Positions 1-64,000 of a stretch of 64,000 nt of DNA are shown here, piece after piece (position 1 is the first letter of the stretch; each line of letters starts with the position of its first letter). Origin of the DNA: Christensenellales bacterium. Its GTDB lineage: Bacteria; Bacillota; Clostridia; Christensenellales; CAG-138. Both the position numbers and the translations under genes were made by a program. The notes beneath the pieces are model-generated. The model saw only the letters and a program-made list of their open reading frames with translations. It ran no database searches and was not told the origin of the DNA. The stretch lies in NCBI GenBank assembly GCA_040767925.1, contig JAXGNN010000001.1, forward strand, positions 1,240,285 through 1,304,284, given 5' to 3'.

Positions 1-1602
1 CGCGGGATCGTCCACGGCGCGCCACTCGAAGCCTTCCCAGCCGTAATCCCGCTCGTAGAGCGCGGGCTCTTTGCGATAGAAGGCGTTGAGCGCTTTGACG
101 AACTCCCGAAGCGCCGCGTGCTGCGGATAGCCGAGCAGCATCCAGTCGAGCGAGCGGCGGAAGTTCCACTCCGAGAACTGGCCGAACTCGCCCCCCATGA
201 ACAGGAGCTTCTTCCCCGGGTGCGCGTACTGGTACATATAAAGCAGGCGAAGCTGGGCGAACATCTCGTCGTAAGTGCCGGGGAAGCGGCCGATAAGCGA
301 GTTTTTGAGGTGCACGACCTCGTCGTGCGAGAGGGGCAGTATGTAATTCTCCGAAAACGCGTAGCACATGGAGAAGGTGAGCTTGTCGTGGTTGAACCTG
401 CGAAAGTGGCTGTCCATCTTGCAGTAGGAGAGCGTGTCGTTCATCCAGCCCATGTTCCACTTGAAGTTGAAGCCGAGGCCGCCGTCCTCCGGCGGGGCGG
501 TGACGAGCGGGAAGGCCGTGCTCTCCTCCGCGATGAGCAGCGCGCCGGGGCATTCCCGATTGACGGCATGCGCGAGCTCCCGGAAAAAGTCGATGGCGGC
601 GAGGTTTTCGTTGCCCCCGAAGCGGTTGGGCAGCCACTCGTCCTCCCGCCTGCCGTAATCGTAGTAGAGCATGCAGCTCACCGCGTCCACGCGCAAGCCG
701 TCGATGTGGTATTCCTTCAAAAGATACACGGCGTTGGAGATGAGGAAGCTCCTCACCTCGCTGCGCTCGAAATTGAAGAGCAGCGTGCCCCACTGGGGCT
801 GCTCCGCCCGCTTGGGGTCGGGATGCTCGTAGAGCGCGCTGCCGTCGAAGCGGCGAAGGCCGTGCGCGTCCTTTGTAAAATGCGCGGGCACCCAGTCGAC
901 GAACACGCCGACGCCCGCGCGGTGGCAGGCGTTGACGAGCGTTTTGAACTGTTCCGGCGTGCCGTAGCGCGAGGTGACGGAATAGTACCCCGTGACCTGA
1001 TAGCCCCAGCTGTCGTCGAGCGGATGCTCGCACACGGGCATGAGCTCGATGTGCGTGTAGCCCATATCCACGATGTAATCGACGAGCTCGGAGGCGAGGC
1101 GCTCGTAATCGAGTCCGGCCTTCCAAGAGCCGAGGTGCACCTCGTAGACGCTCATGGGCGCCTCGTACACGGGCCTGTCCGGGCGGCGGCGCTTTTCCAT
1201 GTGCACGTCGTCCGTCCAGGCGAAATCCGCGGCGTCCCAGACGACGGAGGCCGTCTCGGGGCGAAGCTGGCTGTAAAACGCAAAGGGGTCGGCCTTGTAG
1301 ATGAGCTCCCCTTTCCTTGTGACGATGGCGTATTTATAAAAGTCGCCGCGGCGGGCGATGCCCACGTGCGCCTGCCAGACGCCCGTCGTCCCGCAGGGCT
1401 TCATGGGGTCCGCGCGCAGGTTCCATCCGTTGAAGCTGCCCACCACGCTCACCGCCCGCGCGTCCGGCGCCCAGACGGCGAAGCGGAACGCCTCGTGCCC
1501 CTCGGGCATCGCGACGCGGTGGCAGCCGAGGGCGCGGTAAGCATAGGCGTTTTTGCCCGTGTTGAACAGATAAAGCTCGTTCTCGTCAAGGTATGCTTTC
1601 AT
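1..1602 (-). CDS. glgB: 1,4-alpha-glucan branching enzyme (3' end runs off the window)
   Basis: Minus-strand translation shows GH13 GlgB motifs VYEVHLGSWK, HIELMPVCEHPLDDSWGYQVTGYY and FKWNMGWMND. ATG at 1602 has a GGGAGGG RBS. Absent from the ORF track because no stop lies in the window. Confidence 0.93.
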   Translation of the reverse strand, partial: MKAYLDENELYLFNTGKNAYAYRALGCHRVAMPEGHEAFRFAVWAPDARAVSVVGSFNGWNLRADPMKPCGTTGVWQAHVGIARRGDFYKYAIVTRKGELIYKADPFAFYSQLRPETASVVWDAADFAWTDDVHMEKRRRPDRPVYEAPMSVYEVHLGSWKAGLDYERLASELVDYIVDMGYTHIELMPVCEHPLDDSWGYQVTGYYSVTSRYGTPEQFKTLVNACHRAGVGVFVDWVPAHFTKDAHGLRRFDGSALYEHPDPKRAEQPQWGTLLFNFERSEVRSFLISNAVYLLKEYHIDGLRVDAVSCMLYYDYGRREDEWLPNRFGGNENLAAIDFFRELAHAVNRECPGALLIAEESTAFPLVTAPPEDGGLGFNFKWNMGWMNDTLSYCKMDSHFRRFNHDKLTFSMCYAFSENYILPLSHDEVVHLKNSLIGRFPGTYDEMFAQLRLLYMYQYAHPGKKLLFMGGEFGQFSEWNFRRSLDWMLLGYPQHAALREFVKALNAFYRKEPALYERDYGWEGFEWRAVDDPA

Positions 1603-1673
1603 TTGCCCTCCCGGTCGCGCATCTGCCCGCATACTTATTTTAACTCAAACGGCGGATATTTGGTAGAAGAATC

Positions 1674-3095
1674 TTACGATCCTTCGCTTCGCCTCCCACA
1701 TGGAGACGCGGCCCGGCCCGCGCTCCTCCCCCCCTCCTCCGCCGCGAGCGCGGCCCGGGTGAGGCGCTCGAGCTCCCCGCCGCTCATGACGGTGGTCCGC
1801 CCCGTCAGGTAGAGCGCGTCGACGGCCTCCTTCACGCGCGCGACCACGGGCGATTTCTTGTCGAGCTTCAGGTTGAAACGGCGGTTGATCCAATAGGCGA
1901 TGCCCGCGAGCCCGCTGTGCGCGTCGACGAGCACCTCGTTTTCCCGCCCGAGGAGAGCGCGCGTATCGAACGCCGTGTAGATCCGCTCGTTCTTCAAAAG
2001 CCCGTCCGCGTGGATGCCCGCGCGCGTGGTGAGGCAGGAATCCCCGACGAAGGGCGTCTGCGGCGGGATGTCGTAGCCGATCTTTTCCCTGAAGTATTCC
2101 GCGATGCGCGTGATGGCGTTGAGGCGCATGCCGCCGTCCTGCCCGCGCAGCGCGCAGTATTCCATCGCCATCGCCTCGAGCGGCACGTTGCCCGCCCGCT
2201 CCCCGATGCCCAAAAGCGAGCAGTTGACGCTCGCCGCGCCGTACAGCCAGGCCGCGGAGGCGTTGACCACGCCCTTGTGGAAGTCGTTATGGCCGTGCCA
2301 CTCGAGCATGTCGCTCGAGATGCCCGCGTCGCGCCGCAGCGCGTGGAGGAGGCCCGGCACGCCGCGCGGCAGCGCCGCCTCGGGATAGGGCACGCCGAGG
2401 CCCAGCGTATCGCAGCAGCGGATCTTGACCGGAACGCCCGCCTCGTCCCCGAGGCGCCTGAGCGCCGAGGCGAAGGGGATCACGAAACCATAGATGTCCG
2501 CGCGGGTGATGTCCTCGAAATGGCAGCGCGGCCGTATCCCCCGCTCCAGCGCCATTTCCACCACAGAGAGGTATTTTTCCATCGCCCCGGCGCGCGTAAG
2601 CTTCATTTTATGGAAGATGTGGTAGTCCGAGCAGGAGACGAGTATGCCCGTTTCGCCGATCCCGAGCTGCCGCACGATCTCGAAATCCTCCTTCGCGGCG
2701 CGGATCCAGGTCGTGATCTCCGGAAAGGCGTAGCCGCGCGCGCGGCAGAGTTCGAGGGCCTTTCTGTCGCGCTCCGTGTAGACGAAAAACTCGCTCTGGC
2801 GGACGACGCCCCGCTCCCCGCCCAGCTCGTGCAGGAGATCGAACAAGCCCACGATCTGCTCGTGCGTGAACGGCGCGCGGGCCTGCTGCCCGTCGCGGAA
2901 TGTGGTGTCGGTGATGAAGATTTCCCCGGGCATGCGCATGGGGATGCCGCCGCCCCCGAAGGCGACCTTGGGCACCTGGTCGAACGCGTAGATTTCGGGA
3001 AACAGGTTCGCCTCGGGCGCGTCGCACAAGGTCGCGGCGCCCCCGGGCGTTTCGCGCAGCAGCCGGGTGTCCTCGTCGAATACGAGCGTGTTCAT
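1674..3095 (-). CDS. Re-citrate synthase (isopropylmalate/homocitrate synthase-like DRE-TIM enzyme)
   Basis: Motifs ITDTTFRDGQQ, SCSDYHIF, IRPRCHFEDITRAD, EWHGHNDF and RAGIHADG recall clostridial Re-citrate synthase. Start MNTLVFDE follows AGGAGG. Confidence 0.85.
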   Translation of the reverse strand: MNTLVFDEDTRLLRETPGGAATLCDAPEANLFPEIYAFDQVPKVAFGGGGIPMRMPGEIFITDTTFRDGQQARAPFTHEQIVGLFDLLHELGGERGVVRQSEFFVYTERDRKALELCRARGYAFPEITTWIRAAKEDFEIVRQLGIGETGILVSCSDYHIFHKMKLTRAGAMEKYLSVVEMALERGIRPRCHFEDITRADIYGFVIPFASALRRLGDEAGVPVKIRCCDTLGLGVPYPEAALPRGVPGLLHALRRDAGISSDMLEWHGHNDFHKGVVNASAAWLYGAASVNCSLLGIGERAGNVPLEAMAMEYCALRGQDGGMRLNAITRIAEYFREKIGYDIPPQTPFVGDSCLTTRAGIHADGLLKNERIYTAFDTRALLGRENEVLVDAHSGLAGIAYWINRRFNLKLDKKSPVVARVKEAVDALYLTGRTTVMSGGELERLTRAALAAEEGGRSAGRAASPCGRRSEGS

Positions 3096-3221
3096 CGGGT
3101 ACCTCCTGTTTTGTATCCTCGTATTATTGTATACATGTATACATTGTATTATATTCGGGAGCGCGCGTTTGTCAACCCCTGAAAGCGGCATATTGCGCGC
3201 GCAAAGGGAGGATGTTAAGAT

Positions 3222-4205
3222 ATGCGCATGAATAGATTGTTTTTCGGCGACTCTTTCGACCCGTGGCGCAACCTCTCGGCTGAGGAGGCGATGTTCGACG
3301 CCCCGGGAGACGCTATGACGCTTTACCTCTGGCAGAACGCGAACACGGTCGTGATCGGCAGGCACCAGAACGCGTGGAAGGAATGCCGCGCCTCCCTGCT
3401 CGAACAGGAGGGCGGCAGGCTCGCGCGGCGCACGACGGGCGGCGGCGCGGTCTATCACGATTTGGGCAACCTGAATTTCACATTCGTCTGCCCCCGGGAA
3501 GCCTACGACCTCGCGCGGCAGACCTCGGTCATCCTCGAGGCGGTGCGCGCGCTGGGCGTCCCCGCGCAGTTCACCGGGCGAAACGACCTCGTAACTTCCG
3601 AGGGCGCGAAATTCTCGGGCAACGCCTTTCGCATGACGAAAACCTCCGCCATGCAGCACGGCACGCTGCTCATCGACGTCGACATGGAAAAGCTTTCGCG
3701 CTACCTCGCGCCCTCGAAGGAAAAGCTGCGCGCCAAGGGCGTGGAGAGCGTGCGCGCGCGCGTGGTCAACCTCCGGGAATACGGGGAGCATATCACGGTC
3801 GATTCGGCGCGCGCGGCCGTAGCGCGGGCGTTCGCGGCGGAATACGGCGCGCATGAGACGCATCGCGTCGGCGACCTCGGCGAGGCGCGCATCGCCGCAT
3901 GCTATGAAAAGCACGCCTCGTGGGACTGGCGCATGGGCGCGACGCCGCAGTTCGACATAGAGCTCGAGACGCGCTTCCCCTGGGGCTCGATCGAGCTGCA
4001 GCTCGACGTGGACCGCGGCTTCGTCCGCCGCGCCGCCGTCTATTCGGACGCGATGGACGAGGCGTTCGTTTCGCGCATCGCACCGGCGCTCGCGGGCGCG
4101 CGGCTCGAGGGCAAAGAGCTTGCGGAACGCGTCAAAACGCTTGAAAACCAGAATATGGAACTCGCGTCGGATATTGGCTTTTGGATTGGCGGCTGCGCGT
4201 TCTGA
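3222..4205 (+). CDS. lplA: Lipoate-protein ligase A
   Basis: Motifs LWQNANTVVIGRHQN, RRTTGGGAVYHDLGNLNFTF, KFSGNAF and HGTLL. Confidence 0.93.
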   Translation: MRMNRLFFGDSFDPWRNLSAEEAMFDAPGDAMTLYLWQNANTVVIGRHQNAWKECRASLLEQEGGRLARRTTGGGAVYHDLGNLNFTFVCPREAYDLARQTSVILEAVRALGVPAQFTGRNDLVTSEGAKFSGNAFRMTKTSAMQHGTLLIDVDMEKLSRYLAPSKEKLRAKGVESVRARVVNLREYGEHITVDSARAAVARAFAAEYGAHETHRVGDLGEARIAACYEKHASWDWRMGATPQFDIELETRFPWGSIELQLDVDRGFVRRAAVYSDAMDEAFVSRIAPALAGARLEGKELAERVKTLENQNMELASDIGFWIGGCAF

Positions 4206-4269
4206 CGCGCCGCATATTGCTTCGCGCCACGGGCAAACTAAAGGCAGTCAATGAAAAGGAGGGTGCGAT

Positions 4270-4446
4270 ATGGCCGGATCCAAAGCAGGAACCCAAACCA
4301 TTGGCTGCCGCGTTTCCAGTTGTCGCTATCACAGCGAGGGGGACGGGTGTTCCCTTTCGAGGATCCAAGTGGAGCCTGTGCCGGGCTGCGACAACGGCAA
4401 GCCCGGTGACGAAAGCCTATGCGGAAGCTACAAATCTCACGACTGA
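4270..4446 (+). CDS. Small Cys-rich DUF1540-like protein (58 aa)
   Basis: AAGGAGGG RBS, then MAGSKAGTQTIGCRVSSCRYHSEGDGCSLSRIQVEPVPGCDNGKPGDESLCGSYKSHD. The CxVxxCxYH...C...IxV...CxSY pattern is typical of DUF1540. A terminator follows. Below the ORF-track length cutoff. Confidence 0.75.
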   Translation: MAGSKAGTQTIGCRVSSCRYHSEGDGCSLSRIQVEPVPGCDNGKPGDESLCGSYKSHD

Positions 4447-4452
4447 CGCGGT

Positions 4453-4483
4453 AAAAAAAGGAGGGCTGGTGCCCTCCTTTTTT
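4453..4483. terminator. Bidirectional intrinsic terminator
   Basis: AAAAAAAGGAGGGC-tggt-GCCCTCCTTTTTT hairpin with A and T tails. Confidence 0.8.
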
Positions 4484-4501
4484 ATTGGACGAACAGGTAA
4501 T

Positions 4502-4563
4502 AATAGTGAATAGTGAATAGTGAATAAGTGCCGGACGAAGGGATTCCGCGAGCGGAATCCCTT
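4502..4563. repeat. ATAGTGA heptamer tandem plus GGGATTCCGC-N-GCGGAATCCC hairpin (sister copy at about 49351-49450)
   Basis: Three tandem AATAGTG units. The hairpin acgaagggattccgc(g/a)agcggaatccc recurs at 49351. Confidence 0.7.
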
Positions 4564-4609
4564 GCGGTCGTTATTCACAATTTACTGTCGGTTGTTGGCC
4601 GAATGCCCG

Positions 4610-5494
4610 TCAATCGGGGATTGACAGGAATTCCACGGGCAGCATCGCGCGCACGGTGAGCAGCGGGTCGACGATCTGGCAGACCGCCACGTCGCACCTC
4701 ATCGAGAGCAGATGCCCCGCCTCGACGCGGTCCATGCCCCGCTCGAGCAGAAGCTCGTAGAGCGCCTGCACGGCGAGGTCCGTGGCCTCGTCGAGCGTTT
4801 TCGCGGAGGCGATCACCATGGCCCTGCCGCCCTCGACGAGGAGGGGGTGCGCGAGCTTCAGGCCCTTGACGGCGCTGACGCGGACGGTCACCTCCCCCGC
4901 CGTCTCAAGGCCGTAACCGAACACCTCGCCGTCTCCCATGAGCGCGTGGAGGTCGCCCATGCCGAGCAGCGCGCCTTCGCAGGCGACCGGGAAATAGATC
5001 GTCGCGCCCTCGACGATACGCGAGCAGTCCATATTGCCGCCGTGCGGCCCCGGGGTGACGGTGGGCACCGCCTCGCCCGCGGGCGCCACGCCGATGACGC
5101 CGATCATGGTCTCCACGGGGATTTTATGCCCCGCGATATGCACGAAGCCGTCGGGATACTCAAAGACGCGAATCGCGTATTCGCCGGGATATTTCTCGAA
5201 CGCGCCCTCGCCGAAATAGGTGCCCATGGCGCCCCAGCCGCGCGTCTTAATGGAGAGGACCTCCACCCTGAGCGCGTCGCCCGGCATCGCGCCCTCGACG
5301 AAGAGGGGCCCCGTCGCGGGGTTCGCCATGCGCTCGTCGTAGGAGCGCGCGCCCGCGCGCGAGACGGCGCCGTCGTAGCAGTCCATCGTTTCGAAAACGA
5401 CGGCGTCCCCGCTCGCGCAGCGCGCGGCGGGCGGGTTGTCTCGGGAGAGGGTATCCGTCTTTTGGGTCGAAGGGATTCTAAGCATGTTTTCCAA
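4610..5494 (-). CDS. Acetamidase/formamidase family protein
   Basis: Motifs NPATGPLFVEGAMPGDAL, PHGGNMDC and GDLHALMGDGEV. Confidence 0.88.
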   Translation of the reverse strand: MENMLRIPSTQKTDTLSRDNPPAARCASGDAVVFETMDCYDGAVSRAGARSYDERMANPATGPLFVEGAMPGDALRVEVLSIKTRGWGAMGTYFGEGAFEKYPGEYAIRVFEYPDGFVHIAGHKIPVETMIGVIGVAPAGEAVPTVTPGPHGGNMDCSRIVEGATIYFPVACEGALLGMGDLHALMGDGEVFGYGLETAGEVTVRVSAVKGLKLAHPLLVEGGRAMVIASAKTLDEATDLAVQALYELLLERGMDRVEAGHLLSMRCDVAVCQIVDPLLTVRAMLPVEFLSIPD

Positions 5495-6362
5495 CCTCCT
5501 TCTGATTCGCTCCGGCCGCGAAGCCGGAAGAGATCGCCCCGTGGGGGCAGACGTGTTTGCATTCGTTGCAGCGGATGCACTCGAGCCCGTCGAGGTCGTG
5601 CGGCGGATCGATGTTCATGGGGCATTTTTTCACGCACAGGCCGCAGCGGGTGCATTTATGCTCGTCGAACTTCATGCGGTAGAAGCTGACCCGGTTGAAA
5701 AAGGAATAAATCGCGCCCAAGGGGCAGAGGAACTTGCAGAAGGGGCGCGAAACGAACAGGCAGAGCAGCAAGATGAACAGAAGAAGCCCGGTCTTCCACG
5801 CGAAGAGCCCGCCCGTCGCCGCGCGCAAATCCCCGTTGGCGAGGACGAGGGGCACACCGCCCTCGAGCGTCCCCGCAGGGCAGATGAGCTTGCAGAACCA
5901 CGGCGTGCTCAGCCCGTACGCGTCCACGAGGAAGATAGGGAGCAGGATCACGAACACCGCCAGCACCGCGTATTTCAAATAGCGCAGCGCTGCATCCGTC
6001 CTCTTTGGGATGTGGAGCTTCTTCGTGCGCACGCGGTTCAATAAATCCTGTATGAAGCCGAACGGGCAGAGGAAGCCGCACACGAGCCTGCCGAAGACGG
6101 CGCCGAAGAAGATGAGAAGCCCCGCGGTATAGAACGCGAAGCCGTGCTTCCATCCGCCAAGTTGCGCCTGCAGCGCGCCGACGGGGCAGGCACCCACCGC
6201 TCCGGGGCAGGAATAGCAGTTGAGCCCGGGGACGCAGACGCTCTTGAGCTTGCCCGTATAGATGGCGCCCTGCGCGAAGTTCTCGAGGCGCGGGTTGGTG
6301 AAAAGCGCGAAGAGCGCCTGGATGACGTGGCGTTTTTTCAGGAAGTTCCAAACGCTTCTCAT
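5478..6362 (-). CDS. Membrane 4Fe-4S binding protein (NapH/FixG-like polyferredoxin)
   Basis: CVPGLNCYSCP, GRLVCGFLCPFG, FCKLICPAG, C-terminal CxxCxxCxxxCP ferredoxin motifs, and TM segments. Confidence 0.88.
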   Translation of the reverse strand: MRSVWNFLKKRHVIQALFALFTNPRLENFAQGAIYTGKLKSVCVPGLNCYSCPGAVGACPVGALQAQLGGWKHGFAFYTAGLLIFFGAVFGRLVCGFLCPFGFIQDLLNRVRTKKLHIPKRTDAALRYLKYAVLAVFVILLPIFLVDAYGLSTPWFCKLICPAGTLEGGVPLVLANGDLRAATGGLFAWKTGLLLFILLLCLFVSRPFCKFLCPLGAIYSFFNRVSFYRMKFDEHKCTRCGLCVKKCPMNIDPPHDLDGLECIRCNECKHVCPHGAISSGFAAGANQKEVGKHA

Positions 6363-6366
6363 GCGC

Positions 6367-6510
6367 TCACCCGATGCCGATGCACTCGAGGCAGATCATG
6401 ACGGCCTTCTTGAGCACGACGAGATACTCCCCGCGAAGGACGCCCACGGCGATGAACGCCGCCCCGAGCAGCAAAAGCGCGTATTTGAGATAAGGCCGAA
6501 GCGTTTTCAT
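6367..6510 (-). CDS. Small membrane CXXC protein (CD1871A-like, 47 aa)
   Basis: MKTLRPYLKYALLLLGAAFIAVGVLRGEYLVVLKKAVMICLECIGIG. The C-terminal CLECIGIG signature sits directly upstream of the 4Fe-4S gene, the usual context for this family. Confidence 0.8.
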   Translation of the reverse strand: MKTLRPYLKYALLLLGAAFIAVGVLRGEYLVVLKKAVMICLECIGIG

Positions 6511-6559
6511 ATTCGGATTATATCATCCCCCGGGCGCGCGTTCCAATACGCGCGCACAT

Positions 6560-7729
6560 TTATCGCAGCGCCGTCGCGCGCGCGGCCCGGCGCTGGGTAT
6601 GTTCGGTCGAAAAAACCAGGATGCCGAAGAGCAAAAGCAGATAGAACGGCCACGCCCCAAGGCCGATGGCCGGCGAGAGCCAGCCGAAGAGCGGGCAGAG
6701 CAGCGTGCCGCCCGCGTAGGCCGAGGCGAACTGCAGTCCCATGACGCCCTGCGAATGCTCCTCGCCGAAGAGCCGCGGCGTCTCGCCGAGGAGCGAGGGG
6801 AAGATGGGCGCGCAGCCGAGGCCGATGAGGCTGAGCGCGACGACCGGCACGTATCCGCCGGCGGGGAGCATGAGCGCCGCCGTGCCCGCGAGGATCAGCC
6901 CGAGGCCCGCGCGCACGAGCGTTTTGCCCGAAAGCTTCAGCGCGGCAAAACCGGAGAGAAACCGCCCCGCCGTGATGCCCAGATAATACATGGCGGCCCA
7001 GCTTGCCGCCGTGTCGGGCGAAACGCCCTTAACGTTCACGAAATAGCTGCTCGCCCAGAGCCCGGCCGTATACTCCGCGCCGCAGTAGGCGAAAAAGGAG
7101 AGGCAGGCGGTGGGTGCTCCGGGGAGCGCGAGAAGGCCGCGCATCGGCACGCGAGGGTGCTCCTTCGCCTCGCCCGCGGGCTTCGAAAACCGCCGCCAGA
7201 GCGGGAAGGAGGCGAACATGAGCGATGCGATGCACAAAAGGGCGAGCGACACCGCGCGGTACGCGCCGTGCCAGTTGAGCTTCGCGAGGTACAGCGACAT
7301 GACCATGGGCCCCGCCGTCGCGCCGATGCCCCAGAAGCAGTGGAGCCAGTTCATGTGGCTCGATTTATAGTGGAGCGCCACGAAGTTGTTGAGCGCCGAG
7401 TCCACCGTGCCCGCGCCGAAGCCGAGCGGCAGCGTCAGGAGCATCAGCGCCCAGAAGCGCGAGATGAAGCTGACGCTCATGAGGGCGACGGAGGTCATGA
7501 GGATGCTCGCCGCGGTGACGGCGGCCGTGCCGAAGCGGCGGATCAGCCGCTCGGAAAGAAGGCTCGAGGCGACCGTGCCCACCGCCCCCACGACGTTCAC
7601 CATACCCGCCACGGAGATGGGCACGCCGAGATCCACGTGGGCGACGGGCCAGGCGGAGCCGAGCAGGGAATCCGGAAGGCCCAGGCCGATGAATGCGATA
7701 TAGATGATGACGAGGAGCAGCGTCGCCAT
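6560..7729 (-). CDS. MFS transporter (fucose permease-like)
   Basis: About 12 hydrophobic segments; motifs LGLPDSLLGSAWP, GAGTVDSALNNFVA and NWLHCFWGIGA. Confidence 0.9.
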   Translation of the reverse strand: MATLLLVIIYIAFIGLGLPDSLLGSAWPVAHVDLGVPISVAGMVNVVGAVGTVASSLLSERLIRRFGTAAVTAASILMTSVALMSVSFISRFWALMLLTLPLGFGAGTVDSALNNFVALHYKSSHMNWLHCFWGIGATAGPMVMSLYLAKLNWHGAYRAVSLALLCIASLMFASFPLWRRFSKPAGEAKEHPRVPMRGLLALPGAPTACLSFFAYCGAEYTAGLWASSYFVNVKGVSPDTAASWAAMYYLGITAGRFLSGFAALKLSGKTLVRAGLGLILAGTAALMLPAGGYVPVVALSLIGLGCAPIFPSLLGETPRLFGEEHSQGVMGLQFASAYAGGTLLCPLFGWLSPAIGLGAWPFYLLLLFGILVFSTEHTQRRAARATALR

Positions 7730-7738
7730 ATTCAGCCC

Positions 7739-8389
7739 CTACGCGCCAAGAAGCGGAATCGCTTCATGGAGGGAGCCGACGAGCGCGAACAGCCCCTGAA
7801 GGTCGGTTTCGTCCGGCGCGCGCAGGTCGGGCACCATGACGGTCTTCATCCCCGCGGCTTTCGCCGCGGCGACGCCGCTTGGCGAATCCTCGAGCGCCAT
7901 GCAGCATGCGGGGGCGACGTCGAGCGCCCTCGCCGCCGCGAGGAAGATATCTGGCGCGGGCTTGCCGAGGGCGACGTCGTCCCCGCAGACGACGGCGTCG
8001 AACCGCCCGGAAAGGCCCGCCATCTCGAGGTTGCGCAAGATCCTTTTCATGGGGCTCGAGGAGGCGACGGCGCGCGGGAGGCGCGACTCGTCGAGCCTGT
8101 CGAGAAGCTCGAAAAGGCCGGGCTTCACGGGGGTGCCGCGGCGCGTCACATAGTCCTCGATATACGCGTCCATGCCCCGCATGGCCGCGGCGAAGTCGAG
8201 CCTGTCGCCGAACGCCCCGAAAAGCGCCTGCCGCGTGCTCTCGGTGTTGAGGCCGAGGAGCCGGAAAAACAGCGCCTCGTCGCCCGCAAGGCCCTGCTTT
8301 TCGAGGGCCTCCATCATGCCGAGGGCGGCCACGCGCTCCGTGTCGAACATGAGGCCGTCCATGTCGAAAATAACCGCTTTGATATCCAT
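7739..8389 (-). CDS. HAD-family phosphatase (beta-PGM-like)
   Basis: Motifs FDMDGLMFDTE, GKPAPDIF and LEDSPSG. Confidence 0.9.
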   Translation of the reverse strand: MDIKAVIFDMDGLMFDTERVAALGMMEALEKQGLAGDEALFFRLLGLNTESTRQALFGAFGDRLDFAAAMRGMDAYIEDYVTRRGTPVKPGLFELLDRLDESRLPRAVASSSPMKRILRNLEMAGLSGRFDAVVCGDDVALGKPAPDIFLAAARALDVAPACCMALEDSPSGVAAAKAAGMKTVMVPDLRAPDETDLQGLFALVGSLHEAIPLLGA

Positions 8390-8468
8390 ACGGATGATTA
8401 TACCGTAAAAATCCGCCCCGGGGAAGTTCTATTAAAAAAGCGGCGATCGCCGCTTTTTTAAAAATCCG

Positions 8469-8702
8469 TTATTCCGTCACGAGGTACGGCCTGAGCCGGT
8501 CGAAATCGGAGGGGTCGCTCACGACCAGCTCCACCGAGGAGATGCGCTCATCCTGGAACATCTGCGTGAGCGCGATGTACTGGCAAAGGGTCGACTTCAG
8601 GTTGAGCCTGTCCCCCTCCTGCGTGACGAGCTCCACGCGGCCCGGGCAGGCGTTGACCGCCGCGAAAAACTGCTTGGGTTCCGTGATGTTGACGATTTTC
8701 AT
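8469..8702 (-). CDS. Small conserved clostridial protein (possible HPr-like fold)
   Basis: 77 aa, with F..VN.C.G.V.L...EGD.LNLKS pattern; operon position. Confidence 0.6.
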   Translation of the reverse strand: MKIVNITEPKQFFAAVNACPGRVELVTQEGDRLNLKSTLCQYIALTQMFQDERISSVELVVSDPSDFDRLRPYLVTE

Positions 8703-8706
8703 CCGC

Positions 8707-9033
8707 TTACTCCCATTCTATGGCGCCCACCGAGGCGAGGTATTCCTCGGCGAAGTCCATGTAATCCTCCGTCAGGCGCATGGCGTACATCCTGTACTGC
8801 GCGAAGCGCCGCTGCATCCCCGCGAAGATGGCTTCATAGGCCGCGTCGTCGTCGTAGACCGCGCCGCTGTCCGCGCCGGACTCGCGCATGTACGCGTCGT
8901 CCAGCTCGAGCATAACGTCCACCATCTGGGGCAGTTCCCCTTCCTTGAGGAAGTCGTAATCCCCCTCGGCGACGAACTTGTCGAGGATATACTTTTTCAG
9001 TTCATTGACGTCCACATCGGCGTACATGATCAC
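8707..9033 (-). CDS. Hypothetical acidic protein
   Basis: Overlaps the pepF stop (ATGA-type coupling), host codon usage, AGGAG RBS. Confidence 0.7.
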   Translation of the reverse strand: MIMYADVDVNELKKYILDKFVAEGDYDFLKEGELPQMVDVMLELDDAYMRESGADSGAVYDDDAAYEAIFAGMQRRFAQYRMYAMRLTEDYMDFAEEYLASVGAIEWE

Positions 9034-10817
9034 ATCTCCTTCATCTGCGCTTCAAAGTCGTCGAGCGTCGCGGCGAACACGTCGAGCGCGGAGAGCACCG
9101 CCTCGGGCTTCGTCAAGTCGACGCCCGCGATCTTCAGTTCCTCGAGCGGGTAGTCGCTGCCGCCGGTCGTGAGGAACTTCAGGTAATTCGCGGCGTCCCC
9201 GGTCTTTAAGATGTTGTCCGCGATGGCGACAGCGCTGCAGAAGCCCGTCGCATACTGGTAAACGTAGAACGCGTTGTAGAAGTGCGGGATGCGCGCCCAC
9301 TCGACGTCCTGGAAATCGTCCACGACGGCGCCCTCGTAATACAGCTCGTTGAGGGAGCGGTAGAGCGAATTGAGGCCCTCCGCCGTGAGCGGCTCGCCCG
9401 CCTCGTACTTCTCGTGCGCCTTCCTCTCGAACTCGGCGAAGAGCGTCTGCCGGAACACGGTCGTGCGGAAGCCCTCGAGGAAGTGGTTGAGCACGTACGC
9501 GCGCCGCGCCGGGTCCTTCTCCGTTTCGAGCAGGTATTTGCATAAAAGCACCTCGTTGACGGTCGAGGCGACCTCGGCGACGAGTATGTGGTAATCGTGG
9601 TTGACGAAGTCCTGCGCCTCGTTGGATTTGTAGGAGTGCATGGCGTGGCCGAGCTCATGCGCCAAAGTGAAGGCGTCGTCCAGCGTGTCGGTGAAGTTCA
9701 AAAGGACGTAGGGGTGCACGCCGTACACGCCGCAGGAGAACGCGCCCGTCGTCTTGCCGCGGTTCTCGTAAACGTCCATCCAGCTGTTCTCGTACGCCCT
9801 GTCGAGCAGCTTCGCGTATCCCTCGCCGAGCGGCGCGAGCGCCTTTTTAACGAGCGCCTTGCTCTCCTCATAGCCGATATGGAAATCCACCTCGGACATC
9901 AGCGGGCAGTAGAGGTCGTACATGTGCAGCTCGTCGAGATTGAGGACGCGCCGTCTGACGGAAAGGTACTGCCTCATCGTGTTAAGGCGCGCGTGGATGG
10001 CCTCCGTGAGGCTGTCGAGCACGCTCACGGGCACGTTGCTGCGAAAGAGCGCCGCCTCGCAGGCGTTCTTATGGCCGCGGACGGACGCGTTGTAACAGTC
10101 GAACTTGACGCTGCCCGCGTAGAGCGCGGCGAAGGTGTTGATATACTTGTTGAACTCGCCGAAATACTTCTCGAACGCCTCGCGGCGCACGCTCCTGACG
10201 TTGCTCTCGCGGTAGACGCCGAAGTTGCCGTGCGTGAGCTGCGCCTGTTCGCCCTTTTCATCGGCGATCGTCGGGAAGGTCATATCGACGCTCGAGAGCA
10301 TCGTAAAGGCGTTGTCCGGCGTCTGCGCGGCGTCCCCGAGCTTCGCGAGCATCAGCTCGCGCTTCGCGTCGAGCGTGTGCGCGCGGGCGCGGCAGACATC
10401 CTCCACCATGTGGCGGTAGGTTTGAAGCCCCGGGGCTTTCATGTATGCGGCGAGCGTCTCCTCCGGGATGGCGAGAAGCTCAGGCGTCAAAAAGGAGGAC
10501 GCGGAACGCGCGGACACGAGAAGGCTCACCGCGCGCGCCTCCATCTTCTGATATTCCGGGTCGGAATTGTCGCCCGCCTTGTGCAGCATGGCGTAAAGAT
10601 ACACGAGCTCAAGCTTCTCGCCGAGCGCCGCGTCCATGTCGAGTGCGCGCTGCAGCGCCTCCGCGCTCCCGCCGAGCGTCCCCTCGAGGGCGGGGATGCC
10701 CTTGATCAGTTCCTCCGTTTCGGCAAACGCCTTCTCCCACGCCTCCCGCGAGGGGAACATGTGGGTGAAATCCCACATAAAGCGCGGGTCCATTTCCTTC
10801 CTTTTCTTAAGCTCCAT
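9030..10817 (-). CDS. pepF: Oligoendopeptidase F (M3B)
   Basis: TLAHELGHAMHS zinc motif, VAEVASTVNE, EWARIPHFY and YVYQYATG. Start MELKKRKEM. Confidence 0.93.
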   Translation of the reverse strand: MELKKRKEMDPRFMWDFTHMFPSREAWEKAFAETEELIKGIPALEGTLGGSAEALQRALDMDAALGEKLELVYLYAMLHKAGDNSDPEYQKMEARAVSLLVSARSASSFLTPELLAIPEETLAAYMKAPGLQTYRHMVEDVCRARAHTLDAKRELMLAKLGDAAQTPDNAFTMLSSVDMTFPTIADEKGEQAQLTHGNFGVYRESNVRSVRREAFEKYFGEFNKYINTFAALYAGSVKFDCYNASVRGHKNACEAALFRSNVPVSVLDSLTEAIHARLNTMRQYLSVRRRVLNLDELHMYDLYCPLMSEVDFHIGYEESKALVKKALAPLGEGYAKLLDRAYENSWMDVYENRGKTTGAFSCGVYGVHPYVLLNFTDTLDDAFTLAHELGHAMHSYKSNEAQDFVNHDYHILVAEVASTVNEVLLCKYLLETEKDPARRAYVLNHFLEGFRTTVFRQTLFAEFERKAHEKYEAGEPLTAEGLNSLYRSLNELYYEGAVVDDFQDVEWARIPHFYNAFYVYQYATGFCSAVAIADNILKTGDAANYLKFLTTGGSDYPLEELKIAGVDLTKPEAVLSALDVFAATLDDFEAQMKEM

Positions 10818-11940
10818 CCTGTCCTCCGTTCTGTTTTTCTTCGGTATGCACGCCGTAAAAATCGTTTCCGTTTTGCGGTTCCGCCGGCGCTTCGAAATGC
10901 GCCTCCTCCGCAGGCTCGCGGAAGGTTTCGCCCTCCCCCTCGCCTTCATCCATGCCGAGCCACGCGCGGCCCTCGAGGCGCACGCGCGCGTCGTAATAGA
11001 GCACGGTGTCGAGCGCGATGGAGAAGAGCGTGCCCAGCACGGCCGCGACGGTCATCGCGAGCGCGGACAGCGCCGCCAACAGGATGAGGGCGGCGAGGGT
11101 GAAGCCGTCGGGAGGCGCCGGCGCCGCGCTGAACACGATCGCAAGCGCGAGAAGCGCGCCGAGCACGGTCTGCGCGGCCATGTTCACCAGCGTCAGGAGC
11201 GCCCTGCAGCCGAGCACGCGGCCGAAGCGCTTCCAGACGAGCTTGATGCTCCTGCCCACGGCGTCGAAGTTGAAGACGCCCTCGTTCGCGGCGACGGGAT
11301 AGACGAAGCAGACGAGGCACTGCCCGCACAGGGTGATCGCCATGCTCAGAACCCCCGTTAAAACGGTGAAGACGATGACGCCCGCGCCGATGCCCGAGAA
11401 CATGTCGAGGGGCGAGCTCCAGGCCGCGGAGCCGAGCGTCGCAGGCAGCACCGAGACGAAGCTGACCACGCCGAGCACCCCGCTTGCGATGCCCGAGACG
11501 ATGGACTGGACGATGCCGACGGCCATCATGCACACGAGAAGGCACAGCGTCGTCGTGAAATACCGCTTGAGCGAGTGCCTGCCCCTTTTAAACAGCATCC
11601 CGCAGGAAGCGCCGTGGGAATACATGCGCGAGGAGAATTCCCCGTAGAGCGTGCCCGTGAAGATCGGCTGGAACAGGAGGATGCTCCCCGCCGAGACCAG
11701 CAGAACGAGCAAAATCGCCGTGACGATGCCCAGCGCGAAGCGCCAGTTCTCGGTGTCGCCCGAGATGACGGCGCCGAGGATCGGGGAGGCCGCGGCGAGC
11801 ATGACCAGCAGCAGAATGAGCTGCATCGCGAGCGTGTAGAGGAAGACACCGCCGAAGTTGCGGCGGATGAGCTTCCAGGAGATGCCGAACACGCCGCGCA
11901 CGGTCAGCGGGCGGATACGGATGGGTCCTTCGAATCGCAT
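10807..11940 (-). CDS. Multi-pass membrane protein (glycerophosphoryl diester phosphodiesterase membrane domain-like)
   Basis: Start MRFEGPIRIRPL after GGAAAGGAG; several TM helices; C-terminal LYYDARVRLEG motif. Confidence 0.65.
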   Translation of the reverse strand: MRFEGPIRIRPLTVRGVFGISWKLIRRNFGGVFLYTLAMQLILLLVMLAAASPILGAVISGDTENWRFALGIVTAILLVLLVSAGSILLFQPIFTGTLYGEFSSRMYSHGASCGMLFKRGRHSLKRYFTTTLCLLVCMMAVGIVQSIVSGIASGVLGVVSFVSVLPATLGSAAWSSPLDMFSGIGAGVIVFTVLTGVLSMAITLCGQCLVCFVYPVAANEGVFNFDAVGRSIKLVWKRFGRVLGCRALLTLVNMAAQTVLGALLALAIVFSAAPAPPDGFTLAALILLAALSALAMTVAAVLGTLFSIALDTVLYYDARVRLEGRAWLGMDEGEGEGETFREPAEEAHFEAPAEPQNGNDFYGVHTEEKQNGGQDGA

Positions 11941-11962
11941 GGGGGCTCCTTTCCAAAGCGCT

Positions 11963-13324
11963 TTATAAGAGCTTCCTTGTCTGTATGTACACGTCGCCGC
12001 TGCCCACGGTGAGCACGAGGTCGCCGGGGCGCGCGTTTTTCTCAAGATAGAGAGCGATCTCCTCGAAGGTCGGCAGGTATACGGCTTTCGTGCCGCCCTC
12101 CAGGATGGCGCACGCCATGTCCCGCGCGTGGACGGTGCCGTCGTCCTTCTCCCGCCCGGGATAGATGTCGGGCACGAGCACCTCGTCCGCGTCGGCAAAG
12201 CAGGTCACGTCACGGACGAACAGCGTTTTGGCGCGGGTGTAGGAATTGCACTGGAACACGCAGTAAAGCTTCCCGTGCCGGACGCGCTTCGCGGCGGCGA
12301 GCGTCGCCGCGATCTCGGCGGGGTGGTGCGCGTAGTCGTGGTAGATCAGGACGCCGTTTTTCTCGCCATAGAATTCAAAGCGCCTGCGCGTGTTTTGAAA
12401 GCGCGCGAGCGCGTCGGCGATTTTCGCCATGTCCGCGCCCGCGTCGAGCGCGACGGCCGCGGCCGCGACGGCGTTGACGACGTTATGCTCGCCCGGCACG
12501 TTGAGCTTTATTCCGCCGAGGGTTTCGCCCGAAAACACCAGGTCGAAGGAGGGGCAGCCGCCTTCGTCGAAGACGACGTTGGCGGGCACATAGTCCGCGT
12601 CGCGGCGCCCGTAGGAAAGCTTCCTCCCCCTGTGCTCCGCGAGGAGCCCTCTGACGCGCGGGTCGTCCGCGCAGCCGAGGAAGAGCCCGTCCTCGGGCAG
12701 GAGCGCCACGAAGCGGCGGAACGCGTCCGTGATATGCTCCATGTCGCCGTAATAGTCGAGGTGGTCGTTGTCGATGTTGTTGACGAGGGCGACGGTGGGC
12801 CGCAGCGTCAGGAAGCTCTCGACATACTCGCACGCCTCGGTGATGAACATCTCGTGCGAGCCGAGGCGCACGCCGCCCTGGAGGTAATCCACGAAGCCGC
12901 CGATGTGCACCGTGGCGTCCATGGCGCCCGTGTCGCAGATGAGCGCGAGCATGGAGGTGATGGTGGTCTTCCCGTGGCAGCCCGCGATGCCCACGACCTT
13001 TTTATAGCCCTCGGTCAGTTGGCCGAGCGCCGCGCTGCGCTCGATCTCGGGGATGCCTCTCTCCCTGGCCGCGACGCGCTCGACGTTGTCGGGCTTCACC
13101 GCGGCGGAATAGAGCACGAGGTCCGCGCCGCCGAGGTTCTTTTCGTCGTGGCCGATCGTCACCGGGATGCCGAGCTCCGCGAGCCTTTGGGTAAACGGGG
13201 AAACGCTTTTATCCGAGCCCTGCACCTCATACTCGCGCGCGCGCAGAATCTGCGCGAGGCCGCTCATGGAGCAGCCGCCGATGCCGATGAGGTGGATGCG
13301 TTTGTGTCCTTCGATATGCGCCAT
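11963..13324 (-). CDS. murC: UDP-N-acetylmuramate--L-alanine ligase
   Basis: Motifs IHLIGIGGCSMSGLA, IAGCHGKTTITSM, NIDNDHLDYY and DYAHHPAEI. Confidence 0.95.
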   Translation of the reverse strand: MAHIEGHKRIHLIGIGGCSMSGLAQILRAREYEVQGSDKSVSPFTQRLAELGIPVTIGHDEKNLGGADLVLYSAAVKPDNVERVAARERGIPEIERSAALGQLTEGYKKVVGIAGCHGKTTITSMLALICDTGAMDATVHIGGFVDYLQGGVRLGSHEMFITEACEYVESFLTLRPTVALVNNIDNDHLDYYGDMEHITDAFRRFVALLPEDGLFLGCADDPRVRGLLAEHRGRKLSYGRRDADYVPANVVFDEGGCPSFDLVFSGETLGGIKLNVPGEHNVVNAVAAAAVALDAGADMAKIADALARFQNTRRRFEFYGEKNGVLIYHDYAHHPAEIAATLAAAKRVRHGKLYCVFQCNSYTRAKTLFVRDVTCFADADEVLVPDIYPGREKDDGTVHARDMACAILEGGTKAVYLPTFEEIALYLEKNARPGDLVLTVGSGDVYIQTRKLL

Positions 13325-13365
13325 GTCCTTCCTTCTCCGCCCGCTTTCTTATTTTCAGAATAGAA

Positions 13366-14196
13366 TTATACCATATTATAGAACGCGCTGCACGAAACGG
13401 CGAAGGGTTCGTCCGAAAAGGCCGCCTTCGCGCGCAGCGTCGCGGCTTCATCCTCAAAGACGCCGAACACCGCGCTGCCGCTGCCCGTCATGGACGCGGC
13501 GAGCGCGCCCGCCCTTTTCATGCGCGAGAGGAGGGATGAAATCTCAGGCACGAGGGAAGAGGCCGCCGGCAAAAGCGCGTTGCCGATGTGGGGGAGGAGC
13601 GCGGCGCGGTCGGAGCGCCTTATGGCGAAGACCGCGCCCCCCGTCGTCCCCGCGGCATACGGGGGAGCGAGCGCGCGGAACACCTCCCGCGTGGAAGCGC
13701 CGCGCTCCGGCTTCACGACGAGGAGGTTGAGCGGGAGCGGCGGGAGCGGCGTTATGACCTCTCCCCTGCCCTCGCACAGCGCGATTCCGCCCTCCATCAG
13801 GAAGGGAACGTCGGACCCGATTTCCAGCGCGAGCGCGCGAAGCTCCGCCCCGCCGAGCGCGCCGCAATGCGCCTGCAGCGCGCGAAGCACCGCCGCCGCG
13901 TCCGCCGACGAGCCGCCGAGCCCCGCCTCGGGCGGGATGCGCCGGATGATCCGCGCGCGCACGCCCGATACGCCGCCCCGCGCGCAGTATTTCTGCGCGG
14001 CTAAAAACGCCGCGCTCCCCAGCGGCAGCGGAGGTTCCGCCTCTATAACTATGCCCCGCGTATCGAATTCAAGCGCGATTTCGTCAAAAATGTCGACGGC
14101 GAGCATGACGGAGCTGAGCTCGTGATAGCCATCCGCCCGTTTGCCCAAAACGTCGAGCGTGAGATTCACCTTCGCGCACGCTTTGATTCGTTCCAT
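13366..14196 (-). CDS. ispE: 4-diphosphocytidyl-2C-methyl-D-erythritol kinase
   Basis: Motifs AKVNLTLDVLGKRADGYHEL, IPPEAGLGGSSADAAA, GSDVPF and MTGSGSAVFG. Confidence 0.95.
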   Translation of the reverse strand: MERIKACAKVNLTLDVLGKRADGYHELSSVMLAVDIFDEIALEFDTRGIVIEAEPPLPLGSAAFLAAQKYCARGGVSGVRARIIRRIPPEAGLGGSSADAAAVLRALQAHCGALGGAELRALALEIGSDVPFLMEGGIALCEGRGEVITPLPPLPLNLLVVKPERGASTREVFRALAPPYAAGTTGGAVFAIRRSDRAALLPHIGNALLPAASSLVPEISSLLSRMKRAGALAASMTGSGSAVFGVFEDEAATLRAKAAFSDEPFAVSCSAFYNMV

Positions 14197-14283
14197 ACCA
14201 GCATTATATACGCCTTCGGCATAAAAATCACGATGGATGTCAATGCTCATGCTAACAATCGGTTTCAGTTCGGAGGGTATACG

Positions 14284-14871
14284 ATGATCAAACGCATTCT
14301 TGCAACCGTACTTTTAGCCGCGCTCTGCCTCGGGGCGGTCTCGCCGGGCAACGAAAACATACTTCGGCTGCACGTCGTCGCCAACAGCGACAGCGCGAAG
14401 GACCAGGCCGTGAAGCTCGCCGTGCGCGACGCGATACTCGCCCATGAGGCGGATATGGCGGCCTGCCGCGACAGCGAACAGGCGAAGGCAACGCTCATGG
14501 CGGACGGCGGGGAGCTGCTCGCCCTCGTGGAACAAACGCTCGCCGAGGAGGGCGCGGACTACGGCGCGCAGCTGGTGCTCGGCATATACGATTTCCCGGA
14601 TCGATCCTACGGGGACGCGTTTTACCCCGCCGGGGAATACGAGGCGCTGCGCGTCGTGCTCGGCGAGGGCGGCGGCCAAAACTGGTGGTGCGTGATGTTT
14701 CCCCCTCTATGCATATTGGAGCTTCCCGACGGGAAAATTGATTATGAGGAGTTGGACGCGGATTTCGAGCTCGACGGGCTCAAATTCAACAGCTTCCTCA
14801 TCAGGCTCATAAAAAGCATAGACGGAGGAAAGCTATGGCAAAGGATACAAGCAATCGTAAATACGCAATAG
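14284..14871 (+). CDS. spoIIR: Stage II sporulation protein R
   Basis: Signal peptide; LRLHVVANSDSAKDQAVKLAVRD; PAGEYEALRVVLGEGGGQNWWCVMFPPLC. Confidence 0.93.
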   Translation: MIKRILATVLLAALCLGAVSPGNENILRLHVVANSDSAKDQAVKLAVRDAILAHEADMAACRDSEQAKATLMADGGELLALVEQTLAEEGADYGAQLVLGIYDFPDRSYGDAFYPAGEYEALRVVLGEGGGQNWWCVMFPPLCILELPDGKIDYEELDADFELDGLKFNSFLIRLIKSIDGGKLWQRIQAIVNTQ

Positions 14872-15530
14872 CGCTTGCGCTGACGCTGGCGCTTTGCCTG
14901 ATCCTGCAGAACGCGGCCTACGCGGCGGCGACCCTGAAGGTCGGCTCGTCGGGGGACGAGGTCGTTTCGCTGCAGACGAAGCTCAAGCGCTGGGGCTACT
15001 ATTCCGGGGCGATCGACGGCAAGTTCGGCGCGAAAACCAGAAGCGCCGTCATCTACTTCCAGCAGAAGAACGGCCTCGTGGCCGACGGCGTCGTGGGCCC
15101 CGCGACGGCAAGGGCGCTGGGGCTGGTGCTCAAGACCTCGAGCTCGGGCTCCGGCAGTTCATCGAACAGCAAGGACGGCGACCTGTATCTCCTCGCGCGG
15201 GTCGTCTACGGGGAGGCGCGCGGCGAGCCCTACAAGGGGCAGGTCGCCGTGGCCGCCGTTGTGCTCAACCGCGTCAAGAGCAGCGAGTTCCCCAACTCCA
15301 TCAGCGGCGTGGTCTACCAGAGCGGCGCGTTCGACGCGGTCAAGGACGGGCAGGTCAACCTGTCGCCGGACGAGACGGCCATCAAAGCCGCCACGGACGC
15401 CATGAACGGCTGGGACCCCACGAACGGATGCCTCTACTATTACAACCCGGCGACGAGCACGAACAAGTGGATGCTCTCGCTCCCCGTCACGCTGTCCATC
15501 GGGCGGCACAACTTCGCATTGGGTAAATGA
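14835..15530 (+). CDS. sleB: Spore cortex-lytic enzyme SleB (PG-binding domain plus Hydrolase_2)
   Basis: N-terminal PG-binding domain; LLARVVYGEARGEPYKGQVAVAAVVLNRV; GWDPTNGCLYYYNP. Confidence 0.93.
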   Translation: MAKDTSNRKYAIALALTLALCLILQNAAYAAATLKVGSSGDEVVSLQTKLKRWGYYSGAIDGKFGAKTRSAVIYFQQKNGLVADGVVGPATARALGLVLKTSSSGSGSSSNSKDGDLYLLARVVYGEARGEPYKGQVAVAAVVLNRVKSSEFPNSISGVVYQSGAFDAVKDGQVNLSPDETAIKAATDAMNGWDPTNGCLYYYNPATSTNKWMLSLPVTLSIGRHNFALGK

Positions 15531-16870
15531 ATATGAGCGAGAAAACGAAAGACATCATCACAAAGGTCATCATCCCGCTGGCGCTCGTCGTCGCGGTCGT
15601 GGCCCTCGCCTTCTGGGGCACGCAGCAGCGCGCGCTCGCGGACGAATACAAGTATACGGCGAGCACCATGTACCGCCGCTCGTTCACGGAGCTGTGCGAC
15701 AACATGAGCCAGCTCCAGATGGCGCTGGGCAAGCTGCGCGTGGTGACAAGCCCCACGCAGAACGTGCTGCTGCTCGACGACATCTGGCGGCTCTCCGGCT
15801 CGTGCGTGAGCCTTCTAAGCCAGCTCCCCACCTCCCACCTCGACACGGGCGAGCTGACCCAGTTCATCACGCGCGTGGGCGATTACGCCCACATCCTCAC
15901 GAAGAAAGCCCTCTCGGGCGAGACGGCCTCCGAGGAGGACTCGAGCCAGCTCGAGCAGCTCTACGCCCGCTGCGGGGAGATCGCGGACAACCTCAACGAG
16001 AGGCTCGCGATCGGCGACATCCCTATGGCCGCCATCACCAACGACGAATACTACACGCAGAGCGACGGCACCTATACGAGCACCGAGGACGAGAGCAAGT
16101 TCCCCACGCTCATCTACGACGGGCCGTTCTCCGAGAGCGCGGAAAAGCAGGAGGCGCGCGGCGTTTCGGGGGACGAGGTCACCGAGGAAAAGGCGCGCGA
16201 GATCGCGATGAAGCTCGCCGAGGTCAGCGAGTTCGACACGTCGGGCTCCTCCGACGGCAGGATCCCCGCGTTCGACTTCCACGGCACGTATGAGGACGGG
16301 CGCGAGGTGGACGTTTCCATCACGAAAAAGGGCGGCATGCTGCTCTGGCTCATGTCCTCCGCGACGGGGACCGCCTCCGGCATCCCCGACGAGGACAAGA
16401 TCGACAAGCTCGTTCAGGCGGGGCTCGACTGGCTCACCAAGCAGGGCTACGAGAGCATGAGGCCGACCTACGCGCAGTATTACGCGGGCTCGGCGCTCAT
16501 CAACTACGCCTATATCGAGAACGACGCCATCGTCTACAACGACCTCATCAAGGTCTGGATCGACGTGGAGACGTTTGAAATCATCGGCGCGGACGCGCGC
16601 AACTACCTGTTCAGCCATACCGAGAGGGATATTTCCGAACCCGCGATCTCCGCCGAGGAGGCCGAGGCGAAGGTGTCCGTCAACCTCGACATCGAGAGCC
16701 GCGAGCTCGCGCTCATCCCCGTCTCGCCCACGCTGGAGCGCCTGTGCTACGAGTTCAAGGGCAAATGCGAGAACGGGGACGAGTACATCGTCTACGTCGA
16801 CGCGGAAACGGGTGAGGAGCAGCAGGTGTTCATGGTGATCCACACCGAAAACGGGCAGCTCACGCTGTGA
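15527..16870 (+). CDS. ypeB: Germination protein YpeB (PepSY domains)
   Basis: N-terminal TM; PTLIYDGPFSE motif; C-terminal LCYEFKG...YVDAETGEE; coupled to sleB. Confidence 0.9.
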   Translation: MNMSEKTKDIITKVIIPLALVVAVVALAFWGTQQRALADEYKYTASTMYRRSFTELCDNMSQLQMALGKLRVVTSPTQNVLLLDDIWRLSGSCVSLLSQLPTSHLDTGELTQFITRVGDYAHILTKKALSGETASEEDSSQLEQLYARCGEIADNLNERLAIGDIPMAAITNDEYYTQSDGTYTSTEDESKFPTLIYDGPFSESAEKQEARGVSGDEVTEEKAREIAMKLAEVSEFDTSGSSDGRIPAFDFHGTYEDGREVDVSITKKGGMLLWLMSSATGTASGIPDEDKIDKLVQAGLDWLTKQGYESMRPTYAQYYAGSALINYAYIENDAIVYNDLIKVWIDVETFEIIGADARNYLFSHTERDISEPAISAEEAEAKVSVNLDIESRELALIPVSPTLERLCYEFKGKCENGDEYIVYVDAETGEEQQVFMVIHTENGQLTL

Positions 16871-16961
16871 GTTGATTGACAAGCACAAAAGAATACTCTA
16901 TGATGAATCAAATCGCACAGTTCCCTATCGACCGTGCGATTTATTCAACCCGGAGGCGCGC

Positions 16962-17390
16962 ATGGAGGAGACCGACCGCCTGACGGAGGCGCTGTGCGTC
17001 CCCGCATGGCGCAAAAAGCCGCCCGCGCTCGATTACGCGGCGCTCGTCCGCCGCGTGCTGGAAACCCTCCCCGAGGCGGGCGAGGCGGACATTTCGACCC
17101 GGGAGGGCTACGCCCTCGCCAAGCTGAAAACCCTTTCGAAAAAACCCCGTCGCGGCTGCCCGGACGACAGGCGGGTGCATGAGGCGCTTTGGCTGTGCGT
17201 CGGCGCGGTCTGTTTCCCGAAGGATGAAAGGCGCAGGGGGGCGCGGCTTCGCGAGGCGTGCGAGGCCGCCCTCGCGCTGACCCGCGGCGTGCCCCCGCGC
17301 GAGCGCGAGGCGTTCCGCGCGCGCCTTAGCGAACCGGCGGACGCCATGGCGCGGCTCATCAGCCGCGCGATCACACGAAAAGGAGAATGA
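16962..17390 (+). CDS. Hypothetical protein
   Basis: ATG after GGAGG; upstream TTGACA...TATGAT promoter at about 16876-16905; in operon with the next genes. Confidence 0.55.
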   Translation: MEETDRLTEALCVPAWRKKPPALDYAALVRRVLETLPEAGEADISTREGYALAKLKTLSKKPRRGCPDDRRVHEALWLCVGAVCFPKDERRRGARLREACEAALALTRGVPPREREAFRARLSEPADAMARLISRAITRKGE

Positions 17391-17394
17391 AGAT

Positions 17395-18048
17395 ATGGAC
17401 ATCAAATGGTATGGCCACAGCTGTTTTCTGATAACGGCCGACGCGGGCACGCGGATCCTCACGGACCCTTACGACCCGAGCGTGGGCTATCCCATGCATA
17501 AAATCGCGTGCGACGCCGTCACCGCGAGCCACGCGCATTTTGACCACGCCTATTTCGACATGTGCGCGGGCGAGCCCATGCGCATCACGGAGCCCGGGGA
17601 ATACGAGTTGGGCGGCGTTTCCATCCTGGGCGTTTCGACCTATCACGACGCGGACGGCGGCGCGCGGCGCGGGAAAAACATCGTGTTCGTCTATGAAATC
17701 GAGGGCATGCGCGTGGTGCACGCGGGCGACCTCGGCGAAATCCCGGATGAGGCAACGCTCGCCCGCATCGGCTCCGCGGACGTGCTGCTCGTGCCCGTGG
17801 GCGGCTACTACACGATCGACCACAACGGCGCGCGGGAGCTTGCCAACAAGCTGCGCCCCAAGGTCGTCATCCCAATGCACTATAAAACAAATGCCGTCGA
17901 CGAGCGCTTCCAGATCAGCGACCTCACGCCCTTCCTCTCCTCGCTGAGCGGCTGCGCGATACACAGGCTGCGCCAGAGCGACTGCGTGCTCACCAGAGAA
18001 AGCCTCGGCGCGGACCGCGTCATCACGCTCGAGTACGCGAAGGAGTAA
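17395..18048 (+). CDS. Metallo-beta-lactamase fold hydrolase
   Basis: Motifs WYGHSCF, SHAHFDH, HAGDLG and IPMHY. Confidence 0.9.
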   Translation: MDIKWYGHSCFLITADAGTRILTDPYDPSVGYPMHKIACDAVTASHAHFDHAYFDMCAGEPMRITEPGEYELGGVSILGVSTYHDADGGARRGKNIVFVYEIEGMRVVHAGDLGEIPDEATLARIGSADVLLVPVGGYYTIDHNGARELANKLRPKVVIPMHYKTNAVDERFQISDLTPFLSSLSGCAIHRLRQSDCVLTRESLGADRVITLEYAKE

Positions 18049-18051
18049 GCC

Positions 18052-18504
18052 ATGCGCCTCTCAGGTTTCCCAAAAGGGTTTGAAAGCGCCGTGGCGCTCA
18101 TCGAGGGGGAATGCGCCGTCGCCGTCTGCCGCGACGGGGAGGTCGTCCATTCGTCCTCCGGGCGCGGCATCGCACCGCTTATCGCGCTTTACGACGCGCA
18201 GCCGGCGCTTCTCTCGGGCGCCGCCGTCGCGGACAAGGTCATCGGCAAGGCCGCGGCGATGATTCTCGTTAAGGCGGGAACGAGCGCCGCCTACGGCGCC
18301 GTCATGAGCGAAACGGGGCGCGATTACCTCCTCTCCCGCGGCGTGACCACGGGCTGCGGCTGCCTCGTCGCGCGCATCGCCAACCGCAGCGGGGACGGGC
18401 TCTGCCCCATCGAGCAGAGCGTGCTCGACGAATTCGACCCGGACGCGGGCCTTGAAAAGATCCGGGCACGGATCGCGGAATTGCAAAGGGCGATGGGCAG
18501 CTGA
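18052..18504 (+). CDS. DUF1893 (TM1506-like) protein
   Basis: GRGIAPL, VADKVIGKAAAMI and IANRSGDGLCPIE signatures. Confidence 0.8.
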   Translation: MRLSGFPKGFESAVALIEGECAVAVCRDGEVVHSSSGRGIAPLIALYDAQPALLSGAAVADKVIGKAAAMILVKAGTSAAYGAVMSETGRDYLLSRGVTTGCGCLVARIANRSGDGLCPIEQSVLDEFDPDAGLEKIRARIAELQRAMGS

Positions 18505-18582
18505 CAATTGACAATTGACAATGGATAATTGACAATTACGAGAATAAAGGACGGCCTCCGCTTGAACGATGTTCGGCGGGGG
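18496..18582 (+). repeat. Composite repeat: (GACAATT)n heptamers plus CGGCCTCCGC(C/T)TGAACGATGTTCGGCGGGG hairpin
   Basis: A near-identical inverted copy lies at 25033-25113. Confidence 0.8.
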
Positions 18583-18614
18583 CTGCTTTTCGCATGGGTC
18601 GGGGATTCGCGCCC

Positions 18615-19280
18615 CTACGGCAAAATCGAAACCCAGGGCACGATCAGGAAATCATAGACGCCGTGGGCGACGATCAGCGAGAGGAGCGTGCAGCCCCTGA
18701 CCTTTTCCCGAAACGCGCAGAAGGCGAAGCCGAGGGCGGCGGTCGTCAGAACCTGAACGAGGCTGCCGCCAAATACGTGGAACAGCCCGAACAGCGCGGA
18801 GGACAGGGCGGCCGCGAACCAGCGGCAATCCCGGATTTCGAGCAACTTGTGGAAAACATAGCCGCGAAAGACGAACTCCTCGACGAGCGACACGGCGAAG
18901 AGCGCATGGGCGAATTCGAAAACGAATTTCCACGGCACCGCATACGCGGTGTTTCCGACGAGACCCCGGAAGCCCAGGAGGATGGGAAGCACGGTCAAAA
19001 CCGCGGACAGGGCCAGCGCGAACAGCGTGCCGACGGCTATCTGCCGCGGGATCCCTTCTTTGCGAAAGCCGACGTCGCTCAGGCGCTTTTTTCCGCGCAG
19101 CATCATGACGCCCGGCGGAAGCATGATCGACCAGTAGGTCAGGAACATCAGCGCCATGCGCAGCGGCAGGGCGAAGCGCATCAAGAGATGCCTGTTGAAC
19201 AGCACGACCCCGTATAAAGCCGCAAAAACGCCCAGCACCGCGACGGTGAGCTCTAAAACGGGCTTTCGGATTTTCGCCAT
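18615..19280 (-). CDS. CPBP (CAAX/Abi) family intramembrane glutamic endopeptidase
   Basis: EEFVFRG, SSALFGLFH and HGVYD motifs; multiple TMs; start MAKIRKP after GGGAGG. Confidence 0.9.
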   Translation of the reverse strand: MAKIRKPVLELTVAVLGVFAALYGVVLFNRHLLMRFALPLRMALMFLTYWSIMLPPGVMMLRGKKRLSDVGFRKEGIPRQIAVGTLFALALSAVLTVLPILLGFRGLVGNTAYAVPWKFVFEFAHALFAVSLVEEFVFRGYVFHKLLEIRDCRWFAAALSSALFGLFHVFGGSLVQVLTTAALGFAFCAFREKVRGCTLLSLIVAHGVYDFLIVPWVSILP

Positions 19281-19425
19281 AACCAACCTCCCGAACCGCC
19301 GGTCGGAGCCGCGCTTAGCCCGGCGGCCGATCATTGTAAGATGCCGTAAGCAAAGTTCCTGTAAAAAACACGCATTGCATATACAGAACCTGTTCCGCTC
19401 CCCCATAATTGTCAATTTTCAATTG

Positions 19426-20058
19426 TCAATTACCGACTGCCCCCATCGCCCAAAGCGCGGAAAAGAGGATGAAGTCGTGGTCGGCGGCGAGGCCGCCCTC
19501 GCCCGGCTTCCCGTACGGGGCAGGTCGCGCGCCGAGGCCGTCGCAGACGACGCGCGCGCGGCACTCGATGCGCGCGGGGCCGGCGAGCGTGACGCGGTAG
19601 GTCTCGGCATGCGCGCTCCGCGCCTCGCGGACGATCCCCTCCACGGCGAACAGCGCGGCGTCGGCGGCGTCGTCCCCCGCGGCGAAGCGGAGGCGCTCCG
19701 GCGGCGCCACGGCGTAATATCCGGTCGAGATGACGCGGGTGCGCGGGTCGCGCCCGACGGTTCCAAAGGCGCCGAATTGCCGAAACGGCAGGCCGGCGAT
19801 GTTTGTTTCCTCCATAAGCTCGCGCGCGGCCGCGTGCTCGAGCTCCTCGTCGAATTCCACGAAGCCGCCGGGCAGCGCCCACTCCCCGATATAGGGGTGA
19901 TTGCGCCTTTTGATCAAAAGCACCGAAAGCCGCGGATTTCTTGTGAAAACCGCCACGTCGACGGTCGCGGACGGGCGGCGGTAAATATTCTCATCGTACG
20001 CGGCGAGAAACTCTTGCAGCGTGCGCCCTTCTTCATCGCGCGTTTCCGGCATTTTCAA
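19426..20058 (-). CDS. NUDIX hydrolase (ADP-ribose pyrophosphatase/NrtR-like N-domain)
   Basis: WALPGGFVEFDEELEHAAARELMEETN Nudix box, GRDPRTRVIS, LAADH. Confidence 0.88.
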   Translation of the reverse strand: MKMPETRDEEGRTLQEFLAAYDENIYRRPSATVDVAVFTRNPRLSVLLIKRRNHPYIGEWALPGGFVEFDEELEHAAARELMEETNIAGLPFRQFGAFGTVGRDPRTRVISTGYYAVAPPERLRFAAGDDAADAALFAVEGIVREARSAHAETYRVTLAGPARIECRARVVCDGLGARPAPYGKPGEGGLAADHDFILFSALWAMGAVGN

Positions 20059-20131
20059 ATACCTCCGCTTTTTTGGCTCTTTCGATTATATCATAACCGT
20101 TGAAAGGCAATATATATAATATGAAATACGC

Positions 20132-21055
20132 TTGGGGGATGATATAATGCGGAGTCAGAAGCTTTTCGCTTTGCAGGGCGAGGTGCGCGGCGCGGCGCGC
20201 CTCGTTTATGGGGATATGGGCGGCACGCTCGCGGTGGAGCTCGTCCCGCGCGAGGCGGACGGATACGAGGCGTGGCTGATTGCGGGCCGCGGGCCCGTTT
20301 TCCACGCGCTGCTCGGCCCCGCGATGACGGCCTCCGTCCCCGCGAACCTGCCCGACGCCGCCGGGGTGTTCATCTCCCGCGCGGGCAGGATCATCGCCAG
20401 CGGAAACAGCGGCCTCCCGCGCGCGGACATGGAAGCCGCCGCGCTGCGCGTGCAGCTCGCGCTCGCCGAGAGCGCAAAAATTCCGCGAGAAGCCGCGGGT
20501 ACAGAGGCTCCTCCTCGCGCCGCGGATGCGGGGACGAACGCAAACGCCGCTGTGAAACCGGAAGCCACAGCCGACGCAAAACCCGCCGCCAACGCGGCGG
20601 CGGCGCCCGCGCACAAAACGCCCCCCGCCGCGGGGAGGAAAAACACCATACCGGCGCATACGGTCGCAAAGACGCCTTTCTCCGTGCCGAGCGTGCAGGC
20701 GCCGGTCGAATCCCGCGACGCGCACGCGGCGCGCGTGCTGCGCGACGCGCACGCGGCGCGCGTGCTGCGCGAGGCGCACGCGGGGCCCGCGGTCAAAAGC
20801 GAGGCCGCGCTCTCGATCGTATCGACGGCGAACCGGCTCTTCAACCCGCGGGAGGCGGAGGAGTCGCAGAACGCCTTCGTGCAAGGCCGTGCGCCGGTGC
20901 AGAAGCCGTCCCAGCAGGGCGCGGGCCCGGGCATGAAGCGAAACATGGCCAACGCGCGGCAGCCCATGCAGCCCGCTCGAAAAAACGCGCCCGTTCCCCC
21001 GTTCGGTCCGCCGCGCTCGAAGGGGCCGCGCAACCGTTCCGGAAGGCCGCGCTGA
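20132..21055 (+). CDS. Hypothetical protein with Ala/Pro-rich low-complexity C-terminus
   Basis: ORF divergent from the NUDIX gene, with an AT-rich upstream region; start codon uncertain (20132 or 20147). Confidence 0.5.
   Translation: MGDDIMRSQKLFALQGEVRGAARLVYGDMGGTLAVELVPREADGYEAWLIAGRGPVFHALLGPAMTASVPANLPDAAGVFISRAGRIIASGNSGLPRADMEAAALRVQLALAESAKIPREAAGTEAPPRAADAGTNANAAVKPEATADAKPAANAAAAPAHKTPPAAGRKNTIPAHTVAKTPFSVPSVQAPVESRDAHAARVLRDAHAARVLREAHAGPAVKSEAALSIVSTANRLFNPREAEESQNAFVQGRAPVQKPSQQGAGPGMKRNMANARQPMQPARKNAPVPPFGPPRSKGPRNRSGRPR
20714..20783 (+). repeat. 27-bp intragenic tandem repeat (RDAHAARVL, about 2.6 copies)
   Basis: cgcgacgcgcacgcggcgcgcgtgctg occurs twice, followed by a partial third copy. 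Confidence 0.85.
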
Positions 21056-21145
21056 GCCACCACCAGATATGGTTGCCGCGCCGGAACCGGGGCACAACGG
21101 CGCCGGAATTGCCTGAAAAAACCAAGCTTTTTCGATGACTTTTCG

Positions 21146-21174
21146 TTGACATCCGGAAACCTGTGTGGTAGATT
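21146..21174 (+). promoter_or_regulatory. Sigma-A promoter for rpmG-secE-nusG
   Basis: TTGACA-17bp-TAGATT with a TG extension. Confidence 0.7.
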
Positions 21175-21265
21175 ATTGAAGGTATCCCCCGCGAGGGGGG
21201 TTTATTTAGGTACGTAGTTTGCGAAAGCGGCGGCAGCGTGCCGTGAAATACAGGAGGTTACCCAA

Positions 21266-21415
21266 ATGCGCGTCAAGATCACATTGGCCTGCACCGAGTG
21301 CAAGCAGAGGAACTACAATACTTTCAAGAACAAGAAAAACGACCCCGACCGGATCGAGTTCAGCAAGTATTGCCGCTTCTGCCGCAAGCACACCCCCCAC
21401 CGGGAAGCCAAGTAA
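21266..21415 (+). CDS. rpmG: 50S ribosomal protein L33 (zinc-binding type)
   Basis: [49 protein letters not shown]; AGGAGG RBS; below the ORF-track cutoff. Confidence 0.97.
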
Positions 21416-21430
21416 GCGGAGGGAAGCAGA

Positions 21431-21757
21431 ATGGCTAAGGAAAAGGAAAAGAGCAAGATATCCAACCTCTTCAAGCGCTGGGGCAAGTTCTTCCGCGAGG
21501 TTTTCGGCGAGCTCAAGAAGGTCACGTGGCCGACCACCAAGGAGCTTGTTTCGTACACCGCGACGGTGCTCGCCTTCATCGCGGTCGTCGCGATCCTCAT
21601 CGGGGTGCTCGACTTCGCCTTCAGCAACGGCTTCAAGGCGCTCAGCACGCTCGACCTCGGCGCCGGCAGCACGCCCGCCGTGACCGCGAGCGCGACCCCC
21701 GCCGCGACTCCCACCCCTGCGGCCGACGCCACGAGCACGCCCGCCGGGACCGAATAA
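21431..21757 (+). CDS. secE: Preprotein translocase subunit SecE
   Basis: FFREVFGELKKVTWPT motif plus a TM segment; lies between rpmG and nusG. Confidence 0.93.
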   Translation: MAKEKEKSKISNLFKRWGKFFREVFGELKKVTWPTTKELVSYTATVLAFIAVVAILIGVLDFAFSNGFKALSTLDLGAGSTPAVTASATPAATPTPAADATSTPAGTE

Positions 21758-21766
21758 GGAGAGGCT

Positions 21767-22285
21767 ATGTCCGAGGAAGCCAAATGGTATGTAGTCCATA
21801 CCTATTCGGGCTACGAGAATAAGGTCAAGGAAGATCTCGAAAAGACCGTGGAGAACCGCAACCTGCAGGATCTGATCCTGGAGGTGAAGTACCCCACGGA
21901 GGAAGTCGTGGAAATGAAGGACTCCAAGAAAAAGGTGGTCCAGCGCAAGCTCTTCCCGGGTTACGTGATGGTCAAGATGATCATGAACGACAACACCTGG
22001 TATGTGGTGCGCAACACCCGCGGCGTCACGGGATTCGTCGGGCCGGGCTCGAAGCCCATCCCCCTCACCGACGAGGAAGTAACGGCGATGGGCGTGGAGC
22101 ACATCCCCATCGAGCTCGACATCGTCGTGGGCGAGAGCGTGCGCGTGGTTTCCGGGCCCCTCGAGAACTTCATCGGCACCGTGGAGGCGCTCGATCCCGA
22201 GAGGCAGAAGGTCAAACTGGTCGTGTCGATGTTCGGCAGGAACACGCCGGTTGAATTGGATTACATCCAGGTGCAAAAACTTTAA
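21767..22285 (+). CDS. nusG: Transcription termination/antitermination factor NusG
   Basis: WYVVHTYSGYENKVK, FPGYV, and KOW-domain MFGRNTPVEL. Confidence 0.97.
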   Translation: MSEEAKWYVVHTYSGYENKVKEDLEKTVENRNLQDLILEVKYPTEEVVEMKDSKKKVVQRKLFPGYVMVKMIMNDNTWYVVRNTRGVTGFVGPGSKPIPLTDEEVTAMGVEHIPIELDIVVGESVRVVSGPLENFIGTVEALDPERQKVKLVVSMFGRNTPVELDYIQVQKL

Positions 22286-22433
22286 GCGATTGACAATTGA
22301 TAATTGACAATGGCTTATTCCGCAGGAAGAAAATCAACCTCATAATAGCTATTCACTATTCACTATTAGCTATTCGTTGATTCATCCCTCGAAGGCAAGT
22401 TAGGTGTATGCCCTTGTTACCAAGGGTTTACAT

Positions 22434-22470
22434 AGTGGGAGGCTCAAGAAAAAAGCCGCTCGCACCACAT
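22434..22470 (+). promoter_or_regulatory. Putative L1-binding autoregulatory RNA site upstream of rplK
   Basis: GTGGGAGGC...GCCGC...ACCAC motif, repeated before rplA. Confidence 0.55.
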
Positions 22471-22491
22471 TATATTTAGGAGGAAATTTCA

Positions 22492-22917
22492 ATGGCAAAG
22501 AAGATCACCGGCTTTGTAAAGCTGCAGATCCCTGCCGGCAAAGCAACGCCAGCGCCGCCGGTCGGTCCGGCGCTGGGCCAGCACCAGGTCAACATCATGG
22601 GCTTCTGCAAGGAGTTCAACGAGCGCACCGCCAAGGACATGGGCCTCATCATCCCCGTCGTCATCACGGTGTATCAGGACCGCACCTTCACCTTCGTGAC
22701 CAAGACCCCGCCCGCCTCCGTGCTCATCAAGAAGTACTCCGGCGTGCAGTCCGGCTCCGGCCGTCCCAATGTGGACAAGGTCGCCAAGATCACCAAGGCG
22801 CAGGTCCACGAGATCGCCGCCCTGAAGATGCCCGACCTCAACGCCGCGAGCATCGAAGCCGCGGAGAGCATGGTGGCCGGTACCGCCCGCAGCATGGGCG
22901 TCACCGTCGTCGACTAA
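22492..22917 (+). CDS. rplK: 50S ribosomal protein L11
   Basis: [22 protein letters not shown]. Confidence 0.98.
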
Positions 22918-22927
22918 GGCCGATAGA

Positions 22928-22958
22928 TGTGGGAGGCCAAAGGCCGCTATTACCACAG
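22928..22958 (+). promoter_or_regulatory. Putative L1-binding autoregulatory RNA site upstream of rplA
   Basis: TGTGGGAGGCC-aaa-GGCCGCTATTACCACA. Confidence 0.6.
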
Positions 22959-22972
22959 GAAGGAAAATAATT

Positions 22973-23662
22973 ATGAAGCATGGCAAAAAGTATCAGGAAA
23001 GCGCAAAGCTGGTCGACCGCCAGAAGTTTTACGATCCGCGCGAGGGCATGGAAGTGGTGATCTCCACCTCCAAGGCCAAGTTTGACGAAACGGTCGAGGC
23101 GAGCATCCGCCTCGGCGTCGACCCCCGCCACGCCGACCAGCAGGTCCGCGGCACGGTGGTCCTCCCGCACGGCACGGGCAAAACCGTCCGCGTGCTGGTC
23201 TTCGCCAAGGGCGAGAAAGCCAAGGAAGCGCAGGACGCCGGCGCGGATTTCGTGGGCGACGACGACCTGATCCGCAAGATCCAGACCGAGAACTGGTTCG
23301 ACTTCGACGTGTGCGTCGCGACCCCGGACATGATGGGTTCGATCGGCAAGATCGCCCGCATGCTCGGCCCCAAGGGCCTCATGCCCAACCCCAAGAGCGG
23401 CACCGTGACGATGGACATCGCCAAGGCCCTCGCGGACATCAAGGCCGGTAAGGTCGAGTACCGCGTGGACAAGACCTCCATCATCCACGTCCCCGTGGGC
23501 AAGGTTTCCTTCGGCCCCGACAAGCTGGCGGAGAACCTCTCCGCGCTGATGGACGCCGTCATCAAGGCGAAGCCTGCCTCCTCCAAGGGCACTTACATCA
23601 AAAGCCTCGTGATCTCGGCGACGATGGGCCCGGGCGTGAAGTTCAACAGCCTCAAGTTTTAA
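22973..23662 (+). CDS. rplA: 50S ribosomal protein L1
   Basis: [37 protein letters not shown]. Confidence 0.98.
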
Positions 23663-23669
23663 GCTTTTG

Positions 23670-23830
23670 TTGACAAGAAGCGGGGCGGTGTGATACACTG
23701 CCCCGTGGAAAATCAAATACGGTTCAGCCGAAGACAGCAGGTGCCGCGACGCGGCTTAATATCCCGCCGAGGTGGATTCGATGCGTATCAGCGCGTCCTT
23801 CATCCTTTGTCTTAGGCAAAGGATTTTATT
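23670..23830 (+). promoter_or_regulatory. rplJ promoter and L10 leader RNA
   Basis: TTGACA...TGATACACT, followed by CCGAAGACAGCAGGTG...TTAATATCCCGCCGAGG, the L10-leader pattern. Confidence 0.75.
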
Positions 23831-23848
23831 TTGCAAGGAGGTGAAACA

Positions 23849-24370
23849 ATGGCAAACATCAAGAACATCGAGATGAAAGCCAAGCAGGTCGAGGAGATCC
23901 GCGAAAAGATCGAAAAAGCCCAGTCCATGGTCGTGTTCGATTACCGCGGCCTCACGGTCGAGGAAGTGACCAATCTCCGCCGCGAAATGCGCGGAGCCAA
24001 CGTCGAGTACGTGGTGCTCAAGAATGGGCTTGTGGAGCGCGCGGCCGAGGCGCTGGGCATCAGCTCCTCCCTCGCCGAGCATCTCAAGGGGCCCTCCGCG
24101 TTCGCGTTCGGGTATAACGATCCCGTCGCGCCCGCGCGGATTCTGCGCGATTCCATCAAGAAATTCAAGAAGTGCGAGATCAAGGGCGGCCTCATCAACG
24201 GCGTCGTATCGGACGCGGCCGCGATGGAAACCCTGGCGGATCTGCCCTCGCGCGAACAGCTCATCGCAAGGCTTTTGGGCAGCATGATGCGGCCCGTATC
24301 CGGCCTCGCCATCGTGCTCGACCAGATCGCCAAGAAGATGGGCGGCGGCGAGCAAGCGGCTGCCGAGTAA
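23849..24370 (+). CDS. rplJ: 50S ribosomal protein L10
   Basis: DYRGLTVEEVTNLRREMR, VLKNGL, LADLPSREQL; AAGGAGGTG RBS. Confidence 0.96.
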   Translation: MANIKNIEMKAKQVEEIREKIEKAQSMVVFDYRGLTVEEVTNLRREMRGANVEYVVLKNGLVERAAEALGISSSLAEHLKGPSAFAFGYNDPVAPARILRDSIKKFKKCEIKGGLINGVVSDAAAMETLADLPSREQLIARLLGSMMRPVSGLAIVLDQIAKKMGGGEQAAAE

Positions 24371-24415
24371 ACTAGGCAAAACGAACAATCCAAACTATTA
24401 CAGGAGGAGAAGAAA

Positions 24416-24787
<372 letters not shown>

Positions 24788-24804
24788 GGCGTTTGCAGGA
24801 ATCG

Positions 24805-24838
24805 AAAACGGCCCCGATCGGAAGATGGGGGCCGTTTT
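24805..24838 (+). terminator. Intrinsic terminator after rplL
   Basis: AAAACGGCCCC...GGGGCCGTTTT. Confidence 0.75.
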
Positions 24839-24867
24839 GCCGTCTCCGAAAGACGGGGCGCATCGGC

Positions 24868-24960
24868 GATGCGGCGGGGACGGTTGGGTTTGTTCTTATG
24901 ATGCGGCGGGGACAGTTCTGCCGGCCGGCGGAAATGCGCCTGGCAAGCGGAACCGTCCCC
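24868..24960. repeat. REP-like GGGGAC(A/G)GTT...AACCGTCCCC palindromic repeats
   Basis: gatgcggcggggac(g/a)gtt occurs twice, then ggaaccgtcccc. The same motifs occur at 34983 and 56788-57030. Confidence 0.6.
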
Positions 24961-25032
24961 TGTTTTCCAAGAAAGGGCGGGTATGAAATCCGCCTATATA
25001 TAGATGCATATCCCCGGCCCATACGAAAAGAA

Positions 25033-25113
25033 ACCCCGCCGAACATCGTTCAGGCGGAGGCCGTTTCTTATTCCTAATAATGTCAGTTGTCAGTTTTCAA
25101 TTGTCAATTGCCC
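25033..25113 (-). repeat. Inverted copy of the 18496 composite heptamer/hairpin element
   Basis: ccccgccgaacatcgttcaggcggaggccg followed by (C/T)AATTGT-type heptamers. Confidence 0.8.
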
Positions 25114-27519
25114 GAAGTACAGCGCCACTTCCCCCTCCGTCATGTCGAAGACATCGACCGCGTCCGCCGCGAGGAGCCCCGCGCGGTCCGCCGCGCGGCC
25201 CGCGCCGTTTCGGACGAAATCGCGCAGCCTCTCCACCTGCTCGCGCCAGCCGTCCATGCTCCTTCGCCAGCGGGCGCACTCGTAGGGCATGTCGGCCTCG
25301 AGCTCCCTCTCCATTTCATCGATGCGGGCGAGCACGTTTTCGCTTGCGAAGGCGGTCGAAAGCGCGTACCCGACGCGCGCGAGGAAGCGCGCGCGGAAGG
25401 ACGCGTTCGTCAGGAGCGCGCGCATGACGACGTTGTTGTGCCCGCGCAGGTTTTTGCGCGCGCCGAGAAGTATGGTAAACGGGTTTCTCGCGGGAGGCTC
25501 GGTGAACGCCCAGTCGAGGTCGAAAAACACCACGCGCCACTTGCCGTCCCCCTCGGACGAGCGGATGTGGCGGATGTTCGCGAAATCGTGGTCCCCGCCG
25601 TATGCGCGGGCGATGTAGTAATCCATGAGGCTGTTCTCGTCGATGCGCGCGAGCGCGTAGGCGCACTTCCCGTCGTCCGACAGGTCGCCGTTTTTTCGGC
25701 AGTAATCGAGCAGCTCGAACCAGGTTTCCCCGTCGCCGCGGATGGCGTAATCCCAGCCCTCGATGACCGACACGGACTCGGGGGATGTGTTCAAGTGGGA
25801 GGCGACGTAGCCTTCCCGCACCCATTCGCGCACGAAGTAGATGCCGAAGTATTGCTCGTTGATGTAGAGGTCGACCGGCCGGTACGCCTGCACGTGGAGC
25901 GTATCCATATCGGCACGGCCGACGAGGGAGGTCATGAGCTCATCCCGGAAAAGGGCGCGCGCCTGGTCCTCGCTGCCGGAGCGCAGCACGAGCGCGTCGA
26001 AGGCGGAGACGCCGAGCCCCGGAAACATGTCGTACTCGAGCGAGCCTGCCCCGTAGATCTTCCTGAACTTCACGCGAAACGACTTCTTGGGGAGTTCCCG
26101 GCTGCCCGCGCCGAAGATGGACACGCCGCAGTTGATCGAGAATTCCTCCCGCCCGTCGATGAAAAGCGAGAGGTTTGCCCGCACCTCGCGGCTGCCAAGG
26201 TAGTTTTCATAGATGCTCCCGCCGCCCGTGATTGTTCCCCGCGGGGCCGTGAGCTTCAATACGGGGAGCGCGTAATCCGGCTCCCCGATGAAGTAGTTGA
26301 ACGCGACGGGCGCGGAGGCCGCCTCCCCGTCGTAGGCGCGGGCGCGCACGGCCAAGGTCGCGGCGATTTGAATGGGCGTCCCGTCGTAGCGCCTGCCGCG
26401 CGTCCGCGAAGGCTCGGCGCCGTTGAGGGTATAGTAGATCTCCCCCTCGCCCGAAAGGGTCAGTTCGACGGGGCCTTCGTACATGCCGGGCGCCACGGAG
26501 GCTTCGGGCGCCTGAAGCGGCGCGCTCCGGCCCTCCGCATTGTCTGCGCCGATGCTCGGCGGCTGGAAGACGGCGTAAAACTCCCCCGCGCGCCCGTAGC
26601 TGACGTTCGATTCGAGCGGCGGCACGAGGAGCGCGTCGGCGATCCTTCCGTCCGCCCCGGTGAGGTAGAGCGCCTCCCCGTCCGCGCCGATTTTAAAGCA
26701 CGCGCCGGAGGAATCCCCCGTCGCGGGGACGACGTAGACGCCGCCGGGTTCGAGCGCGATTTCCGGCAACCGCCAGAGAAAAAGGTCGTCGGCATCGTCC
26801 GAAAGATAATAATCCGAAAGGTCGATCGTCTCTCCTGAGAGGTTTTTCAATTCGATCGCGTCGGGCAGCGCGCCGTTATAGGAAAACGCGCCGCCGTTTT
26901 TCGAGAGCACCTCGTTGATGACGAGCCCGCGCGGCAGCGAGGCGCGGTACGCGGCGTACCCCTCCTCCGTGTTGGGGAAGCCGGGCGTCATAAAGGCGCA
27001 AACGCCCTCCGCGGCGTACGATTCGTTTGGCGCGAGCGCGGGATAGGAAAGCAGATCGGAGGTTTGCCCGCCCGCGAGCGTGACGACCACCTCTCCCCCC
27101 TCCTTGGGCAGGTTGAAGGGGATTTCCTCCCCGCAGTCGAGCACGAGGAAGCCACCCGCTTCGAGGGTCAGCCCGGGCAGCCGGCATTCGTAAGGGTGGA
27201 AGCGGTCGCGCGAAATGTAATAATCGGAAAGGTCGACTTCCCCGTCCGAGGTGTTGAACAGCTCGATCCAGTCCGAGAAGCCCGCGTTCGGATGCGTTTC
27301 GTTGTCCGCAGAAAGCTCGCTGATCATGAGGCTGGCTTCCGCTTCCGGGGCGAACTCCTGCGCCGGGGAAGCGGCGTTTGCCGGGGAAGCGGACGGCATG
27401 GGGGATTGCGCGGCTTCCTCCGCGGCCGCCGCGCAGCCGCACAGCGCGCAAACGAAAAGCCCTCCCGCGAAAAGCAGGGCGAAAGGGAGCAAAAGGCGGC
27501 GGATCCGGCGTGCAGGCAT
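25090..27519 (-). CDS. Secreted CotH-kinase family protein with lamin-tail and Fn3-associated domains
   Basis: Signal peptide; two LTD-like starts (ISELSADN...DWIELFN and INEVLSKN...IELKN); IYYTLNGAEP; CotH motifs LYINEQYFGIY, FFDLDWAF. Confidence 0.85.
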   Translation of the reverse strand: MPARRIRRLLLPFALLFAGGLFVCALCGCAAAAEEAAQSPMPSASPANAASPAQEFAPEAEASLMISELSADNETHPNAGFSDWIELFNTSDGEVDLSDYYISRDRFHPYECRLPGLTLEAGGFLVLDCGEEIPFNLPKEGGEVVVTLAGGQTSDLLSYPALAPNESYAAEGVCAFMTPGFPNTEEGYAAYRASLPRGLVINEVLSKNGGAFSYNGALPDAIELKNLSGETIDLSDYYLSDDADDLFLWRLPEIALEPGGVYVVPATGDSSGACFKIGADGEALYLTGADGRIADALLVPPLESNVSYGRAGEFYAVFQPPSIGADNAEGRSAPLQAPEASVAPGMYEGPVELTLSGEGEIYYTLNGAEPSRTRGRRYDGTPIQIAATLAVRARAYDGEAASAPVAFNYFIGEPDYALPVLKLTAPRGTITGGGSIYENYLGSREVRANLSLFIDGREEFSINCGVSIFGAGSRELPKKSFRVKFRKIYGAGSLEYDMFPGLGVSAFDALVLRSGSEDQARALFRDELMTSLVGRADMDTLHVQAYRPVDLYINEQYFGIYFVREWVREGYVASHLNTSPESVSVIEGWDYAIRGDGETWFELLDYCRKNGDLSDDGKCAYALARIDENSLMDYYIARAYGGDHDFANIRHIRSSEGDGKWRVVFFDLDWAFTEPPARNPFTILLGARKNLRGHNNVVMRALLTNASFRARFLARVGYALSTAFASENVLARIDEMERELEADMPYECARWRRSMDGWREQVERLRDFVRNGAGRAADRAGLLAADAVDVFDMTEGEVALYFGQLTIEN

Positions 27520-27667
27520 AGGCGCTCCGACAGGAAGGATTTACATCATCATACCACAGGCGACGTTTTCCGACAAATCCCGAAAACTTGACAAACCGGC
27601 GGCCCGAAAGGATAATATACCTAAACTTGGAACGATTTTAATGCATATCCATAGGAGGAGGCAATCA

Positions 27668-28864
27668 ATGGGCATCATCAAGGCAATCACCGGCGCCATA
27701 GGCGGCGCGCTCGCCGATTCGTGGCTCGAGGTCGTCGAATGCGGCGACATGGGCAGCGGCACCGTTTTCGCCGGCGGCGTGAAGGTGCGCCAGGGCGACA
27801 GGCGCAACCAGAACGTCAAGGGCACGGCGGACACGGTATCCAACGGCTCCATCATCCACGTCTACGACAACCAGTTCATGATGCTGGTCGACGGAGGCAA
27901 GGTGGTGGACTACACGGCGGAGCCCGGCTACTTCAAGGTGGACAATTCCTCCATGCCTTCCCTCTTCAACGGCCAGTTCGGCGACTCCCTCAAGGAAACC
28001 TTCCAGCGCATCAAGTATGGCGGCACGCCTTCCTCGGCACAGAGGGTGTTCTTCGTCAACCTGCAGGAGATCAAGGGCATCCGCTTCGGCACGCGGAACC
28101 CCATCAACTATTTCGACAGCTTTTATAATTCCGAGCTTTTCCTGCGCGCGCACGGCACCTATTCCATCAAGGTGACCGATCCGCTCAAGTTCTACGCGGA
28201 GGCGATCCCCCGCAACGCCGGGAACGTGGACATCAACGACATCAACGAGCAGTACCTCAACGAGTTCCTCGAAGCGCTGCAGAGCGCCATCAACCAGATG
28301 AGCGCGGACGGCATCCGCATCAGCTTCGTCTCGAGCAAGACGCGCGAGCTCTCGAAGTACATGGCCGACACGCTCGACGCGGACTGGAACCAGCTGCGCG
28401 GCATGCAGGTGCAGGCCGTGGGCATCGGCTCCCTCTCCTACGACGAGGAGAGCCAGAAGCTCATCAACATGCGAAACGCGGGCGCCATGCTCTCCGACCC
28501 CTCCGTGCGCGAGGGCTATGTGCAGGGCGCGATGGCGCGCGGCATCGAGAACGCCGGCAGCAACGAGGCGGGCGCGGGCGCGGCCTTCATGGGCGTGGGC
28601 CTCGCGATGAACGCCTCGGGCAATGTGGCGGGCGCGTTCTCCAGCGCCAACCAGCAGCAGATGCAGAATCAGCAGCAACAGGCGCAGCAGGCGGGCGGCT
28701 GGAAGTGCGCCTGCGGCGCGGACAACGGCGCCAATATGGCCTTCTGCCCGAGCTGCGGCGGCAAGAAGCCCGCGCAGAGCGCGGCGGCGTTCTGCTCCGA
28801 CTGCGGCACGAAGTTTGAGCCAAGCGCGCGCTTCTGCCCCGGATGCGGGAGGAAGCTGCAATAA
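27668..28864 (+). CDS. SPFH/YdjI-like protein with C-terminal double zinc ribbon
   Basis: MGIIKAITG after AGGAGG; NLQEIKGIRFGT, RAHGTYSIKVTDP; WKCACG...FCPSCG...FCSDCG...FCPGCG. Confidence 0.85.
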   Translation: MGIIKAITGAIGGALADSWLEVVECGDMGSGTVFAGGVKVRQGDRRNQNVKGTADTVSNGSIIHVYDNQFMMLVDGGKVVDYTAEPGYFKVDNSSMPSLFNGQFGDSLKETFQRIKYGGTPSSAQRVFFVNLQEIKGIRFGTRNPINYFDSFYNSELFLRAHGTYSIKVTDPLKFYAEAIPRNAGNVDINDINEQYLNEFLEALQSAINQMSADGIRISFVSSKTRELSKYMADTLDADWNQLRGMQVQAVGIGSLSYDEESQKLINMRNAGAMLSDPSVREGYVQGAMARGIENAGSNEAGAGAAFMGVGLAMNASGNVAGAFSSANQQQMQNQQQQAQQAGGWKCACGADNGANMAFCPSCGGKKPAQSAAAFCSDCGTKFEPSARFCPGCGRKLQ

Positions 28865-28879
28865 CTGACGATTGACAAA

Positions 28880-28907
28880 GAAGACCTCCGCCGCGGCGGA
28901 GGTCTTC
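28880..28907. terminator. Hairpin between convergent genes
   Basis: GAAGACCTCCGCCG CGGCGGAGGTCTTC perfect palindrome. Confidence 0.6.
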
Positions 28908-28956
28908 TCCCGTAAAACGGGCGACCGATCATCAAGGCTGAAAGGGGCGCGGGCGC

Positions 28957-30255
28957 TCAAAATATCCGTTCGATTTGGGCCCTTTGTTCAACGATATATC
29001 GGAACATTTTGCGGTTTGTTTTTGCGAGCTGTTTGTATTCCTCCCGGCTTTCAAAGTAGGCGGCGCAAATCATTTCGATCGAGCAGATCACATAGAACAC
29101 CGCCTGTTTTTCGTGCGGGGTCAGCCTGCACACGCTGTCATAGCCGTGCAGTATGCCGCCGAGGATGTCGAGCCAGCAGCCATATCCCTCGTCGCCGGAC
29201 TCGCACAATATGCCGGTCGCGCAATAACAGGGGTCCCACAGGCGAACGTTCACCTCGCTCAAATCGAAGTCGATAAACCCGCTCACCTCGCCCCCGTCGA
29301 ACAGGATATTGCTCGGGTTGGGATCGCGGTGAATAAGCTGCTTTGGCAGTTCGTCATGCAGCTTTCCGAAGGCCGCGGCGTAATCCTCAAAAAAAGCTTC
29401 GTCGAACCCCATGTTCCATTGGACGTTTTGCTGCCGCACGTTCGCAAGCGCCCAATTGGAGACGCTTTGATACAGGTTGACCTCGTCGGGCAGAATCTCC
29501 TTTTGCACCTTCAAAAGCGCCTTATGGAGGCGGGCGATGCTTTCGCCGTATTGTTCAGCGAAGCCGATCCGGTTCGCACCGAATCTGTCCGCTTTGGGGA
29601 GCGGGCCGCCCTTCAGTTTGCGGGTCAATACGAAAAGCTCCTCGCCCTCCAGGTACTCCTCCCCCGCTTTCGTCGATACGGGCAGGGGCGAATGAAAGCC
29701 CTGGCCGGACAGCGCTTTGATGATTTTCAGGTTTTTCATCATCGTTTCCCGTTTTCCGGTTTTCAGGATCAGCTCGCAGCCCACGGTCCAGACGTTTCCT
29801 GAAACCCTCGTTCCGTCCATGACGTAAACATCGCCGATCGGCAGGTCTTTTTCGATCTCCCAGTTCGCGAGGATATTCCTCAGTTCCCTTTCGGTATACA
29901 CGTTTGCCACCTCCGGTTTATTGGGTTTATGACGGTGATAAATCGAGAGATACTTGCGCGGAGAGCAGCCGTAGAGCTTTACGAACGCCTTATAAAACCC
30001 GGCATAGGTATCAAAACCGTACTCCAGCACGACGTCGATCGCCTTCCTCCCATCGGCGATTTCACCGAGCGCATGGTCGAGCCGCCGTTTTAGGATATAC
30101 CCGAGCACGGACGAACCCATCGCCGCGGAAAACAGGCGGCAATAATGAAAGGTCGAATAGTTCGCCATGCGCGCCAGCTCGTCGGCGGTCATGTCGGTTT
30201 TAAGGTTTTGCTCGATGTAATCGAGGCTCGTTTGGATGATTCCGGGCGTTTGCAT
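28957..30255 (-). CDS. AraC-family HTH fused to an APH/homoserine-kinase-type-II phosphotransferase
   Basis: N-terminal LDYIEQNL...LARMANYSTFHYCRLF...YGFDTYAGFYKAFVKLYGCSP; C-terminal IHRDPNPSNILF...GFIDFD; lower GC than neighbours. Confidence 0.85.
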   Translation of the reverse strand: MQTPGIIQTSLDYIEQNLKTDMTADELARMANYSTFHYCRLFSAAMGSSVLGYILKRRLDHALGEIADGRKAIDVVLEYGFDTYAGFYKAFVKLYGCSPRKYLSIYHRHKPNKPEVANVYTERELRNILANWEIEKDLPIGDVYVMDGTRVSGNVWTVGCELILKTGKRETMMKNLKIIKALSGQGFHSPLPVSTKAGEEYLEGEELFVLTRKLKGGPLPKADRFGANRIGFAEQYGESIARLHKALLKVQKEILPDEVNLYQSVSNWALANVRQQNVQWNMGFDEAFFEDYAAAFGKLHDELPKQLIHRDPNPSNILFDGGEVSGFIDFDLSEVNVRLWDPCYCATGILCESGDEGYGCWLDILGGILHGYDSVCRLTPHEKQAVFYVICSIEMICAAYFESREEYKQLAKTNRKMFRYIVEQRAQIERIF

Positions 30256-30396
30256 GGGCGTCTCCCCTCCGTACGGCAGCTTCAGTATACCGCGGAAGGC
30301 TTGCGGGAACATTTCCTGTTTGGTTGTTCTTTACAAATAGTTCGTTCAGAAGTTTGATCTGATTGATGCGAGCTGGCGAAGAGGCGTACGAACCGA

Positions 30397-31152
30397 TTAA
30401 TCCCCGAAGCGGAGCCGGACGACGAACGAGGGCGTCCCGTCGGGCAGCACCGCGCCGCGAAGCAGAAGCGCGCCATCCTTTTCGGCGCGCTCCAGGACGA
30501 GCGCGTCGCCGAGCTTCAGCTCGCGCATGAAATAGACGTCGAGCCTGCGGAGCCTGTCCATCGCCGCGCGCTCGCCTTCCGACATGGCGTCGTAGGCGAT
30601 TTCGCCGTACCGCCTGTTGTTGACGTGGCCGAGGCCGTCGAGCCAGCTCGGGCGGACGCGGCGCTCCTCCACGGGCCGGAAGGCGAGCCCTTCATCTGAA
30701 AAGCGGCTTTCGGCATCGAGGAGCTTTTTCCCCTCGGGAAGGGAGAAACGCGCGTGCACGGAGGAATCCAGGCAGAGCCTTCGCGATTTGACGTCGAGCA
30801 GCGCGAAGAAGCCCGCGCCGCGCATCGCTTCGGTTCCGCTTTCGTCGCGCGCGGTGAAATCGCGCCGGTAGACGGGACCGTGCCTCGCGGCGTGCCACGT
30901 TTGGGCCGTCAGCCTCTCCCCGGCCCTCACCGCCCGGTCGAGGGAAAGGTTCATCGCGATCATCACCCACGCCACGCCGTAGCGCGGCACGATGGTGGGC
31001 ATGTCCATGTCGACGGCCGCCAGGTGCTTCTCGAACAAGGCGGAGAACACCTGCTGGTACGAGGCGATCATGAGCGCGCCGCGCTCGTTGAAGAGCGAGG
31101 TGTCCAGCGTCAGGGGATAGGAATAATCAAGCTCGTTGAGGGAAACGATCAA
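30397..31152 (-). CDS. Acyl-ACP thioesterase family protein
   Basis: Hot-dog fold pattern; VRPSWLDGLGHVNNRRY motif; TTG start after AGGAGG. Confidence 0.85.
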   Translation of the reverse strand: MIVSLNELDYSYPLTLDTSLFNERGALMIASYQQVFSALFEKHLAAVDMDMPTIVPRYGVAWVMIAMNLSLDRAVRAGERLTAQTWHAARHGPVYRRDFTARDESGTEAMRGAGFFALLDVKSRRLCLDSSVHARFSLPEGKKLLDAESRFSDEGLAFRPVEERRVRPSWLDGLGHVNNRRYGEIAYDAMSEGERAAMDRLRRLDVYFMRELKLGDALVLERAEKDGALLLRGAVLPDGTPSFVVRLRFGD

Positions 31153-31224
31153 ATTCTGCCTCCTGAAAACCCGCGGCGGCCGCCGGATGAAAGAGGCCCG
31201 GGAGAGCCCCGGGCCGCCTGTTAT

Positions 31225-31389
31225 TTAAGCTTTCTTCTTCGTGGCCCGGTTGAGTATCGCGACGAACACCCAGATGATGGCGATCACGATGAATATGCCG
31301 AGCATCCCCCTGAGCATGACCATGAGGGATTGGAGCAGCGTTTCAGGCGCCCACTTGAGGGCGATTGCAGAGAGCGAAACGGAAAACAT
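31225..31389 (-). CDS. OadG-related small membrane subunit (54 aa)
   Basis: MFSVSLSAIALKWAPETLLQSLMVMLRGMLGIFIVIAIIWVFVAILNRATKKKA; AGGAGG RBS; directly downstream of the beta subunit. Confidence 0.75.
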   Translation of the reverse strand: MFSVSLSAIALKWAPETLLQSLMVMLRGMLGIFIVIAIIWVFVAILNRATKKKA

Positions 31390-31401
31390 GGCGTTACCTC
31401 C

Positions 31402-32508
31402 TTAGAGCAAGGGTTGTATGAGCGAGATGATGAGCCCGCCCGCGATGACGGACGCGATCTGGCCCGAAACGTTGGCGCCGGCCGCGTGCATGAGAAGGAA
31501 GTTGTCCGGATCCTCCTTGCGGCCCATCTTATGCACCACGCGCGAGGCCATGGGGAACGCCGAGATGCCCGCCGCGCCGATCATGGGGTTGACCTTCTCC
31601 TTGGCGAAGAGGTTCATCAGCTTCGCGAACATCACGCCGCCCACCGTATCGAACACGAAGGCGAAAAGCCCGAGGCCGATGATGGCGAGCGTTTCCACCG
31701 TGACGAACATGTGGGCCTGCATCTTGAAGGCGACCGAGAGGCCGAGCAGCAGCGTGATGAGGTTCGCAAGCTCCTTCTGCGCCGTGGCGGAAAGCCCGCC
31801 CAGCACGCCGCACTCGCGGATGAGGTTGCCGAACATCAAAAAGCCGATCAGCTCCGCGGACTTGGGCGCGATGGTGCCCGCGACGAACGTGACGAAGATC
31901 GGGAAGAGCACGCGCGTGGTCGCCGTGACGTCCTTGGGACGGTAGGGCATACGGATCATGCGCTCCTTCTTCGTGGTGATGGCCTTGATGACCGGCGGCT
32001 GGATGATGGGCACGAGCGCCATGTACGAATACGCGGCGACCATGATGGGCCCCTGATAATGCGAGTTGAAGAACTGCGAAACGAAGATGGCCGTGGGGCC
32101 GTCCGCCGCGCCGATGATGGCGATGGAACCCGCGTCGTTGAGCGCGAAGCCGATGAGGCGCGCGAGCAGCAGCGTGATGAAGATGCCGAACTGCGCCGCC
32201 GCCCCGAAGAGGAACATCTTGGGGTTGGAGAGCAGGGGGCCGAAGTCGATCATCGCGCCGATGCCGATGAAGAGCAGGAGCGGGAACAGCTCCGTCGCGA
32301 TGCCCGCGTTGAACAGGGTCGTGATCGCCTCAAGGTTGATGCCCGGCAGGTTGACCAGCACCGCGCCGAAGCCCATGGGCAGGAGCAGCGCGGGCTCCAT
32401 GTCCTTCCTGATGGCGAGATAGATGAGCGCGCAGCCCACCGCGATCATAACGCCCTGCTGCCAGGTAAAGCCGAGCGCATTGGAAAAAAGGTCGGTAAAG
32501 ATCTCCAA
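31402..32508 (-). CDS. oadB: Na+-translocating decarboxylase beta subunit
   Basis: EPALLLPMGFG, IGAMIDFGPLL, IIGAADGPTAIF, AAYSYMALVPIIQPP, GISAFPMASR. Confidence 0.92.
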   Translation of the reverse strand: MEIFTDLFSNALGFTWQQGVMIAVGCALIYLAIRKDMEPALLLPMGFGAVLVNLPGINLEAITTLFNAGIATELFPLLLFIGIGAMIDFGPLLSNPKMFLFGAAAQFGIFITLLLARLIGFALNDAGSIAIIGAADGPTAIFVSQFFNSHYQGPIMVAAYSYMALVPIIQPPVIKAITTKKERMIRMPYRPKDVTATTRVLFPIFVTFVAGTIAPKSAELIGFLMFGNLIRECGVLGGLSATAQKELANLITLLLGLSVAFKMQAHMFVTVETLAIIGLGLFAFVFDTVGGVMFAKLMNLFAKEKVNPMIGAAGISAFPMASRVVHKMGRKEDPDNFLLMHAAGANVSGQIASVIAGGLIISLIQPLL

Positions 32509-32864
32509 ATCGATAAACCTCCTCCCGTAATAAAAAAGCCCTTACCGCAAAGCGAGCGGTAAAGCCTAACCGATCTTGGCGGAGCCGGCTAATGGCGGCC
32601 GATGCGCTCCGCTGGCGCGCCAAAGCGCGCCGGTTGCTCCCTTTTTACCGGTAATTATAGCAAACGGGGCATGCGCTGTAAAGAGCATAGCGCTTCGCCC
32701 GGCAACAAGATTCGCAATGTCGATCCGGAGGATTCCGTGCGTTTTTTTCGCTTCTTTTTCGCTCTTTGCTGTCGTTTTGCAAGGCTTTTTCCCCATTTTT
32801 CGCCCTCGCCTCCCCCGCGCGTTCCGCGCGCTTTTCCTGCTCCTATATTGCCCTTTTTCTGCGC

Positions 32865-32893
32865 TTGAATTCTTGTTTGCGATCGGTTATACT
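32865..32893 (+). promoter_or_regulatory. Sigma-A-like promoter facing the particle operon
   Basis: TTGAAT-17bp-TATACT. Confidence 0.6.
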
Positions 32894-32897
32894 TTTT

Positions 32898-32997
32898 ATG
32901 GTGGGAGGAGCGGCATGCTCCTCCCATAATCTTTGGTCCGTGCCTGCCGCAAAAGGCACCGGCGCGCGCATCCCGACGGGGTGCGTTTTTTCTTTTT
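32898..32997 (+). ncRNA. Putative structured leader or small RNA (three hairpins ending in an intrinsic terminator)
   Basis: TGGGAGGAGC-ggcat-GCTCCTCCCA; GTGCCT-gccgcaaa-AGGCAC; CGCATCCC-gac-GGGGTGCG followed by TTTTTTCTTTTT. Confidence 0.45.
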
Positions 32998-33054
32998 GGC
33001 GATCGCGGAATCGGGGCCCGCGAGCGCCTGGGATACGCGCCGCAAGGAGACGGG

Positions 33055-33627
33055 ATGAACATGAACAGGGCAAGGCCCGCGGCGGGGGCGCAAAAGGCGC
33101 TTGCCGTCCCGGGCGGAAACGCGGGCGCGGAAGCCATCCGCGCGGAATACGAGAACAGCCCGGAGTACAGGCTGGGCTGCGAGATCATCGATGAGCTCAC
33201 CGAGGCGCTCGGCATCGGCGCGGACGAGGTCGCCGCGATGCTCAGCGCGAAAACGCGCCCCCCGGGCTTCGACATGCTCGGGATGCAGGCGGCAAGCGCG
33301 CTCGAGGCGATGGAGAAGAACGGCCAGCTTTCGCGCGGCGTCGAGGAATACCTCTCTGACGCGAACTTCGTCAAACTCCTCAGGGAAGTGCCCGCGCAGG
33401 TGGCCGTGCGCCTTTCCGACGCGGAAGCCTCGACCAAAAAGGCGAACGAGCGCGTGGGCGCGGAGCGAAGCGCCGGCATCCAGGAGGTGCTCGAGAAACT
33501 CCGGGCGCGCCGCTCCCTCCCCGCGCAGACGCGCGCGGGCGCGACCGCTTCTGCCAAGCCGGATTTCTCCAACATGAGCACGGAGGAGTTCAACGCGTTT
33601 AAGCGCCGCTTCTTCGGCCACCGCTGA
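33055..33627 (+). CDS. Putative capsid scaffolding protein
   Basis: Helical, charged protein directly upstream of the capsid gene; C-terminal PDFSNMSTEEFNAF is typical of scaffolds; AAGGAG RBS. Confidence 0.6.
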   Translation: MNMNRARPAAGAQKALAVPGGNAGAEAIRAEYENSPEYRLGCEIIDELTEALGIGADEVAAMLSAKTRPPGFDMLGMQAASALEAMEKNGQLSRGVEEYLSDANFVKLLREVPAQVAVRLSDAEASTKKANERVGAERSAGIQEVLEKLRARRSLPAQTRAGATASAKPDFSNMSTEEFNAFKRRFFGHR

Positions 33628-33696
33628 AAACCGCGCGGGCGCCGCGGCGAGCAAGCAACGCAACAGCCAATAAGAAAAGCAAGAAAGGGAAAAAAC

Positions 33697-34902
33697 ATGA
33701 GCAACATCAACACGGTCCAAAACACCGCGTCCACGACGCATCTCGGCAAGGACTACTACGACCGCGCGATCCTCGAGGGCGCCCGGACGCGCTTCGTCCA
33801 CGCCAAATACGGCCAGAAGCGCAGCATCCCCCTCAACAACGGCAAGCGGGTGGAGTTTCGCAGGTGGAACCTGTTCGACGTCAACGAGGACATGTGCAAG
33901 CTCGAGGAGGGCGTAACGCCCGCCGGGCAGAGCCTCTCGCAGAGCAGCGTCGAGGCCGAGGTGGAGCAGTACGGCGCGTACGTCGAGCTCTCCGACCTTC
34001 TGGAAGACACGGCCTACGACCAGGTTTCCTCCGACAGCGCGGAACTTCTGGGCGAGCAGCTCGGCACGGTCGTCGAGTGGGTGACGCGCGACGCCATGTG
34101 CGGCGGCAACAACGTGCAGCGCGCGGGCGGCAAGGCTTCGCGCGCGCTCATCGCGGCGGCGGACACCCTCACGACCACGGAGGTGCGCAAAGCCGTGCGC
34201 ACGCTCAAGAAAGCCAAGGCACGCCCGTTCGCCGGCGAGGGGAACCGCAGGCCGCATTTCATCTGCATCTGCTCCCCCGACGCCACCTACGATTTGCAGA
34301 ACGACACGCTCTGGCAGGACGTTTCCAAATACTCCGGCTCGGAGCAGATCTATTCCGGCGAGATCGGCCGCATATTCGGCGTGGTGTTCGTGGAATCCAC
34401 GGAGTCGAAGGTCATCCGCCAGGCGGTGCACACGCAGGTCGCGAGCCACAGCGCGGGCAGCGCCAACGTCGTGGTGGACGAGATTACGGACGCCGCGTTC
34501 GCCTTCCTCTCCCGCGCGGGCGCGAAGGTCACCATCGGCGCGACGGAATACACGGCTTCCTCCGTCGATCAGGGGACGAAGACCATCGCGCTCTCCGCCC
34601 CCGTCGGCTCCGCCATCGCCGCGGACACCTATGTGTACAGCACAGAAGCGGGCGCCGTCAACGCGACGGACAAGACCGCCGCCGACGTGCACTTCTCCCT
34701 CGTGTTCGGCAAGGACGCCTACGGCGTCGTCGACCTCGAGGGGCGCGGCGCGATGCAGAGCATCGTCAAGCCCCGCGGCTCCGCCGGCGCGGACGACCCG
34801 CTCGATCAGCGCTCCACCGTGGGCGCGAAGGTGCCCGCCTACGCGGCCATCATACTCAACGACCTGTGGCTCGTGCGAATCGAGCACGGCGCGAGCGCGT
34901 AA
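33697..34902 (+). CDS. N4-gp56 family major capsid protein
   Basis: YYDRAIL, KYGQKRSIPLNNGKRVEFRR, LEEGVTPAG, QYGAYVELSD, GEIGRIFGVVFVES, FGKDAYG, GSAGADDPLDQRSTVGAK, WLVRIE. Confidence 0.9.
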   Translation: MSNINTVQNTASTTHLGKDYYDRAILEGARTRFVHAKYGQKRSIPLNNGKRVEFRRWNLFDVNEDMCKLEEGVTPAGQSLSQSSVEAEVEQYGAYVELSDLLEDTAYDQVSSDSAELLGEQLGTVVEWVTRDAMCGGNNVQRAGGKASRALIAAADTLTTTEVRKAVRTLKKAKARPFAGEGNRRPHFICICSPDATYDLQNDTLWQDVSKYSGSEQIYSGEIGRIFGVVFVESTESKVIRQAVHTQVASHSAGSANVVVDEITDAAFAFLSRAGAKVTIGATEYTASSVDQGTKTIALSAPVGSAIAADTYVYSTEAGAVNATDKTAADVHFSLVFGKDAYGVVDLEGRGAMQSIVKPRGSAGADDPLDQRSTVGAKVPAYAAIILNDLWLVRIEHGASA

Positions 34903-34931
34903 AATCGATTTTTCGCCACATCCCTTCGTTT

Positions 34932-34961
34932 GCGGGAGGCGGGCATTTGCCCGCCTCCCGC
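34932..34961. other. Perfect GC-rich hairpin after the capsid gene (no U tail)
   Basis: GCGGGAGGCGGGC-attt-GCCCGCCTCCCGC. Confidence 0.6.
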
Positions 34962-35034
34962 GCCCTTCGGCGCGAAGCACCCGGAACCGTCCCCGCGAAT
35001 GCAACGGAAACATAATAGAAAGGAAACGCCATAC

Positions 35035-36750
35035 ATGAAAAACCTGATTTACCACAGCGCGCCCAAGGGCGTACGGACGAGGGAGGAATTGAAGGAGCTC
35101 CAGAAGAACATCGGCGTCGCGCCCGACGGCGTGTGGAGCGCCGCCTCGGAAGCGGCCTACGAAAAGTACCTCGAGAGGTTCAGGGAGCCGATGACCGCCG
35201 CCTATCAGGTGGAAGGCTATTACGCGCCCGGCATGGTGCGCAACCAGAAGGACGTGAAGATGATGCAGGAGCTCCTCGGCAACGTGGCCGTCGACGGCGT
35301 CTGGGGCCCGGAGACCGACTCCGCCTACTGGCAGCGCATCGCGCTCGAGGAGGCGCGGGACAGCGGGAGCGTGCCGGAGGTATCCGCAACGCTCGCTTCC
35401 AGAATCTCAGCGGCGATAGCAAACACCAAGCCCGTGCCGGAAAACGGCATGCTTTTTCCGGCAAAGGCCGCAAGCGGATTGTCTGGAAGCAGATCGTCTG
35501 GATATACCGACAAGCCCCCCATGACTCAATCTTCACCTAACTCCGGGACAGGGCTTGCAGGAAGGATTGCGCAGGGAACAATGCCCAACAACGTTGATAT
35601 GGGCGCGGTTTCGGGCGCGAGCAACAACAAACCTGCAAGTGAAGAGAGCCTGCCGTTTTTCGCCACTCTTGACGCCGTCGATCAATATTACAACCCGCAA
35701 ATCGATGATCTATTAAAGAAGTATCTTTCCCTAAGAGCCGATGCGGGCCTTCGCGGCAAGCCTAAAGGTATCGGGGAGACGGACGACATCAGAGAAGCTT
35801 TACTCGACTATGAGCAGCTCATGGAACAACGTGATATGGCATATACCGGGGTTAAAAACCGCCAGAGAGAGGAGGCTCCTTATAACCCACGCCACAAGCC
35901 GCAGAAAAAGCGCAGCCGTTCTACGGGTGCGAATGAGCCAACGCTGACGGAACAGTTTCTTGAGTCCGAAACGCCGCCGCAAGATTTCATTGATTACATT
36001 TTTGAGTATGCTGATGACAACTACAGGCTTAAGAAAGACTTGATTGATGAATTCTACAACGTTTTCATTCCAACATATGCAGAAGTTTTAAAGGAGAAGA
36101 CGAATTATGTTTTGCCCGAATGGAATCCTTATCCCTATAAAAAACGAGCCATAGTCGTGGTGGACAAGAATAATGATCCTTGGGAGGTGCTAACTTTTAA
36201 TAATCCCGACTATGACGAAATTCTCGATGTGTATTTAGCTATAGAAAATGGGGAAACGCCGAAATTTACATCCTTCGAGTCAGCGACATATCGGCCGCAT
36301 TTTCACAGAACACCAGCTAAGCAATATGGCGAGTTTTCGTATAGTCCATATTTCCTAACAGCATCTGGATATTGTTTCAGTGTATACATGAATGGAGAAT
36401 ATACAAAGACTGCATATGTGGGTAATGAAATACCTTATGACGTTCAAATCGATGTAGATAAGAGAAAAATCTCAACATATCTTGAAGATATTGAAAAAAA
36501 CTATCTTTTCGAAGTGTTGCCTCAAGCGGTGCTTTCTTTTACAACAAATGCAGCGCTTGAGTATGCCGGCATGAGCGAGTATGATGTCGAGCGTTTTAAC
36601 AATGTCATGGAACTATATGAAATGTCGCAGCCTGAGCCAGCTTTTCCAGAGATACAATACAAAGCCGAGTACGAAATATACGTGTCAGTTAAAGTATACA
36701 ATAGTCGGCATCCTAACGGCAAGTGGGTGGAAGGGTTTGGCATAGAATAA
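35035..36750 (+). CDS. Putative polymorphic toxin/effector: two N-terminal PG-binding-like DGVW repeats, S/G/P linker, AT-rich unknown C-terminal domain
   Basis: Start MKNLIYH after GAAAGGA; repeats ..LQKNIGVAPDGVWS..AAY and ..MQELLGNVAVDGVWGPETDSAY; GC drops after about 35400. Confidence 0.65.
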   Translation: MKNLIYHSAPKGVRTREELKELQKNIGVAPDGVWSAASEAAYEKYLERFREPMTAAYQVEGYYAPGMVRNQKDVKMMQELLGNVAVDGVWGPETDSAYWQRIALEEARDSGSVPEVSATLASRISAAIANTKPVPENGMLFPAKAASGLSGSRSSGYTDKPPMTQSSPNSGTGLAGRIAQGTMPNNVDMGAVSGASNNKPASEESLPFFATLDAVDQYYNPQIDDLLKKYLSLRADAGLRGKPKGIGETDDIREALLDYEQLMEQRDMAYTGVKNRQREEAPYNPRHKPQKKRSRSTGANEPTLTEQFLESETPPQDFIDYIFEYADDNYRLKKDLIDEFYNVFIPTYAEVLKEKTNYVLPEWNPYPYKKRAIVVVDKNNDPWEVLTFNNPDYDEILDVYLAIENGETPKFTSFESATYRPHFHRTPAKQYGEFSYSPYFLTASGYCFSVYMNGEYTKTAYVGNEIPYDVQIDVDKRKISTYLEDIEKNYLFEVLPQAVLSFTTNAALEYAGMSEYDVERFNNVMELYEMSQPEPAFPEIQYKAEYEIYVSVKVYNSRHPNGKWVEGFGIE

Positions 36751-36752
36751 AA

Positions 36753-37346
36753 TCAATTCGGATATGTAAAAGCCCTCGTATACCCATGAGAAAGGCGCGA
36801 ATATATAACCGTGCGCACCTGAAGGCCAGTTTTATTTGTTACATCGCCAAACGACAGCCGGTTAAGATATCTATAATCCAGAAAAAAGACACTGAAGGAG
36901 TCTTCCGTCCATGTGAATGGTTCCAACTCATAGACACTATGTTCACGTTCATCCTTCGATGCATATTTGAAAAAAGCGCTGTAGAGATACTCGTTTATTG
37001 CAATTAGCCTCGTAGGCTCACTATATACGCTTACCGTTTCATCTATGCGGATTGCGTAAACTATGCCATCCCGCTCACGGCTGTAAACACGAAAGCAAAT
37101 ATCCTCATCGCCTATTACCGGCACGATACGGCACACAATGCCGTTACTGATACAAAATGAATTGTCGGTGATAGTATCATCCAGTTCAATGCCATCGGGA
37201 GAATTCCCCGCATTGAAACGCTCGATAAACTCGGAAGAATTCTTTATACCGGGCAGTACCTGGTCAAAGTATGTGGAGAGCAGCAACCACATAAGTCCCA
37301 GAATTATTGTTGCGCCAGCAATCCACCAAAAGAGCTTTTTGCGCAT
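36753..37346 (-). CDS. Membrane-anchored AT-rich protein, candidate immunity for the 35035 effector
   Basis: MRKKLFWWIAGATIILGLMWLLL N-terminal TM after GGGGGA; its stop is 2 nt from the effector stop; similarly low GC. Confidence 0.6.
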   Translation of the reverse strand: MRKKLFWWIAGATIILGLMWLLLSTYFDQVLPGIKNSSEFIERFNAGNSPDGIELDDTITDNSFCISNGIVCRIVPVIGDEDICFRVYSRERDGIVYAIRIDETVSVYSEPTRLIAINEYLYSAFFKYASKDEREHSVYELEPFTWTEDSFSVFFLDYRYLNRLSFGDVTNKTGLQVRTVIYSRLSHGYTRAFTYPN

Positions 37347-37601
37347 ATCTTCATCCCCCTGTGAGCAAAGGATATATGCGCTGCCGAAAAATGTCAACGG
37401 GAAGGATCTCGCGAACCCCTTTCCTCTGAACTGCATCTCGGAACTCGATCGCGCAATAAGCCGAAAGACAACTGAGATGCAGTTCATTTTGCTGATATCT
37501 ATTATATACATGTAGGCAAGCAGAAGGCCGATGCGCGCTTGCCCCTCCGTTGACAAATTAGTTGGGACAACAGTATACTCATGGCAACACCACGCCCAAA
37601 C

Positions 37602-37995
37602 CCCAACTCCATCAGGAAACGATCCTCCTGGCATTGATGAGGCCCATGGCGAGCGCAACAAACCGGCCGACCGTGCGCCCGGAACCACAGCCGTACTTTG
37701 GCAAAGGAAACCGCAGCCCCCGAAAAGACGCCGATCCAGGCCGATTACGAGGCGCTGAAGCGCTTTTCCTACCGGGACATCAGCGACAAGCCCTCCGTCT
37801 ACGAGGAACCCGGCACGGGAAGGACGAGGCCGCCGAAGGAAGGAGATACGTCGAAAGGCAGCGACGGCCGGTCTGATTTCTCTACCAATAAGGACGCTGT
37901 GATTGTATACGCGAGCAACCTGCTCAATCTGACGACCGCGAGAGAGAACAAAGAGGCGTGCTGTAACCTGTACTCGGTGATGGTCGATGGGAAAA
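37602..37995 (+). repeat. About 400-bp direct repeat, copy 1 (5' flank of toxin cassette)
   Basis: Near-identical to 39285-39677 (cccaactccatcaggaaacg...gggaaaag). Confidence 0.92.
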
Positions 37996-38522
37996 GATAT
38001 TACTTTACTGGTGAGGTTTTTATAGGCGAATATGGCAACGTGGTTACTCCATATTTAGCCGATTCATTATGGGAACGGTTGTATGTTTACCTAGTGGGGC
38101 TGTCCTATTTCAATCCAGTTAAATACGAAGGATTTATGCACTCACATCCATACTCTAGCAGTTCTGAAAGTTTTTCTAATCCGGACAGCGTTGTTGCATT
38201 TCTTTCGGGCGATATTTACCTTACAACACAAAGCGGTCGGATTAAAAAATTAACCGCAAAAGAGGCATGGGATAGCAAGTTCTCGAACCCGCCATCCAAA
38301 TCCTATAATGGCCTTTCCAGTATTGACACTACCTATGTGAGGAATATAAACGAAGGCTATATTCCAAATGACAATGATGTTATCGTAGCTCAAGTAAAAC
38401 AACGATACGATGAGGAACTTTCTTCTTTTCTGGAACTGCTTTTACAGGGTATGATTGAGGCTTCAGAAGATAGATATGAAAAACTTAGTGAAGAAGGTAA
38501 AAGATATGATTACAACAAATAA
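37602..38522 (+). pseudogene. Orphan toxin C-terminal cassette 1, DUF4329/JAB-like, with a +1 frameshift near 37703
   Basis: NKEACCNLY...EGFMHSHPY...FSNPD...IYLTTQSG. It reads ggcaaagg where copy 2 reads ggcaagg, which splits ORFs 37562 and 37698. No convincing RBS or start. Confidence 0.65.
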
Positions 38523-39234
38523 AGCACCAAAACACAGTAAGATCATTTTTTTATGTATCCTTCTCGCCTTGTTGTTCTCAGGTTGTATGATTGATGCCGA
38601 TGATAGGCTAACGTCAATGATGTTAATCAAGCCTCCCGATAAGATCATTTATTCCGTCGGACAGGATGATAAAATTGACGTTGGGGGCGCGGTTGTGCGA
38701 ACGCATCAGGATGTCATAAATCCTGAGGGCTTTTATCTTGAAAGAATCCTTTCTCATTTTGAGCAGAGCTATATACATACCAATACAGATTTTCAAAAAG
38801 CGGGCGTATATACGGTATTCGTCGCCCATAAGCGGTGGTTTTTCTTCTGGAAGGTTTATTTTCAATACACCATACAGGTCGTTTCTTTGGAAACCTATAG
38901 CCCTCAACCGGCAACGGAATTAGACTTTTATGCAAGAGATGCCGAATCAACCAAGTGTATAAATACCAGCGCCTATATGCTTGTTCCTCCACTCAACATC
39001 ATTTACCCTGTTGGTTATACAGGCGAAATCGACCTGTCGGGCATAGTAGTAAAACCGGCAAAAGGCTTATTCCCGAAGGAATATAACATCACAGATCTCG
39101 ACTACACGCTCGAGAGCGACGTGGACTTCAACACGCCGGGGAATTACATTGTGAAGGTGTTTTTCACGGACGACAGGGGGCGGGATTTATGGTTCTGCTT
39201 CACCGTGGCGGTCGCGGAGCCGGTGGAGAGGTAA
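38506..39234 (+). CDS. Lipoprotein with two bacterial Ig-like domains, candidate immunity protein 1
   Basis: Lipobox LLFSGC; KPPDKIIYSVG...TDFQKAGVYTVFV and PPLNIIYPVG...VDFNTPGNYIVKV repeats; overlaps the toxin stop. Confidence 0.7.
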   Translation: MITTNKAPKHSKIIFLCILLALLFSGCMIDADDRLTSMMLIKPPDKIIYSVGQDDKIDVGGAVVRTHQDVINPEGFYLERILSHFEQSYIHTNTDFQKAGVYTVFVAHKRWFFFWKVYFQYTIQVVSLETYSPQPATELDFYARDAESTKCINTSAYMLVPPLNIIYPVGYTGEIDLSGIVVKPAKGLFPKEYNITDLDYTLESDVDFNTPGNYIVKVFFTDDRGRDLWFCFTVAVAEPVER

Positions 39235-39236
39235 GC
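39082..39236 (+). repeat. About 155-bp direct repeat, copy 1 (3' flank of cassette)
   Basis: Near-identical to 40935-41089. Confidence 0.92.
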
Positions 39237-39284
39237 GTGGATGGATGTAGATACGGCAGCCTTGGGAAACCGGGGCTGCCGAAT

Positions 39285-39677
39285 CCCAACTCCATCAGGA
39301 AACGATCCTCCCGGCATTGATGCGCCCCATGGCGGGCGCATCAAACCGGCCGACCGTGCGCCCGGAGGCGCAGCCGTACTTTGGCAAGGAAACCGCAGCC
39401 CTCGAAAAGACGCCGATCCAGGCCGATTACGAGGCGCTCAAGCGCTTTTCCTACCGGGATATCAGCGACAGGCCCTCCGTCTACGAGGAACCCGGCACGG
39501 GAAGGACGAGGCCGCCGAAGGAAGGAGATACGTCGAAAGGCAGCGACGGCCGGCCTGATTTCTCTACCAATAAGGACGCTGTGATTGTATATGCCAGCAA
39601 CCTGCTCAACCTGACGACCGCGAGAGAAAACAAAGAGGCGTGCTGTAATCTGTACTCGGTGATGATCGACGGGAAAA
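39285..39677 (+). repeat. About 400-bp direct repeat, copy 2
   Basis: Matches 37602-37995. Confidence 0.92.
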
Positions 39678-40363
39678 GGCACTATTTCACTGGCGAAATC
39701 TTCGTAGGCGAGTTGGACAATGTGATCGTACCATATCTATCGGATGCTTTATGGGAATGGGAAAATACTTTTCTTAATGGACTTCTCGATTCCAAACGGA
39801 TTACCTATGAAGGGTTTATGCACTCGCATCCATATGATAATGTTTCCGATACGTACTCGGGAGGAATCGGAGATACCGCTGTTGCGATGCTTTCCGGTAA
39901 TATCTATCTCACAACACCTAAGGGGCATATCTACGACTTGGTACGGCCGGAAGAGATTATAAATGAATTGCTTAGAGCCAAGGGCGGGATTATGAGTTCT
40001 GCATTAACGCAAGCCCCGGCGAACGCCAAAGATGTCAAGGATTATCAGGACGCCCTGATCGCTTTAAAAGGATGGTTTAAGAATCCGCCGGAAGTGCCGT
40101 ATAACAACCTTCACAGCGTTGATACTACTGGTATTAGCATCTATAATCAAGTATATGATCGCAACATGCCTAAGGTTATCATAAATCTAGTCCAGCGTTA
40201 CTGGGAAAAAGAACATGGGCCCCTCGGCTTTGACTTATATGAAGCATATAAAAACCCAGGTTACCTTTTTGATGAACTCCGGCAGCAGCTCGGCCTTTTT
40301 GCAGAAGAAGCGGAACGGCAATACTACGAAAACGGAGGATCTCTAGATTATGGCAGCAAATAA
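39317..40363 (+). CDS. Orphan toxin C-terminal cassette 2, DUF4329/JAB-like
   Basis: Same conserved leader as cassette 1, then EGFMHSHPY...YSGGIGD...IYLTTPKG. The frame stays open upstream to a stop at 39248, with no clear RBS. Confidence 0.65.
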   Translation: MMRPMAGASNRPTVRPEAQPYFGKETAALEKTPIQADYEALKRFSYRDISDRPSVYEEPGTGRTRPPKEGDTSKGSDGRPDFSTNKDAVIVYASNLLNLTTARENKEACCNLYSVMIDGKRHYFTGEIFVGELDNVIVPYLSDALWEWENTFLNGLLDSKRITYEGFMHSHPYDNVSDTYSGGIGDTAVAMLSGNIYLTTPKGHIYDLVRPEEIINELLRAKGGIMSSALTQAPANAKDVKDYQDALIALKGWFKNPPEVPYNNLHSVDTTGISIYNQVYDRNMPKVIINLVQRYWEKEHGPLGFDLYEAYKNPGYLFDELRQQLGLFAEEAERQYYENGGSLDYGSK

Positions 40364-41087
40364 GCCTATAGTACGTTTCTTAGTTGTTTTAATAAGCGTT
40401 CTTCTAGCCTTGCTGCTCACAAGCTGCTCCGTACTTCCCGATTATCGTATGCAAGCCTTAATGTTGGTGAAACCTCCCGATAAACTGATTTATGTGATTA
40501 GACAGGATCAGAAACTGAACGCAAGCGGTGGGAGAATTATAGAGTACGCTGATTTTAATGGCGGTCGCCATGTGAAAATCAGCCTAGAATCATATGACTA
40601 TGATGCTTATGACGGGAAGTACTTTCACACAAACGCAAATCTCATTAGAGAGGGGACGTATATAGTCTCAATCGCCAAAAGGCATCTGTTTTTCTTCTGG
40701 AAGCGTTACTTCCAATTTACGATTCAGGTTGTTTCCCCAGGAAAATACAATGTCGATTCCTGTGTTCCCGAAGATGACTTCACATACGAGGAACTCGAGC
40801 CGACATATTGTGAAAACGCCACCGCCTACATGCTTACTCCTCCCTCAAACATTATTTATCCGGTAGGACATGAAGGTGCAATCGACCTTTCTGGTCTCGT
40901 AGTAAAGCCGGTAGAGGGAATGTTCGTGGAACCTTATAACATCACAGATCTCGACTACACGCTCGAAGGCGACGTGGACTTCAACACGCCCGGGAATTAC
41001 ATTGTGAAGGTGTTTTTCACGGACGACAGGGGGCGGGATTTATGGTTCTGCTTCACCGTGGCGGTAGCGGAGCCGGTGGAGGAGTAA
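40350..41087 (+). CDS. Lipoprotein with two bacterial Ig-like domains, candidate immunity protein 2
   Basis: Lipobox LLLTSC; paralog of 38506 with a divergent N-half and near-identical C-terminus; overlaps the toxin stop. Confidence 0.7.
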   Translation: MAANKPIVRFLVVLISVLLALLLTSCSVLPDYRMQALMLVKPPDKLIYVIRQDQKLNASGGRIIEYADFNGGRHVKISLESYDYDAYDGKYFHTNANLIREGTYIVSIAKRHLFFFWKRYFQFTIQVVSPGKYNVDSCVPEDDFTYEELEPTYCENATAYMLTPPSNIIYPVGHEGAIDLSGLVVKPVEGMFVEPYNITDLDYTLEGDVDFNTPGNYIVKVFFTDDRGRDLWFCFTVAVAEPVEE

Positions 41088-41089
41088 GT
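40935..41089 (+). repeat. About 155-bp direct repeat, copy 2
   Basis: Matches 39082-39236. Confidence 0.92.
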
Positions 41090-41143
41090 GCCTTATCCAT
41101 TCCTAAGGCAACCGCCCAAAATAGAATACGCGATCCGGTAAGG

Positions 41144-41167
41144 ACGGCTCCGCAGGGGGCCGTTTTT
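41144..41167 (+). terminator. Intrinsic terminator after the toxin/immunity array
   Basis: ACGGCTCC-gcag-GGGGCCGT followed by TTTT. Confidence 0.6.
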
Positions 41168-41243
41168 ATATGCCCGCATCCGCCGGCCCCGACACGGGCG
41201 GAAACGGCAAAAAAACGGGGAAACCCGAAACGAGGAGGATTCC

Positions 41244-41525
41244 ATGGATTATCTCAACGAGAACGAGATCGACAAGATCTCCGGGGACACGGGACGCGCG
41301 CTCGCCGCGCAGAGGAAGGTGAGCATCGTTATCGCACAATCGCCCGACGGCGCGCCGTGGGAGGGCTGCCTCAACGGCTACTTCTTCCGCATCCGGCGCG
41401 GGGTGCCCGTGGAGGTGCCGGAGGCCATCGCGGAATTGATCGGCGAGAACGCGCGCGTCACGGAGCTTGCCAAAGCCGCGATCCGCGAATACAGGGCCGG
41501 GCGCGGCAAAAAGCTCTCGGCGTAA
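41244..41525 (+). CDS. Phage-type hypothetical protein
   Basis: GAGGAGG RBS; LNGYFFRIRRGVPVEVPEAIAELI motif recalls small genes found after N4-gp56-type capsids. Confidence 0.65.
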   Translation: MDYLNENEIDKISGDTGRALAAQRKVSIVIAQSPDGAPWEGCLNGYFFRIRRGVPVEVPEAIAELIGENARVTELAKAAIREYRAGRGKKLSA

Positions 41526-41537
41526 GGAGGGATTGGA

Positions 41538-42083
41538 ATGACGCTCAACGACATCATCGTCTCCGCCCTCGCGCAGCTCGACCGCGGACACGACGCGCAG
41601 ACGCTCGACGTGTGGCGCGACAAGCTCACGCGCTTCGCCAACGACGCTTTGATCGACCTCGCATCCGCGGCGCAGCCGCGAAGAACCGAAACCGCAACGA
41701 TCGCGGGCGGGCGGCTCGACATCGGTGCGCTCGATCGGCCTTGCCTCAAGGTGCTTTTTGTCAGAAAAGACGGAAAAGCCCTCCCCTTCCGCCGCGGGGA
41801 GAACCCGGGCGAGCTCTTTGTCGAAAACGCGGCGGACGGCGAAATTAAAATCACCTACGCCTTCGCGCCGAGGGAGCTTTCCGCCGCGACCGACGTTCCG
41901 GAACTGCCCCTCCCCTGCCACGCGCTGATCGTGACCTACGTCGTGGGGCGCGAGCGCGCCTCGGGCGACGTCTCCGTGCAGCGCGGCGGCAACGTCTACT
42001 TCCAGATGTACGAGGCCGGAAAGCACATGCTTCGCCCCGGCCTCGGCAGCCCCGACGAATACAAAATCGTCAACAGGTGGTGA
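41538..42083 (+). CDS. Putative head-tail adaptor protein
   Basis: MTLNDII start, ITY..P.EL...TD.PELP..CH.LIV.Y pattern of podoviral adaptors; gene position. Confidence 0.6.
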   Translation: MTLNDIIVSALAQLDRGHDAQTLDVWRDKLTRFANDALIDLASAAQPRRTETATIAGGRLDIGALDRPCLKVLFVRKDGKALPFRRGENPGELFVENAADGEIKITYAFAPRELSAATDVPELPLPCHALIVTYVVGRERASGDVSVQRGGNVYFQMYEAGKHMLRPGLGSPDEYKIVNRW

Positions 42084-42088
42084 GGGCG

Positions 42089-43513
42089 ATGTCGGTGAAG
42101 ATTTTCAGGATCGACGAGTTCTACGGCATCGACCAGTCCCGCGACGAGAACGCGATCCCCTTCTCCATGCGCCCCGACGCCTGCAACATGGACACGGAAA
42201 ACGGCGCGCTCGCCGTCGCGAAAGGCTATGCGCGTCACATCCCCGCGCCCGTCCCCGGGGAGGGAGAAATCCACGCGCTGTGCGTCTACGCGAGAAGCGC
42301 GGGCGACATGTTCGTATGCGCCGCGGGCGAGAGCCTCTGCGCGTGGGACGGCGAAAGCTGGCGGGAGGTCTATACCTACGAAGGCGGCCTCGCCCTGCAC
42401 CGCTTCGACTTCGAGCAGGCGCAGATCGGCGGCACGGACTACCTCGTCGTCGGTTGCGGGGAGAGGCGGCTCGTCAAGTTCGACGGGACCTCGGCGACGC
42501 TTTTCGGCAGCAGCGAGGAGGCGAGCGACATCCACGCGCTGTACCTTTCGATGTACCGGGGAAGGCTCTTCGCGGCGGGCGACCCCGATAACCCCAACCG
42601 GCTCTATTGGAGCCAGCTTCCCGGCAGCGGAAGGAGCATCGAATCCTGGGGGCCGGTCGAGGCTTCCCCCAACGTGGAGGGCGGGCACGCGGAAGTGGGC
42701 AGCATCGCGAGCGATCCCATATTGGGCCTCGCCGCGCTCTCCAACCAGCTCGTCATCTTCAAGAAGCACAGCATCTACCGGCTCCTCGGCGACAGGCCCG
42801 GCAACTTCACCATCGAGGAGGTCGATTCCCGCGCCGAGCGCACGGCGAACACGGCCGTGGTCAAATGCGGGGACGCGCTCTATTTCATGACGGCGGGCGG
42901 CATGTGTTGCTTCAACGGCGTGACAGCCGAACCCATGCGGGACGCGCGGCGCATCCGGAACATCCTCGCGGCGGCGGACGTTTCCCGCTCGATGGGCGCG
43001 CTGTGCCGCGACAGGCTATATTTTTCGCTTGAGGACGCGCAGGGCGGCGCGCTCGTGGAATACGACCTCGTGCGCGGGACCTACATGCTGCGGCGCGGCT
43101 TTCACGTACGGGGCCTCGCCGCGCGGGATGGGAAACTCTACCTCGTCGACGCCGCGCGGCACGTCTGCCGCTTCAACGAGGGGGGCACCTACGACGGCGC
43201 GCCGATTTCCGCCTGGTGGCGTACGCCGGAAAGCGACCTTCGCGAGAAAAGCGCCGTCAAGGGAATGCGCGCGCTGTACCTGCGCGGCAATTCCGACGCG
43301 CGCGCGTCCGCGACGCTCGTGGACGTCAAAACGGGCAACATCACGGAAACGCACAGGCTGCTTCTGCCCGAGGGCGGGAGCGCGGTGCTCGAGGTGCCCC
43401 TGAAGAACGAGGGGCGCACGTTCAGCCTTCGCTTCTACAACGAAGCGGGCGGGCATTTTTCCATCAACTCGGGCGCCGAAATCGAATTCGAACAGAAAAG
43501 GAGGACCATCTGA
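42089..43513 (+). CDS. Putative short-tail nozzle/stabilisation protein (beta-propeller-like)
   Basis: F.GID start, C.NMD...GAL, YRGRLF.AG...NRLYWS, LVIFK..SIY motifs, as in P22 gp10/T7 gp12-like proteins. Confidence 0.6.
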   Translation: MSVKIFRIDEFYGIDQSRDENAIPFSMRPDACNMDTENGALAVAKGYARHIPAPVPGEGEIHALCVYARSAGDMFVCAAGESLCAWDGESWREVYTYEGGLALHRFDFEQAQIGGTDYLVVGCGERRLVKFDGTSATLFGSSEEASDIHALYLSMYRGRLFAAGDPDNPNRLYWSQLPGSGRSIESWGPVEASPNVEGGHAEVGSIASDPILGLAALSNQLVIFKKHSIYRLLGDRPGNFTIEEVDSRAERTANTAVVKCGDALYFMTAGGMCCFNGVTAEPMRDARRIRNILAAADVSRSMGALCRDRLYFSLEDAQGGALVEYDLVRGTYMLRRGFHVRGLAARDGKLYLVDAARHVCRFNEGGTYDGAPISAWWRTPESDLREKSAVKGMRALYLRGNSDARASATLVDVKTGNITETHRLLLPEGGSAVLEVPLKNEGRTFSLRFYNEAGGHFSINSGAEIEFEQKRRTI

Positions 43514-43707
43514 TGGCGCTTGACATGCGCGCGCTCTATTACATCGCGCTCGCCGCGCTCGCCGCGGATGCGAACGGCGGGCAGGAATACGAGAAAAACC
43601 GGGCGATCGAAAACTGCCTCAATCAGAACTTCACGATCATGGCGCAGAAGATCGCCGAGCTGGAGGCGCGCCTCAGTTCGGTTGAAAACGCGCTGGGCTC
43701 CCTGTGA
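43513..43707 (+). CDS. Small coiled-coil virion-associated protein
   Basis: TGATG coupling to the upstream gene, GGAGG RBS; LNQNF...KIAELEARL. Confidence 0.55.
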   Translation: MALDMRALYYIALAALAADANGGQEYEKNRAIENCLNQNFTIMAQKIAELEARLSSVENALGSL

Positions 43708-43722
43708 GCGAAAGGAGGAACT

Positions 43723-44619
43723 ATGGCAAGCTATTCTCTCAAAGGTTACGCGACGCCTTCGGGCGTCGACAGCCGCGAGAAGGTCAAGGACTACCAAAGG
43801 ATGCTCGGCGTCACGGCGGACGGCATCTGGGGCCCCGTCACGCAGGCGGCGTACGAGAGGTATAACGCGGGCATATACGGCATGTCCAGCCCGTTCGGCG
43901 CCGCGGGAGACGCGTTCCCGAAATATTACGAGGCCATCCGCGGGATGATCGCCGCGCCGGGCGTTTCGGTGAGCGTCCCCTCCCGCGAGGAGATCGCGCG
44001 GGATTACGCGGAGGCCCTGCGCCCCGGCGTGGACCTCGCGATCCAAACCCGGCGAAGGCGCGGCGAGGAGGCGATGGCCGAGATCGACGCGGACGCGGCC
44101 TCCCGCGGGATGGCGGCCTCCACCTACGTGAGCTCCATGAAGGAGCGCGAGGGGGACGACGTCGAGGGGGACGTGTCCATGATGGAGGCGCAGTATACGG
44201 CGACGCTCGCGGAGCGCATCGCCGCCGCGCTCGAGCATTATTCTTCGCTCGAGTTCGAGGCGGCGCGCACGAACGCGCAGATGGCGCAGAGCGCAGGCAG
44301 CGCCGCGGCGGGCATCGCCATGCAGTGGTACCAGAGCTATCTTAACGGCATGGGCGTCGCGGGCGTCGCGCCCTCGGGCACCTGGGAAGAACCGCGGCTC
44401 TCCCCCGAGGATTATCTCGAATATGTGGCGCTGCTCGGCGCCGCGGGCAGGCGGGAACTGTTCTATTCCCCGTCGGAGGAGTGGGCGAAAAGGCGGGAGG
44501 AGCTCATCGAGGCGCTCGGGCGAGAGCGCTACGAGGCGCTCAAACGCCAGTACGCATACGCGACCGGTTCGGGCGCGACGAGCGCGGGAGGTAGGCTATG
44601 GCAGAACAGCACGAAGTGA
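43723..44619 (+). CDS. Putative internal/ejection virion protein with an N-terminal PG-binding-like DGIWG repeat
   Basis: AAGGAGG RBS; YQRMLGVTADGIWGPVTQAAY; helical body with AASRGM..S motif; sits after the nozzle gene. Confidence 0.55.
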   Translation: MASYSLKGYATPSGVDSREKVKDYQRMLGVTADGIWGPVTQAAYERYNAGIYGMSSPFGAAGDAFPKYYEAIRGMIAAPGVSVSVPSREEIARDYAEALRPGVDLAIQTRRRRGEEAMAEIDADAASRGMAASTYVSSMKEREGDDVEGDVSMMEAQYTATLAERIAAALEHYSSLEFEAARTNAQMAQSAGSAAAGIAMQWYQSYLNGMGVAGVAPSGTWEEPRLSPEDYLEYVALLGAAGRRELFYSPSEEWAKRREELIEALGRERYEALKRQYAYATGSGATSAGGRLWQNSTK

Positions 44620-45725
44620 AGAAGCGCTTTGAAATCGCGCTCGACATCAGCCGCCCCATCTCCAACCGCGCGTTCACGCTCGTCGAGGGGGATACGGGGA
44701 ACGAGCTGATCATCTCCCTCGCCGACGACGGCGAGCCCGTGGACCTCGCGGGCTGCCGCGTGATGGCGCTCTTCTCCAAATCGGACGGGACGACCGTTTC
44801 GCAGGACAGCGGCACCGAACAGAACGGCATAACGCTCGGCGGGGACGCGGGCAACGTGATTTCGATCGATCTTTTCGCCTCCTCTTTCGCGCCCGGCATG
44901 GTGGAGTGCGAGATACAGATCTACTCGGGCGCGGCGCTCGCGACCCTCGTCACAAGCGCGAAGTTCAACTTCCGCTGCCGCAGGAGCATACTCAACGCGG
45001 ACACCATCGCGGCCGTGCCCGAATACCCGCTGTTGACCTCGCTGCTCGCGGACACGATAGCGCTCTCGGCCCAAACCGCCCTGGCGCTGAACGAGGCGCA
45101 GGCGGCCATCGATGCCGCCGGGACGGGCGAGGCCGCGCGGAACGCCGCGGAAGCCGCCCGCGCCGGCGCCGAAGACGCGAGAGGCGCGGCGGAAACGGCG
45201 CGCATCGGCGCGGAAACGGCGCGCGCGGGGGCGGAAATCGCACGCGCGTCGGCCGAGCTTGCGCGCGCGCAAGGCTATCTCGCGCTCGAGAACCGGCTCG
45301 ACGCAGCCATCGGCGACGCGGACGGGCTCGTGGCGGAGCTGGAAGCGGCCGTGGAGACCCTCCCCGAGATCGCGGAAATCTCCGGCATACTCATGGGGGA
45401 CGGCGCGGGCAACGTGCGCGCCGCCGCGGCGAACGCGGATTACTACGAGCCGCCGCTTCGCGCGCATGATCTCAGCGTCGCGACCGGCGCGTGGGCCGAC
45501 GACGCGACCTACGCGGCCTACCCCAAGCGCGCCGCGGTTTTTGTCGCGGGGGCCGCGGCGGACATGGTGCCGGAGGTGACGTTCGCGCTCGCGGACGCCG
45601 TGTCCGGTCTTTTGGCGCCGGTCGCCGAAACGTACGCGGGCGGCGTATATCTCTACGCCGCGGAAACCCCGGCGGCGGTCGTGACGATCAGGACCCTGAC
45701 CTTCTGGAAGGCGGTGGGCGCATGA
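44598..45725 (+). CDS. BppU-like baseplate/fibre protein with coiled-coil repeats
   Basis: EGDTGNEL.I.L.DDGEPVDL.G......FSKSDGT N-domain; AETAR heptads. Confidence 0.7.
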   Translation: MAEQHEVKKRFEIALDISRPISNRAFTLVEGDTGNELIISLADDGEPVDLAGCRVMALFSKSDGTTVSQDSGTEQNGITLGGDAGNVISIDLFASSFAPGMVECEIQIYSGAALATLVTSAKFNFRCRRSILNADTIAAVPEYPLLTSLLADTIALSAQTALALNEAQAAIDAAGTGEAARNAAEAARAGAEDARGAAETARIGAETARAGAEIARASAELARAQGYLALENRLDAAIGDADGLVAELEAAVETLPEIAEISGILMGDGAGNVRAAAANADYYEPPLRAHDLSVATGAWADDATYAAYPKRAAVFVAGAAADMVPEVTFALADAVSGLLAPVAETYAGGVYLYAAETPAAVVTIRTLTFWKAVGA

Positions 45726-46558
45726 TCGGCAGGACGAACGCGACTTCGGGCGGCTCCTCCCTGGTAAAGGGGGGAGCCGTCCTCGCCTCCCACAGCGCGG
45801 GCGCTCCCGGCATGACCGACCGCGGCGTCGTGACGCTCGGCGACGGGAAGCAGTACCGCCTGCTGGAAATCAAGCAGAGCGGGACGCTGAGCTTCAACGC
45901 CGCGCAGCTTAAAAAAGGCATCCGCGCGGATGTCTGCGTCGTAAGCGGCGGGCAGGGCGGCGGACGCGGCGGAGCGAATCACGGCGGCTACGGCGGAAGG
46001 ATGCTCAATCTGTACGGGCTGCTTCTGGACGATTTGAGCGTGGTGATCGGAGCCGGGGGCGCGGGCGCCGCTTCCAGCAATTATGGATCGCTGGGAGGTC
46101 AGTCCACGCTCAGGCGCGCTTCCGACGCGGGCGCCATGGGGCCGATCCCCGGCGTCGGCACAGGCGGCGGCCGGGGAGGCTACTCTTCATCGCAGGGCGC
46201 GTATCAATTTGGCGACGCAATCGGCAAAAAGCCTTTCGACGACGCGTCCTATTTCAGCCCGCATTGCGGCGGCGGAGGCGGCGGCGCGTACAGCCCCGGA
46301 GGCGGCGGCAACTACACGGGCGGCGCGGGCGGGACGAACGGCGGAGACGGCGCGCATCGCATCTCCGTGGGTTCCCCGCAGGGGCAGCCTGGGCCGGCGG
46401 GCGACGCAAGCGCCGGCGCGGGCGGGGCCTACAACGCCGCCGGAGCGGCCGCCTCTTACTATGGCGGCGGCGGAGGCGGCGGCGGATCGAACGGCACCAC
46501 GGACCGGAACGGCGGCAACGGCTATCAGGGCGTCGTCTGGGTCCGGATTCCGGCGTAA
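45722..46558 (+). CDS. Glycine-rich tail-fibre/receptor-binding protein
   Basis: MIGRTNA start coupled to the upstream stop; DVCVVSGGQGGG, VVIGAGGAG, GGGGGG, GYQGVVWVR Gly-rich domain. Confidence 0.7.
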   Translation: MIGRTNATSGGSSLVKGGAVLASHSAGAPGMTDRGVVTLGDGKQYRLLEIKQSGTLSFNAAQLKKGIRADVCVVSGGQGGGRGGANHGGYGGRMLNLYGLLLDDLSVVIGAGGAGAASSNYGSLGGQSTLRRASDAGAMGPIPGVGTGGGRGGYSSSQGAYQFGDAIGKKPFDDASYFSPHCGGGGGGAYSPGGGGNYTGGAGGTNGGDGAHRISVGSPQGQPGPAGDASAGAGGAYNAAGAAASYYGGGGGGGGSNGTTDRNGGNGYQGVVWVRIPA

Positions 46559-46567
46559 GGAGGGAAT

Positions 46568-46801
46568 ATGAAAGCGGCGGTTATCAAAGAAAGTGCGGTC
46601 ACGAACATCATCGTCGCAAAGGAGGAGGTGTACGCCGAGTTGGAAACGGCGCTCGGCGCGCGCCTCGTTTGCGTGGACGGGACGGAGTGCGGCATCGGCT
46701 GGACGACGGAGGACGGCGGGGCGAGCTTCACCGCCCCCGCGTCGGAGCCGGAGGCCGATTATGAACAGATCATCGACATATTGACCGGGGAGGTGGAGTA
46801 G
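46568..46801 (+). CDS. Small tail-fibre-associated phage protein
   Basis: AAGGAGG RBS; A.I....VTNIIV...GIGW.....F..P pattern. Confidence 0.6.
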   Translation: MKAAVIKESAVTNIIVAKEEVYAELETALGARLVCVDGTECGIGWTTEDGGASFTAPASEPEADYEQIIDILTGEVE

Positions 46802-47041
46802 ATGCCCATCCGCACGACCGACGCGGCGCGCGCGTGGCGCGCGGAGCAGCAGCGGGCGTTCGCGGCGCTTCGCGCGCTGCTCGCGCTGCCCGCCTGGGCG
46901 GAGCTCGATTCGGGCGCCGCGATCCCCCTCGGCATGAAGGCGCGCTTTCGCCTGAAAACCTACGAATGCGTGAGCGCGCACGCGAAGGCGCTCGCGAGGT
47001 CCCCGCTCAACGCGGAATTCTGGAAGGAGGTTGCCGAATGA
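46802..47041 (+). CDS. Small phage protein (chitin-binding-like C-terminus)
   Basis: GGAGGTGG RBS; YECVSAH......P.....W motif. Confidence 0.5.
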   Translation: MPIRTTDAARAWRAEQQRAFAALRALLALPAWAELDSGAAIPLGMKARFRLKTYECVSAHAKALARSPLNAEFWKEVAE

Positions 47042-47820
47042 GCAGAACATCGGATTTCATCGCCTGGCTCACGGCGCGGCGGGGCGCGGCCTACGTGTGG
47101 GGCGCGCAGGGGCAGGAGGCGCGTCCCGACGGGAGCGTTATCCTCGACGGGAAGCGCGTTTCCGCCTCGTGGGAAAGCTGGGTGGACGCCCGCGAGAACA
47201 GCGGCGAGAACGCGAGGCGCGCGAAGGAGTATATCAGAAAGCGGCTTGAAGCGGGGGACGGCAACGTCCCCTGCTTCGACTGCAGCGGCCTTCTCATGCG
47301 CTACCTCAAGGACGTCAAGGGCTATTTCCCCGAAGACAAAAGCGCGGCGGGGCTCCTCGCCGCGTGCAAAGAGATCGCAAGGGGCGCGCTCACGCCCGGG
47401 CATCTCCTGTTTCGCCACAACGGCAAAAAGGCGCATCACGTGGGCGTCTACCTCGGGGACGGCCTGGCGATCGAGGCGCAGGGAAGGAGCGCGGGCGTCG
47501 TGATCCGCCCGCTCGACGCGTCCGGCGCAAACTACTGGAACCGCTTCGGCGCGCTCCCCTGCCTCGCTGAAGACGGCGCAAAAGCCGCCCCGAGGCAGAC
47601 CCGCTTCGCCGTATGCGCGGGGGGAAGCGTCAACGTGCGCAAAGCTCCCGGCACGGAACACGCGGCGTTGGCGGTCGCGCACAAGGGCGATCCCATGCTC
47701 TTCCTCCCTTCGGCGGAGAAGGACTGGGGGCAGGTCGCAATTTTCCATGCGGGAGGGCTTGTCACAGGTTACATGCATGTGAAATATATTGATTGTATAG
47801 AGGGAGGCATTGAACAATGA
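47038..47820 (+). CDS. Endolysin: NlpC/P60 peptidase plus SH3b domain
   Basis: YVWGAQG, FDCSGL, HVGVYLGDG, then VNVRKAPGT...W......GYM...YI. Confidence 0.85.
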   Translation: MSRTSDFIAWLTARRGAAYVWGAQGQEARPDGSVILDGKRVSASWESWVDARENSGENARRAKEYIRKRLEAGDGNVPCFDCSGLLMRYLKDVKGYFPEDKSAAGLLAACKEIARGALTPGHLLFRHNGKKAHHVGVYLGDGLAIEAQGRSAGVVIRPLDASGANYWNRFGALPCLAEDGAKAAPRQTRFAVCAGGSVNVRKAPGTEHAALAVAHKGDPMLFLPSAEKDWGQVAIFHAGGLVTGYMHVKYIDCIEGGIEQ

Positions 47821-48293
47821 CTGCAAAAACACTCGAATGGATCAAAGCGGCTTTCGCAACCCTTGGCGGCATCGCCGCGTACCTGTGGGGTCCGTGGGAC
47901 TCCCTGTGCATGACGCTCGTCGCCTTCGTGGCGATCGATTACATCACCGGCATCACCAAAGCTGCCGTCCTCAAACAGCTGGACAGCTCCGTGGGCTTTC
48001 AGGGGCTGCTCAAAAAGCTCTTCATATTCGCCCTCGTTGCGCTCGCCACGATGATCGACCGGATCATCCCCGAGGCGAACAGCGCCATACGCTCCGCGGT
48101 AATGGTGTTCTACATCGCGAACGAAGGGCTGAGCATCCTCGAAAACGCCGGGGAAATGGGGCTTCCGCTGCCCAAAGTGCTCAAGAACGCGCTTCATAAG
48201 CTGGGCGGCTCCGACGAAACGAAGCCCGGTGAAACCGAAGACGCGAAGGCCGGCGAAAACGAGAACAACCAAAACGACGAAAACAAAACGTAA
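47817..48293 (+). CDS. Phage holin (toxin secretion/phage lysis holin family)
   Basis: IDYITG, LDSSVGFQGLLKK, FYIANEGLSILENAGEMGLPLP. Confidence 0.9.
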   Translation: MTAKTLEWIKAAFATLGGIAAYLWGPWDSLCMTLVAFVAIDYITGITKAAVLKQLDSSVGFQGLLKKLFIFALVALATMIDRIIPEANSAIRSAVMVFYIANEGLSILENAGEMGLPLPKVLKNALHKLGGSDETKPGETEDAKAGENENNQNDENKT

Positions 48294-48307
48294 GCCGACA
48301 CCGCCTC

Positions 48308-48347
48308 AAAACCCGCGCCGTGATCCTTGTCCGGCGCGGGTTTTTCG
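48308..48347 (+). terminator. Terminator closing the particle operon
   Basis: AAAACCCGCGCCG...CGGCGCGGGTTTTT. Confidence 0.75.
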
Positions 48348-48387
48348 TTTATAATGATATATCCAAGGGATTACGCGCGGAGGGAAC

Positions 48388-49314
48388 ATGCTGCGAAAAG
48401 AGCTTACCGCCTACTACGCGGCGGCGCGCGCGCGCGCGCTGCAAAAATACGACGCGCGAAGGAGCGAAACGCACGCCGCCATCCCCCGCCTCGCTGAAAT
48501 CGAGATTGAGATGCGGGAAGCCGCGTTCCACCTCGCCATCGGCCTGCGCTCCGCGCCGGATAAGGCGGCTTACCGTCAAACGGTGGACGAAAAGCTGAAA
48601 AGCCTTTCTATGGAGCGCGCGCGGCTGCTCGCGGACCACGGGCACGCGCCGGATTATCTTGAAATTCCCTACGAATGCCCCCGCTGCAGCGACACGGGCT
48701 GCCTGCCCGACGGTGCGCTCTGCCCCTGCGCGCGGGAAAAGCTGCTTTCGCTCAAATACGCCTCCTCCGGCCTCGCGCCGGACGCGCGCTTCGAGCTGTT
48801 CAGCGCCTCGATCTATAAAAACGCCGAGCAGAAGCGGCGCAGCCTGCGCGCGAGGGAGCTCTGCGAGCTGTTCGCGGGCGAGCTCGCGCTCAACGGCGCG
48901 CCGGGCCTCATCCTCATGGGCGAGACGGGCGTGGGCAAAACGTATCTCCTCGACTGCATCGGCCGCCGCGCGCTCGAGCGCGGGCGGAGCGTGCAGAAGT
49001 ACACGGCTTACAACATCGTCGACATGATGCTGCGCGCCGTGCGCGAGCGCGCCTCCGCCGCCGACCTGTGCGAGCCGGAGCTTCTGTTGATCGACGACCT
49101 CGGCACCGAGCCGATGATCCCCTCCATCACCTTCGAGGCGCTCTTCGCCGCCATCAACGAGCGCGGCAACGCCGGGCGGGCGACGGTCGTCGCGACCAAC
49201 CTCGACCGCGCGGAGATCCTCGACAATTACGGGGAGCGCATCTTCTCCCGCCTCTTTTCGCAGAAGGGATACAGCGTGATCGAGCTTAAAGGGCATGACC
49301 TTCGGGTCAATTGA
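48388..49314 (+). CDS. DnaC/IstB-like AAA+ ATPase with zinc finger
   Basis: YECPRCSDTG...CPC; Walker A GETGVGKT; LLLIDDLGTE; ATNL; YGERIFSRL. Confidence 0.85.
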   Translation: MLRKELTAYYAAARARALQKYDARRSETHAAIPRLAEIEIEMREAAFHLAIGLRSAPDKAAYRQTVDEKLKSLSMERARLLADHGHAPDYLEIPYECPRCSDTGCLPDGALCPCAREKLLSLKYASSGLAPDARFELFSASIYKNAEQKRRSLRARELCELFAGELALNGAPGLILMGETGVGKTYLLDCIGRRALERGRSVQKYTAYNIVDMMLRAVRERASAADLCEPELLLIDDLGTEPMIPSITFEALFAAINERGNAGRATVVATNLDRAEILDNYGERIFSRLFSQKGYSVIELKGHDLRVN

Positions 49315-49350
49315 CGCGCTGCGCCAACTGGCTTAGCGAATAACTGCTGC

Positions 49351-49475
49351 ACGAAGGGATTCCGCAAGCGGAATCCCCGATTTTATGCGCTTTTCCCCGC
49401 CGCAGCGGAAAGCTATTCACGATTCACTATTCGCTATTCGCTATTCGCTAGAGAATTGACAAATTCATTGTCAGT
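49351..49475. repeat. Hairpin plus (TATTC(A/G)C)n heptamer tract
   Basis: acgaagggattccgcaagcggaatccc, as at 4535, and gctattcacgattcactattcgctattcgctattcgcta. Confidence 0.7.
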
Positions 49476-50217
49476 TCTCCATGATCGGCCCTCCGCGGCG
49501 GACGACGGGCGAATCCCAGTAGCGCAGTTCGCCGCCGTACTTTTCGGCGATGCGGATGGCGCGCGTGGTCAGGGCGTCGATCTCGGCCTTCTCGAGCGTC
49601 GCGAGGCGCACGATGGCGACGCCGTAGGCGAGCTCATGGTCCGGCTCATAGACGGGTTTCGCGATGGCGAAGCCCGAAAGCCGCGCCTGCTCGGAAAAGA
49701 GCAGCATGATGCTCTCCGTCGCGAAGAACAGCGAGAGGGTGACGCGGCGAAGGCTCGCGGCATTGTCCCCGTTCTTGCGCAGAAGGGCGATCTGGTCCCC
49801 GTTGCGCTCGGTCTGGAGCTTGGCGGCGTCCGGATAGAGCAGCGAGCGGTAGGTCACCCACTCCGGCTCCTCCGCGCCGCCCGCGCGACAGAGCAATATG
49901 CGCTCGCGGTCCGCGATTTCGTCGAGGAGCTTCTTTAGCCGCCTCTCCTGCGCGTAGAAATAGAACTGCCTTTGCGCGCCGATCCCGATCGATCCCGCGT
50001 ACAGGCACGCGCTTTGCTTGAGGAAGCCCTTTTTCAGGCTCTCCGCGCGCGCGGATTCGATGGCGCTCAGGGAGTGCGCCTCGCGGCGACGGCTTTCGCA
50101 GCTCAGGTACAGAAGCACCGGCCATTCCGCAGAGGGAATGTCCGCAAGCTCCATATCGACCTCGAAGCGCGCCATAGCGCCCTCGATGGGCCAATCATAC
50201 CCGAACCACTGCGCCAT
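49471..50217 (-). CDS. DUF695 / RraB-like domain protein
   Basis: RQFYFY, EPEW..Y...LYP, L.KNGD....R, and C-terminal GG....W pattern. Confidence 0.65.
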   Translation of the reverse strand: MAQWFGYDWPIEGAMARFEVDMELADIPSAEWPVLLYLSCESRRREAHSLSAIESARAESLKKGFLKQSACLYAGSIGIGAQRQFYFYAQERRLKKLLDEIADRERILLCRAGGAEEPEWVTYRSLLYPDAAKLQTERNGDQIALLRKNGDNAASLRRVTLSLFFATESIMLLFSEQARLSGFAIAKPVYEPDHELAYGVAIVRLATLEKAEIDALTTRAIRIAEKYGGELRYWDSPVVRRGGPIMEN

Positions 50218-50219
50218 TT

Positions 50220-52007
50220 TTACTCAAGCACGGCCTTGATCCTGCGCACGCCGGCGCTGGAGGCCTCCTCTTTCTTGATTTTAAAGCTGCCGAGCTCGCC
50301 CGTGCGGGAAGCGTGCGGCCCGCCGCAGATTTCCTTGGAGAAGTTGCCCATGGTGTATACCTTGACGCGCTCGCTGTACTTGTCGCCGAAAAGGCCCATG
50401 GCGCCCTCGGCGCGGGCCTCTTCCACGGACATCTCGACGCAGGTGATCTCAGCGTCCTCCCTGATGGCGGCGTTGACGAGGCGCTCGACCTCTAAGAGCT
50501 CCTCCTCGGTCAGCTTGCGCTCGAAGCTGAAGTCGAAGCGCAGCCTCTCCGCCGTGATGTTGCTGCCCTTCTGCGCGACGCTGTCGCCCAGCACTTTGCG
50601 AAGCGCGGCCTGCAAAAGGTGCGTCGCCGTGTGCAGGCGCGCCGTCTGCTCGCCCGTGTCGGCAAGGCCGCCCTTGAAGCGCTGCTCCGCGCCCGCCTGC
50701 GACTTCCTCTGGTGCTCGGCGAACGCCTCCTCGAAGCCCTTCGCGTCGACCGAAAGGCCGTTTTCCGCGGCCATCTCCTCTGTAAACTCGATGGGGAAGC
50801 CGTAGGTGTCGTAAAGATGGAAGGCGGTGACGCCGTCGATGACGCCGCCGGGGAAGTTGGCCTTCACGCGCTCGAACTCGCGCATGCCGTTTTTGAGCGT
50901 GCGCTGGAAGCGGGCCTCCTCGCGGGAAAGCTCCTCGGTGATTTTATTGCGGTTCTGCTCCAGCTCGGGATACACCTTGCCGTAGCGTTCGATCACGGCC
51001 TCAGCGACGTGCTTCAGGCTGTCCTGCGGCATGTCGAGCTGCATGGCGTAGCGGATGGCGCGGCGGATGAGCCGCCTTAGGATATACCCCTGGTCGATGT
51101 TCGAGGGCGTGACGCCGCGCGGGTCGCCGATGATGAAGCTCGCGCAGCGGACATGGTCCGCGATGATGCGAAAGGCGCGGACGGTCGCGTCGCTGTCCTT
51201 ATAATTCTTCCGGGAAAGCTCCGCGATCCTCGCGATGATGCCGGTAAACGCGTCCGTATCGAACACGCTCTCGGCGCCCTGCAACGTGGCGATCGTGCGG
51301 TCGAGCCCCATGCCGGTGTCGACGTTCTTCTGGGAGAGCGGCTCGAACCTGCCCTCGCCCAGCTTGTTGTATTCCATAAAGACGTTGTTCCAGATTTCAA
51401 GGTACTTCCCGCAGGAGCACGAGGGGTTGCACTCCGCGCAGCACGCGGGCTTGCCCGTGTCGTAGAAGATCTCCGTATCCGGCCCGCAGGGGCCCGTCAT
51501 GCCCGCGGGGCCCCACCAGTTATCCTTCTTGCCGAGGAAGAAGATATGCGCGGGGTCCGCGCCCATCTCGACCCAGCGGTCGTGCGCCGCGACGTCGCGC
51601 GGCGCGTCCGCGTCGCCCGCGAAGCAGGTGAAATAGAGCTTTTCCTTCGGGATGCCGAGCCACTTCTCATCCGTGAGGAACTCCCAGCTCCACGCGATGG
51701 ACTCGCGCTTGAAGTAGTCCCCGAGAGACCAGTTGCCGAGCATCTCGAAGAAGGTGCAGTGCGAGGAATCGCCCACCTCGTCGATGTCGCACGTGCGCAC
51801 GCACTTCTGCACGTCCGCGAGCCTCCTGCCCGCGGGATGCTTCTCGCCCATCAGGTACGGCACGAGGGGGTGCATGCCCGCGGTCGTGAACAGCACCGTG
51901 GGGTCGTTTTCCGGTATGAGCGAAGCCGAGGGGATGATGGCGTGCCCCCGCTCGGCAAAGAATTTAAGGTAGAGCTCGCGAAGCCCGTCCGAGGTCAAGT
52001 TGCGCAT
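50220..52007 (-). CDS. alaS: Alanine--tRNA ligase (short form without C-Ala domain)
   Basis: DPTVLFTTAGM, HCTFFEMLGNWSLGDYFK, VDTGMGLDR, HTATHLL, EICGGPH, GVRRIKA. Confidence 0.96.
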   Translation of the reverse strand: MRNLTSDGLRELYLKFFAERGHAIIPSASLIPENDPTVLFTTAGMHPLVPYLMGEKHPAGRRLADVQKCVRTCDIDEVGDSSHCTFFEMLGNWSLGDYFKRESIAWSWEFLTDEKWLGIPKEKLYFTCFAGDADAPRDVAAHDRWVEMGADPAHIFFLGKKDNWWGPAGMTGPCGPDTEIFYDTGKPACCAECNPSCSCGKYLEIWNNVFMEYNKLGEGRFEPLSQKNVDTGMGLDRTIATLQGAESVFDTDAFTGIIARIAELSRKNYKDSDATVRAFRIIADHVRCASFIIGDPRGVTPSNIDQGYILRRLIRRAIRYAMQLDMPQDSLKHVAEAVIERYGKVYPELEQNRNKITEELSREEARFQRTLKNGMREFERVKANFPGGVIDGVTAFHLYDTYGFPIEFTEEMAAENGLSVDAKGFEEAFAEHQRKSQAGAEQRFKGGLADTGEQTARLHTATHLLQAALRKVLGDSVAQKGSNITAERLRFDFSFERKLTEEELLEVERLVNAAIREDAEITCVEMSVEEARAEGAMGLFGDKYSERVKVYTMGNFSKEICGGPHASRTGELGSFKIKKEEASSAGVRRIKAVLE

Positions 52008-52166
52008 ACGTCGTTCTTCTCCTTGATAATTCACACTTTGTTCGTGATTATTCAGTATATCCCAATCGCCCGCGCCTTGTCAACGCGCGCCGGCGCGGGT
52101 ATAATGAGCCATGATATCCCCACGCCATTGGATCGTCGAGCGATATTCAGCGAAGGCGAAGAACGA

Positions 52167-53084
52167 ATGAAAGTACGCGCATACAGGGGCTTTCGCAGCC
52201 CCAAGGACAGGAAAAAACGCAGGTTCAGCCCCATCACCTTCCGCGGAGAGGAGGGCAGGACGCCCCGGCGGGTGCTCTTCACCGCGCTCGGCGCCGCGTT
52301 GCTGCTCGTCGTGCTCATCGCGACGCGCTCCGAGCCCGCGCTGATGAACAGCGCGGAGGTCGCGACGGTTTGGGACAGGGGCGTGCTGCGCGTGGGCGTG
52401 CGCGCGGACATGCCCGGCATGGCCATGGACGGCGAGGGGCTTGAAATCGAGCTCGCGCGCCTGCTCGCCGAGCGGATCATGCGCGCGGACAATTCCTGGC
52501 CGGGCGGGCAGCCGGTGGAACTCGTGCCTGTGAACGCCATGAGCGTCGCGGCGAAGCTCTCCGACGGCAGCATAGACGCCGCCGTCTGCCTCATGCCCGC
52601 AAACGCGTATTCCGGATACGCGTACTCCCGCGCGTACTATACGGACACGATCCATTTCCTCACGCGCGCGGGCGAGAAGGGGACGCCGATCCAAAACATC
52701 AAAATCGGCTGCCTCCAGTCGGCGAGCGGCACGAGCCTGTACGTCCCCTCGGGCGCCGTCTACAACGCGCTCGCGGCCTACGTCGAGGCGCACCCGGACG
52801 ACGGGCTTGCGGAAAGCATCGTCGCATACGCCTCCTACGAGGATCTGTTCCGCGGTCTTCTCGCGGGCGAAGTCGCGGCCGTCGCGCTCGACGGGCTGAC
52901 GCTTGGGAAATACAGGGACAGCTACGCCTTCGAGGTGAGCCCCGCAACCGTCGGCAGCGTCAGCTACGCGATCGCCTGCCTCAACGAGGCCTCCGCGATC
53001 GCCTCCATCGCCGACATGATGCTCTCCGACATGGAATCGGACGGCACGCTCGCCTCGCTGAAAGAAAAATACGGATTGAACTGA
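52167..53084 (+). CDS. Amino-acid ABC-type substrate-binding domain protein (family 3)
   Basis: N-terminal TM; RGVLRVGV, GLEIELARLLA, L.DGSIDA, DGTLASLKEKYGL. Confidence 0.75.
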   Translation: MKVRAYRGFRSPKDRKKRRFSPITFRGEEGRTPRRVLFTALGAALLLVVLIATRSEPALMNSAEVATVWDRGVLRVGVRADMPGMAMDGEGLEIELARLLAERIMRADNSWPGGQPVELVPVNAMSVAAKLSDGSIDAAVCLMPANAYSGYAYSRAYYTDTIHFLTRAGEKGTPIQNIKIGCLQSASGTSLYVPSGAVYNALAAYVEAHPDDGLAESIVAYASYEDLFRGLLAGEVAAVALDGLTLGKYRDSYAFEVSPATVGSVSYAIACLNEASAIASIADMMLSDMESDGTLASLKEKYGLN

Positions 53085-53179
53085 TCTATTGGCTTAAAAT
53101 TTACACGGCGCCCAAAATGCAAAAATCGAATTTGAATCCCGAAAACGGTACTTAGGTGCCGTTTTCGCCTTTTTGGCCG

Positions 53180-53235
53180 TTGCCCGGGCCCGTCCGGCGT
53201 GATAGAATGCGCCTACAAACACGAACATATATTCT
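53180..53235 (+). promoter_or_regulatory. Sigma-A promoter with a downstream LexA (Cheo) box-like operator
   Basis: TTGCCC-17bp-TAGAAT (TG-extended), then CGAAC-ATAT-ATTC at 53222-53234, one mismatch to GAAC-N4-GTTC. Confidence 0.65.
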
Positions 53236-53256
53236 ATTTTTAGGAGGAAACAGAAG

Positions 53257-53787
53257 ATGAAAAGAAAGGATTACGGCATCGAGAACATGATGGTGCTGCC
53301 GGAGACGCGCTCCGCGCGCGGGCGGAACAGCCATGTGGTCACGCGCGAGGAGGCGCGCTCGGCCGCCTACGCCGCGACGGAACGCCGCCTCCATCAGATG
53401 AAGCTCATCCGCGCCCGCATCGAGGACGCGAAGGAGGAGCTTGCGGAACTGGAGAACCTGGGCGTCGAGGCGCTGCGGGAGCACTCCTCGTCGCTCGTGC
53501 GCCTCCTCCGCCCCGGCATGCGCCTCGATCCCGAGGAGGTGCACGCCGCGCAGATGGCCTACCTGCGCTCCCGCCTCGCGGCGGACGAGCGCGAGATCCG
53601 CAAGATGACCGTGGCCATGGAGTGCGTCAAGGACGACCCGTACTTCCCAGCCCTCGACATGCGCTACGCGCGCGGCATGACGGACGCAGAGATCGCCGAA
53701 AAGCTCGCCTGCGACAAGACCACCGTCGCCCGCCACAGGAAGATGCTCGTCAGGGACCTCTCCGTGCGGCTCTACGGGGTGATCTAG
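53257..53787 (+). CDS. ArpU/RinA-like phage late-gene activator (sigma-70 region 4-type HTH)
   Basis: Coiled coil plus C-terminal MRY..GMTDAEIAEKLACDKTTVARHRKMLV..L...LYG; AGGAGG RBS. Confidence 0.7.
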   Translation: MKRKDYGIENMMVLPETRSARGRNSHVVTREEARSAAYAATERRLHQMKLIRARIEDAKEELAELENLGVEALREHSSSLVRLLRPGMRLDPEEVHAAQMAYLRSRLAADEREIRKMTVAMECVKDDPYFPALDMRYARGMTDAEIAEKLACDKTTVARHRKMLVRDLSVRLYGVI

Positions 53788-53788
53788 C

Positions 53789-55135
53789 ATGTGCGCGACG
53801 CTCCTTCTTCGCGGCGCGCCCAACCCGCGGCAGGCGGAGTTCTTCGTCTCGGGCGCGCGGCACACGGCCTACGGCGGCGCGCGCGGCGGCGGCAAAAGCT
53901 GGGCCATGCGAAGGAAGCTCGTGCTCCTTGCGCTGGCGACGCCGGAGTTGAACGCGCTGCTCATCCGGCGCACGCTCCCGGAGCTTCGCGAGAACCATTT
54001 AATCCCGCTCATGCGGGAGCTTGCGGGCGCCGCCCGCTACAACGCGAGCGAGCGCGTGTTCCGCTTCCCCAACGGCGCGCGGCTGCGCCTTGGCTACTGC
54101 GACGGGCAAAACGACGTCTATCAGTATCAGGGGCAGGAGTACGACGCCATCGGCATGGAGGAGGCCACGCACTTCACCGAGGAGCAGATGCGCTTCCTCA
54201 CCACCTGCAACCGCACCGTCAAACACGGTTTCCGCCCCAGGATGTACTACACCTGCAACCCCGGCAACGTGGGCCACGGCTGGGTCAAGCGGCTGTTCAT
54301 CGACCGCCTCTACGAGAACGGCGAGCGCCCCGAGGACTACCGCTTCATCCCCGCGCGGGTGTGGGACAACAAAGTTCTTCTCGCGGCCGACCCGGACTAC
54401 GTCCGCGCGCTCGAGAGCCTGCCGGAGGATTTGCGCCGCGCCTACCTCGACGGGGACTGGGACGTACACGCGGGTCAGTATTTCAGGGAGTTCTCGCGGC
54501 AGAGGCACGTCGTCGAGCCCTTCGAGCTCCCGCTATGGTGGAAGCGCTTCCGCTCCATGGACTGGGGCTACAACGACCCCTGCTGCGTGCTGTGGCACGC
54601 CGCGGACGGCGACGGACGCGTCTATACCTACCGCGAGCTGTATGTGCGCGCCGTGCGGGCGGACGAGGTCGCCGCGCGCGTGCGCGCCCTCTCGGAGGGC
54701 GAGAAGATCGCCTACACCGTGGCGAGCCCGGACATGTGGCAGAAGCGCGGCGCGGTGCTGAAGGCGGAGGGGGGCTTCGAAGGGGAGAGCATCGCGGAGC
54801 TGTTCGCGAAGTCCGGCGTGCCCCTCACGCCCGCGGACAACGCGCGCGTGGCGGGCTGGCAGCGGGTGAGGAGCTACCTCGCTTTGGCACAGGACGGCCT
54901 GCCGCTCTGGCAGGTGTTTGCCGGCTGCGGGGAACTCATCCGCACGCTCCCCATGCTCACCTATTCCCGGCACGACCGCGAGGACGCGGCGGACGGGGAC
55001 GACCACGCGCCGGAGGCGCTGCGCTACGCGCTCATGTCCCGCCCGCGCCGCAGCGCCGCGCCCGGGGAGGCGGTCAGGCGCGCCTACGACCCACTCTCGA
55101 TCGGGGCGCAGACAAGGGATTTCATGAATCGGTAA
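53789..55135 (+). CDS. Terminase large subunit
   Basis: PNPRQ adenine motif, YGGARGGGKS Walker A, YQGQEYDAIGMEEATHF Walker B, YTCNPG, SMDWGYNDP and DHAPEALRY nuclease motifs. Confidence 0.93.
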   Translation: MCATLLLRGAPNPRQAEFFVSGARHTAYGGARGGGKSWAMRRKLVLLALATPELNALLIRRTLPELRENHLIPLMRELAGAARYNASERVFRFPNGARLRLGYCDGQNDVYQYQGQEYDAIGMEEATHFTEEQMRFLTTCNRTVKHGFRPRMYYTCNPGNVGHGWVKRLFIDRLYENGERPEDYRFIPARVWDNKVLLAADPDYVRALESLPEDLRRAYLDGDWDVHAGQYFREFSRQRHVVEPFELPLWWKRFRSMDWGYNDPCCVLWHAADGDGRVYTYRELYVRAVRADEVAARVRALSEGEKIAYTVASPDMWQKRGAVLKAEGGFEGESIAELFAKSGVPLTPADNARVAGWQRVRSYLALAQDGLPLWQVFAGCGELIRTLPMLTYSRHDREDAADGDDHAPEALRYALMSRPRRSAAPGEAVRRAYDPLSIGAQTRDFMNR

Positions 55136-55157
55136 ATCATAAAAGGAGGATATTGAA

Positions 55158-56747
55158 ATGAACAAGGCCGAACAGACGCGCGTTGAAAGGCTCTACGCGC
55201 TTTTTGAGGAATACCGAAACGCCTACGCCGCGGAGTGGGAGCGGCTCGACAAATGCGAGCGCCTCTACCGCGGCGCGCACTGGGAGGATGTGCCCGTGAA
55301 GGACGCGAACGAGCCGCGCCCCGTGACGCCCATCATCCAATCCACGGTGGAGAACATCCGCGCGGACCTCATGGATCAGCTTCCCGAGGCGGTCGTCACC
55401 GCCGACGCGCCGGAAAACGGCGCGGTCGCCGAGGCGCTCACGGCGCTCCTCGCCGAAAACCACCGCAGGGGCCGCTTCGAGAAGGAATACGCGAACCTGC
55501 TGCACGACCTCGCCGTGGGCGGTTACATGGTGATGGAAACGGGCTACGACGAGAGCGAGAACAACGGCCTCGGCGCGGCGTTCATCCGCCACGCGGACGC
55601 GCACAACGTGCTCTTCGACCCGCTTGCGGCGGACATACAGGATTCCCGCGCCGTCTTCAAGCTCGCCCCCTATCCCGAGGAATGGTTCCGCGCGCATTTT
55701 TCCAAAAAGTTTGAGGAGATGGTTTCCGATCCCGTGACGATCGTGCCGCGGCGCGACGGATACCTCAACCGCGGCAACGGGAACGAACTGCTCCTTCTCG
55801 AGTGCTGGGAGCGCGAGTACGACCCCGAACTTCGCATCCATCGCGTGCACATGGCGAAGCTCGCGGGCGGCGTACTGCTCGAGGACAGCCGGGAGCTGAA
55901 GCCCGAGGGCTATTTCGCGCACGGGCGCTACCCGTTCGTCGTGACGCCGCTCTTCACGAGGAAGGGCACCGCGCTCGGCTACGGCTTCGCGGACATGTTC
56001 GAAACGCAGCAGCGCTACTCCGACAAGCTCGACCAGATCATTTTAAAAAACGCGCTCATGGCCTCGCACAACAAGCTCCTTGTCACGGGCGCTTCCGGCT
56101 TCGACGTGGACGACCTTCGCGACTGGTCGCGCGAGGTGCACCGAGGGGACAGCCTCGGCGGCGTGACGTGGTTCCCCACCCCTCCCCTGCCCGCCTACGT
56201 CGCGGGCTTCGCCCGCGCCATCCGCGACGGCGTAAAGGAGGAATCCGGCGCGACGGACTTCTCCCGCGGGGAGACCTACGGCGGCGTGACGGCGGCGGCC
56301 GCCATCGCCGCGCTGCAGGAGGCCTCCGGCAAGCGCGCGCGCATGGTGGCGCGCGTGGCGCACGGCGCGTTCGAGGAGGCGGTGCGCATGGAAATCGAGG
56401 TGGAGCGCGAGTTCTGCGCCTTCCCGCGGACGGTGAAGCTGCAGAACGGCAAAACGGCCTCCTTCTCGGGCGAGGACATGTACGTTCTCACGGGGCTCAA
56501 AAACCGCCTGCCCATCGAATTCGCCGTCACCGTGAAGGCGCAGCGCGAGAACCGCTTCACGGTTGCCGCGCACAACGAAACCGTCATGGGGCTCGTGCGC
56601 CTCAATATGATTTCGCCGGACGTCGGCCTCGAGCTCATGATGTTCGAGGGTAAGCGGCAGGCGCTCGACATGATGAAGCGCAGGACGGCCGCAATGGGCA
56701 GCCAGTTGACCGCAAACCGGCCGACGGAATCGCCGGGTGCGTTTTAG
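55158..56747 (+). CDS. Portal protein (P22/podovirus-like)
   Basis: Follows TerL; LYRGAHW...PIIQSTVEN, LFDP.A.DIQD, LLECW, YPFV, SGA.DFSRG....GVTAAAAIAALQEA. Confidence 0.82.
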   Translation: MNKAEQTRVERLYALFEEYRNAYAAEWERLDKCERLYRGAHWEDVPVKDANEPRPVTPIIQSTVENIRADLMDQLPEAVVTADAPENGAVAEALTALLAENHRRGRFEKEYANLLHDLAVGGYMVMETGYDESENNGLGAAFIRHADAHNVLFDPLAADIQDSRAVFKLAPYPEEWFRAHFSKKFEEMVSDPVTIVPRRDGYLNRGNGNELLLLECWEREYDPELRIHRVHMAKLAGGVLLEDSRELKPEGYFAHGRYPFVVTPLFTRKGTALGYGFADMFETQQRYSDKLDQIILKNALMASHNKLLVTGASGFDVDDLRDWSREVHRGDSLGGVTWFPTPPLPAYVAGFARAIRDGVKEESGATDFSRGETYGGVTAAAAIAALQEASGKRARMVARVAHGAFEEAVRMEIEVEREFCAFPRTVKLQNGKTASFSGEDMYVLTGLKNRLPIEFAVTVKAQRENRFTVAAHNETVMGLVRLNMISPDVGLELMMFEGKRQALDMMKRRTAAMGSQLTANRPTESPGAF

Positions 56748-57077
56748 GTAGGGGCGGATTCCATATCCGCCCGGTTCTTTCCGGATCCGGGGACAGTTCC
56801 GCGCGACAGAGGGTGATATTCCTTCGAGCGGGAGCGCCGCTATAAGGAAGCGGCAAGCGACGAAACCCGCCGCAGGACTGTTCCCGCCGCACCGAACCCC
56901 GCCGCGGGTGAGGGTTTCATTTCCTCTCGGGTCGCCGGGGACAGTTCTGCCCTTTTTCGCCCATCCATCTTCCTGACGGCGTCTTACGGGTTCCGTCGCA
57001 CAGCGCCCTCCCGCACGCAGAACCGTCCCCGAAACGCATACGAAAGCGGCCCTCGCTTTTCAGCGGAGGCCGCTCTT
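56748..57077. repeat. Cluster of REP-like palindromes
   Basis: GTAG-GGGCGGATT-cc-ATATCCGCCC; cggggacagttc twice and cagaaccgtcccc; terminal hairpin at 57042-57077. Confidence 0.6.
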
Positions 57078-57106
57078 GCTGATCGAACGTTCAACGGAGG
57101 GATTGC

Positions 57107-58288
57107 TTACGCGCGGACCTTTTTGACGGTCACGACCGCGGCGGCGGCGAGCGCGAGAACGATCATCGCGAAGCCGACCACGGTGGAAGCGTCACCGGTC
57201 TGCGGGGGCGCGACCGACGGGTTTACGACGGCCGGATAGCCCGCTGGGAAGACGACGGTCGCCTTGTTGGAGAATTTCGGGAGAAGGTTCGCGATGATGA
57301 GTTCCTCGTTCATATACTTGACGGAGCCGTCCCACTTGAAGCCGAGCGAGCCCATGAAGAAGTCGTACATCTCCTTGAGATCGGCATAATCGTCGTCCCC
57401 CTCCTGGACGGAGACGCCGAGGGCTTTAAACGCGATCCTGCCGTTCGCGTCGAGGAACACCTGGTAAGGGGGGGTTTCCTCGAGGAAGGAGAAGAGGCTT
57501 CCAAGGAAGATGCGTTGGATCTTATCGTTGTCGTCGACGTCGAAAATCAGCGCGTACGGCTCTTCACCCATAACCAGATACTGACCCATAAACATATACT
57601 CGCCGAATTCCGTTAAGTCGGCAAACGTATAGGCCGCTACGAGCACTTTGGACTGATAGATGTAGAGCGGATTGGGGGGTATAACGGCAGAGGCGGCAAG
57701 CTGCGGCTGCTCCTGGTTCATGCTCCACAGGCCGGTCTTGAGGGAAACCTCCACGCTCGCGACGACCTCCTTGTCCGACGCGGCGGCGAACACGAACATG
57801 GCCTCGATATCCACGGGCTTATCTTCGAGCCAAACCGGGAAACTGACGCTGAACACGTTCTTGTCTGCCGGGTCGAGCGGGTTGAGCGCGGGATAGTAGT
57901 TCACATCGTCAGCCAGCAAGTCGACCTCCGCGACGGCCTTCACGTTGGTGATGGTGTAGGTCACCGTCAGCATGATGTACTCGAACAGCACATCCGGGTA
58001 GAGCGCCTGTGCGTCGTCGTACGAAGGAAGCGTCACCTGGAAATGCACGCGGCCGAGCGTGTCCTTCACGATGCCCTTCTTATCGTCCCACTTGGCGAAA
58101 TACCTGCCGTCCGCGGCATAGCCGGAAGAAGCGGAGGCGTAATACTCATACTTCTCGGCGCTGAGGACAAAGTCCTCATAATCCCCGGGTTTGGGCTCGG
58201 GCTTGTCCCAGCCGGAGGCGGCGAGCGCGGGCAAAGCGAGCGCGAAGGCCATGGCGAACACCAGGATGGCGGCAAAGATCCTCTTCAT
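57107..58288 (-). CDS. Secreted cell-wall-anchored surface protein, paralog A
   Basis: Signal peptide MKRIFAAILVFAMAFALALPALA; C-terminal PPQTGD plus hydrophobic stretch plus KKVRA sorting signal. Confidence 0.8.
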   Translation of the reverse strand: MKRIFAAILVFAMAFALALPALAASGWDKPEPKPGDYEDFVLSAEKYEYYASASSGYAADGRYFAKWDDKKGIVKDTLGRVHFQVTLPSYDDAQALYPDVLFEYIMLTVTYTITNVKAVAEVDLLADDVNYYPALNPLDPADKNVFSVSFPVWLEDKPVDIEAMFVFAAASDKEVVASVEVSLKTGLWSMNQEQPQLAASAVIPPNPLYIYQSKVLVAAYTFADLTEFGEYMFMGQYLVMGEEPYALIFDVDDNDKIQRIFLGSLFSFLEETPPYQVFLDANGRIAFKALGVSVQEGDDDYADLKEMYDFFMGSLGFKWDGSVKYMNEELIIANLLPKFSNKATVVFPAGYPAVVNPSVAPPQTGDASTVVGFAMIVLALAAAAVVTVKKVRA

Positions 58289-58519
58289 AAAAACGGCTCT
58301 CCTCGAATTTAAAATGACCGGCGCGCCGCCGGAGGGTTTCGTGGGATGATGTGACAATAACTGCATATTTTTTATATCGTAACATCGCCGGTTTAGGTTG
58401 TCAACAATTTGTGAACCCTTTTTCATATGCGAACCGCTGCCCGCCGGCGGAAAGAGAGCGGCCTCCGCCATTCGGCGGGGCCGCTCTTGCCAATCGGGTG
58501 ATCCCAACAGGGGAATTGC

Positions 58520-59683
58520 TTACGCGCGGACCTTTTTGACGATCACGACCGCGGCGGCGGCGAGCGCGAGAACGATCATCGCGAAGCCGACCGCGGTGGA
58601 AGCGTCACCGGTCTGCGGGGGCGCGACCGACGGATTTACGACGGCCGGATAGCCCGCCGGGAAGACGACGGTCGCCTTGCTGGAGAATTTCGGCAGAAGG
58701 TTCGCGATGATGAGCTCCTCGTTCATGTACTTGGTGGTGCCGTCCCACTTGAAGCCGAGCGAACCCATGAAGAAATCGTACATTTTCTTGAGATCGGCAT
58801 AATCATCATCCCCCTCCTGGACGGAGACGTCGAGGTATTTAAACGCGATCCTGCCGTTCACATCGAGGAACACCTGATAATAATCATAGCCGTATCCGGA
58901 TCCTGAAACAGGAGAAACGTAAATGCGCTGAATCCTGTCGTCGTCGTCGACATCGAATATCAGGGCGTTGCCCTCTTCATCCACGAACAGAAACTCGCCG
59001 TAAGCCGCGTCCGAACCGAACGTATATGCCGCCATGAGCGTCTTAGACTGGTAGATATAGTGCGGATTGGGGGGTATAACGATAGAGGCGGCAAGCTGCG
59101 GCTGCTCCTGGTTCATGCTCCACAGGCCGGTCTTGAGGGAAACCTCCACGCTCGCGACGACCTCCTTGTCCAACGCGGCGGCGAACACGAACATGGCCTC
59201 GATATCCACGGGCTCTTCTTCAAGCCCAACCGGGAAACTGACGCTGAACACGTTCTTGTCAGCCGGATCGAGAGAATTGAGCGCGGGGTAGTAGTTCACA
59301 TCGTCGGCGAGCAGGTCGACCTCCGCGACGGCCTTCACGTTGGTGATGGTGTAGGTCACCGTCATGAAGATGCCCTCGAACATCACGTTCGGGTAGAGCG
59401 CCTTCGCGTCGTCGTACGAAGGAAGCGTCACCTGGAAATGAACGCGGCCGAGCGTGTCCTTCACGATGCCCTTCTTGTCGTCCCACCTGGCGAAATACCT
59501 GCCGTCGGCGGGATAGCCGGAGGAAGCGGAGGCGTAATACTCATACTTCTCGGCGCTGAGGACAAAGTCCTCATAATCCCCGGGTTTGGGCTCGGGCTTG
59601 TCCCAGCCGGAGGCGGCGAGCGCGGGCAAAGCGAGCGCGAAGGCCATGGCGAACACCAGGATGGCGGCAAAGATCCTCTTCAT
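58520..59683 (-). CDS. Secreted cell-wall-anchored surface protein, paralog B
   Basis: Tandem duplicate of 57107-58288, including the upstream region. Confidence 0.8.
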   Translation of the reverse strand: MKRIFAAILVFAMAFALALPALAASGWDKPEPKPGDYEDFVLSAEKYEYYASASSGYPADGRYFARWDDKKGIVKDTLGRVHFQVTLPSYDDAKALYPNVMFEGIFMTVTYTITNVKAVAEVDLLADDVNYYPALNSLDPADKNVFSVSFPVGLEEEPVDIEAMFVFAAALDKEVVASVEVSLKTGLWSMNQEQPQLAASIVIPPNPHYIYQSKTLMAAYTFGSDAAYGEFLFVDEEGNALIFDVDDDDRIQRIYVSPVSGSGYGYDYYQVFLDVNGRIAFKYLDVSVQEGDDDYADLKKMYDFFMGSLGFKWDGTTKYMNEELIIANLLPKFSSKATVVFPAGYPAVVNPSVAPPQTGDASTAVGFAMIVLALAAAAVVIVKKVRA

Positions 59684-59974
59684 AGAAATGACTCCCCTCG
59701 AATTTAAAATAACCGGCACGCCGCCGGAGGGTTCCATGCTGATGTGACAAATAATGTATACTTAATATAATCGTAACACCGCGGTTTCGGATTGTCAACA
59801 ATCTGTGAACTTCGCTTAAAAATCGCGGAGATTGCCGCTGCAGGCCGCATGATGATGCGAAATAGTAGATAATATATACGGTGCGCGGAGCATTGAATCG
59901 ACCAGCCCGGCGTGATAAAATCAGGCTGGTATCATGGACTTATCTGAAATACGCATTCCGGAGGCACAGGGCGC

Positions 59975-61789
59975 ATGGAAAGAGAAATTATGAGCGGCAA
60001 CGAGGCCGTCGCGCGCGGCGTGTACGAGGCGGGCTGCAGGGTCGCCTCGGCCTATCCCGGCACGCCGAGTACCGAAATGCTCGAGAACATCGGCGAAAAG
60101 TATAAAAACGACATCTACTGCACCTGGGCTTCCAACGAGAAGACCGCGGTGGAGATCGCCTCCGGCGCGTCCATCGGCGGTGCGCGGGCCTTCGCCGCGA
60201 TGAAGCACGTGGGCATGAACGTCGCCGCCGACCCGATTTTCACCATGGCGTACATGGGCGTCAACGGCGGCTTCGTCTTCGTGAGCGCGGACGATCCCGG
60301 CTGCCACAGCTCGCAGAACGAGCAGGACAACCGCCTTTACGCCGCGCACGCGAAGATCGGCATGATGGAGCCTTCCGATTCTCAGGAGTGCAAGGACTAT
60401 GCGAAGGCCGCGTTTGAACTTTCCGAGCGCTTCGACACGCTCATGATGCTTCGCATGACGACGCGCGTCTGCCATTCCAAGAGCATGGTGACGCTCGAAC
60501 CGCGCGCGGACGTGCCCGTCAGAAAGTACGAGCGCCGCCCCGAGAAGTTCGCCATGCTGCCCGCCCACGCGCGCGCGCGCCACGTCGCGCGCGAGGCGCT
60601 GCTTCAAGAGCTTGAGGAATACGCCGACGACTGCCTCTTCAACCGCGTGGAGGCGGCCGAGGGCGAGAGCGGCATCGGCATCGTCACCTCCGGCGTCTGC
60701 TACCAGCACGCGAAGGAAGTGTTCGGCGGCGCGGCGCACTACCTCAAGCTCGGCCTCACCTATCCCCTGCCGCGAAAGCTCATCCGCACATTCTGCGCCA
60801 AACATAAAACCATACTTATTATCGAGGAAAACGACCCGTACCTCGAGAACGCCGTGCGCGCCGAGGGCTTCACAGGCTGCATCGGCAAGGAGAGGCTCCC
60901 CATCTGCGGCGAGCTCGACGCCCGCGTCATCCGCGACGCGTTTTCGCCGCTTTTTCCTTCTTTATTAAACGAATCTCCCGAGGGGTACGGCAAGGCCGAG
61001 GCCGCCGCCCCGCCGCGCCCCCCGGTGCTGTGCGCGGGCTGCCCGCACAGGGGCTTCTTCTACGCGGTGAGCCGCTATGTCAGCAAGCCCGCGGGCATCG
61101 TGCCCTGCGGGGACATCGGCTGCTACACGCTGGGCATCAACGCGCCGCTCAACGCGCTCGATACGACGATCTGCATGGGCAGCGGCATCTCCTCCATCAT
61201 CGGCATGGCGAAGGCGCTCGAGCTGCAGGGGGATAAGCGAAAGGCGCTCGGCTGCCTCGGCGACTCGACCTTCTTCCACAGCGGCATCGTGTCGCTCATC
61301 GACGCCGTGCACACGAACGCCAACGTGATCGCCTGCATACTCGACAACTCCATCACCGCCATGACGGGCCACCAGGAGAACCCCGGCACCGAGAGGAACC
61401 TCATGGGCGAAGCCTCGCCCGTCGTCGACATCGAGCGCCTCGTGCTCGCCACGGGCATTTCCCCCGAGCGCGTGCGCGTGGTCGATCCGCTCGACCTCGC
61501 GGCGGTGCAGCAGGCGCTCGAGGAGGGGCTGAAAACACAAGGTCTTTTCGTCATCATCACCAAGCGGCCCTGCGCGCTCATCAAGGAGGTCATGCGCAGG
61601 AACGCGGGCAGGCACTGCCGGGTGGACCGCGACAAGTGCCGCAGTTGCAGGATGTGCCTCAGGATCGGCTGCCCCGCAATCGCCTTCGTGGAGGGCAAAT
61701 CCGAAATCACGGACCCCGCCTCCTGCACGGGCTGCGGGCTCTGCATCCAGATGTGCAAATTCGACGCGATCGAAAGGGTGGGCGGCTGA
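59975..61789 (+). CDS. iorA: Indolepyruvate:ferredoxin oxidoreductase alpha subunit
   Basis: GNEAVARG, YPGTPSTE, MKHVGMNVAAD, RPPVLCAGCPHR, GDIGCYTLG, GDSTFFHSG, C-terminal ferredoxin. Confidence 0.95.
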   Translation: MEREIMSGNEAVARGVYEAGCRVASAYPGTPSTEMLENIGEKYKNDIYCTWASNEKTAVEIASGASIGGARAFAAMKHVGMNVAADPIFTMAYMGVNGGFVFVSADDPGCHSSQNEQDNRLYAAHAKIGMMEPSDSQECKDYAKAAFELSERFDTLMMLRMTTRVCHSKSMVTLEPRADVPVRKYERRPEKFAMLPAHARARHVAREALLQELEEYADDCLFNRVEAAEGESGIGIVTSGVCYQHAKEVFGGAAHYLKLGLTYPLPRKLIRTFCAKHKTILIIEENDPYLENAVRAEGFTGCIGKERLPICGELDARVIRDAFSPLFPSLLNESPEGYGKAEAAAPPRPPVLCAGCPHRGFFYAVSRYVSKPAGIVPCGDIGCYTLGINAPLNALDTTICMGSGISSIIGMAKALELQGDKRKALGCLGDSTFFHSGIVSLIDAVHTNANVIACILDNSITAMTGHQENPGTERNLMGEASPVVDIERLVLATGISPERVRVVDPLDLAAVQQALEEGLKTQGLFVIITKRPCALIKEVMRRNAGRHCRVDRDKCRSCRMCLRIGCPAIAFVEGKSEITDPASCTGCGLCIQMCKFDAIERVGG

Positions 61790-61790
61790 T

Positions 61791-62369
61791 ATGGCAAAGA
61801 GCATACTGCTCGTGGGCGTGGGCGGCCAGGGGACGATCCTCATCTCGAAAATACTCACCGCGGGCCTCATCGAGATGGGCTTTCAGGTGAAGATGAGCGA
61901 GATCCACGGCATGAGCCAGCGGGGCGGCAGCGTCACCACGCAGATCAAGTACGGCGACGTTGTTTACGCGCCGAACATCGGCCTCGCCGAGGCGGACACG
62001 GTCATTTCCTTCGAGAAGGCTGAGGCGCTGCGCGCGCTGCCTTACCTGAAAAAAGGCGGCACGCTCATTACGGACGAAAGGGAAATCCACCCGATCACCG
62101 TCCTCTCGGGCGCGGCGAGCTACCCGCACGACGCGATCGCGGCGCTAAAAAAGGTCGTCGACCCCGGCAAGCTCATCGTCATCCGCGCGGCGGAAACGGC
62201 CAAAGCGCTCGGCAACATCCGCGCGCAGAACATCGTGCTGCTCGGCGCGCTCGTCCGGGCATTGAAGCTCGAGGGCGTTGACTGGAAGGGGCTCGTCGCC
62301 CGATACGTCCCCGAGAAGGCGAAGGACATGAACCTCGCCGCGTTCGAAGCGGGCTACAACATGGAATAA
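61791..62369 (+). CDS. iorB: Indolepyruvate:ferredoxin oxidoreductase beta subunit
   Basis: GVGGQGTIL, SEIHGMSQRGGSV. Confidence 0.95.
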   Translation: MAKSILLVGVGGQGTILISKILTAGLIEMGFQVKMSEIHGMSQRGGSVTTQIKYGDVVYAPNIGLAEADTVISFEKAEALRALPYLKKGGTLITDEREIHPITVLSGAASYPHDAIAALKKVVDPGKLIVIRAAETAKALGNIRAQNIVLLGALVRALKLEGVDWKGLVARYVPEKAKDMNLAAFEAGYNME

Positions 62370-62402
62370 CCCCCCGGCGAGCGGGAGGATTGCGAGGCAT
62401 CC

Positions 62403-63329
62403 ATGCATTTCAACTCCTATGAGGACATCGTTTCCGCCTGCCGCAAGCGCGCCGAGCGGCGCGTGATGGCCATCGCGGGCGCCGAGGACGCGCCCGTCAT
62501 CGAGGCCGCGCTCCACGCGTGGGACGAGGGCATCGCGGAGCCCATATTCGTGGGCAACGCGGCGAAGATCAAAGAACTCTTGCGCAGGGCCGGGCGCAAC
62601 CCTTCGGCGTGCGGCGTCGTGCACGCGGAGGAAGCGCAGGAGGCGCAGCGCGCGGTCGAGCTCGTCAAGGACGGCAGCGCGAACCTGCTGATGAAGGGCT
62701 TCATCGAGACGCGGGAGCTTCTTCGCCCCGTGGTCGCCAAGGAGAACGACCTTCGCACCGGCAAGCTCATGAGCCATGTCGTCTTTTTCGGCGGCGTGCC
62801 CAACTGCAAGAAGCTCATCATCAGCTCCGACGGCGGCATGGTCATGTATCCGACGCTCGAAGATAAGGTGGGCATCATCGAAAACGCCGTGGACACCCTG
62901 ATCAAAATGGGCTACGCGAACCCGAGCGTCGCGGTGCTGTGCGCCATAGAGGCCGTGAACCCCAAGATGAAGGAATCGGTCGAGGCGGCCGAGCTTCGCC
63001 GGATGAACCTCGAGGGAACCATAAAAAACTGCACGGTGTACGGCCCCATCTCCTACGACATCGCCATGAACGCGGACATCGCGCGGCACAAGGGATACGA
63101 CTGCCCGCACTGCGGCGATTTCGACGTGCTCATCACGCCCGACATGAACAGCGGCAACATAATGGGCAAATGCCTCATCGTCACCGCGAGCGCGAAGATG
63201 GCGGGCGTGATCGTGGGCGCGCGCGCGCCCATCGTGCTCACCTCGCGCGGCTCCTCCGCCGAGGAAAAGTTCAACTCCATCGCCATCGCCGCGCTGATGG
63301 CGGCGGGGACGAGGGCAATTGACAATTGA
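62403..63329 (+). CDS. ptb: Phosphate butyryltransferase / phosphate acyltransferase
   Basis: LLMKG, LMSHV, SDGGM..YPTLEDK..II.NAV, E.VNPKM, GARAPIVLTSR. Confidence 0.85.
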   Translation: MHFNSYEDIVSACRKRAERRVMAIAGAEDAPVIEAALHAWDEGIAEPIFVGNAAKIKELLRRAGRNPSACGVVHAEEAQEAQRAVELVKDGSANLLMKGFIETRELLRPVVAKENDLRTGKLMSHVVFFGGVPNCKKLIISSDGGMVMYPTLEDKVGIIENAVDTLIKMGYANPSVAVLCAIEAVNPKMKESVEAAELRRMNLEGTIKNCTVYGPISYDIAMNADIARHKGYDCPHCGDFDVLITPDMNSGNIMGKCLIVTASAKMAGVIVGARAPIVLTSRGSSAEEKFNSIAIAALMAAGTRAIDN

Positions 63330-63350
63330 TAATTGAGAATACTGAGTTAG

Positions 63351-64000
63351 CAGACCAAGTGCAACAGCAGTAGGGGAAAAAGGGAGTGACCCAGGAGGCA
63401 AGGCCTTGTAAAATGGGAGTTGCAAGACAAACCATAACAAGGAGGCGCCCGATGGATCACTACAGACATCTTAGCACAAAAGAACGAGAGATCACAATGG
63501 TTGAGCAAGGGAAAGCGATGAGCGTGCGGGCGATCGCCCGCACGCTTGGGCGCAGCCCGTCGACCATCAGCCGGGAGCTTCGCCGGAATCAAAACCGGGA
63601 CGGCAGCTACAGCGCGTCCGCTGCAAACATCAGTTATTTGAAGCGGCGCGCTGCCTGCCATCGGCCAAGTATTTTCGCGAACCAAACAGCAAGAGCATAT
63701 GTAGAAGAACTGATTAAGCGGAAATGGTCGCCGGAACAGATCGCGGGCCGGGCGAAGCTGGACGGATATCCGATACCGTTTTCATACAGCAGCATATATA
63801 GAGGGATCGACCACAAGCTCATTGCGCTGACGGACAAGCACGACCTGCGGCTCAAATGGCATTACAAGCGACGAAAGGCGCGTAAGCTGACCAAATGGGA
63901 GAACGTTACCGGAATTCACGAACGCCCGGAAGAGGTGAACGCCCGTACCCAGTTCGGGCATTGGGAAAGCGATACCGTGCTTGGCCAAAGGAAAACAGGC
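63351..64000 (+). mobile_element. IS30-family insertion sequence (left part)
   Basis: Composition switch at about 63351 (cagaccaagtgcaacagc); transposase ORF follows; exact left end uncertain. Confidence 0.8.
63452..64000 (+). CDS. IS30-family transposase (runs off the window)
   Basis: MDHYRHLSTKERE...SVRAIARTLGRSPSTISRELRRN, WSPEQIAGR, IHERPEEVNAR..FGHWESDTV; AAGGAGG RBS. Confidence 0.92.
   Translation, partial: MDHYRHLSTKEREITMVEQGKAMSVRAIARTLGRSPSTISRELRRNQNRDGSYSASAANISYLKRRAACHRPSIFANQTARAYVEELIKRKWSPEQIAGRAKLDGYPIPFSYSSIYRGIDHKLIALTDKHDLRLKWHYKRRKARKLTKWENVTGIHERPEEVNARTQFGHWESDTVLGQRKTG

Follow-up and report, generated by a model that had tools for sequence, protein, structure and literature searches.

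Orphan cassettes of toxin tips and putative immunity lipoproteins, with near-identical ends and divergent cores, in a phage-like gene cluster of a Christensenellales bacterium

Two tandem units located downstream of a full-length polymorphic toxin gene in a 64,000-nucleotide stretch of Christensenellales DNA (the window, that is, the whole stretch analyzed) are nearly identical at both ends and strongly divergent in between, which raises the question of whether such cassettes are silent toxin tips available for recombination onto the expressed gene, as the initial annotation proposed, or have another origin. The locus contains the following features.

33697..34902, plus strand: major capsid gene (phrog_1357, E 1e-62; Pfam Phage_capsid_3), left edge of the variable locus
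35035..36750, plus strand: full-length polymorphic toxin gene, 571 aa; two peptidoglycan-binding-like repeats at 35035-~35517 precede a linker of its own and a low-GC tip without an assigned fold
35518..37543, no strand assigned: low-GC segment of about 2 kb (new linker, new tip, minus-strand gene) without counterpart in JAB-tipped relatives, the putative module that displaced unit 1
36753..37346, minus strand: ORF convergent with the toxin gene, encoding a membrane-anchored protein of 197 aa, with a GGGGGA motif 5' of its ATG and a promoter-like site at 37397-37369
37544..37705, plus strand: linker remnant of unit 1, equivalent by tblastn to linker residues 173-249 of the relative P0006, with an in-frame TAG (37559-37561) and an extra A in the run 37703-37705
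37698..38522, plus strand: orphan tip 1, Tox-JAB-2/DUF4329-like, an open frame of 274 codons with intact catalytic motif and without a ribosome-binding site (RBS)
38506..39234, plus strand: lipoprotein 1, with a Cys-containing lipobox-like signal peptide and two Ig-like domains; its first 17 nt are shared with the end of tip 1
39251..40363, plus strand: orphan unit 2, a linker remnant and Tox-JAB-2-like tip in an open frame of 370 codons, with possible starts at 39317, 39320 and 39329, all without RBS
40350..41087, plus strand: lipoprotein 2, with lipobox LTSC, two Ig-like domains and GGAGGA before its ATG; its first 14 nt are shared with the end of tip 2
41244..42083, plus strand: 93-aa gene and SU10-type head-tail adaptor, right edge of the variable locus

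A phage-like cluster that is spread across the genus holds the toxin locus between its capsid and adaptor genes, and at the right edge of the locus homology to relatives without the insert picks up again at ~41152. Of 16 genomes of the genus, 13 carry the major capsid gene. The head-tail cluster, divided over two loci, occurs in 13-14 of the 16 species, and TerL-portal genes homologous to those of the cluster occur in a second genus; a phage-like element that is conserved across a genus in two loci is no ordinary prophage. The genus consists of Clostridia from anaerobic digesters. Genes of the toxin family lie in the head-morphogenesis module, in the capsid/adaptor gap here and directly 3' of TerL-portal in three other genomes (G041, G134 and G077). 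The variable locus between the capsid and head-tail genes is a polymorphic toxin locus, with a constant N-terminus, a variable linker and a replaceable tip.

Both blastn and a repeat search recovered the same conserved blocks at the 5' and 3' ends of the two units.

37596..37990, plus strand: conserved 5' block of unit 1 (repeat search, blastn, window identity, Nei-Gojobori)
39279..39672, plus strand: conserved 5' block of unit 2 (repeat search, blastn, window identity)
39078..39235, plus strand: conserved 3' block of unit 1, the end of the C-terminal Ig domain of lipoprotein 1 (window identity, dN/dS, exact matches)
40931..41088, plus strand: conserved 3' block of unit 2 (window identity, dN/dS, exact matches)

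In the blastn alignments, 37596-38152 corresponded to 39279-39834 (86.6% over 558 bp) and 38966-39235 to 40819-41088 (84.9% over 271 bp). Identity in 60-nt windows was 88-100% from 37600 to ~37960, dropped to 50-68% from ~37990, was 0-55% through most of the core (about 0-65% in the cores overall) and recovered to 90-98% between 39078 and the stop codon of the lipoprotein gene. Nei-Gojobori analysis gave dS 0.13 and dN 0.023 for the 5' block (37701-37985) and dS 2.6 for the 55 codons after it, with the remaining tip saturated; the final 52 codons of the lipoprotein genes gave dS 0.15, and the other parts of these genes were saturated or above 1.2. The near-identical ends and divergent cores described in the initial annotation are therefore real, with block borders within a few bases of those given, and the sliding-window identity and dN/dS comparison that it proposed as a check separated the ends (dS 0.13-0.15) from saturated cores. 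The divergent core covers the tip's C-terminal portion and the lipoprotein's N-terminal Ig domain, in agreement with its earlier description as toxin active site plus the N-terminal half of the immunity gene. The contrast between ends and cores is far beyond chance and is not explained by protein constraint alone; old cores are enclosed by young, near-identical ends. A single assembly, that of the window, supports the order of the units, and the listed short-read metagenome contigs break at the repeats.

The longest exact matches between the two cassettes were 82 and 74 nt, whereas the longest between the full-length gene and the cassettes was 11 nt, and blastn found no match in the linker. 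The expressed gene is thus without usable homology to the cassettes, which does not favour homologous recombination onto the N-terminus now in place. The weak echo of the full-length gene's linker that had been noticed in the 5' block holds in so far as both fall in the same linker columns of the family alignment, but BLASTP gave only E 0.28 (8/22 identical) and the echo has no counterpart in DNA.

On the linker of P0006, the remnant of unit 1 begins at residue ~173 and that of unit 2 at ~193, and the extra A at 37703-37705 shifts the frame of unit 1 relative to unit 2. No GGAGG-like motif precedes any of the candidate starts (TTG 37698 and ATG 37637/37646 in unit 1; TTG 39317 and ATG 39320/39329 in unit 2), whereas an RBS was found at most neighbouring phage-like genes, at lipoprotein 2 and at the minus-strand gene, and a weak one at lipoprotein 1. 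The earlier descriptions of toxins without a clear RBS or start, and of orphan cassettes that pair a toxin tip with an immunity-type gene and lack translation signals of their own, were both borne out. Judged from these signals, the tips appear to be untranslated as they stand, owing to the missing RBS and, in unit 1, additionally to the stop codon and the frameshift; the intact catalytic residues and the open frames of 274 and 370 codons could mean that they are expressed or selected in some manner. Two promoter-like sites lie within the units.

37550..37579, plus strand: sigma-70-like site (TTGACA, 18 nt, TATACT) within the linker remnant of unit 1, 11/12 matches to consensus only
40119..40147, plus strand: sigma-70-like site ~200 nt 5' of lipoprotein 2, 11/12 matches, a consensus match only

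The former could, from its sequence, drive unit 1 and the lipoprotein 1 gene; promoter-like sites in the region numbered 13 against an expected 8.8 +/- 2.8, that is, without overall enrichment.

Across 26 sequences, tip residues E33, H95, H97 and S107 are invariant and D112 is nearly so (at least 90%), and the orphan tips fit the signature E, H[ST]H, S, D given for Tox-JAB-2, which is equivalent to DUF4329, in the available text of PMC3482391. The gathering threshold of Pfam DUF4329 (PF14220), 28.6 bits, was not reached by unit 1 (13.2 bits), and unit 2 had no match; the best score in relatives was 23 bits, with weak matches in 3 of 20. A structure model of the tip (pLDDT 79) was compared with known structures, and the top Foldseek rows were all JAMM/MPN proteins (E at least 1.3e-3, probability up to 0.98), while all 14 of the top 14 rows from VIA were JAMM/MPN/RadC proteins or a structural-genomics protein ranked among them (Z 8.8-6.9), with 122-139 residues aligned at moderate scores (Z no higher than 8.8). 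According to this model, the tips have the JAB/MPN (JAMM) fold. The same tip was also found behind an RHS core motif in another protein (P0027).

The lipoproteins that follow the tips are presumed, from position, reading-frame overlap and co-divergence only, to be the immunity proteins. Their C-terminal Ig domain is conserved across the entire lipoprotein family. With regard to the proposed co-divergence of toxin and immunity, tip identity and the identity of the adjoining lipoprotein gave the same ranking in all six comparisons among four distinct loci, but linkage alone could produce this ranking. A surface-exposed immunity protein would suggest that a JAB-type toxin may act at the cell envelope.

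The N-terminus of the full-length toxin is 57-63% identical to those of its relatives, its matches to PG_binding_1/3 are weak and under threshold (17.7 and 15.7 bits), and the protein matched no known family of muramidases, amidases or peptidases. GC drops from 0.62 to 0.39 along the gene, and the only two homologues of its tip are P0029 and P0030. Searches with tblastn located the breakpoints at which JAB-tipped relatives part from the window: residues 10-173 of P0006 correspond to 35017-35517 and residues 173-249 to 37544-37774, and for P0006, P0003 and P0008 together homology stops at 35448-35517 and restarts at 37544-37574, at the same or an adjoining residue. Because the homology of the relatives breaks off at ~35517 and continues only from 37544, in unit 1, a low-GC module of 2 kb carrying the new tip appears to have displaced the old tip. 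The 197-aa minus-strand protein, which has no match in Pfam, PHROG or NCBIfam, is a candidate immunity protein for the new tip.

Relatives in which a DGVW-type N-terminus is fused to a DUF4329-like tip exist, as the initial annotation had anticipated. Six of nine protein search hits are proteins of 466-532 aa that carry, by alignment, the same N-terminus fused to the tip, and at three loci (L042, L043 and L105) the capsid gene, the N-terminus-plus-tip gene and the lipoprotein gene follow one another in the same chromosomal place. The more specific expectation, a full-length gene joining this N-terminus to the 5' block of the cassettes, found no example: none of five matches to the block was a full-length protein, and only orphan-like ones exceeded 90% identity, so that we infer the displaced ancestor rather than see it. 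Three pairs of alleles were 97-100% identical up to residue ~255 (P0003/P0007), ~140 (P0005/P0006) or ~400 (P0029/P0030) and abruptly dropped to 10-80% thereafter, and an orphan-like protein from another sample (P0002) combines the 5' block of the cassettes (97%) with a core of a third kind. In one metagenome contig 39281 is joined directly to 40348, with loss of tip 2 and retention of lipoprotein 2 behind a new GAGGAGG, and another departs from the window at 39334 into an RBS and ATGGCA; among the contigs of four metagenome runs (contigs only) no joint between the N-terminus and a cassette was found, and the sole joints seen delete tip 2. In other genomes, the capsid-to-93-aa-gene gap of G173 holds a lipoprotein homologue with N-terminus and tip absent, G167 has one tip and three lipoprotein genes, and in G041, of another genus, a full-length gene and a downstream orphan share a 475-bp block at 88%.

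In the explanation that we consider likely, the cassettes are earlier tips of the Tox-JAB-2/DUF4329 type that were displaced downstream by new tip modules, and the lipoproteins were probably kept for protection. The layout of the locus, its homology map, the mosaic divergence, the fused genes of relatives and the structural variants are direct observations, whereas toxicity, immunity, the order of events and the delivery route we infer. New tip modules would recombine into the gene and push the old tips downstream as 37544-39234 and 39251-41087, and each displaced cassette would retain a piece of its old linker, its tip and the downstream lipoprotein with two Ig domains, which as an immunity protein would work at the membrane's outer surface. 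The lipoprotein genes have an RBS of their own (a clear one for lipoprotein 2 and a weak one for lipoprotein 1) and a promoter-like site upstream in each unit, and selection probably keeps them as protection against neighbours that still fire such tips. The conserved ends would be the sites at which integration, gene conversion, unequal crossing-over and deletion join or reshuffle cassettes.

The proposal that silent tips, each with its immunity gene, form a working reservoir from which homologous recombination onto the expressed N-terminus switches toxin type has a precedent of design within the family in the block shared by the expressed gene and the orphan of G041, and it agrees with the allele pairs of identical fronts and different tips, with the intact tip frames, and with the selection for orphan-tip expression reported for Rhs in Salmonella (PMC3967940). 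In the window, however, the expressed gene shares no identical run longer than 11 bases with the cassettes and its linker gives no blastn match, the unit 1 remnant is broken by a stop and a frameshift, and the metagenome joints only delete tip 2, which makes a functioning reservoir rather unlikely here. Relics of successive displacement, kept mainly for their immunity genes and with conserved ends then used in recombination between cassettes or with incoming alleles, fit better. The ends cannot plausibly be attributed to plain tandem duplication and divergence with conservation solely by protein constraint, for although the units are collinear paralogues and the C-terminal Ig domain is conserved family-wide, the cores have a dS about twenty times that of the ends, the two copies of the 3' block are closer to each other (90-98%) than the region that contains the block is to the lipoprotein genes of other species (69-79%), and the 5' block contains a linker remnant that cannot be translated; we regard this origin as very improbable. 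Independent expression of each cassette as a toxin-immunity pair, from the promoter-like site at 37550 and weak or non-canonical starts, with the toxin acting inside the cell in the manner of a toxin-antitoxin (TA) system or released by lysis, would account for the site's 11/12 match, the open frames and catalytic residues, and the prediction of P0002 as a stand-alone protein by a gene caller, and there is a report of orphan Rhs elements that act as type II TA modules (PMC7043789). It is nevertheless quite improbable, given that no candidate start has the RBS seen at most neighbouring genes, that an exported lipoprotein is ill-suited as partner of an intracellular toxin, and that variants drop the tip and retain the lipoprotein.

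The phage-like setting allows two further readings. The family could consist of virion-associated cell-wall hydrolases, with the lipoproteins as superinfection-exclusion factors against the lysin of related incoming particles and the cassettes still displaced modules, now of a phage-phage arms race. JAMM enzymes hydrolyse isopeptide bonds, the partner protein lies at the cell surface, the gene lies within head clusters (behind the capsid gene in the window and behind the portal gene in another genus), and its N-terminal repeats resemble those of a conserved 298-aa protein of the same cluster (45-50% over 44 aa). But the cluster already encodes a separate NlpC/P60+SH3 lysin and a holin, and the N-terminus-plus-tip gene is missing from three of the six capsid-to-93-aa-gene gaps read in other genomes of the genus, with the full N-terminus in only 2 of the 15 other genomes searched, so that it is no essential virion part. 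The occurrence of the tip behind an RHS core is, moreover, the mark of a toxin module, and toxin JAB domains are predicted as possible nucleases (PMC3482391); we give the hydrolase reading a small but appreciable chance. It is also conceivable, though speculative, that the head-tail cluster is a domesticated particle resembling a gene transfer agent (GTA), to which the peptidoglycan-binding N-terminus attaches or loads the toxin tip, so that the particle would serve as a device for toxin delivery or kin discrimination and the Ig-like surface lipoproteins as a shield. If true, this would be a phage-derived polymorphic-toxin route distinct from MuF, T6SS and PVC/eCIS.

Orphan toxin cassettes are well known from the Rhs and CdiA systems of Gram-negative bacteria (PMC3150448, PMC3967940). 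In general, the orphan CT/immunity modules downstream of rhs and cdiA genes are likewise toxin fragments without promoter or start that keep a conserved upstream piece, with an immunity gene after each fragment, an array behind a full-length toxin gene, and abrupt junctions from conserved to variable sequence. Here, in contrast, the carrier, which is neither Rhs nor CdiA, is encoded in a phage head module of a Gram-positive-type bacterium as a small protein that has two peptidoglycan-binding-like repeats; the homology block has been lost from the resident full-length gene, and a second conserved block is located at the 3' end of the immunity gene. In genus g41 the toxin-family gene follows the portal gene immediately, where MuF toxins usually lie. 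MuF toxins of temperate phages (PMC5576092, PMC3482391) similarly place a variable tip and an immunity gene on a head-module gene, but no MuF domain was matched in the window's toxin or in 20 relatives, the N-terminus here consists of PG_binding-like repeats, and the host element is in two loci and conserved genus-wide; the words "orphan", "peptidoglycan", "JAB" and "DUF4329" are absent from the main text of PMC5576092. With Tox-JAB-2/DUF4329 (PMC3482391), which lists Caudovirales among its carriers, the tips share the signature residues, a JAB-like fold and occurrence behind RHS cores; they differ in scoring under the Pfam threshold, in a helical C-terminal extension of at least 100 aa, and in an Ig-like lipoprotein partner instead of the listed Imm-NTF2-2, the lipoprotein partner Imm65 being listed in the available text of that source only for Tox-JAB-1. 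Tandem T7SS immunity arrays, in which paralogues recombine homologously (PMC9484751), also comprise non-identical immunity genes in Firmicutes, conserved stretches that permit recombination, and immunity-only genotypes, but they involve another toxin family, immunity fold and secretion route, whereas here toxin remnants alternate with the immunity genes.

In conclusion, the cassettes look like the known orphan-cassette pattern in an unusual setting, with a new carrier among phage-like head genes, JAB-type tips, which are poorly studied, and surface lipoproteins as the putative immunity proteins. If confirmed, the family would be a second phage-linked family of polymorphic toxins beside MuF, and its intact, displaced, tip-deleted and immunity-only loci would provide a natural series for studying tip replacement.

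The locus sits within a run of phage-type genes, arranged as follows.

33055: possible scaffold gene, placed by position only and without a family match
33697-34902: major capsid gene, upstream of the locus
35035-36750: full-length toxin gene, 571 aa
36753-37346, minus strand: convergent gene for a 197-aa membrane protein
37544-39234: unit 1, with a linker remnant from 37544, a toxin tip frame at 37698-38522 and a lipoprotein gene at 38506-39234
39251-41087: unit 2, with an open frame at 39251-40363 and a lipoprotein gene at 40350-41087
downstream of the locus: 93-aa gene, SU10-type adaptor, 478-aa virion protein, and 298-aa protein with a PG_binding_1 repeat
further phage-type genes: BppU-like fibre protein, glycine-rich protein, NlpC/P60+SH3 lysin, holin, and DnaC-like ATPase
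about 4.5 kb further on, beyond host-like genes: TerL and portal genes

The gap between the capsid gene and the 93-aa gene measures 6.2 kb and is lower in GC than its surroundings (0.38-0.62 vs 0.62-0.74). No tRNA, and hence no att-type landmark, was found in 30000-58000. NCBIfam returned 0 families for 8 proteins scanned, and PHROGs gave no match for the toxin, tips or lipoproteins. Unrelated genes upstream of the element encode a large protein with CotH-kinase and lamin-tail domains (25090-27519, minus strand) and an SPFH-domain protein with zinc ribbons (27251-28864).

The initial annotation had described the units as sharing conserved ends around diverged cores, and both blastn and identity in 60-nt windows located this pattern where it had been placed. 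In blastn, 37596-38152 matched 39279-39834 (86.6% over 558 bp), and 38966-39235 matched 40819-41088 (84.9% over 271 bp); a repeat search recovered both pairs (families D1-D3). Identity was 88-100% across 37600 to about 37960, fell sharply to 50-68%, stayed at 0-55% through most of the core, and returned to 90-98% from 39078 up to the stop codon of each unit's second gene. The dN/dS analysis suggested at the same time gave the same division by the Nei-Gojobori method: dS was 0.13 (dN 0.023) in the 5' block (37701-37985) and 0.15 in the final 52 lipoprotein codons, vs 2.6 in the 55 codons after the 5' block and saturated synonymous divergence in the remaining tip and most of the lipoprotein. These values argue that the ends are young sequence flanking old cores, a mosaic that protein constraint alone cannot produce. 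The two tips share 58% protein identity and the two lipoproteins 54%; no further copy of either was found in this genome.

When unit 2 was searched against 5.8 billion proteins, nine matches were obtained: the window's own two, one 309-aa orphan-like protein (P0002), and six proteins of 466-532 aa. Alignment showed that these six begin as the window's 571-aa protein does, with two peptidoglycan-binding-like repeats, followed by a variable linker and then a cassette-type tip. Relatives with this N-terminal domain fused to a DUF4329-like tip, whose absence was to refute the initial reading of the cassettes as silent, swappable tips, are therefore present. The gene order OAD-beta, scaffold, capsid, N-terminus plus tip, and lipoprotein(s) was found in genomes G167 (locus L042) and G132 (L043) and in a metagenome contig (L105), which belong to further species of the genus and share the window's place on the chromosome; in the L042 toxin gene a TAG replaces the TGG of the intact homologue P0008. 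Three natural allele pairs have fronts 97-100% identical and then diverge abruptly: P0003/P0007 (97-100% to residue ~255), P0005/P0006 (100% to residue ~140) and P0029/P0030 (100% to residue ~400). P0002 carries the cassettes' 5' block, at 97%, on a third core type that resembles the expressed tip of P0007 (73-97%).

The full-length relatives allowed the present arrangement to be mapped by tblastn. Residues 10-173 of P0006 matched 35017-35517, in the expressed gene, and residues 173-249 resumed at 37544-37774; residues 212-497 then matched the unit 1 tip frame after a frame change, and residues 193-494 matched unit 2. The matches of P0003 (22-172, then 167-210) and P0008 (1-108, then 113-165) abut likewise, which indicates that a segment of about 2 kb (35518-37543), holding a different linker, a low-GC tip and the minus-strand gene, stands where the old linker began. 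We read this segment as a module that probably displaced unit 1, and unit 1 as having earlier displaced unit 2, whose remnant begins about 16-20 codons later. The reading frame of the unit 1 remnant is interrupted by a TAG codon at 37559-37561 and shifted by one surplus A at 37703-37705. The displaced full-length ancestor is one that we infer, because no full-length protein with the cassettes' exact 5' block was found among five matches; identity above 90% to this block was confined to three orphan-like matches of the five, and the nearest full-length proteins reached 43-45%. The joint of the DGVW N-terminus to this block, which the initial annotation had proposed to seek in relatives, did not appear among them.

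Outside the genus, the N-terminal profile matched only generic multi-repeat peptidoglycan-binding proteins (G118, G158, G049, G153 and G133), which were set aside as a different family, capsid, tip and lipoprotein being absent nearby. Across the taxonomic family 54 of 200 genomes were matched, and ~300-aa proteins bearing such a repeat accounted for many of the matches. Among viral contigs, 38 loci, mostly on contigs of ~17 kb, matched the N-terminal repeats at 26-53% identity, and the tip alignment found no relative. About 30 IMG/VR contigs of ~17 kb (L005-L034) carry repeats 29-36% identical to the N-terminal ones near one contig end, and two similar matches came from MAGs labelled Saccharibacteria and Nigerium. 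The conserved 298-aa tail-side protein (43723-44619) opens with a PG_binding_1 repeat (24.4 bits) that is 45-50% identical to the toxin's repeats, so the toxin N-terminus may derive from this structural gene.

Only 22 tip relatives were found at E <= 0.001 among 1.84 billion representative proteins. The Pfam DUF4329 match fell below threshold (13.2 vs 28.6 bits), and among 20 proteins scanned (18 of the 22 relatives plus P0003 and P0005) weak DUF4329 matches were found in three and a weak Prok-JAB match in one; in P0027 the tip domain lies C-terminal to an RHS core motif. Across 26 sequences E33, H95, H97 and S107 were invariant and D112 nearly so, and these residues correspond to the Tox-JAB-2 (DUF4329) signature of E, H[ST]H, S and D as given in PMC3482391, where nuclease activity is also suggested for toxin JAB domains. 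An AlphaFold model of the tip (pLDDT 79, pTM 0.71) retrieved only JAMM/MPN proteins in the top Foldseek rows (E >= 1.3e-3, probability up to 0.98, ~143 columns), and a search independent of Foldseek placed JAMM/MPN/RadC chains at the top (Z 8.8-6.9, 93-139 aligned residues). On the motif and the predicted fold, with the Pfam score below its threshold, we file the cassette tip as Tox-JAB-2-like; it may be a peptidase or a nuclease. In the literature searched, a limited set, we found no phage-borne Tox-JAB/DUF4329 forms with peptidoglycan-binding N-termini. The new tip of the expressed gene has homologues only in P0029 and P0030 among 5.8 billion proteins; its fold model, built from 3 sequences, was too poor for structure search (pLDDT 42.9), and the ESM Atlas returned only low scores (0.75-0.76) in unnamed clusters. 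This tip is itself polymorphic, as P0030 equals P0029 to residue ~400, whereupon its last 190 aa are unrelated.

Lipoproteins 1 and 2 each have a signal peptide ending in Cys, which we take to be lipobox-like by the lipobox rule, and two Ig-like domains. Among seven family members, weak InlK_D3 matches were found in six and Bact_surface_Ig-like matches in four; the N-terminal domain is variable and the C-terminal domain conserved. The lipoprotein starts overlap the tip stops by 17 nt (unit 1) and 14 nt (unit 2), and GGAGGA lies upstream of lipoprotein 2. Tip identity and the identity of the adjoining lipoprotein's N-domain ranked in the same order in all six comparisons among four distinct loci. 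This ranking fits the co-divergence of toxin and immunity claimed initially, but is no proof of binding because linked genes share history, which could underlie the pattern. The lipoproteins are putative immunity proteins. The family was detected in eight of 200 genomes of the taxonomic family, five in the window's genus and three, weakly, in another genus (g41). G167 has three lipoprotein genes beside a single tip. In G167 (L042 13161-14783) and G173 (L099 9202-10833) the lipoprotein array is separated from the 93-aa gene by a gene for an ABC-F ATPase, which is missing from the window.

That the tips have no clear RBS or start, as first noted, was confirmed: no Shine-Dalgarno motif, which most neighbouring genes have, was present at any candidate start of either tip. 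Sigma-70-like sites (11/12) were located within the unit 1 remnant (37550-37579) and about 200 nt upstream of lipoprotein 2 (40119-40147); the region was not enriched in such sites (13 vs 8.8 +/- 2.8). The window is a single assembly, and the metagenome evidence consists of contigs only. Metagenomes from anaerobic digesters, wastewater and sludge contain the stretch (20 runs, 7 studies), at least half of the sampled words being present in four runs. Among contigs of four runs, one joined 39281 to 40348 via 21 other letters including GAGGAGG, so that lipoprotein 2 is retained and tip 2 is gone; a second deletion of this kind, with different borders, is seen in another contig, which departs from the window at 39334 and continues with an RBS and ATGGCA. 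No joint of the N-terminus to a cassette was among those listed. An RNA run (X20) gave small contigs at 35032-35183, 36990-37126, 39082-39126 and 40672-40979, none on the tips; such RNA-library contigs show neither absence nor transcription. The unit 1 core (37836-38955) was uncovered in runs X5 and X7, for which strain difference or filtering may account. Neither of these two observations was counted as evidence.

Of 16 genus genomes, one per species, 13 carry the capsid gene and 14 the portal gene; the cluster adjoins OAD-beta in at least six. Some 20 kb, including host-like genes, separate capsid and portal in G000 and G167; in G109 the portal lies 28 kb off, on the other side of the capsid. 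Of the capsid-to-93-aa-gene gaps in six other genus genomes, three have no insert (G196, G109 and G121), two hold a full-length toxin gene (G167 and G132), and that of G173 holds a lipoprotein homologue and the ABC-F gene, without N-terminus or tip. In genus g41, the toxin gene directly follows TerL-portal genes, and it is these that are 65-80% identical to their counterparts in the window. No MuF domain was found in the window's toxin protein or in the 20 relatives scanned. The post-capsid site here and the post-portal site in g41 indicate that the toxin family is tied to the element's head genes in two separate places. The g41 genes (L112 of G041, 4621-12454; L113 of G134; L114 of G077) encode one peptidoglycan-binding repeat and, after a long helical linker, a JAB tip; downstream of them lie genes for small Ig-like membrane proteins of a single domain, and truncated tips. 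In the window, the phage-type genes form two clusters, one of head, tail and lysis genes (33055-49314) and one of TerL and portal (53257-56747), with host-like genes for an RraB/DUF695 protein and an AlaRS-like protein between them. The element looks like a domesticated, possibly GTA-like one rather than an ordinary prophage; among the matches listed from the limited literature searched, no title was relevant to a polymorphic toxin with a gene transfer agent.

A mechanism can be proposed by inference from these arrangements. The toxin would be made together with the element's late genes and would either leave the cell at holin-lysin lysis or travel with the particle; its N-terminal repeats would bind the wall of neighbouring cells, where the tip would do harm, and cells bearing the matching surface lipoprotein would be protected. 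Recombination within the N-terminus or linker would bring in a new tip with its immunity gene and shift the old tip downstream, where that tip would decay and its immunity gene would be kept.

The initial annotation had proposed that the cassettes can be swapped onto the expressed N-terminus. Exact matches between the two cassettes reach 82 nt (5' block) and 74 nt (3' block), vs at most 11 nt between the expressed gene and the cassettes, which favours exchange among cassettes and not onto the present N-terminus. Identity of the 3' block is 90-98% within the genome, and the 3' region holding it shows 69-79% identity to other species' lipoprotein genes. The conserved ends are thus well suited to exchange between cassettes or with incoming JAB-type alleles, and poorly suited to transfer onto the present N-terminus. 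In G041, of genus g41, the linker of the full-length gene (L112 7044-7517) and the start of a downstream orphan (9538-9993) are 88% identical over 475 bp, and two tip genes in G110 have a common 265-bp block at 95%. The classical orphan arrangement, as judged from these shared blocks, does exist in that genus.

Follow-up and report, generated by a model that had tools for sequence, protein, structure and literature searches.

The best explanation for a LexA-box-like site at positions 53222-53235 of the window, i.e., the whole 64,000-nt stretch of Christensenellales DNA analyzed here, is that it represents a local, ancestral LexA operator placed just downstream of the −10 element in the promoter of ACT, the gene of a putative transcription regulator belonging to a GTA-like element; we assign this reading a probability of roughly 0.7. 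Judged from gene content and evolutionary pattern, the element amounts to a rearranged set of podovirus-like, GTA-like genes that Christensenellales-type Clostridia pass on vertically. This combination suggests that these bacteria may make gene-transfer-like particles upon DNA damage.

A predicted LexA box in the ACT promoter

The ACT promoter is of the sigma-A type and can be read directly on the forward strand at 53180-53208, where a −35 hexamer TTGCCC (53180-53185) and a −10 hexamer TAGAAT (53203-53208) are separated by a 17-nt spacer, with a TG at 53200-53201 forming an extended −10. An AGGAGG ribosome-binding site (53242-53247, forward strand), likewise read directly, lies 9 nt ahead of the ATG at 53257. 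Between the two stands CGAACATATATTC (53222-53234), within the LexA (Cheo) box CGAACATATATTCT (53222-53235, no strand assigned). The box core (53223-53234) begins 15 nt past the −10 hexamer and covers roughly +8 to +19 of the predicted transcript, i.e., it falls within the initial transcribed region. Compared to the consensus CGAAC-RNRY-GTTC, it has a single core mismatch, an A for G at 53231; at the 11 remaining positions of core and flanks, and in its ATAT spacer, it agrees with the consensus. This promoter-box-AGGAGG layout, as well as the count of one mismatch, had been proposed from the letters of the stretch alone (hereafter the sequence-only reading), and both were confirmed by our reading of 52800-53700, with the promoter also recovered independently in a consensus promoter scan.

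The surroundings of the box are conserved as well. In six relatives, the promoter alignment retains GTTGC at the −35 and TAnAAT at the −10, and the alignment with the six closest promoters includes a block of near-invariant columns further upstream, CCCAAAATGCAAAAATCG (53111-53128, forward strand), which contains a TGCA motif that recurs in relatives upstream of ACT and of late promoters. Between this block and the promoter, the terminator scan identified a 12-bp hairpin followed by a T-run (53140-53167, forward strand), which probably terminates transcription of the solute-binding-protein gene lying upstream; its position is kept in relatives, where a GGTAC-type palindrome occupies the same place.

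We next scored the box with a symmetrised, 18-nt matrix derived from 42 lexA and recA promoter boxes of 60 same-family genomes, the window's genome being left out. With this matrix, for which training sites were picked by their likeness to GAAC-N4-GTTC and in which AT-richness adds score in a 60% GC genome, the ACT box reached 15.4 bits, just under the lower of the training quartiles (16.5, 20.7, and 22.4 bits). The sequence-only reading had proposed such a lexA/recA-built matrix as a check, and the outcome places the ACT box level with the recA box of the same genome (15.3 bits), the lexA box scoring 20.4 bits. Across the 2.71-Mb genome, 17 18-mers scored at least 15.3 bits, with the ACT box ranking 15th, and the expected number of such sites per 80-nt window is about 5e-4. 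Both lexA and recA are present in this genome, and their promoters carry AGAACAAGTGTTTG and AGAACATATGTTAT, with one core mismatch each.

Simple matching to the consensus was far less telling. A plain GAAC-N4-GTTC scan of the genome returned 27 perfect sites, about the number expected by chance, and 782 sites with one mismatch. The genes behind 20 good-looking intergenic sites were nearly all non-SOS genes (ClpB, cysE, dnaX, trpS, valS, oppA-like), RecD2 being the sole repair-related gene among them. Since near-consensus boxes precede non-SOS genes, a one-mismatch match alone carries little meaning, and we dropped the plain scan as uninformative, replacing it with the family matrix and with orthologous promoters. 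By these measures the predicted ACT box exceeds chance, and the strongest evidence for it is orthology.

Conservation in orthologous promoters, another check put forward with the sequence-only reading, proved extensive. A TerL (large terminase subunit) profile search of a species-genome collection identified >381 relatives, of which we analyzed the best 80 loci. Among these best 80, TerL was 54-90% identical (at least 63% in all but one), and the hosts, where a group was named, were mostly Christensenellaceae, Christensenellales, Candidatus Pelethousia or similar. ACT adjoins TerL in 35 of the 80 loci, 17 times co-directionally and 18 times divergently, and a LexA box lies 26-90 nt upstream of the ACT start in all 35, whichever the orientation (30 perfect GAAC-N4-GTTC sites and 5 with one mismatch). 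Over the 844 kb of the 80 loci, 39 boxes fell within the 5,250 nt of ACT-upstream windows versus 13 within the other 838,745 nt, i.e., a ~480-fold higher density than in the remaining fetched loci, though these genomes are kin and the box counts are not independent events. Of the 13 boxes outside ACT windows, nine were at most 370 nt ahead of TerL; among the 45 loci that lack an adjacent ACT, only 3 have a box upstream of TerL, and it stands on the TerL promoter itself.

A second sample, which shares four or five records with the 35 TerL-linked loci, gave a similar picture. ACT homologs were found in 20 of the 60 other family genomes, one apiece, and in 15 of the 18 homologs with a placeable start codon a box of at least 12.4 bits stood between promoter and ribosome-binding site, including ACT genes unlinked to TerL. 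No box was found at three of these 18 homologs (L038, L042, and L044). Two of the three genomes also yielded no lexA match at E ≤ 1e-30; since the box-bearing genome G002 (80% complete) likewise lacks a lexA match, the link between missing box and missing lexA is loose. At closer range, the five nearest ACT relatives (81-90% identical) all carry perfect boxes 30-33 nt from the start codon, compared to 34 nt in the window, and when the window is aligned with the six closest promoters, −35, −10, and box line up without offset, the window's row alone having an A at the mismatched column. More generally, the box of the relatives sits after the −10, as it does here, or between −35 and −10. Based on this positional conservation, we consider it very likely that the ACT box is an ancestral LexA operator.

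Whether the operator still functions in this strain depends on the A at 53231. Half-sites rarely depart from their inner C/G: it is retained by 80 of 84 in the reference set and by all 70 of 70 in the other ACT boxes (150/154 together). The GAAC/GTTC core was reportedly critical in the systematic B. subtilis operator study of Groban et al. from 2005. We compared contigs from public sequencing runs with the window over 52900-56800: in contigs of two DNA runs, taken from separate sludge and digester metagenome studies (contig depths 14 and 2.7) and representing strains ~98% identical, position 53231 is a G. The A is therefore either strain-specific or an assembly error. Given a mismatch on an invariant inner G and near-identical strains with G, LexA control may be weakened here, unless the A is an assembly error, and the predicted operator of the window is best described as ancestral, and as either weakened or wrongly called in this assembly. 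Provided that the A is genuine, repression in this strain is probably weaker than in the relatives; that the LexA operator is still repressing in this strain has, on the sequence, a slightly better than even chance. SPR data from C. difficile reveal no stable LexA binding for a group of predicted sites, GAAC....ATTT among them (PMC4234289). As this site has two departures from the consensus, the C. difficile result is only a hint for the ACT box, at which LexA binding in the A form may be poor. Finally, contigs of two metatranscriptome runs from one study matched parts of ACT, TerL, and the portal gene (13 and 11 of 30 bins), one of them spanning 53254-53418 and being identical to the window; because DNA carry-over is possible, this is a weak hint of in situ transcription.

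A dispersed podovirus-like gene set and its putative regulator

On the forward strand, the promoter is followed by ACT (53257-53787; 176 aa), by TerL (53789-55135; Terminase_6N 1.5e-14, phrog_979 3.7e-52), which starts 2 nt after the ACT stop codon, and by a portal gene of the P22/SU10 type (55158-56747; P22_portal 1.1e-17, phrog_156 3.5e-45). A terminator-like hairpin (56752-56772, forward strand, terminator scan) closes this ACT-TerL-portal unit, so that the terminase-portal operon of the sequence-only reading is indeed found directly behind ACT. The capsid-to-lysis genes lie ~20 kb away from the ACT promoter, behind a separate promoter. They comprise, on the same strand, a scaffold-like gene (33055-33627) with an N4-gp56-type major capsid gene (33697-34902; TIGR04387 1.2e-67), together spanning 33055-34902, and a group at 41244-48293 made up of adaptor, virion and tail genes, an NlpC/P60 hydrolase, and a holin (SU10_adaptor, BppU_N, Gly_rich_2, NLPC_P60, Phage_holin_4_1; synteny in relatives).

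Among the ORFs scanned at 33-57 kb, no family match was obtained for an integrase, a repressor, or a replication module, which upholds the "no phage repressor" of the sequence-only reading. The scanned ORFs thus hold the gene content of a GTA, i.e., head, packaging, tail, and lysis genes with no replication, integration, or lysogeny genes. The same reading had likened the element to tailocins; with capsid, portal, and terminase present, the element is GTA-like instead, and the tailocin interpretation was excluded by its head, portal, and terminase genes. Searches against Rfam found no family at 34000-58000 (gathering threshold) or at 32400-33200 (E up to 1). As for the neighborhood, ACT is preceded by host-type genes for a solute-binding protein (SBP), an AlaS-like protein, an RraB-like protein, and a DnaC-like ATPase, and the portal gene is followed by two paralogous cell-wall-anchored proteins on the opposite strand and then by metabolic genes. 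A low-GC insert occupies ~35-41 kb, and six low-GC ORFs there are unnamed.

ACT itself matched phrog_36 over nearly its full length (1.9e-9) and, weakly, Sigma70_r4_2, GerE, and HTH_23. The Sigma70_r4_2 match was 0.0032 for the ACT of the window and 2.2e-6 for the best of the 35 members, and a TIGR02937 match (5e-4) fell below the cut-off of that family. All 35 relatives matched phrog_36, annotated as "transcriptional regulator", and 11 matched phrog_248, annotated as "transcriptional activator"; small-terminase and terminase families had no match among the 35 members, and RinA or ArpU models from Pfam and NCBIfam had none to ACT at the thresholds used. The structural model (pLDDT 82) combines a helical hairpin with a C-terminal three-helix, sigma-region-4-like HTH. 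A Foldseek search of the PDB with this model returned nothing at E ≤ 0.001, the best matches, sigma-4 domains of ECF sigma factors, being insignificant (E ≥ 0.5). The wide VIA-align search yielded only generic helical-hairpin matches (Z ≤ 7.7), and the PDB sequence search nothing relevant. Among the 86 ACT homologs, every name that sources supply is hypothetical protein, and dN/dS for ACT ranges from 0.12 to 0.30.

In distant relatives, the place ahead of TerL is taken by a P22 gp3-type small terminase (TerS). The hhalign probability for ACT versus gp3-type TerS was 0.7%, and a search of the window's genome for gp3-type TerS (PF16677) returned no match, in a setting where the control search also matched nothing in any control genome. 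The ACT profile, applied to five genomes of distant TerL loci, matched one and left four without a match, so that the elements of those four must be regulated otherwise. With phrog_36 matched in 35/35 members and no small-terminase match, ACT appears to be a regulator and not a small terminase; we infer a previously uncharacterised family of sigma-region-4-like transcription regulators. The activator identity originally given to ACT is thereby supported at the level of a phage transcription-regulator family.

Several lines of evidence bear on how the element is inherited. A capsid homolog, nearly always a single match, is present in 54 of 60 family genomes, and in several genera ACT, TerL, and portal have RraB-like, AlaS-like, and SBP genes as common neighbors. 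Between close relatives, dS of ACT, TerL, and portal matches that of the flanking AlaS-like gene (for locus L119, 0.48-0.58 vs. 0.58), and dN/dS of the three genes is 0.09-0.30. Taken together, synteny, capsid prevalence, dS, and dN/dS point to vertical inheritance under purifying selection, i.e., to domestication, in line with the domesticated element of the sequence-only reading. Gene order is nonetheless strongly rearranged between genomes. Across 30 capsid loci examined, portal, scaffold, and capsid genes were contiguous in 14 of 16 loci from ACT-less genomes, which is the ancestral order, and the capsid operon was detached from the portal gene in 13 of 14 loci from ACT-bearing genomes. 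Since these genomes are kin, this association between ACT and a detached capsid operon may reflect a single event.

The detached capsid operon of the window has a predicted promoter at 32865-32893 (forward strand; TTGAAT, 17 nt, TATACT), followed by a leader at 32901-32986 (forward strand) that contains a 12-bp hairpin (32901-32927) and, before the first structural gene, an intrinsic terminator with a T-run (32966-32986). By eye, the same promoter-leader-terminator layout was recognized at most capsid operons of the 11 ACT-bearing genomes inspected, and a promoter, a short leader, and one or two terminators also precede TerL in divergent loci. For the adaptor-to-holin genes, a terminator-like hairpin was seen by eye ahead of the group but was absent from the terminator scan list, and the promoter scan predicted no forward-strand promoter between that hairpin and the first of these genes. 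The capsid promoter of the window holds only a weak remnant of a LexA box (5.6 bits); in 4 of the 11 ACT-bearing genomes, a LexA box of 15.9-20.1 bits is located on this promoter, between −35 and −10. The late promoters look constitutive and yet have leader terminators, which makes an activator or antiterminator the most likely role of ACT, and the leader terminators hint at antitermination of the late operons.

Two further candidates for regulatory signals were considered and rejected. Some capsid promoters in relatives have 11-bp-phased GTGCA-type repeats upstream of the −35 (6.9 copies in a same-genus genome), and similar motifs occur upstream of ACT. In ACT-bearing genomes, 250-nt stretches ahead of ACT and of capsid operons contain TGCA 1.8-1.9 times on average, compared to 0.93 times ahead of TerL where ACT is not adjacent. 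Nevertheless, this enrichment is too weak to take the TGCA motif as a binding site, and an 11-bp phased array is also present at L160, a locus without ACT. In the leaders, the motif GCCnGCCGaAA was discarded as a conserved structure, RNAalifold yielding 3 pairs and zero compensatory changes.

Proposed mechanism and competing explanations

The sequence of events that best fits these observations can be outlined as follows. As long as cells are undamaged, LexA would bind the box as a dimer and block RNA polymerase at the ACT promoter. DNA damage would lead to RecA-stimulated self-cleavage of LexA and thereby free the promoter, and in the window's genome the release would yield one transcript for ACT, TerL, and portal. 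The detached genes for capsid, tail, and lysis would next be turned on by ACT, most likely through activation or antitermination. What the analysis shows directly is the sequence with its orthology, conservation, and enrichment, as well as the vertical inheritance of the element; we infer the binding of LexA, the SOS induction, the role of ACT, and the production of particles. The sequence-only reading had LexA gating the activator and the packaging genes: the orthologous, conserved box sustains that part, but an otherwise invariant base is changed, and only ACT, TerL, and portal stand behind the promoter. A broader version, which we offer tentatively as an idea with the odds against it, extends the scheme to a lineage-wide, two-step SOS wiring of a dispersed podovirus-like GTA, with LexA acting on ACT and ACT antiterminating the late operons. 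Here, the gain of ACT would coincide with the break-up of the operon, and the strain of the window would be a natural operator-down mutant that may make particles without damage.

The main competitor accepts the ancestry of the box and holds that the operator is dead in this strain, i.e., that the G-to-A change abolishes LexA binding, that ACT, TerL, and portal are constitutive, leaky, or otherwise governed, and that the box is a fossil. The change affects the position kept in 150 of 154 half-sites, the ~98% identical strains keep their G, and C. difficile sites with an A there belong to the set that LexA did not bind stably (PMC4234289). The metatranscriptome contigs on ACT, TerL, and portal, from samples without known DNA-damaging treatment, would fit as well, if weakly, given possible DNA carry-over. 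On the other hand, the ACT box scores the same as the recA box of its genome, where recA and lexA likewise have boxes with one core mismatch each, its 11 remaining core and flank positions and its ATAT spacer fit the consensus, and the A may itself be an assembly error. On balance, we regard a dead operator as possible but doubtful.

The two other alternatives differ in what they question. One takes ACT for a small terminase, in which case DNA packaging itself would be under LexA, with the remaining operons placed under SOS control via boxes of their own or in some other way. It draws on the 17 of 35 loci where ACT abuts TerL co-directionally, with 2 nt from stop to start in the window, on the gp3-type TerS found at this place in distant relatives and unmatched in the window's genome (a search whose control matched nothing in any control genome), and on the LexA boxes that some relatives have on their capsid or TerL promoters. 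Yet all 35 ACT proteins match phage transcription-regulator families and none a terminase family, the HTH is C-terminal and sigma-region-4-like, profile similarity to gp3-type TerS is absent, ACT points away from TerL at 18 of 35 loci and is unlinked in several genomes, and the leader terminators of the late operons call for a regulator; this explanation is accordingly unlikely. The other regards the box as a chance AT-rich sequence in the 5'-UTR, or as bound by a regulator other than LexA. The 782 one-mismatch sites of the genome, the 27 perfect sites that are no commoner than chance, and the many good-looking sites ahead of non-SOS genes would allow for a coincidence, but not for perfect boxes at the orthologous position in every close relative, a ~480-fold enrichment at ACT promoters, and a motif identical to that on the lexA and recA promoters of the family. 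This leaves a chance site highly improbable, and orthology and enrichment bring it, as far as sequence comparison goes, close to refuted.

Relation to known systems

The closest known system is FpGTA of Faecalibacterium. As reported, FpGTA I and II of Faecalibacterium prausnitzii form ~40 nm particles holding roughly 9-kb pieces of host DNA, and GTA-type packaging was seen in Christensenellaceae too and is common in gut Clostridia (PMC12946183). By description, not by sequence, the two elements share a podovirus-like gene content (TerL, portal, scaffold, major capsid, tail, holin, and endolysin), inheritance with the chromosome, and a division into separate operons (PMC12946183). The element analyzed here differs in being split between portal and scaffold, with host genes between the parts, and in having ACT and a putative LexA box. 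Regulation is not treated in the FpGTA paper, whose text has 0 occurrences each of "LexA" and "promoter" (PMC12946183).

In the literature searched, a limited collection, we found no description of LexA boxes on a Firmicute GTA-like element. New here are a putative, lineage-conserved LexA operator on the regulator of a Firmicute FpGTA-like element, an uncharacterised regulator family, and terminator-bearing late leaders. A conserved box on a dedicated regulator amounts to a concrete, testable trigger for GTA-like packaging. If the reading is true, these gut and digester anaerobes would form more particles and transfer more genes after DNA damage, be it from antibiotics or from other SOS inducers, and the single-base natural operator variant could be used as a control.

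Several SOS-linked or phage-derived systems share individual traits with this arrangement. PBSX of Bacillus subtilis is a defective, SOS-inducible, host-DNA-packaging element in which the gene of the small, sigma-like positive late factor Xpf lies just upstream of the terminase genes; it is myovirus-like, has the Xre repressor, and carries its LexA site at xkdA, not xpf. A gene for a small sigma-like factor ahead of the terminase is common to both, and the TerL of the window matches the PBSX-family model TIGR01547, below its cut-off. Unlike in PBSX, no repressor gene was found among the ORFs scanned here, and it is the putative activator gene that carries the box. A similar position is known for the RinA/ArpU/LtrC super-family, whose members are small regulators with genes immediately ahead of the terminase genes, needed for late transcription (packaging, morphogenesis, lysis) in Gram-positive phages (PMC3753634, PMC3152322). 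Those regulators act under a lytic cascade, whereas ACT stands under a LexA box and has no RinA/ArpU match.

The plasmid pBS32 of Bacillus subtilis offers a parallel for the promoter. There, LexA represses the promoter PsigN1 of the sigma factor SigN (ZpdN), and DNA damage derepresses it (PMC6751061). In both cases, and by description, a sigma-A promoter repressed by host LexA (here, putatively so) governs the gene of a small sigma-like regulator, which in turn serves phage-like or plasmid genes (PMC6751061). With TGCA repeats upstream of ACT, the autoactivation reported for SigN would be possible for ACT as well. In contrast, SigN is a demonstrated sigma factor whose regulon seems to exclude prophage structural genes (PMC6751061); ACT is only weakly sigma-region-4-like, and the late promoters here are sigma-A-like with leader terminators.

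For direct control by the host regulator, a precedent is GIL01 of Bacillus thuringiensis, a phage silenced by host LexA on SOS boxes in its own promoters, with no CI-type repressor (PMC4551915, PMC6182141). Direct LexA control and the lack of an own repressor would be shared features, but GIL01 is a replicating temperate tectivirus that needs the co-factor gp7 and a LexA-like late activator. Among GTAs, links to the SOS response are known from alphaproteobacteria: for RcGTA of Rhodobacter capsulatus, LexA is required for production and acts indirectly via CckA, with GafA as the activator (PMC9638019). RcGTA relies, and the GTA-like element here is predicted to rely, on the SOS regulator together with a dedicated activator whose DNA-binding regions are sigma-like (PMC9638019). 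The difference from RcGTA lies in the site of action, since the predicted LexA operator is located here directly on the regulator promoter, implying repression.

LexA boxes away from the sigma-region-4-like regulator

In three genomes of relatives without an adjacent copy of ACT, the sigma-region-4-like regulator gene that heads TerL and portal in the window, the −35/−10 elements of the TerL promoter are themselves flanked or overlapped by two or three canonical LexA boxes (L182, 5630–5845; L184, 5725–5915; L149, 5899–5916). Because these boxes lie on the TerL promoter itself with no ACT alongside, there seems to have been more than one origin or relocation of the GTA-like element's SOS wiring. 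The genome scan for GAAC-N4-GTTC also returned a perfect palindrome scoring 19.2 bits about 20 nt upstream of clpB (genome G000, C2:36696–36713), which may be fortuitous or may serve a different repressor that recognizes a similar palindrome.

Leaders and upstream repeats of the capsid operon

The leaders of the capsid operon, in the window (32901–32986) as well as in six relatives (L201, L208, L210, L214, L221, and L224), each carry one or two intrinsic terminators and share a conserved block, GCCnGCCG(A/C)AA. RNAalifold found no covariation in these leaders, and no Rfam family matched the window leader (searched over 32400–33200). Several relatives also have a possible leaderless short ORF, starting a few bases 3′ of the −10 element.

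Immediately 5′ of the promoter in L201, which belongs to the window's genus, an 11-bp unit, GCGCACATTTT, is repeated ~7 times (109–189), whereas the window has no more than 2.3 degenerate copies (32744–32767). The helical phasing of 11-bp repeats suggests a protein-binding or DNA-bending array.

Low-GC block and neighboring genes

Between the capsid and adaptor genes, six ORFs that were not called by the codon-usage gene caller occupy a block of 37–58% GC (34930–41087), compared to ~65% in its surroundings. The first of these ORFs has an N-terminal stretch in common with a virion protein (43723–44619), and several have homologs placed after the portal gene in another genus (loci L047/L124). 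These ORFs may represent horizontally exchanged fiber or receptor-binding genes of the element.

After the portal gene, on the opposite (−) strand, lies a pair of paralogs of ~390 aa each (57107–58288 and 58520–59683), each carrying a signal peptide plus an anchor of the NPXTG/LPXTG type, and the closest relative, L119, retains the two at 37–40% identity. Beside the element is an AlaS-like gene (50220–52007, − strand) of 595 aa, apparently shorter than a standard alanyl-tRNA synthetase, whose position is conserved in several genera. An IS30-type transposase gene (HTH_38; 63386–64000) extends beyond the window end.
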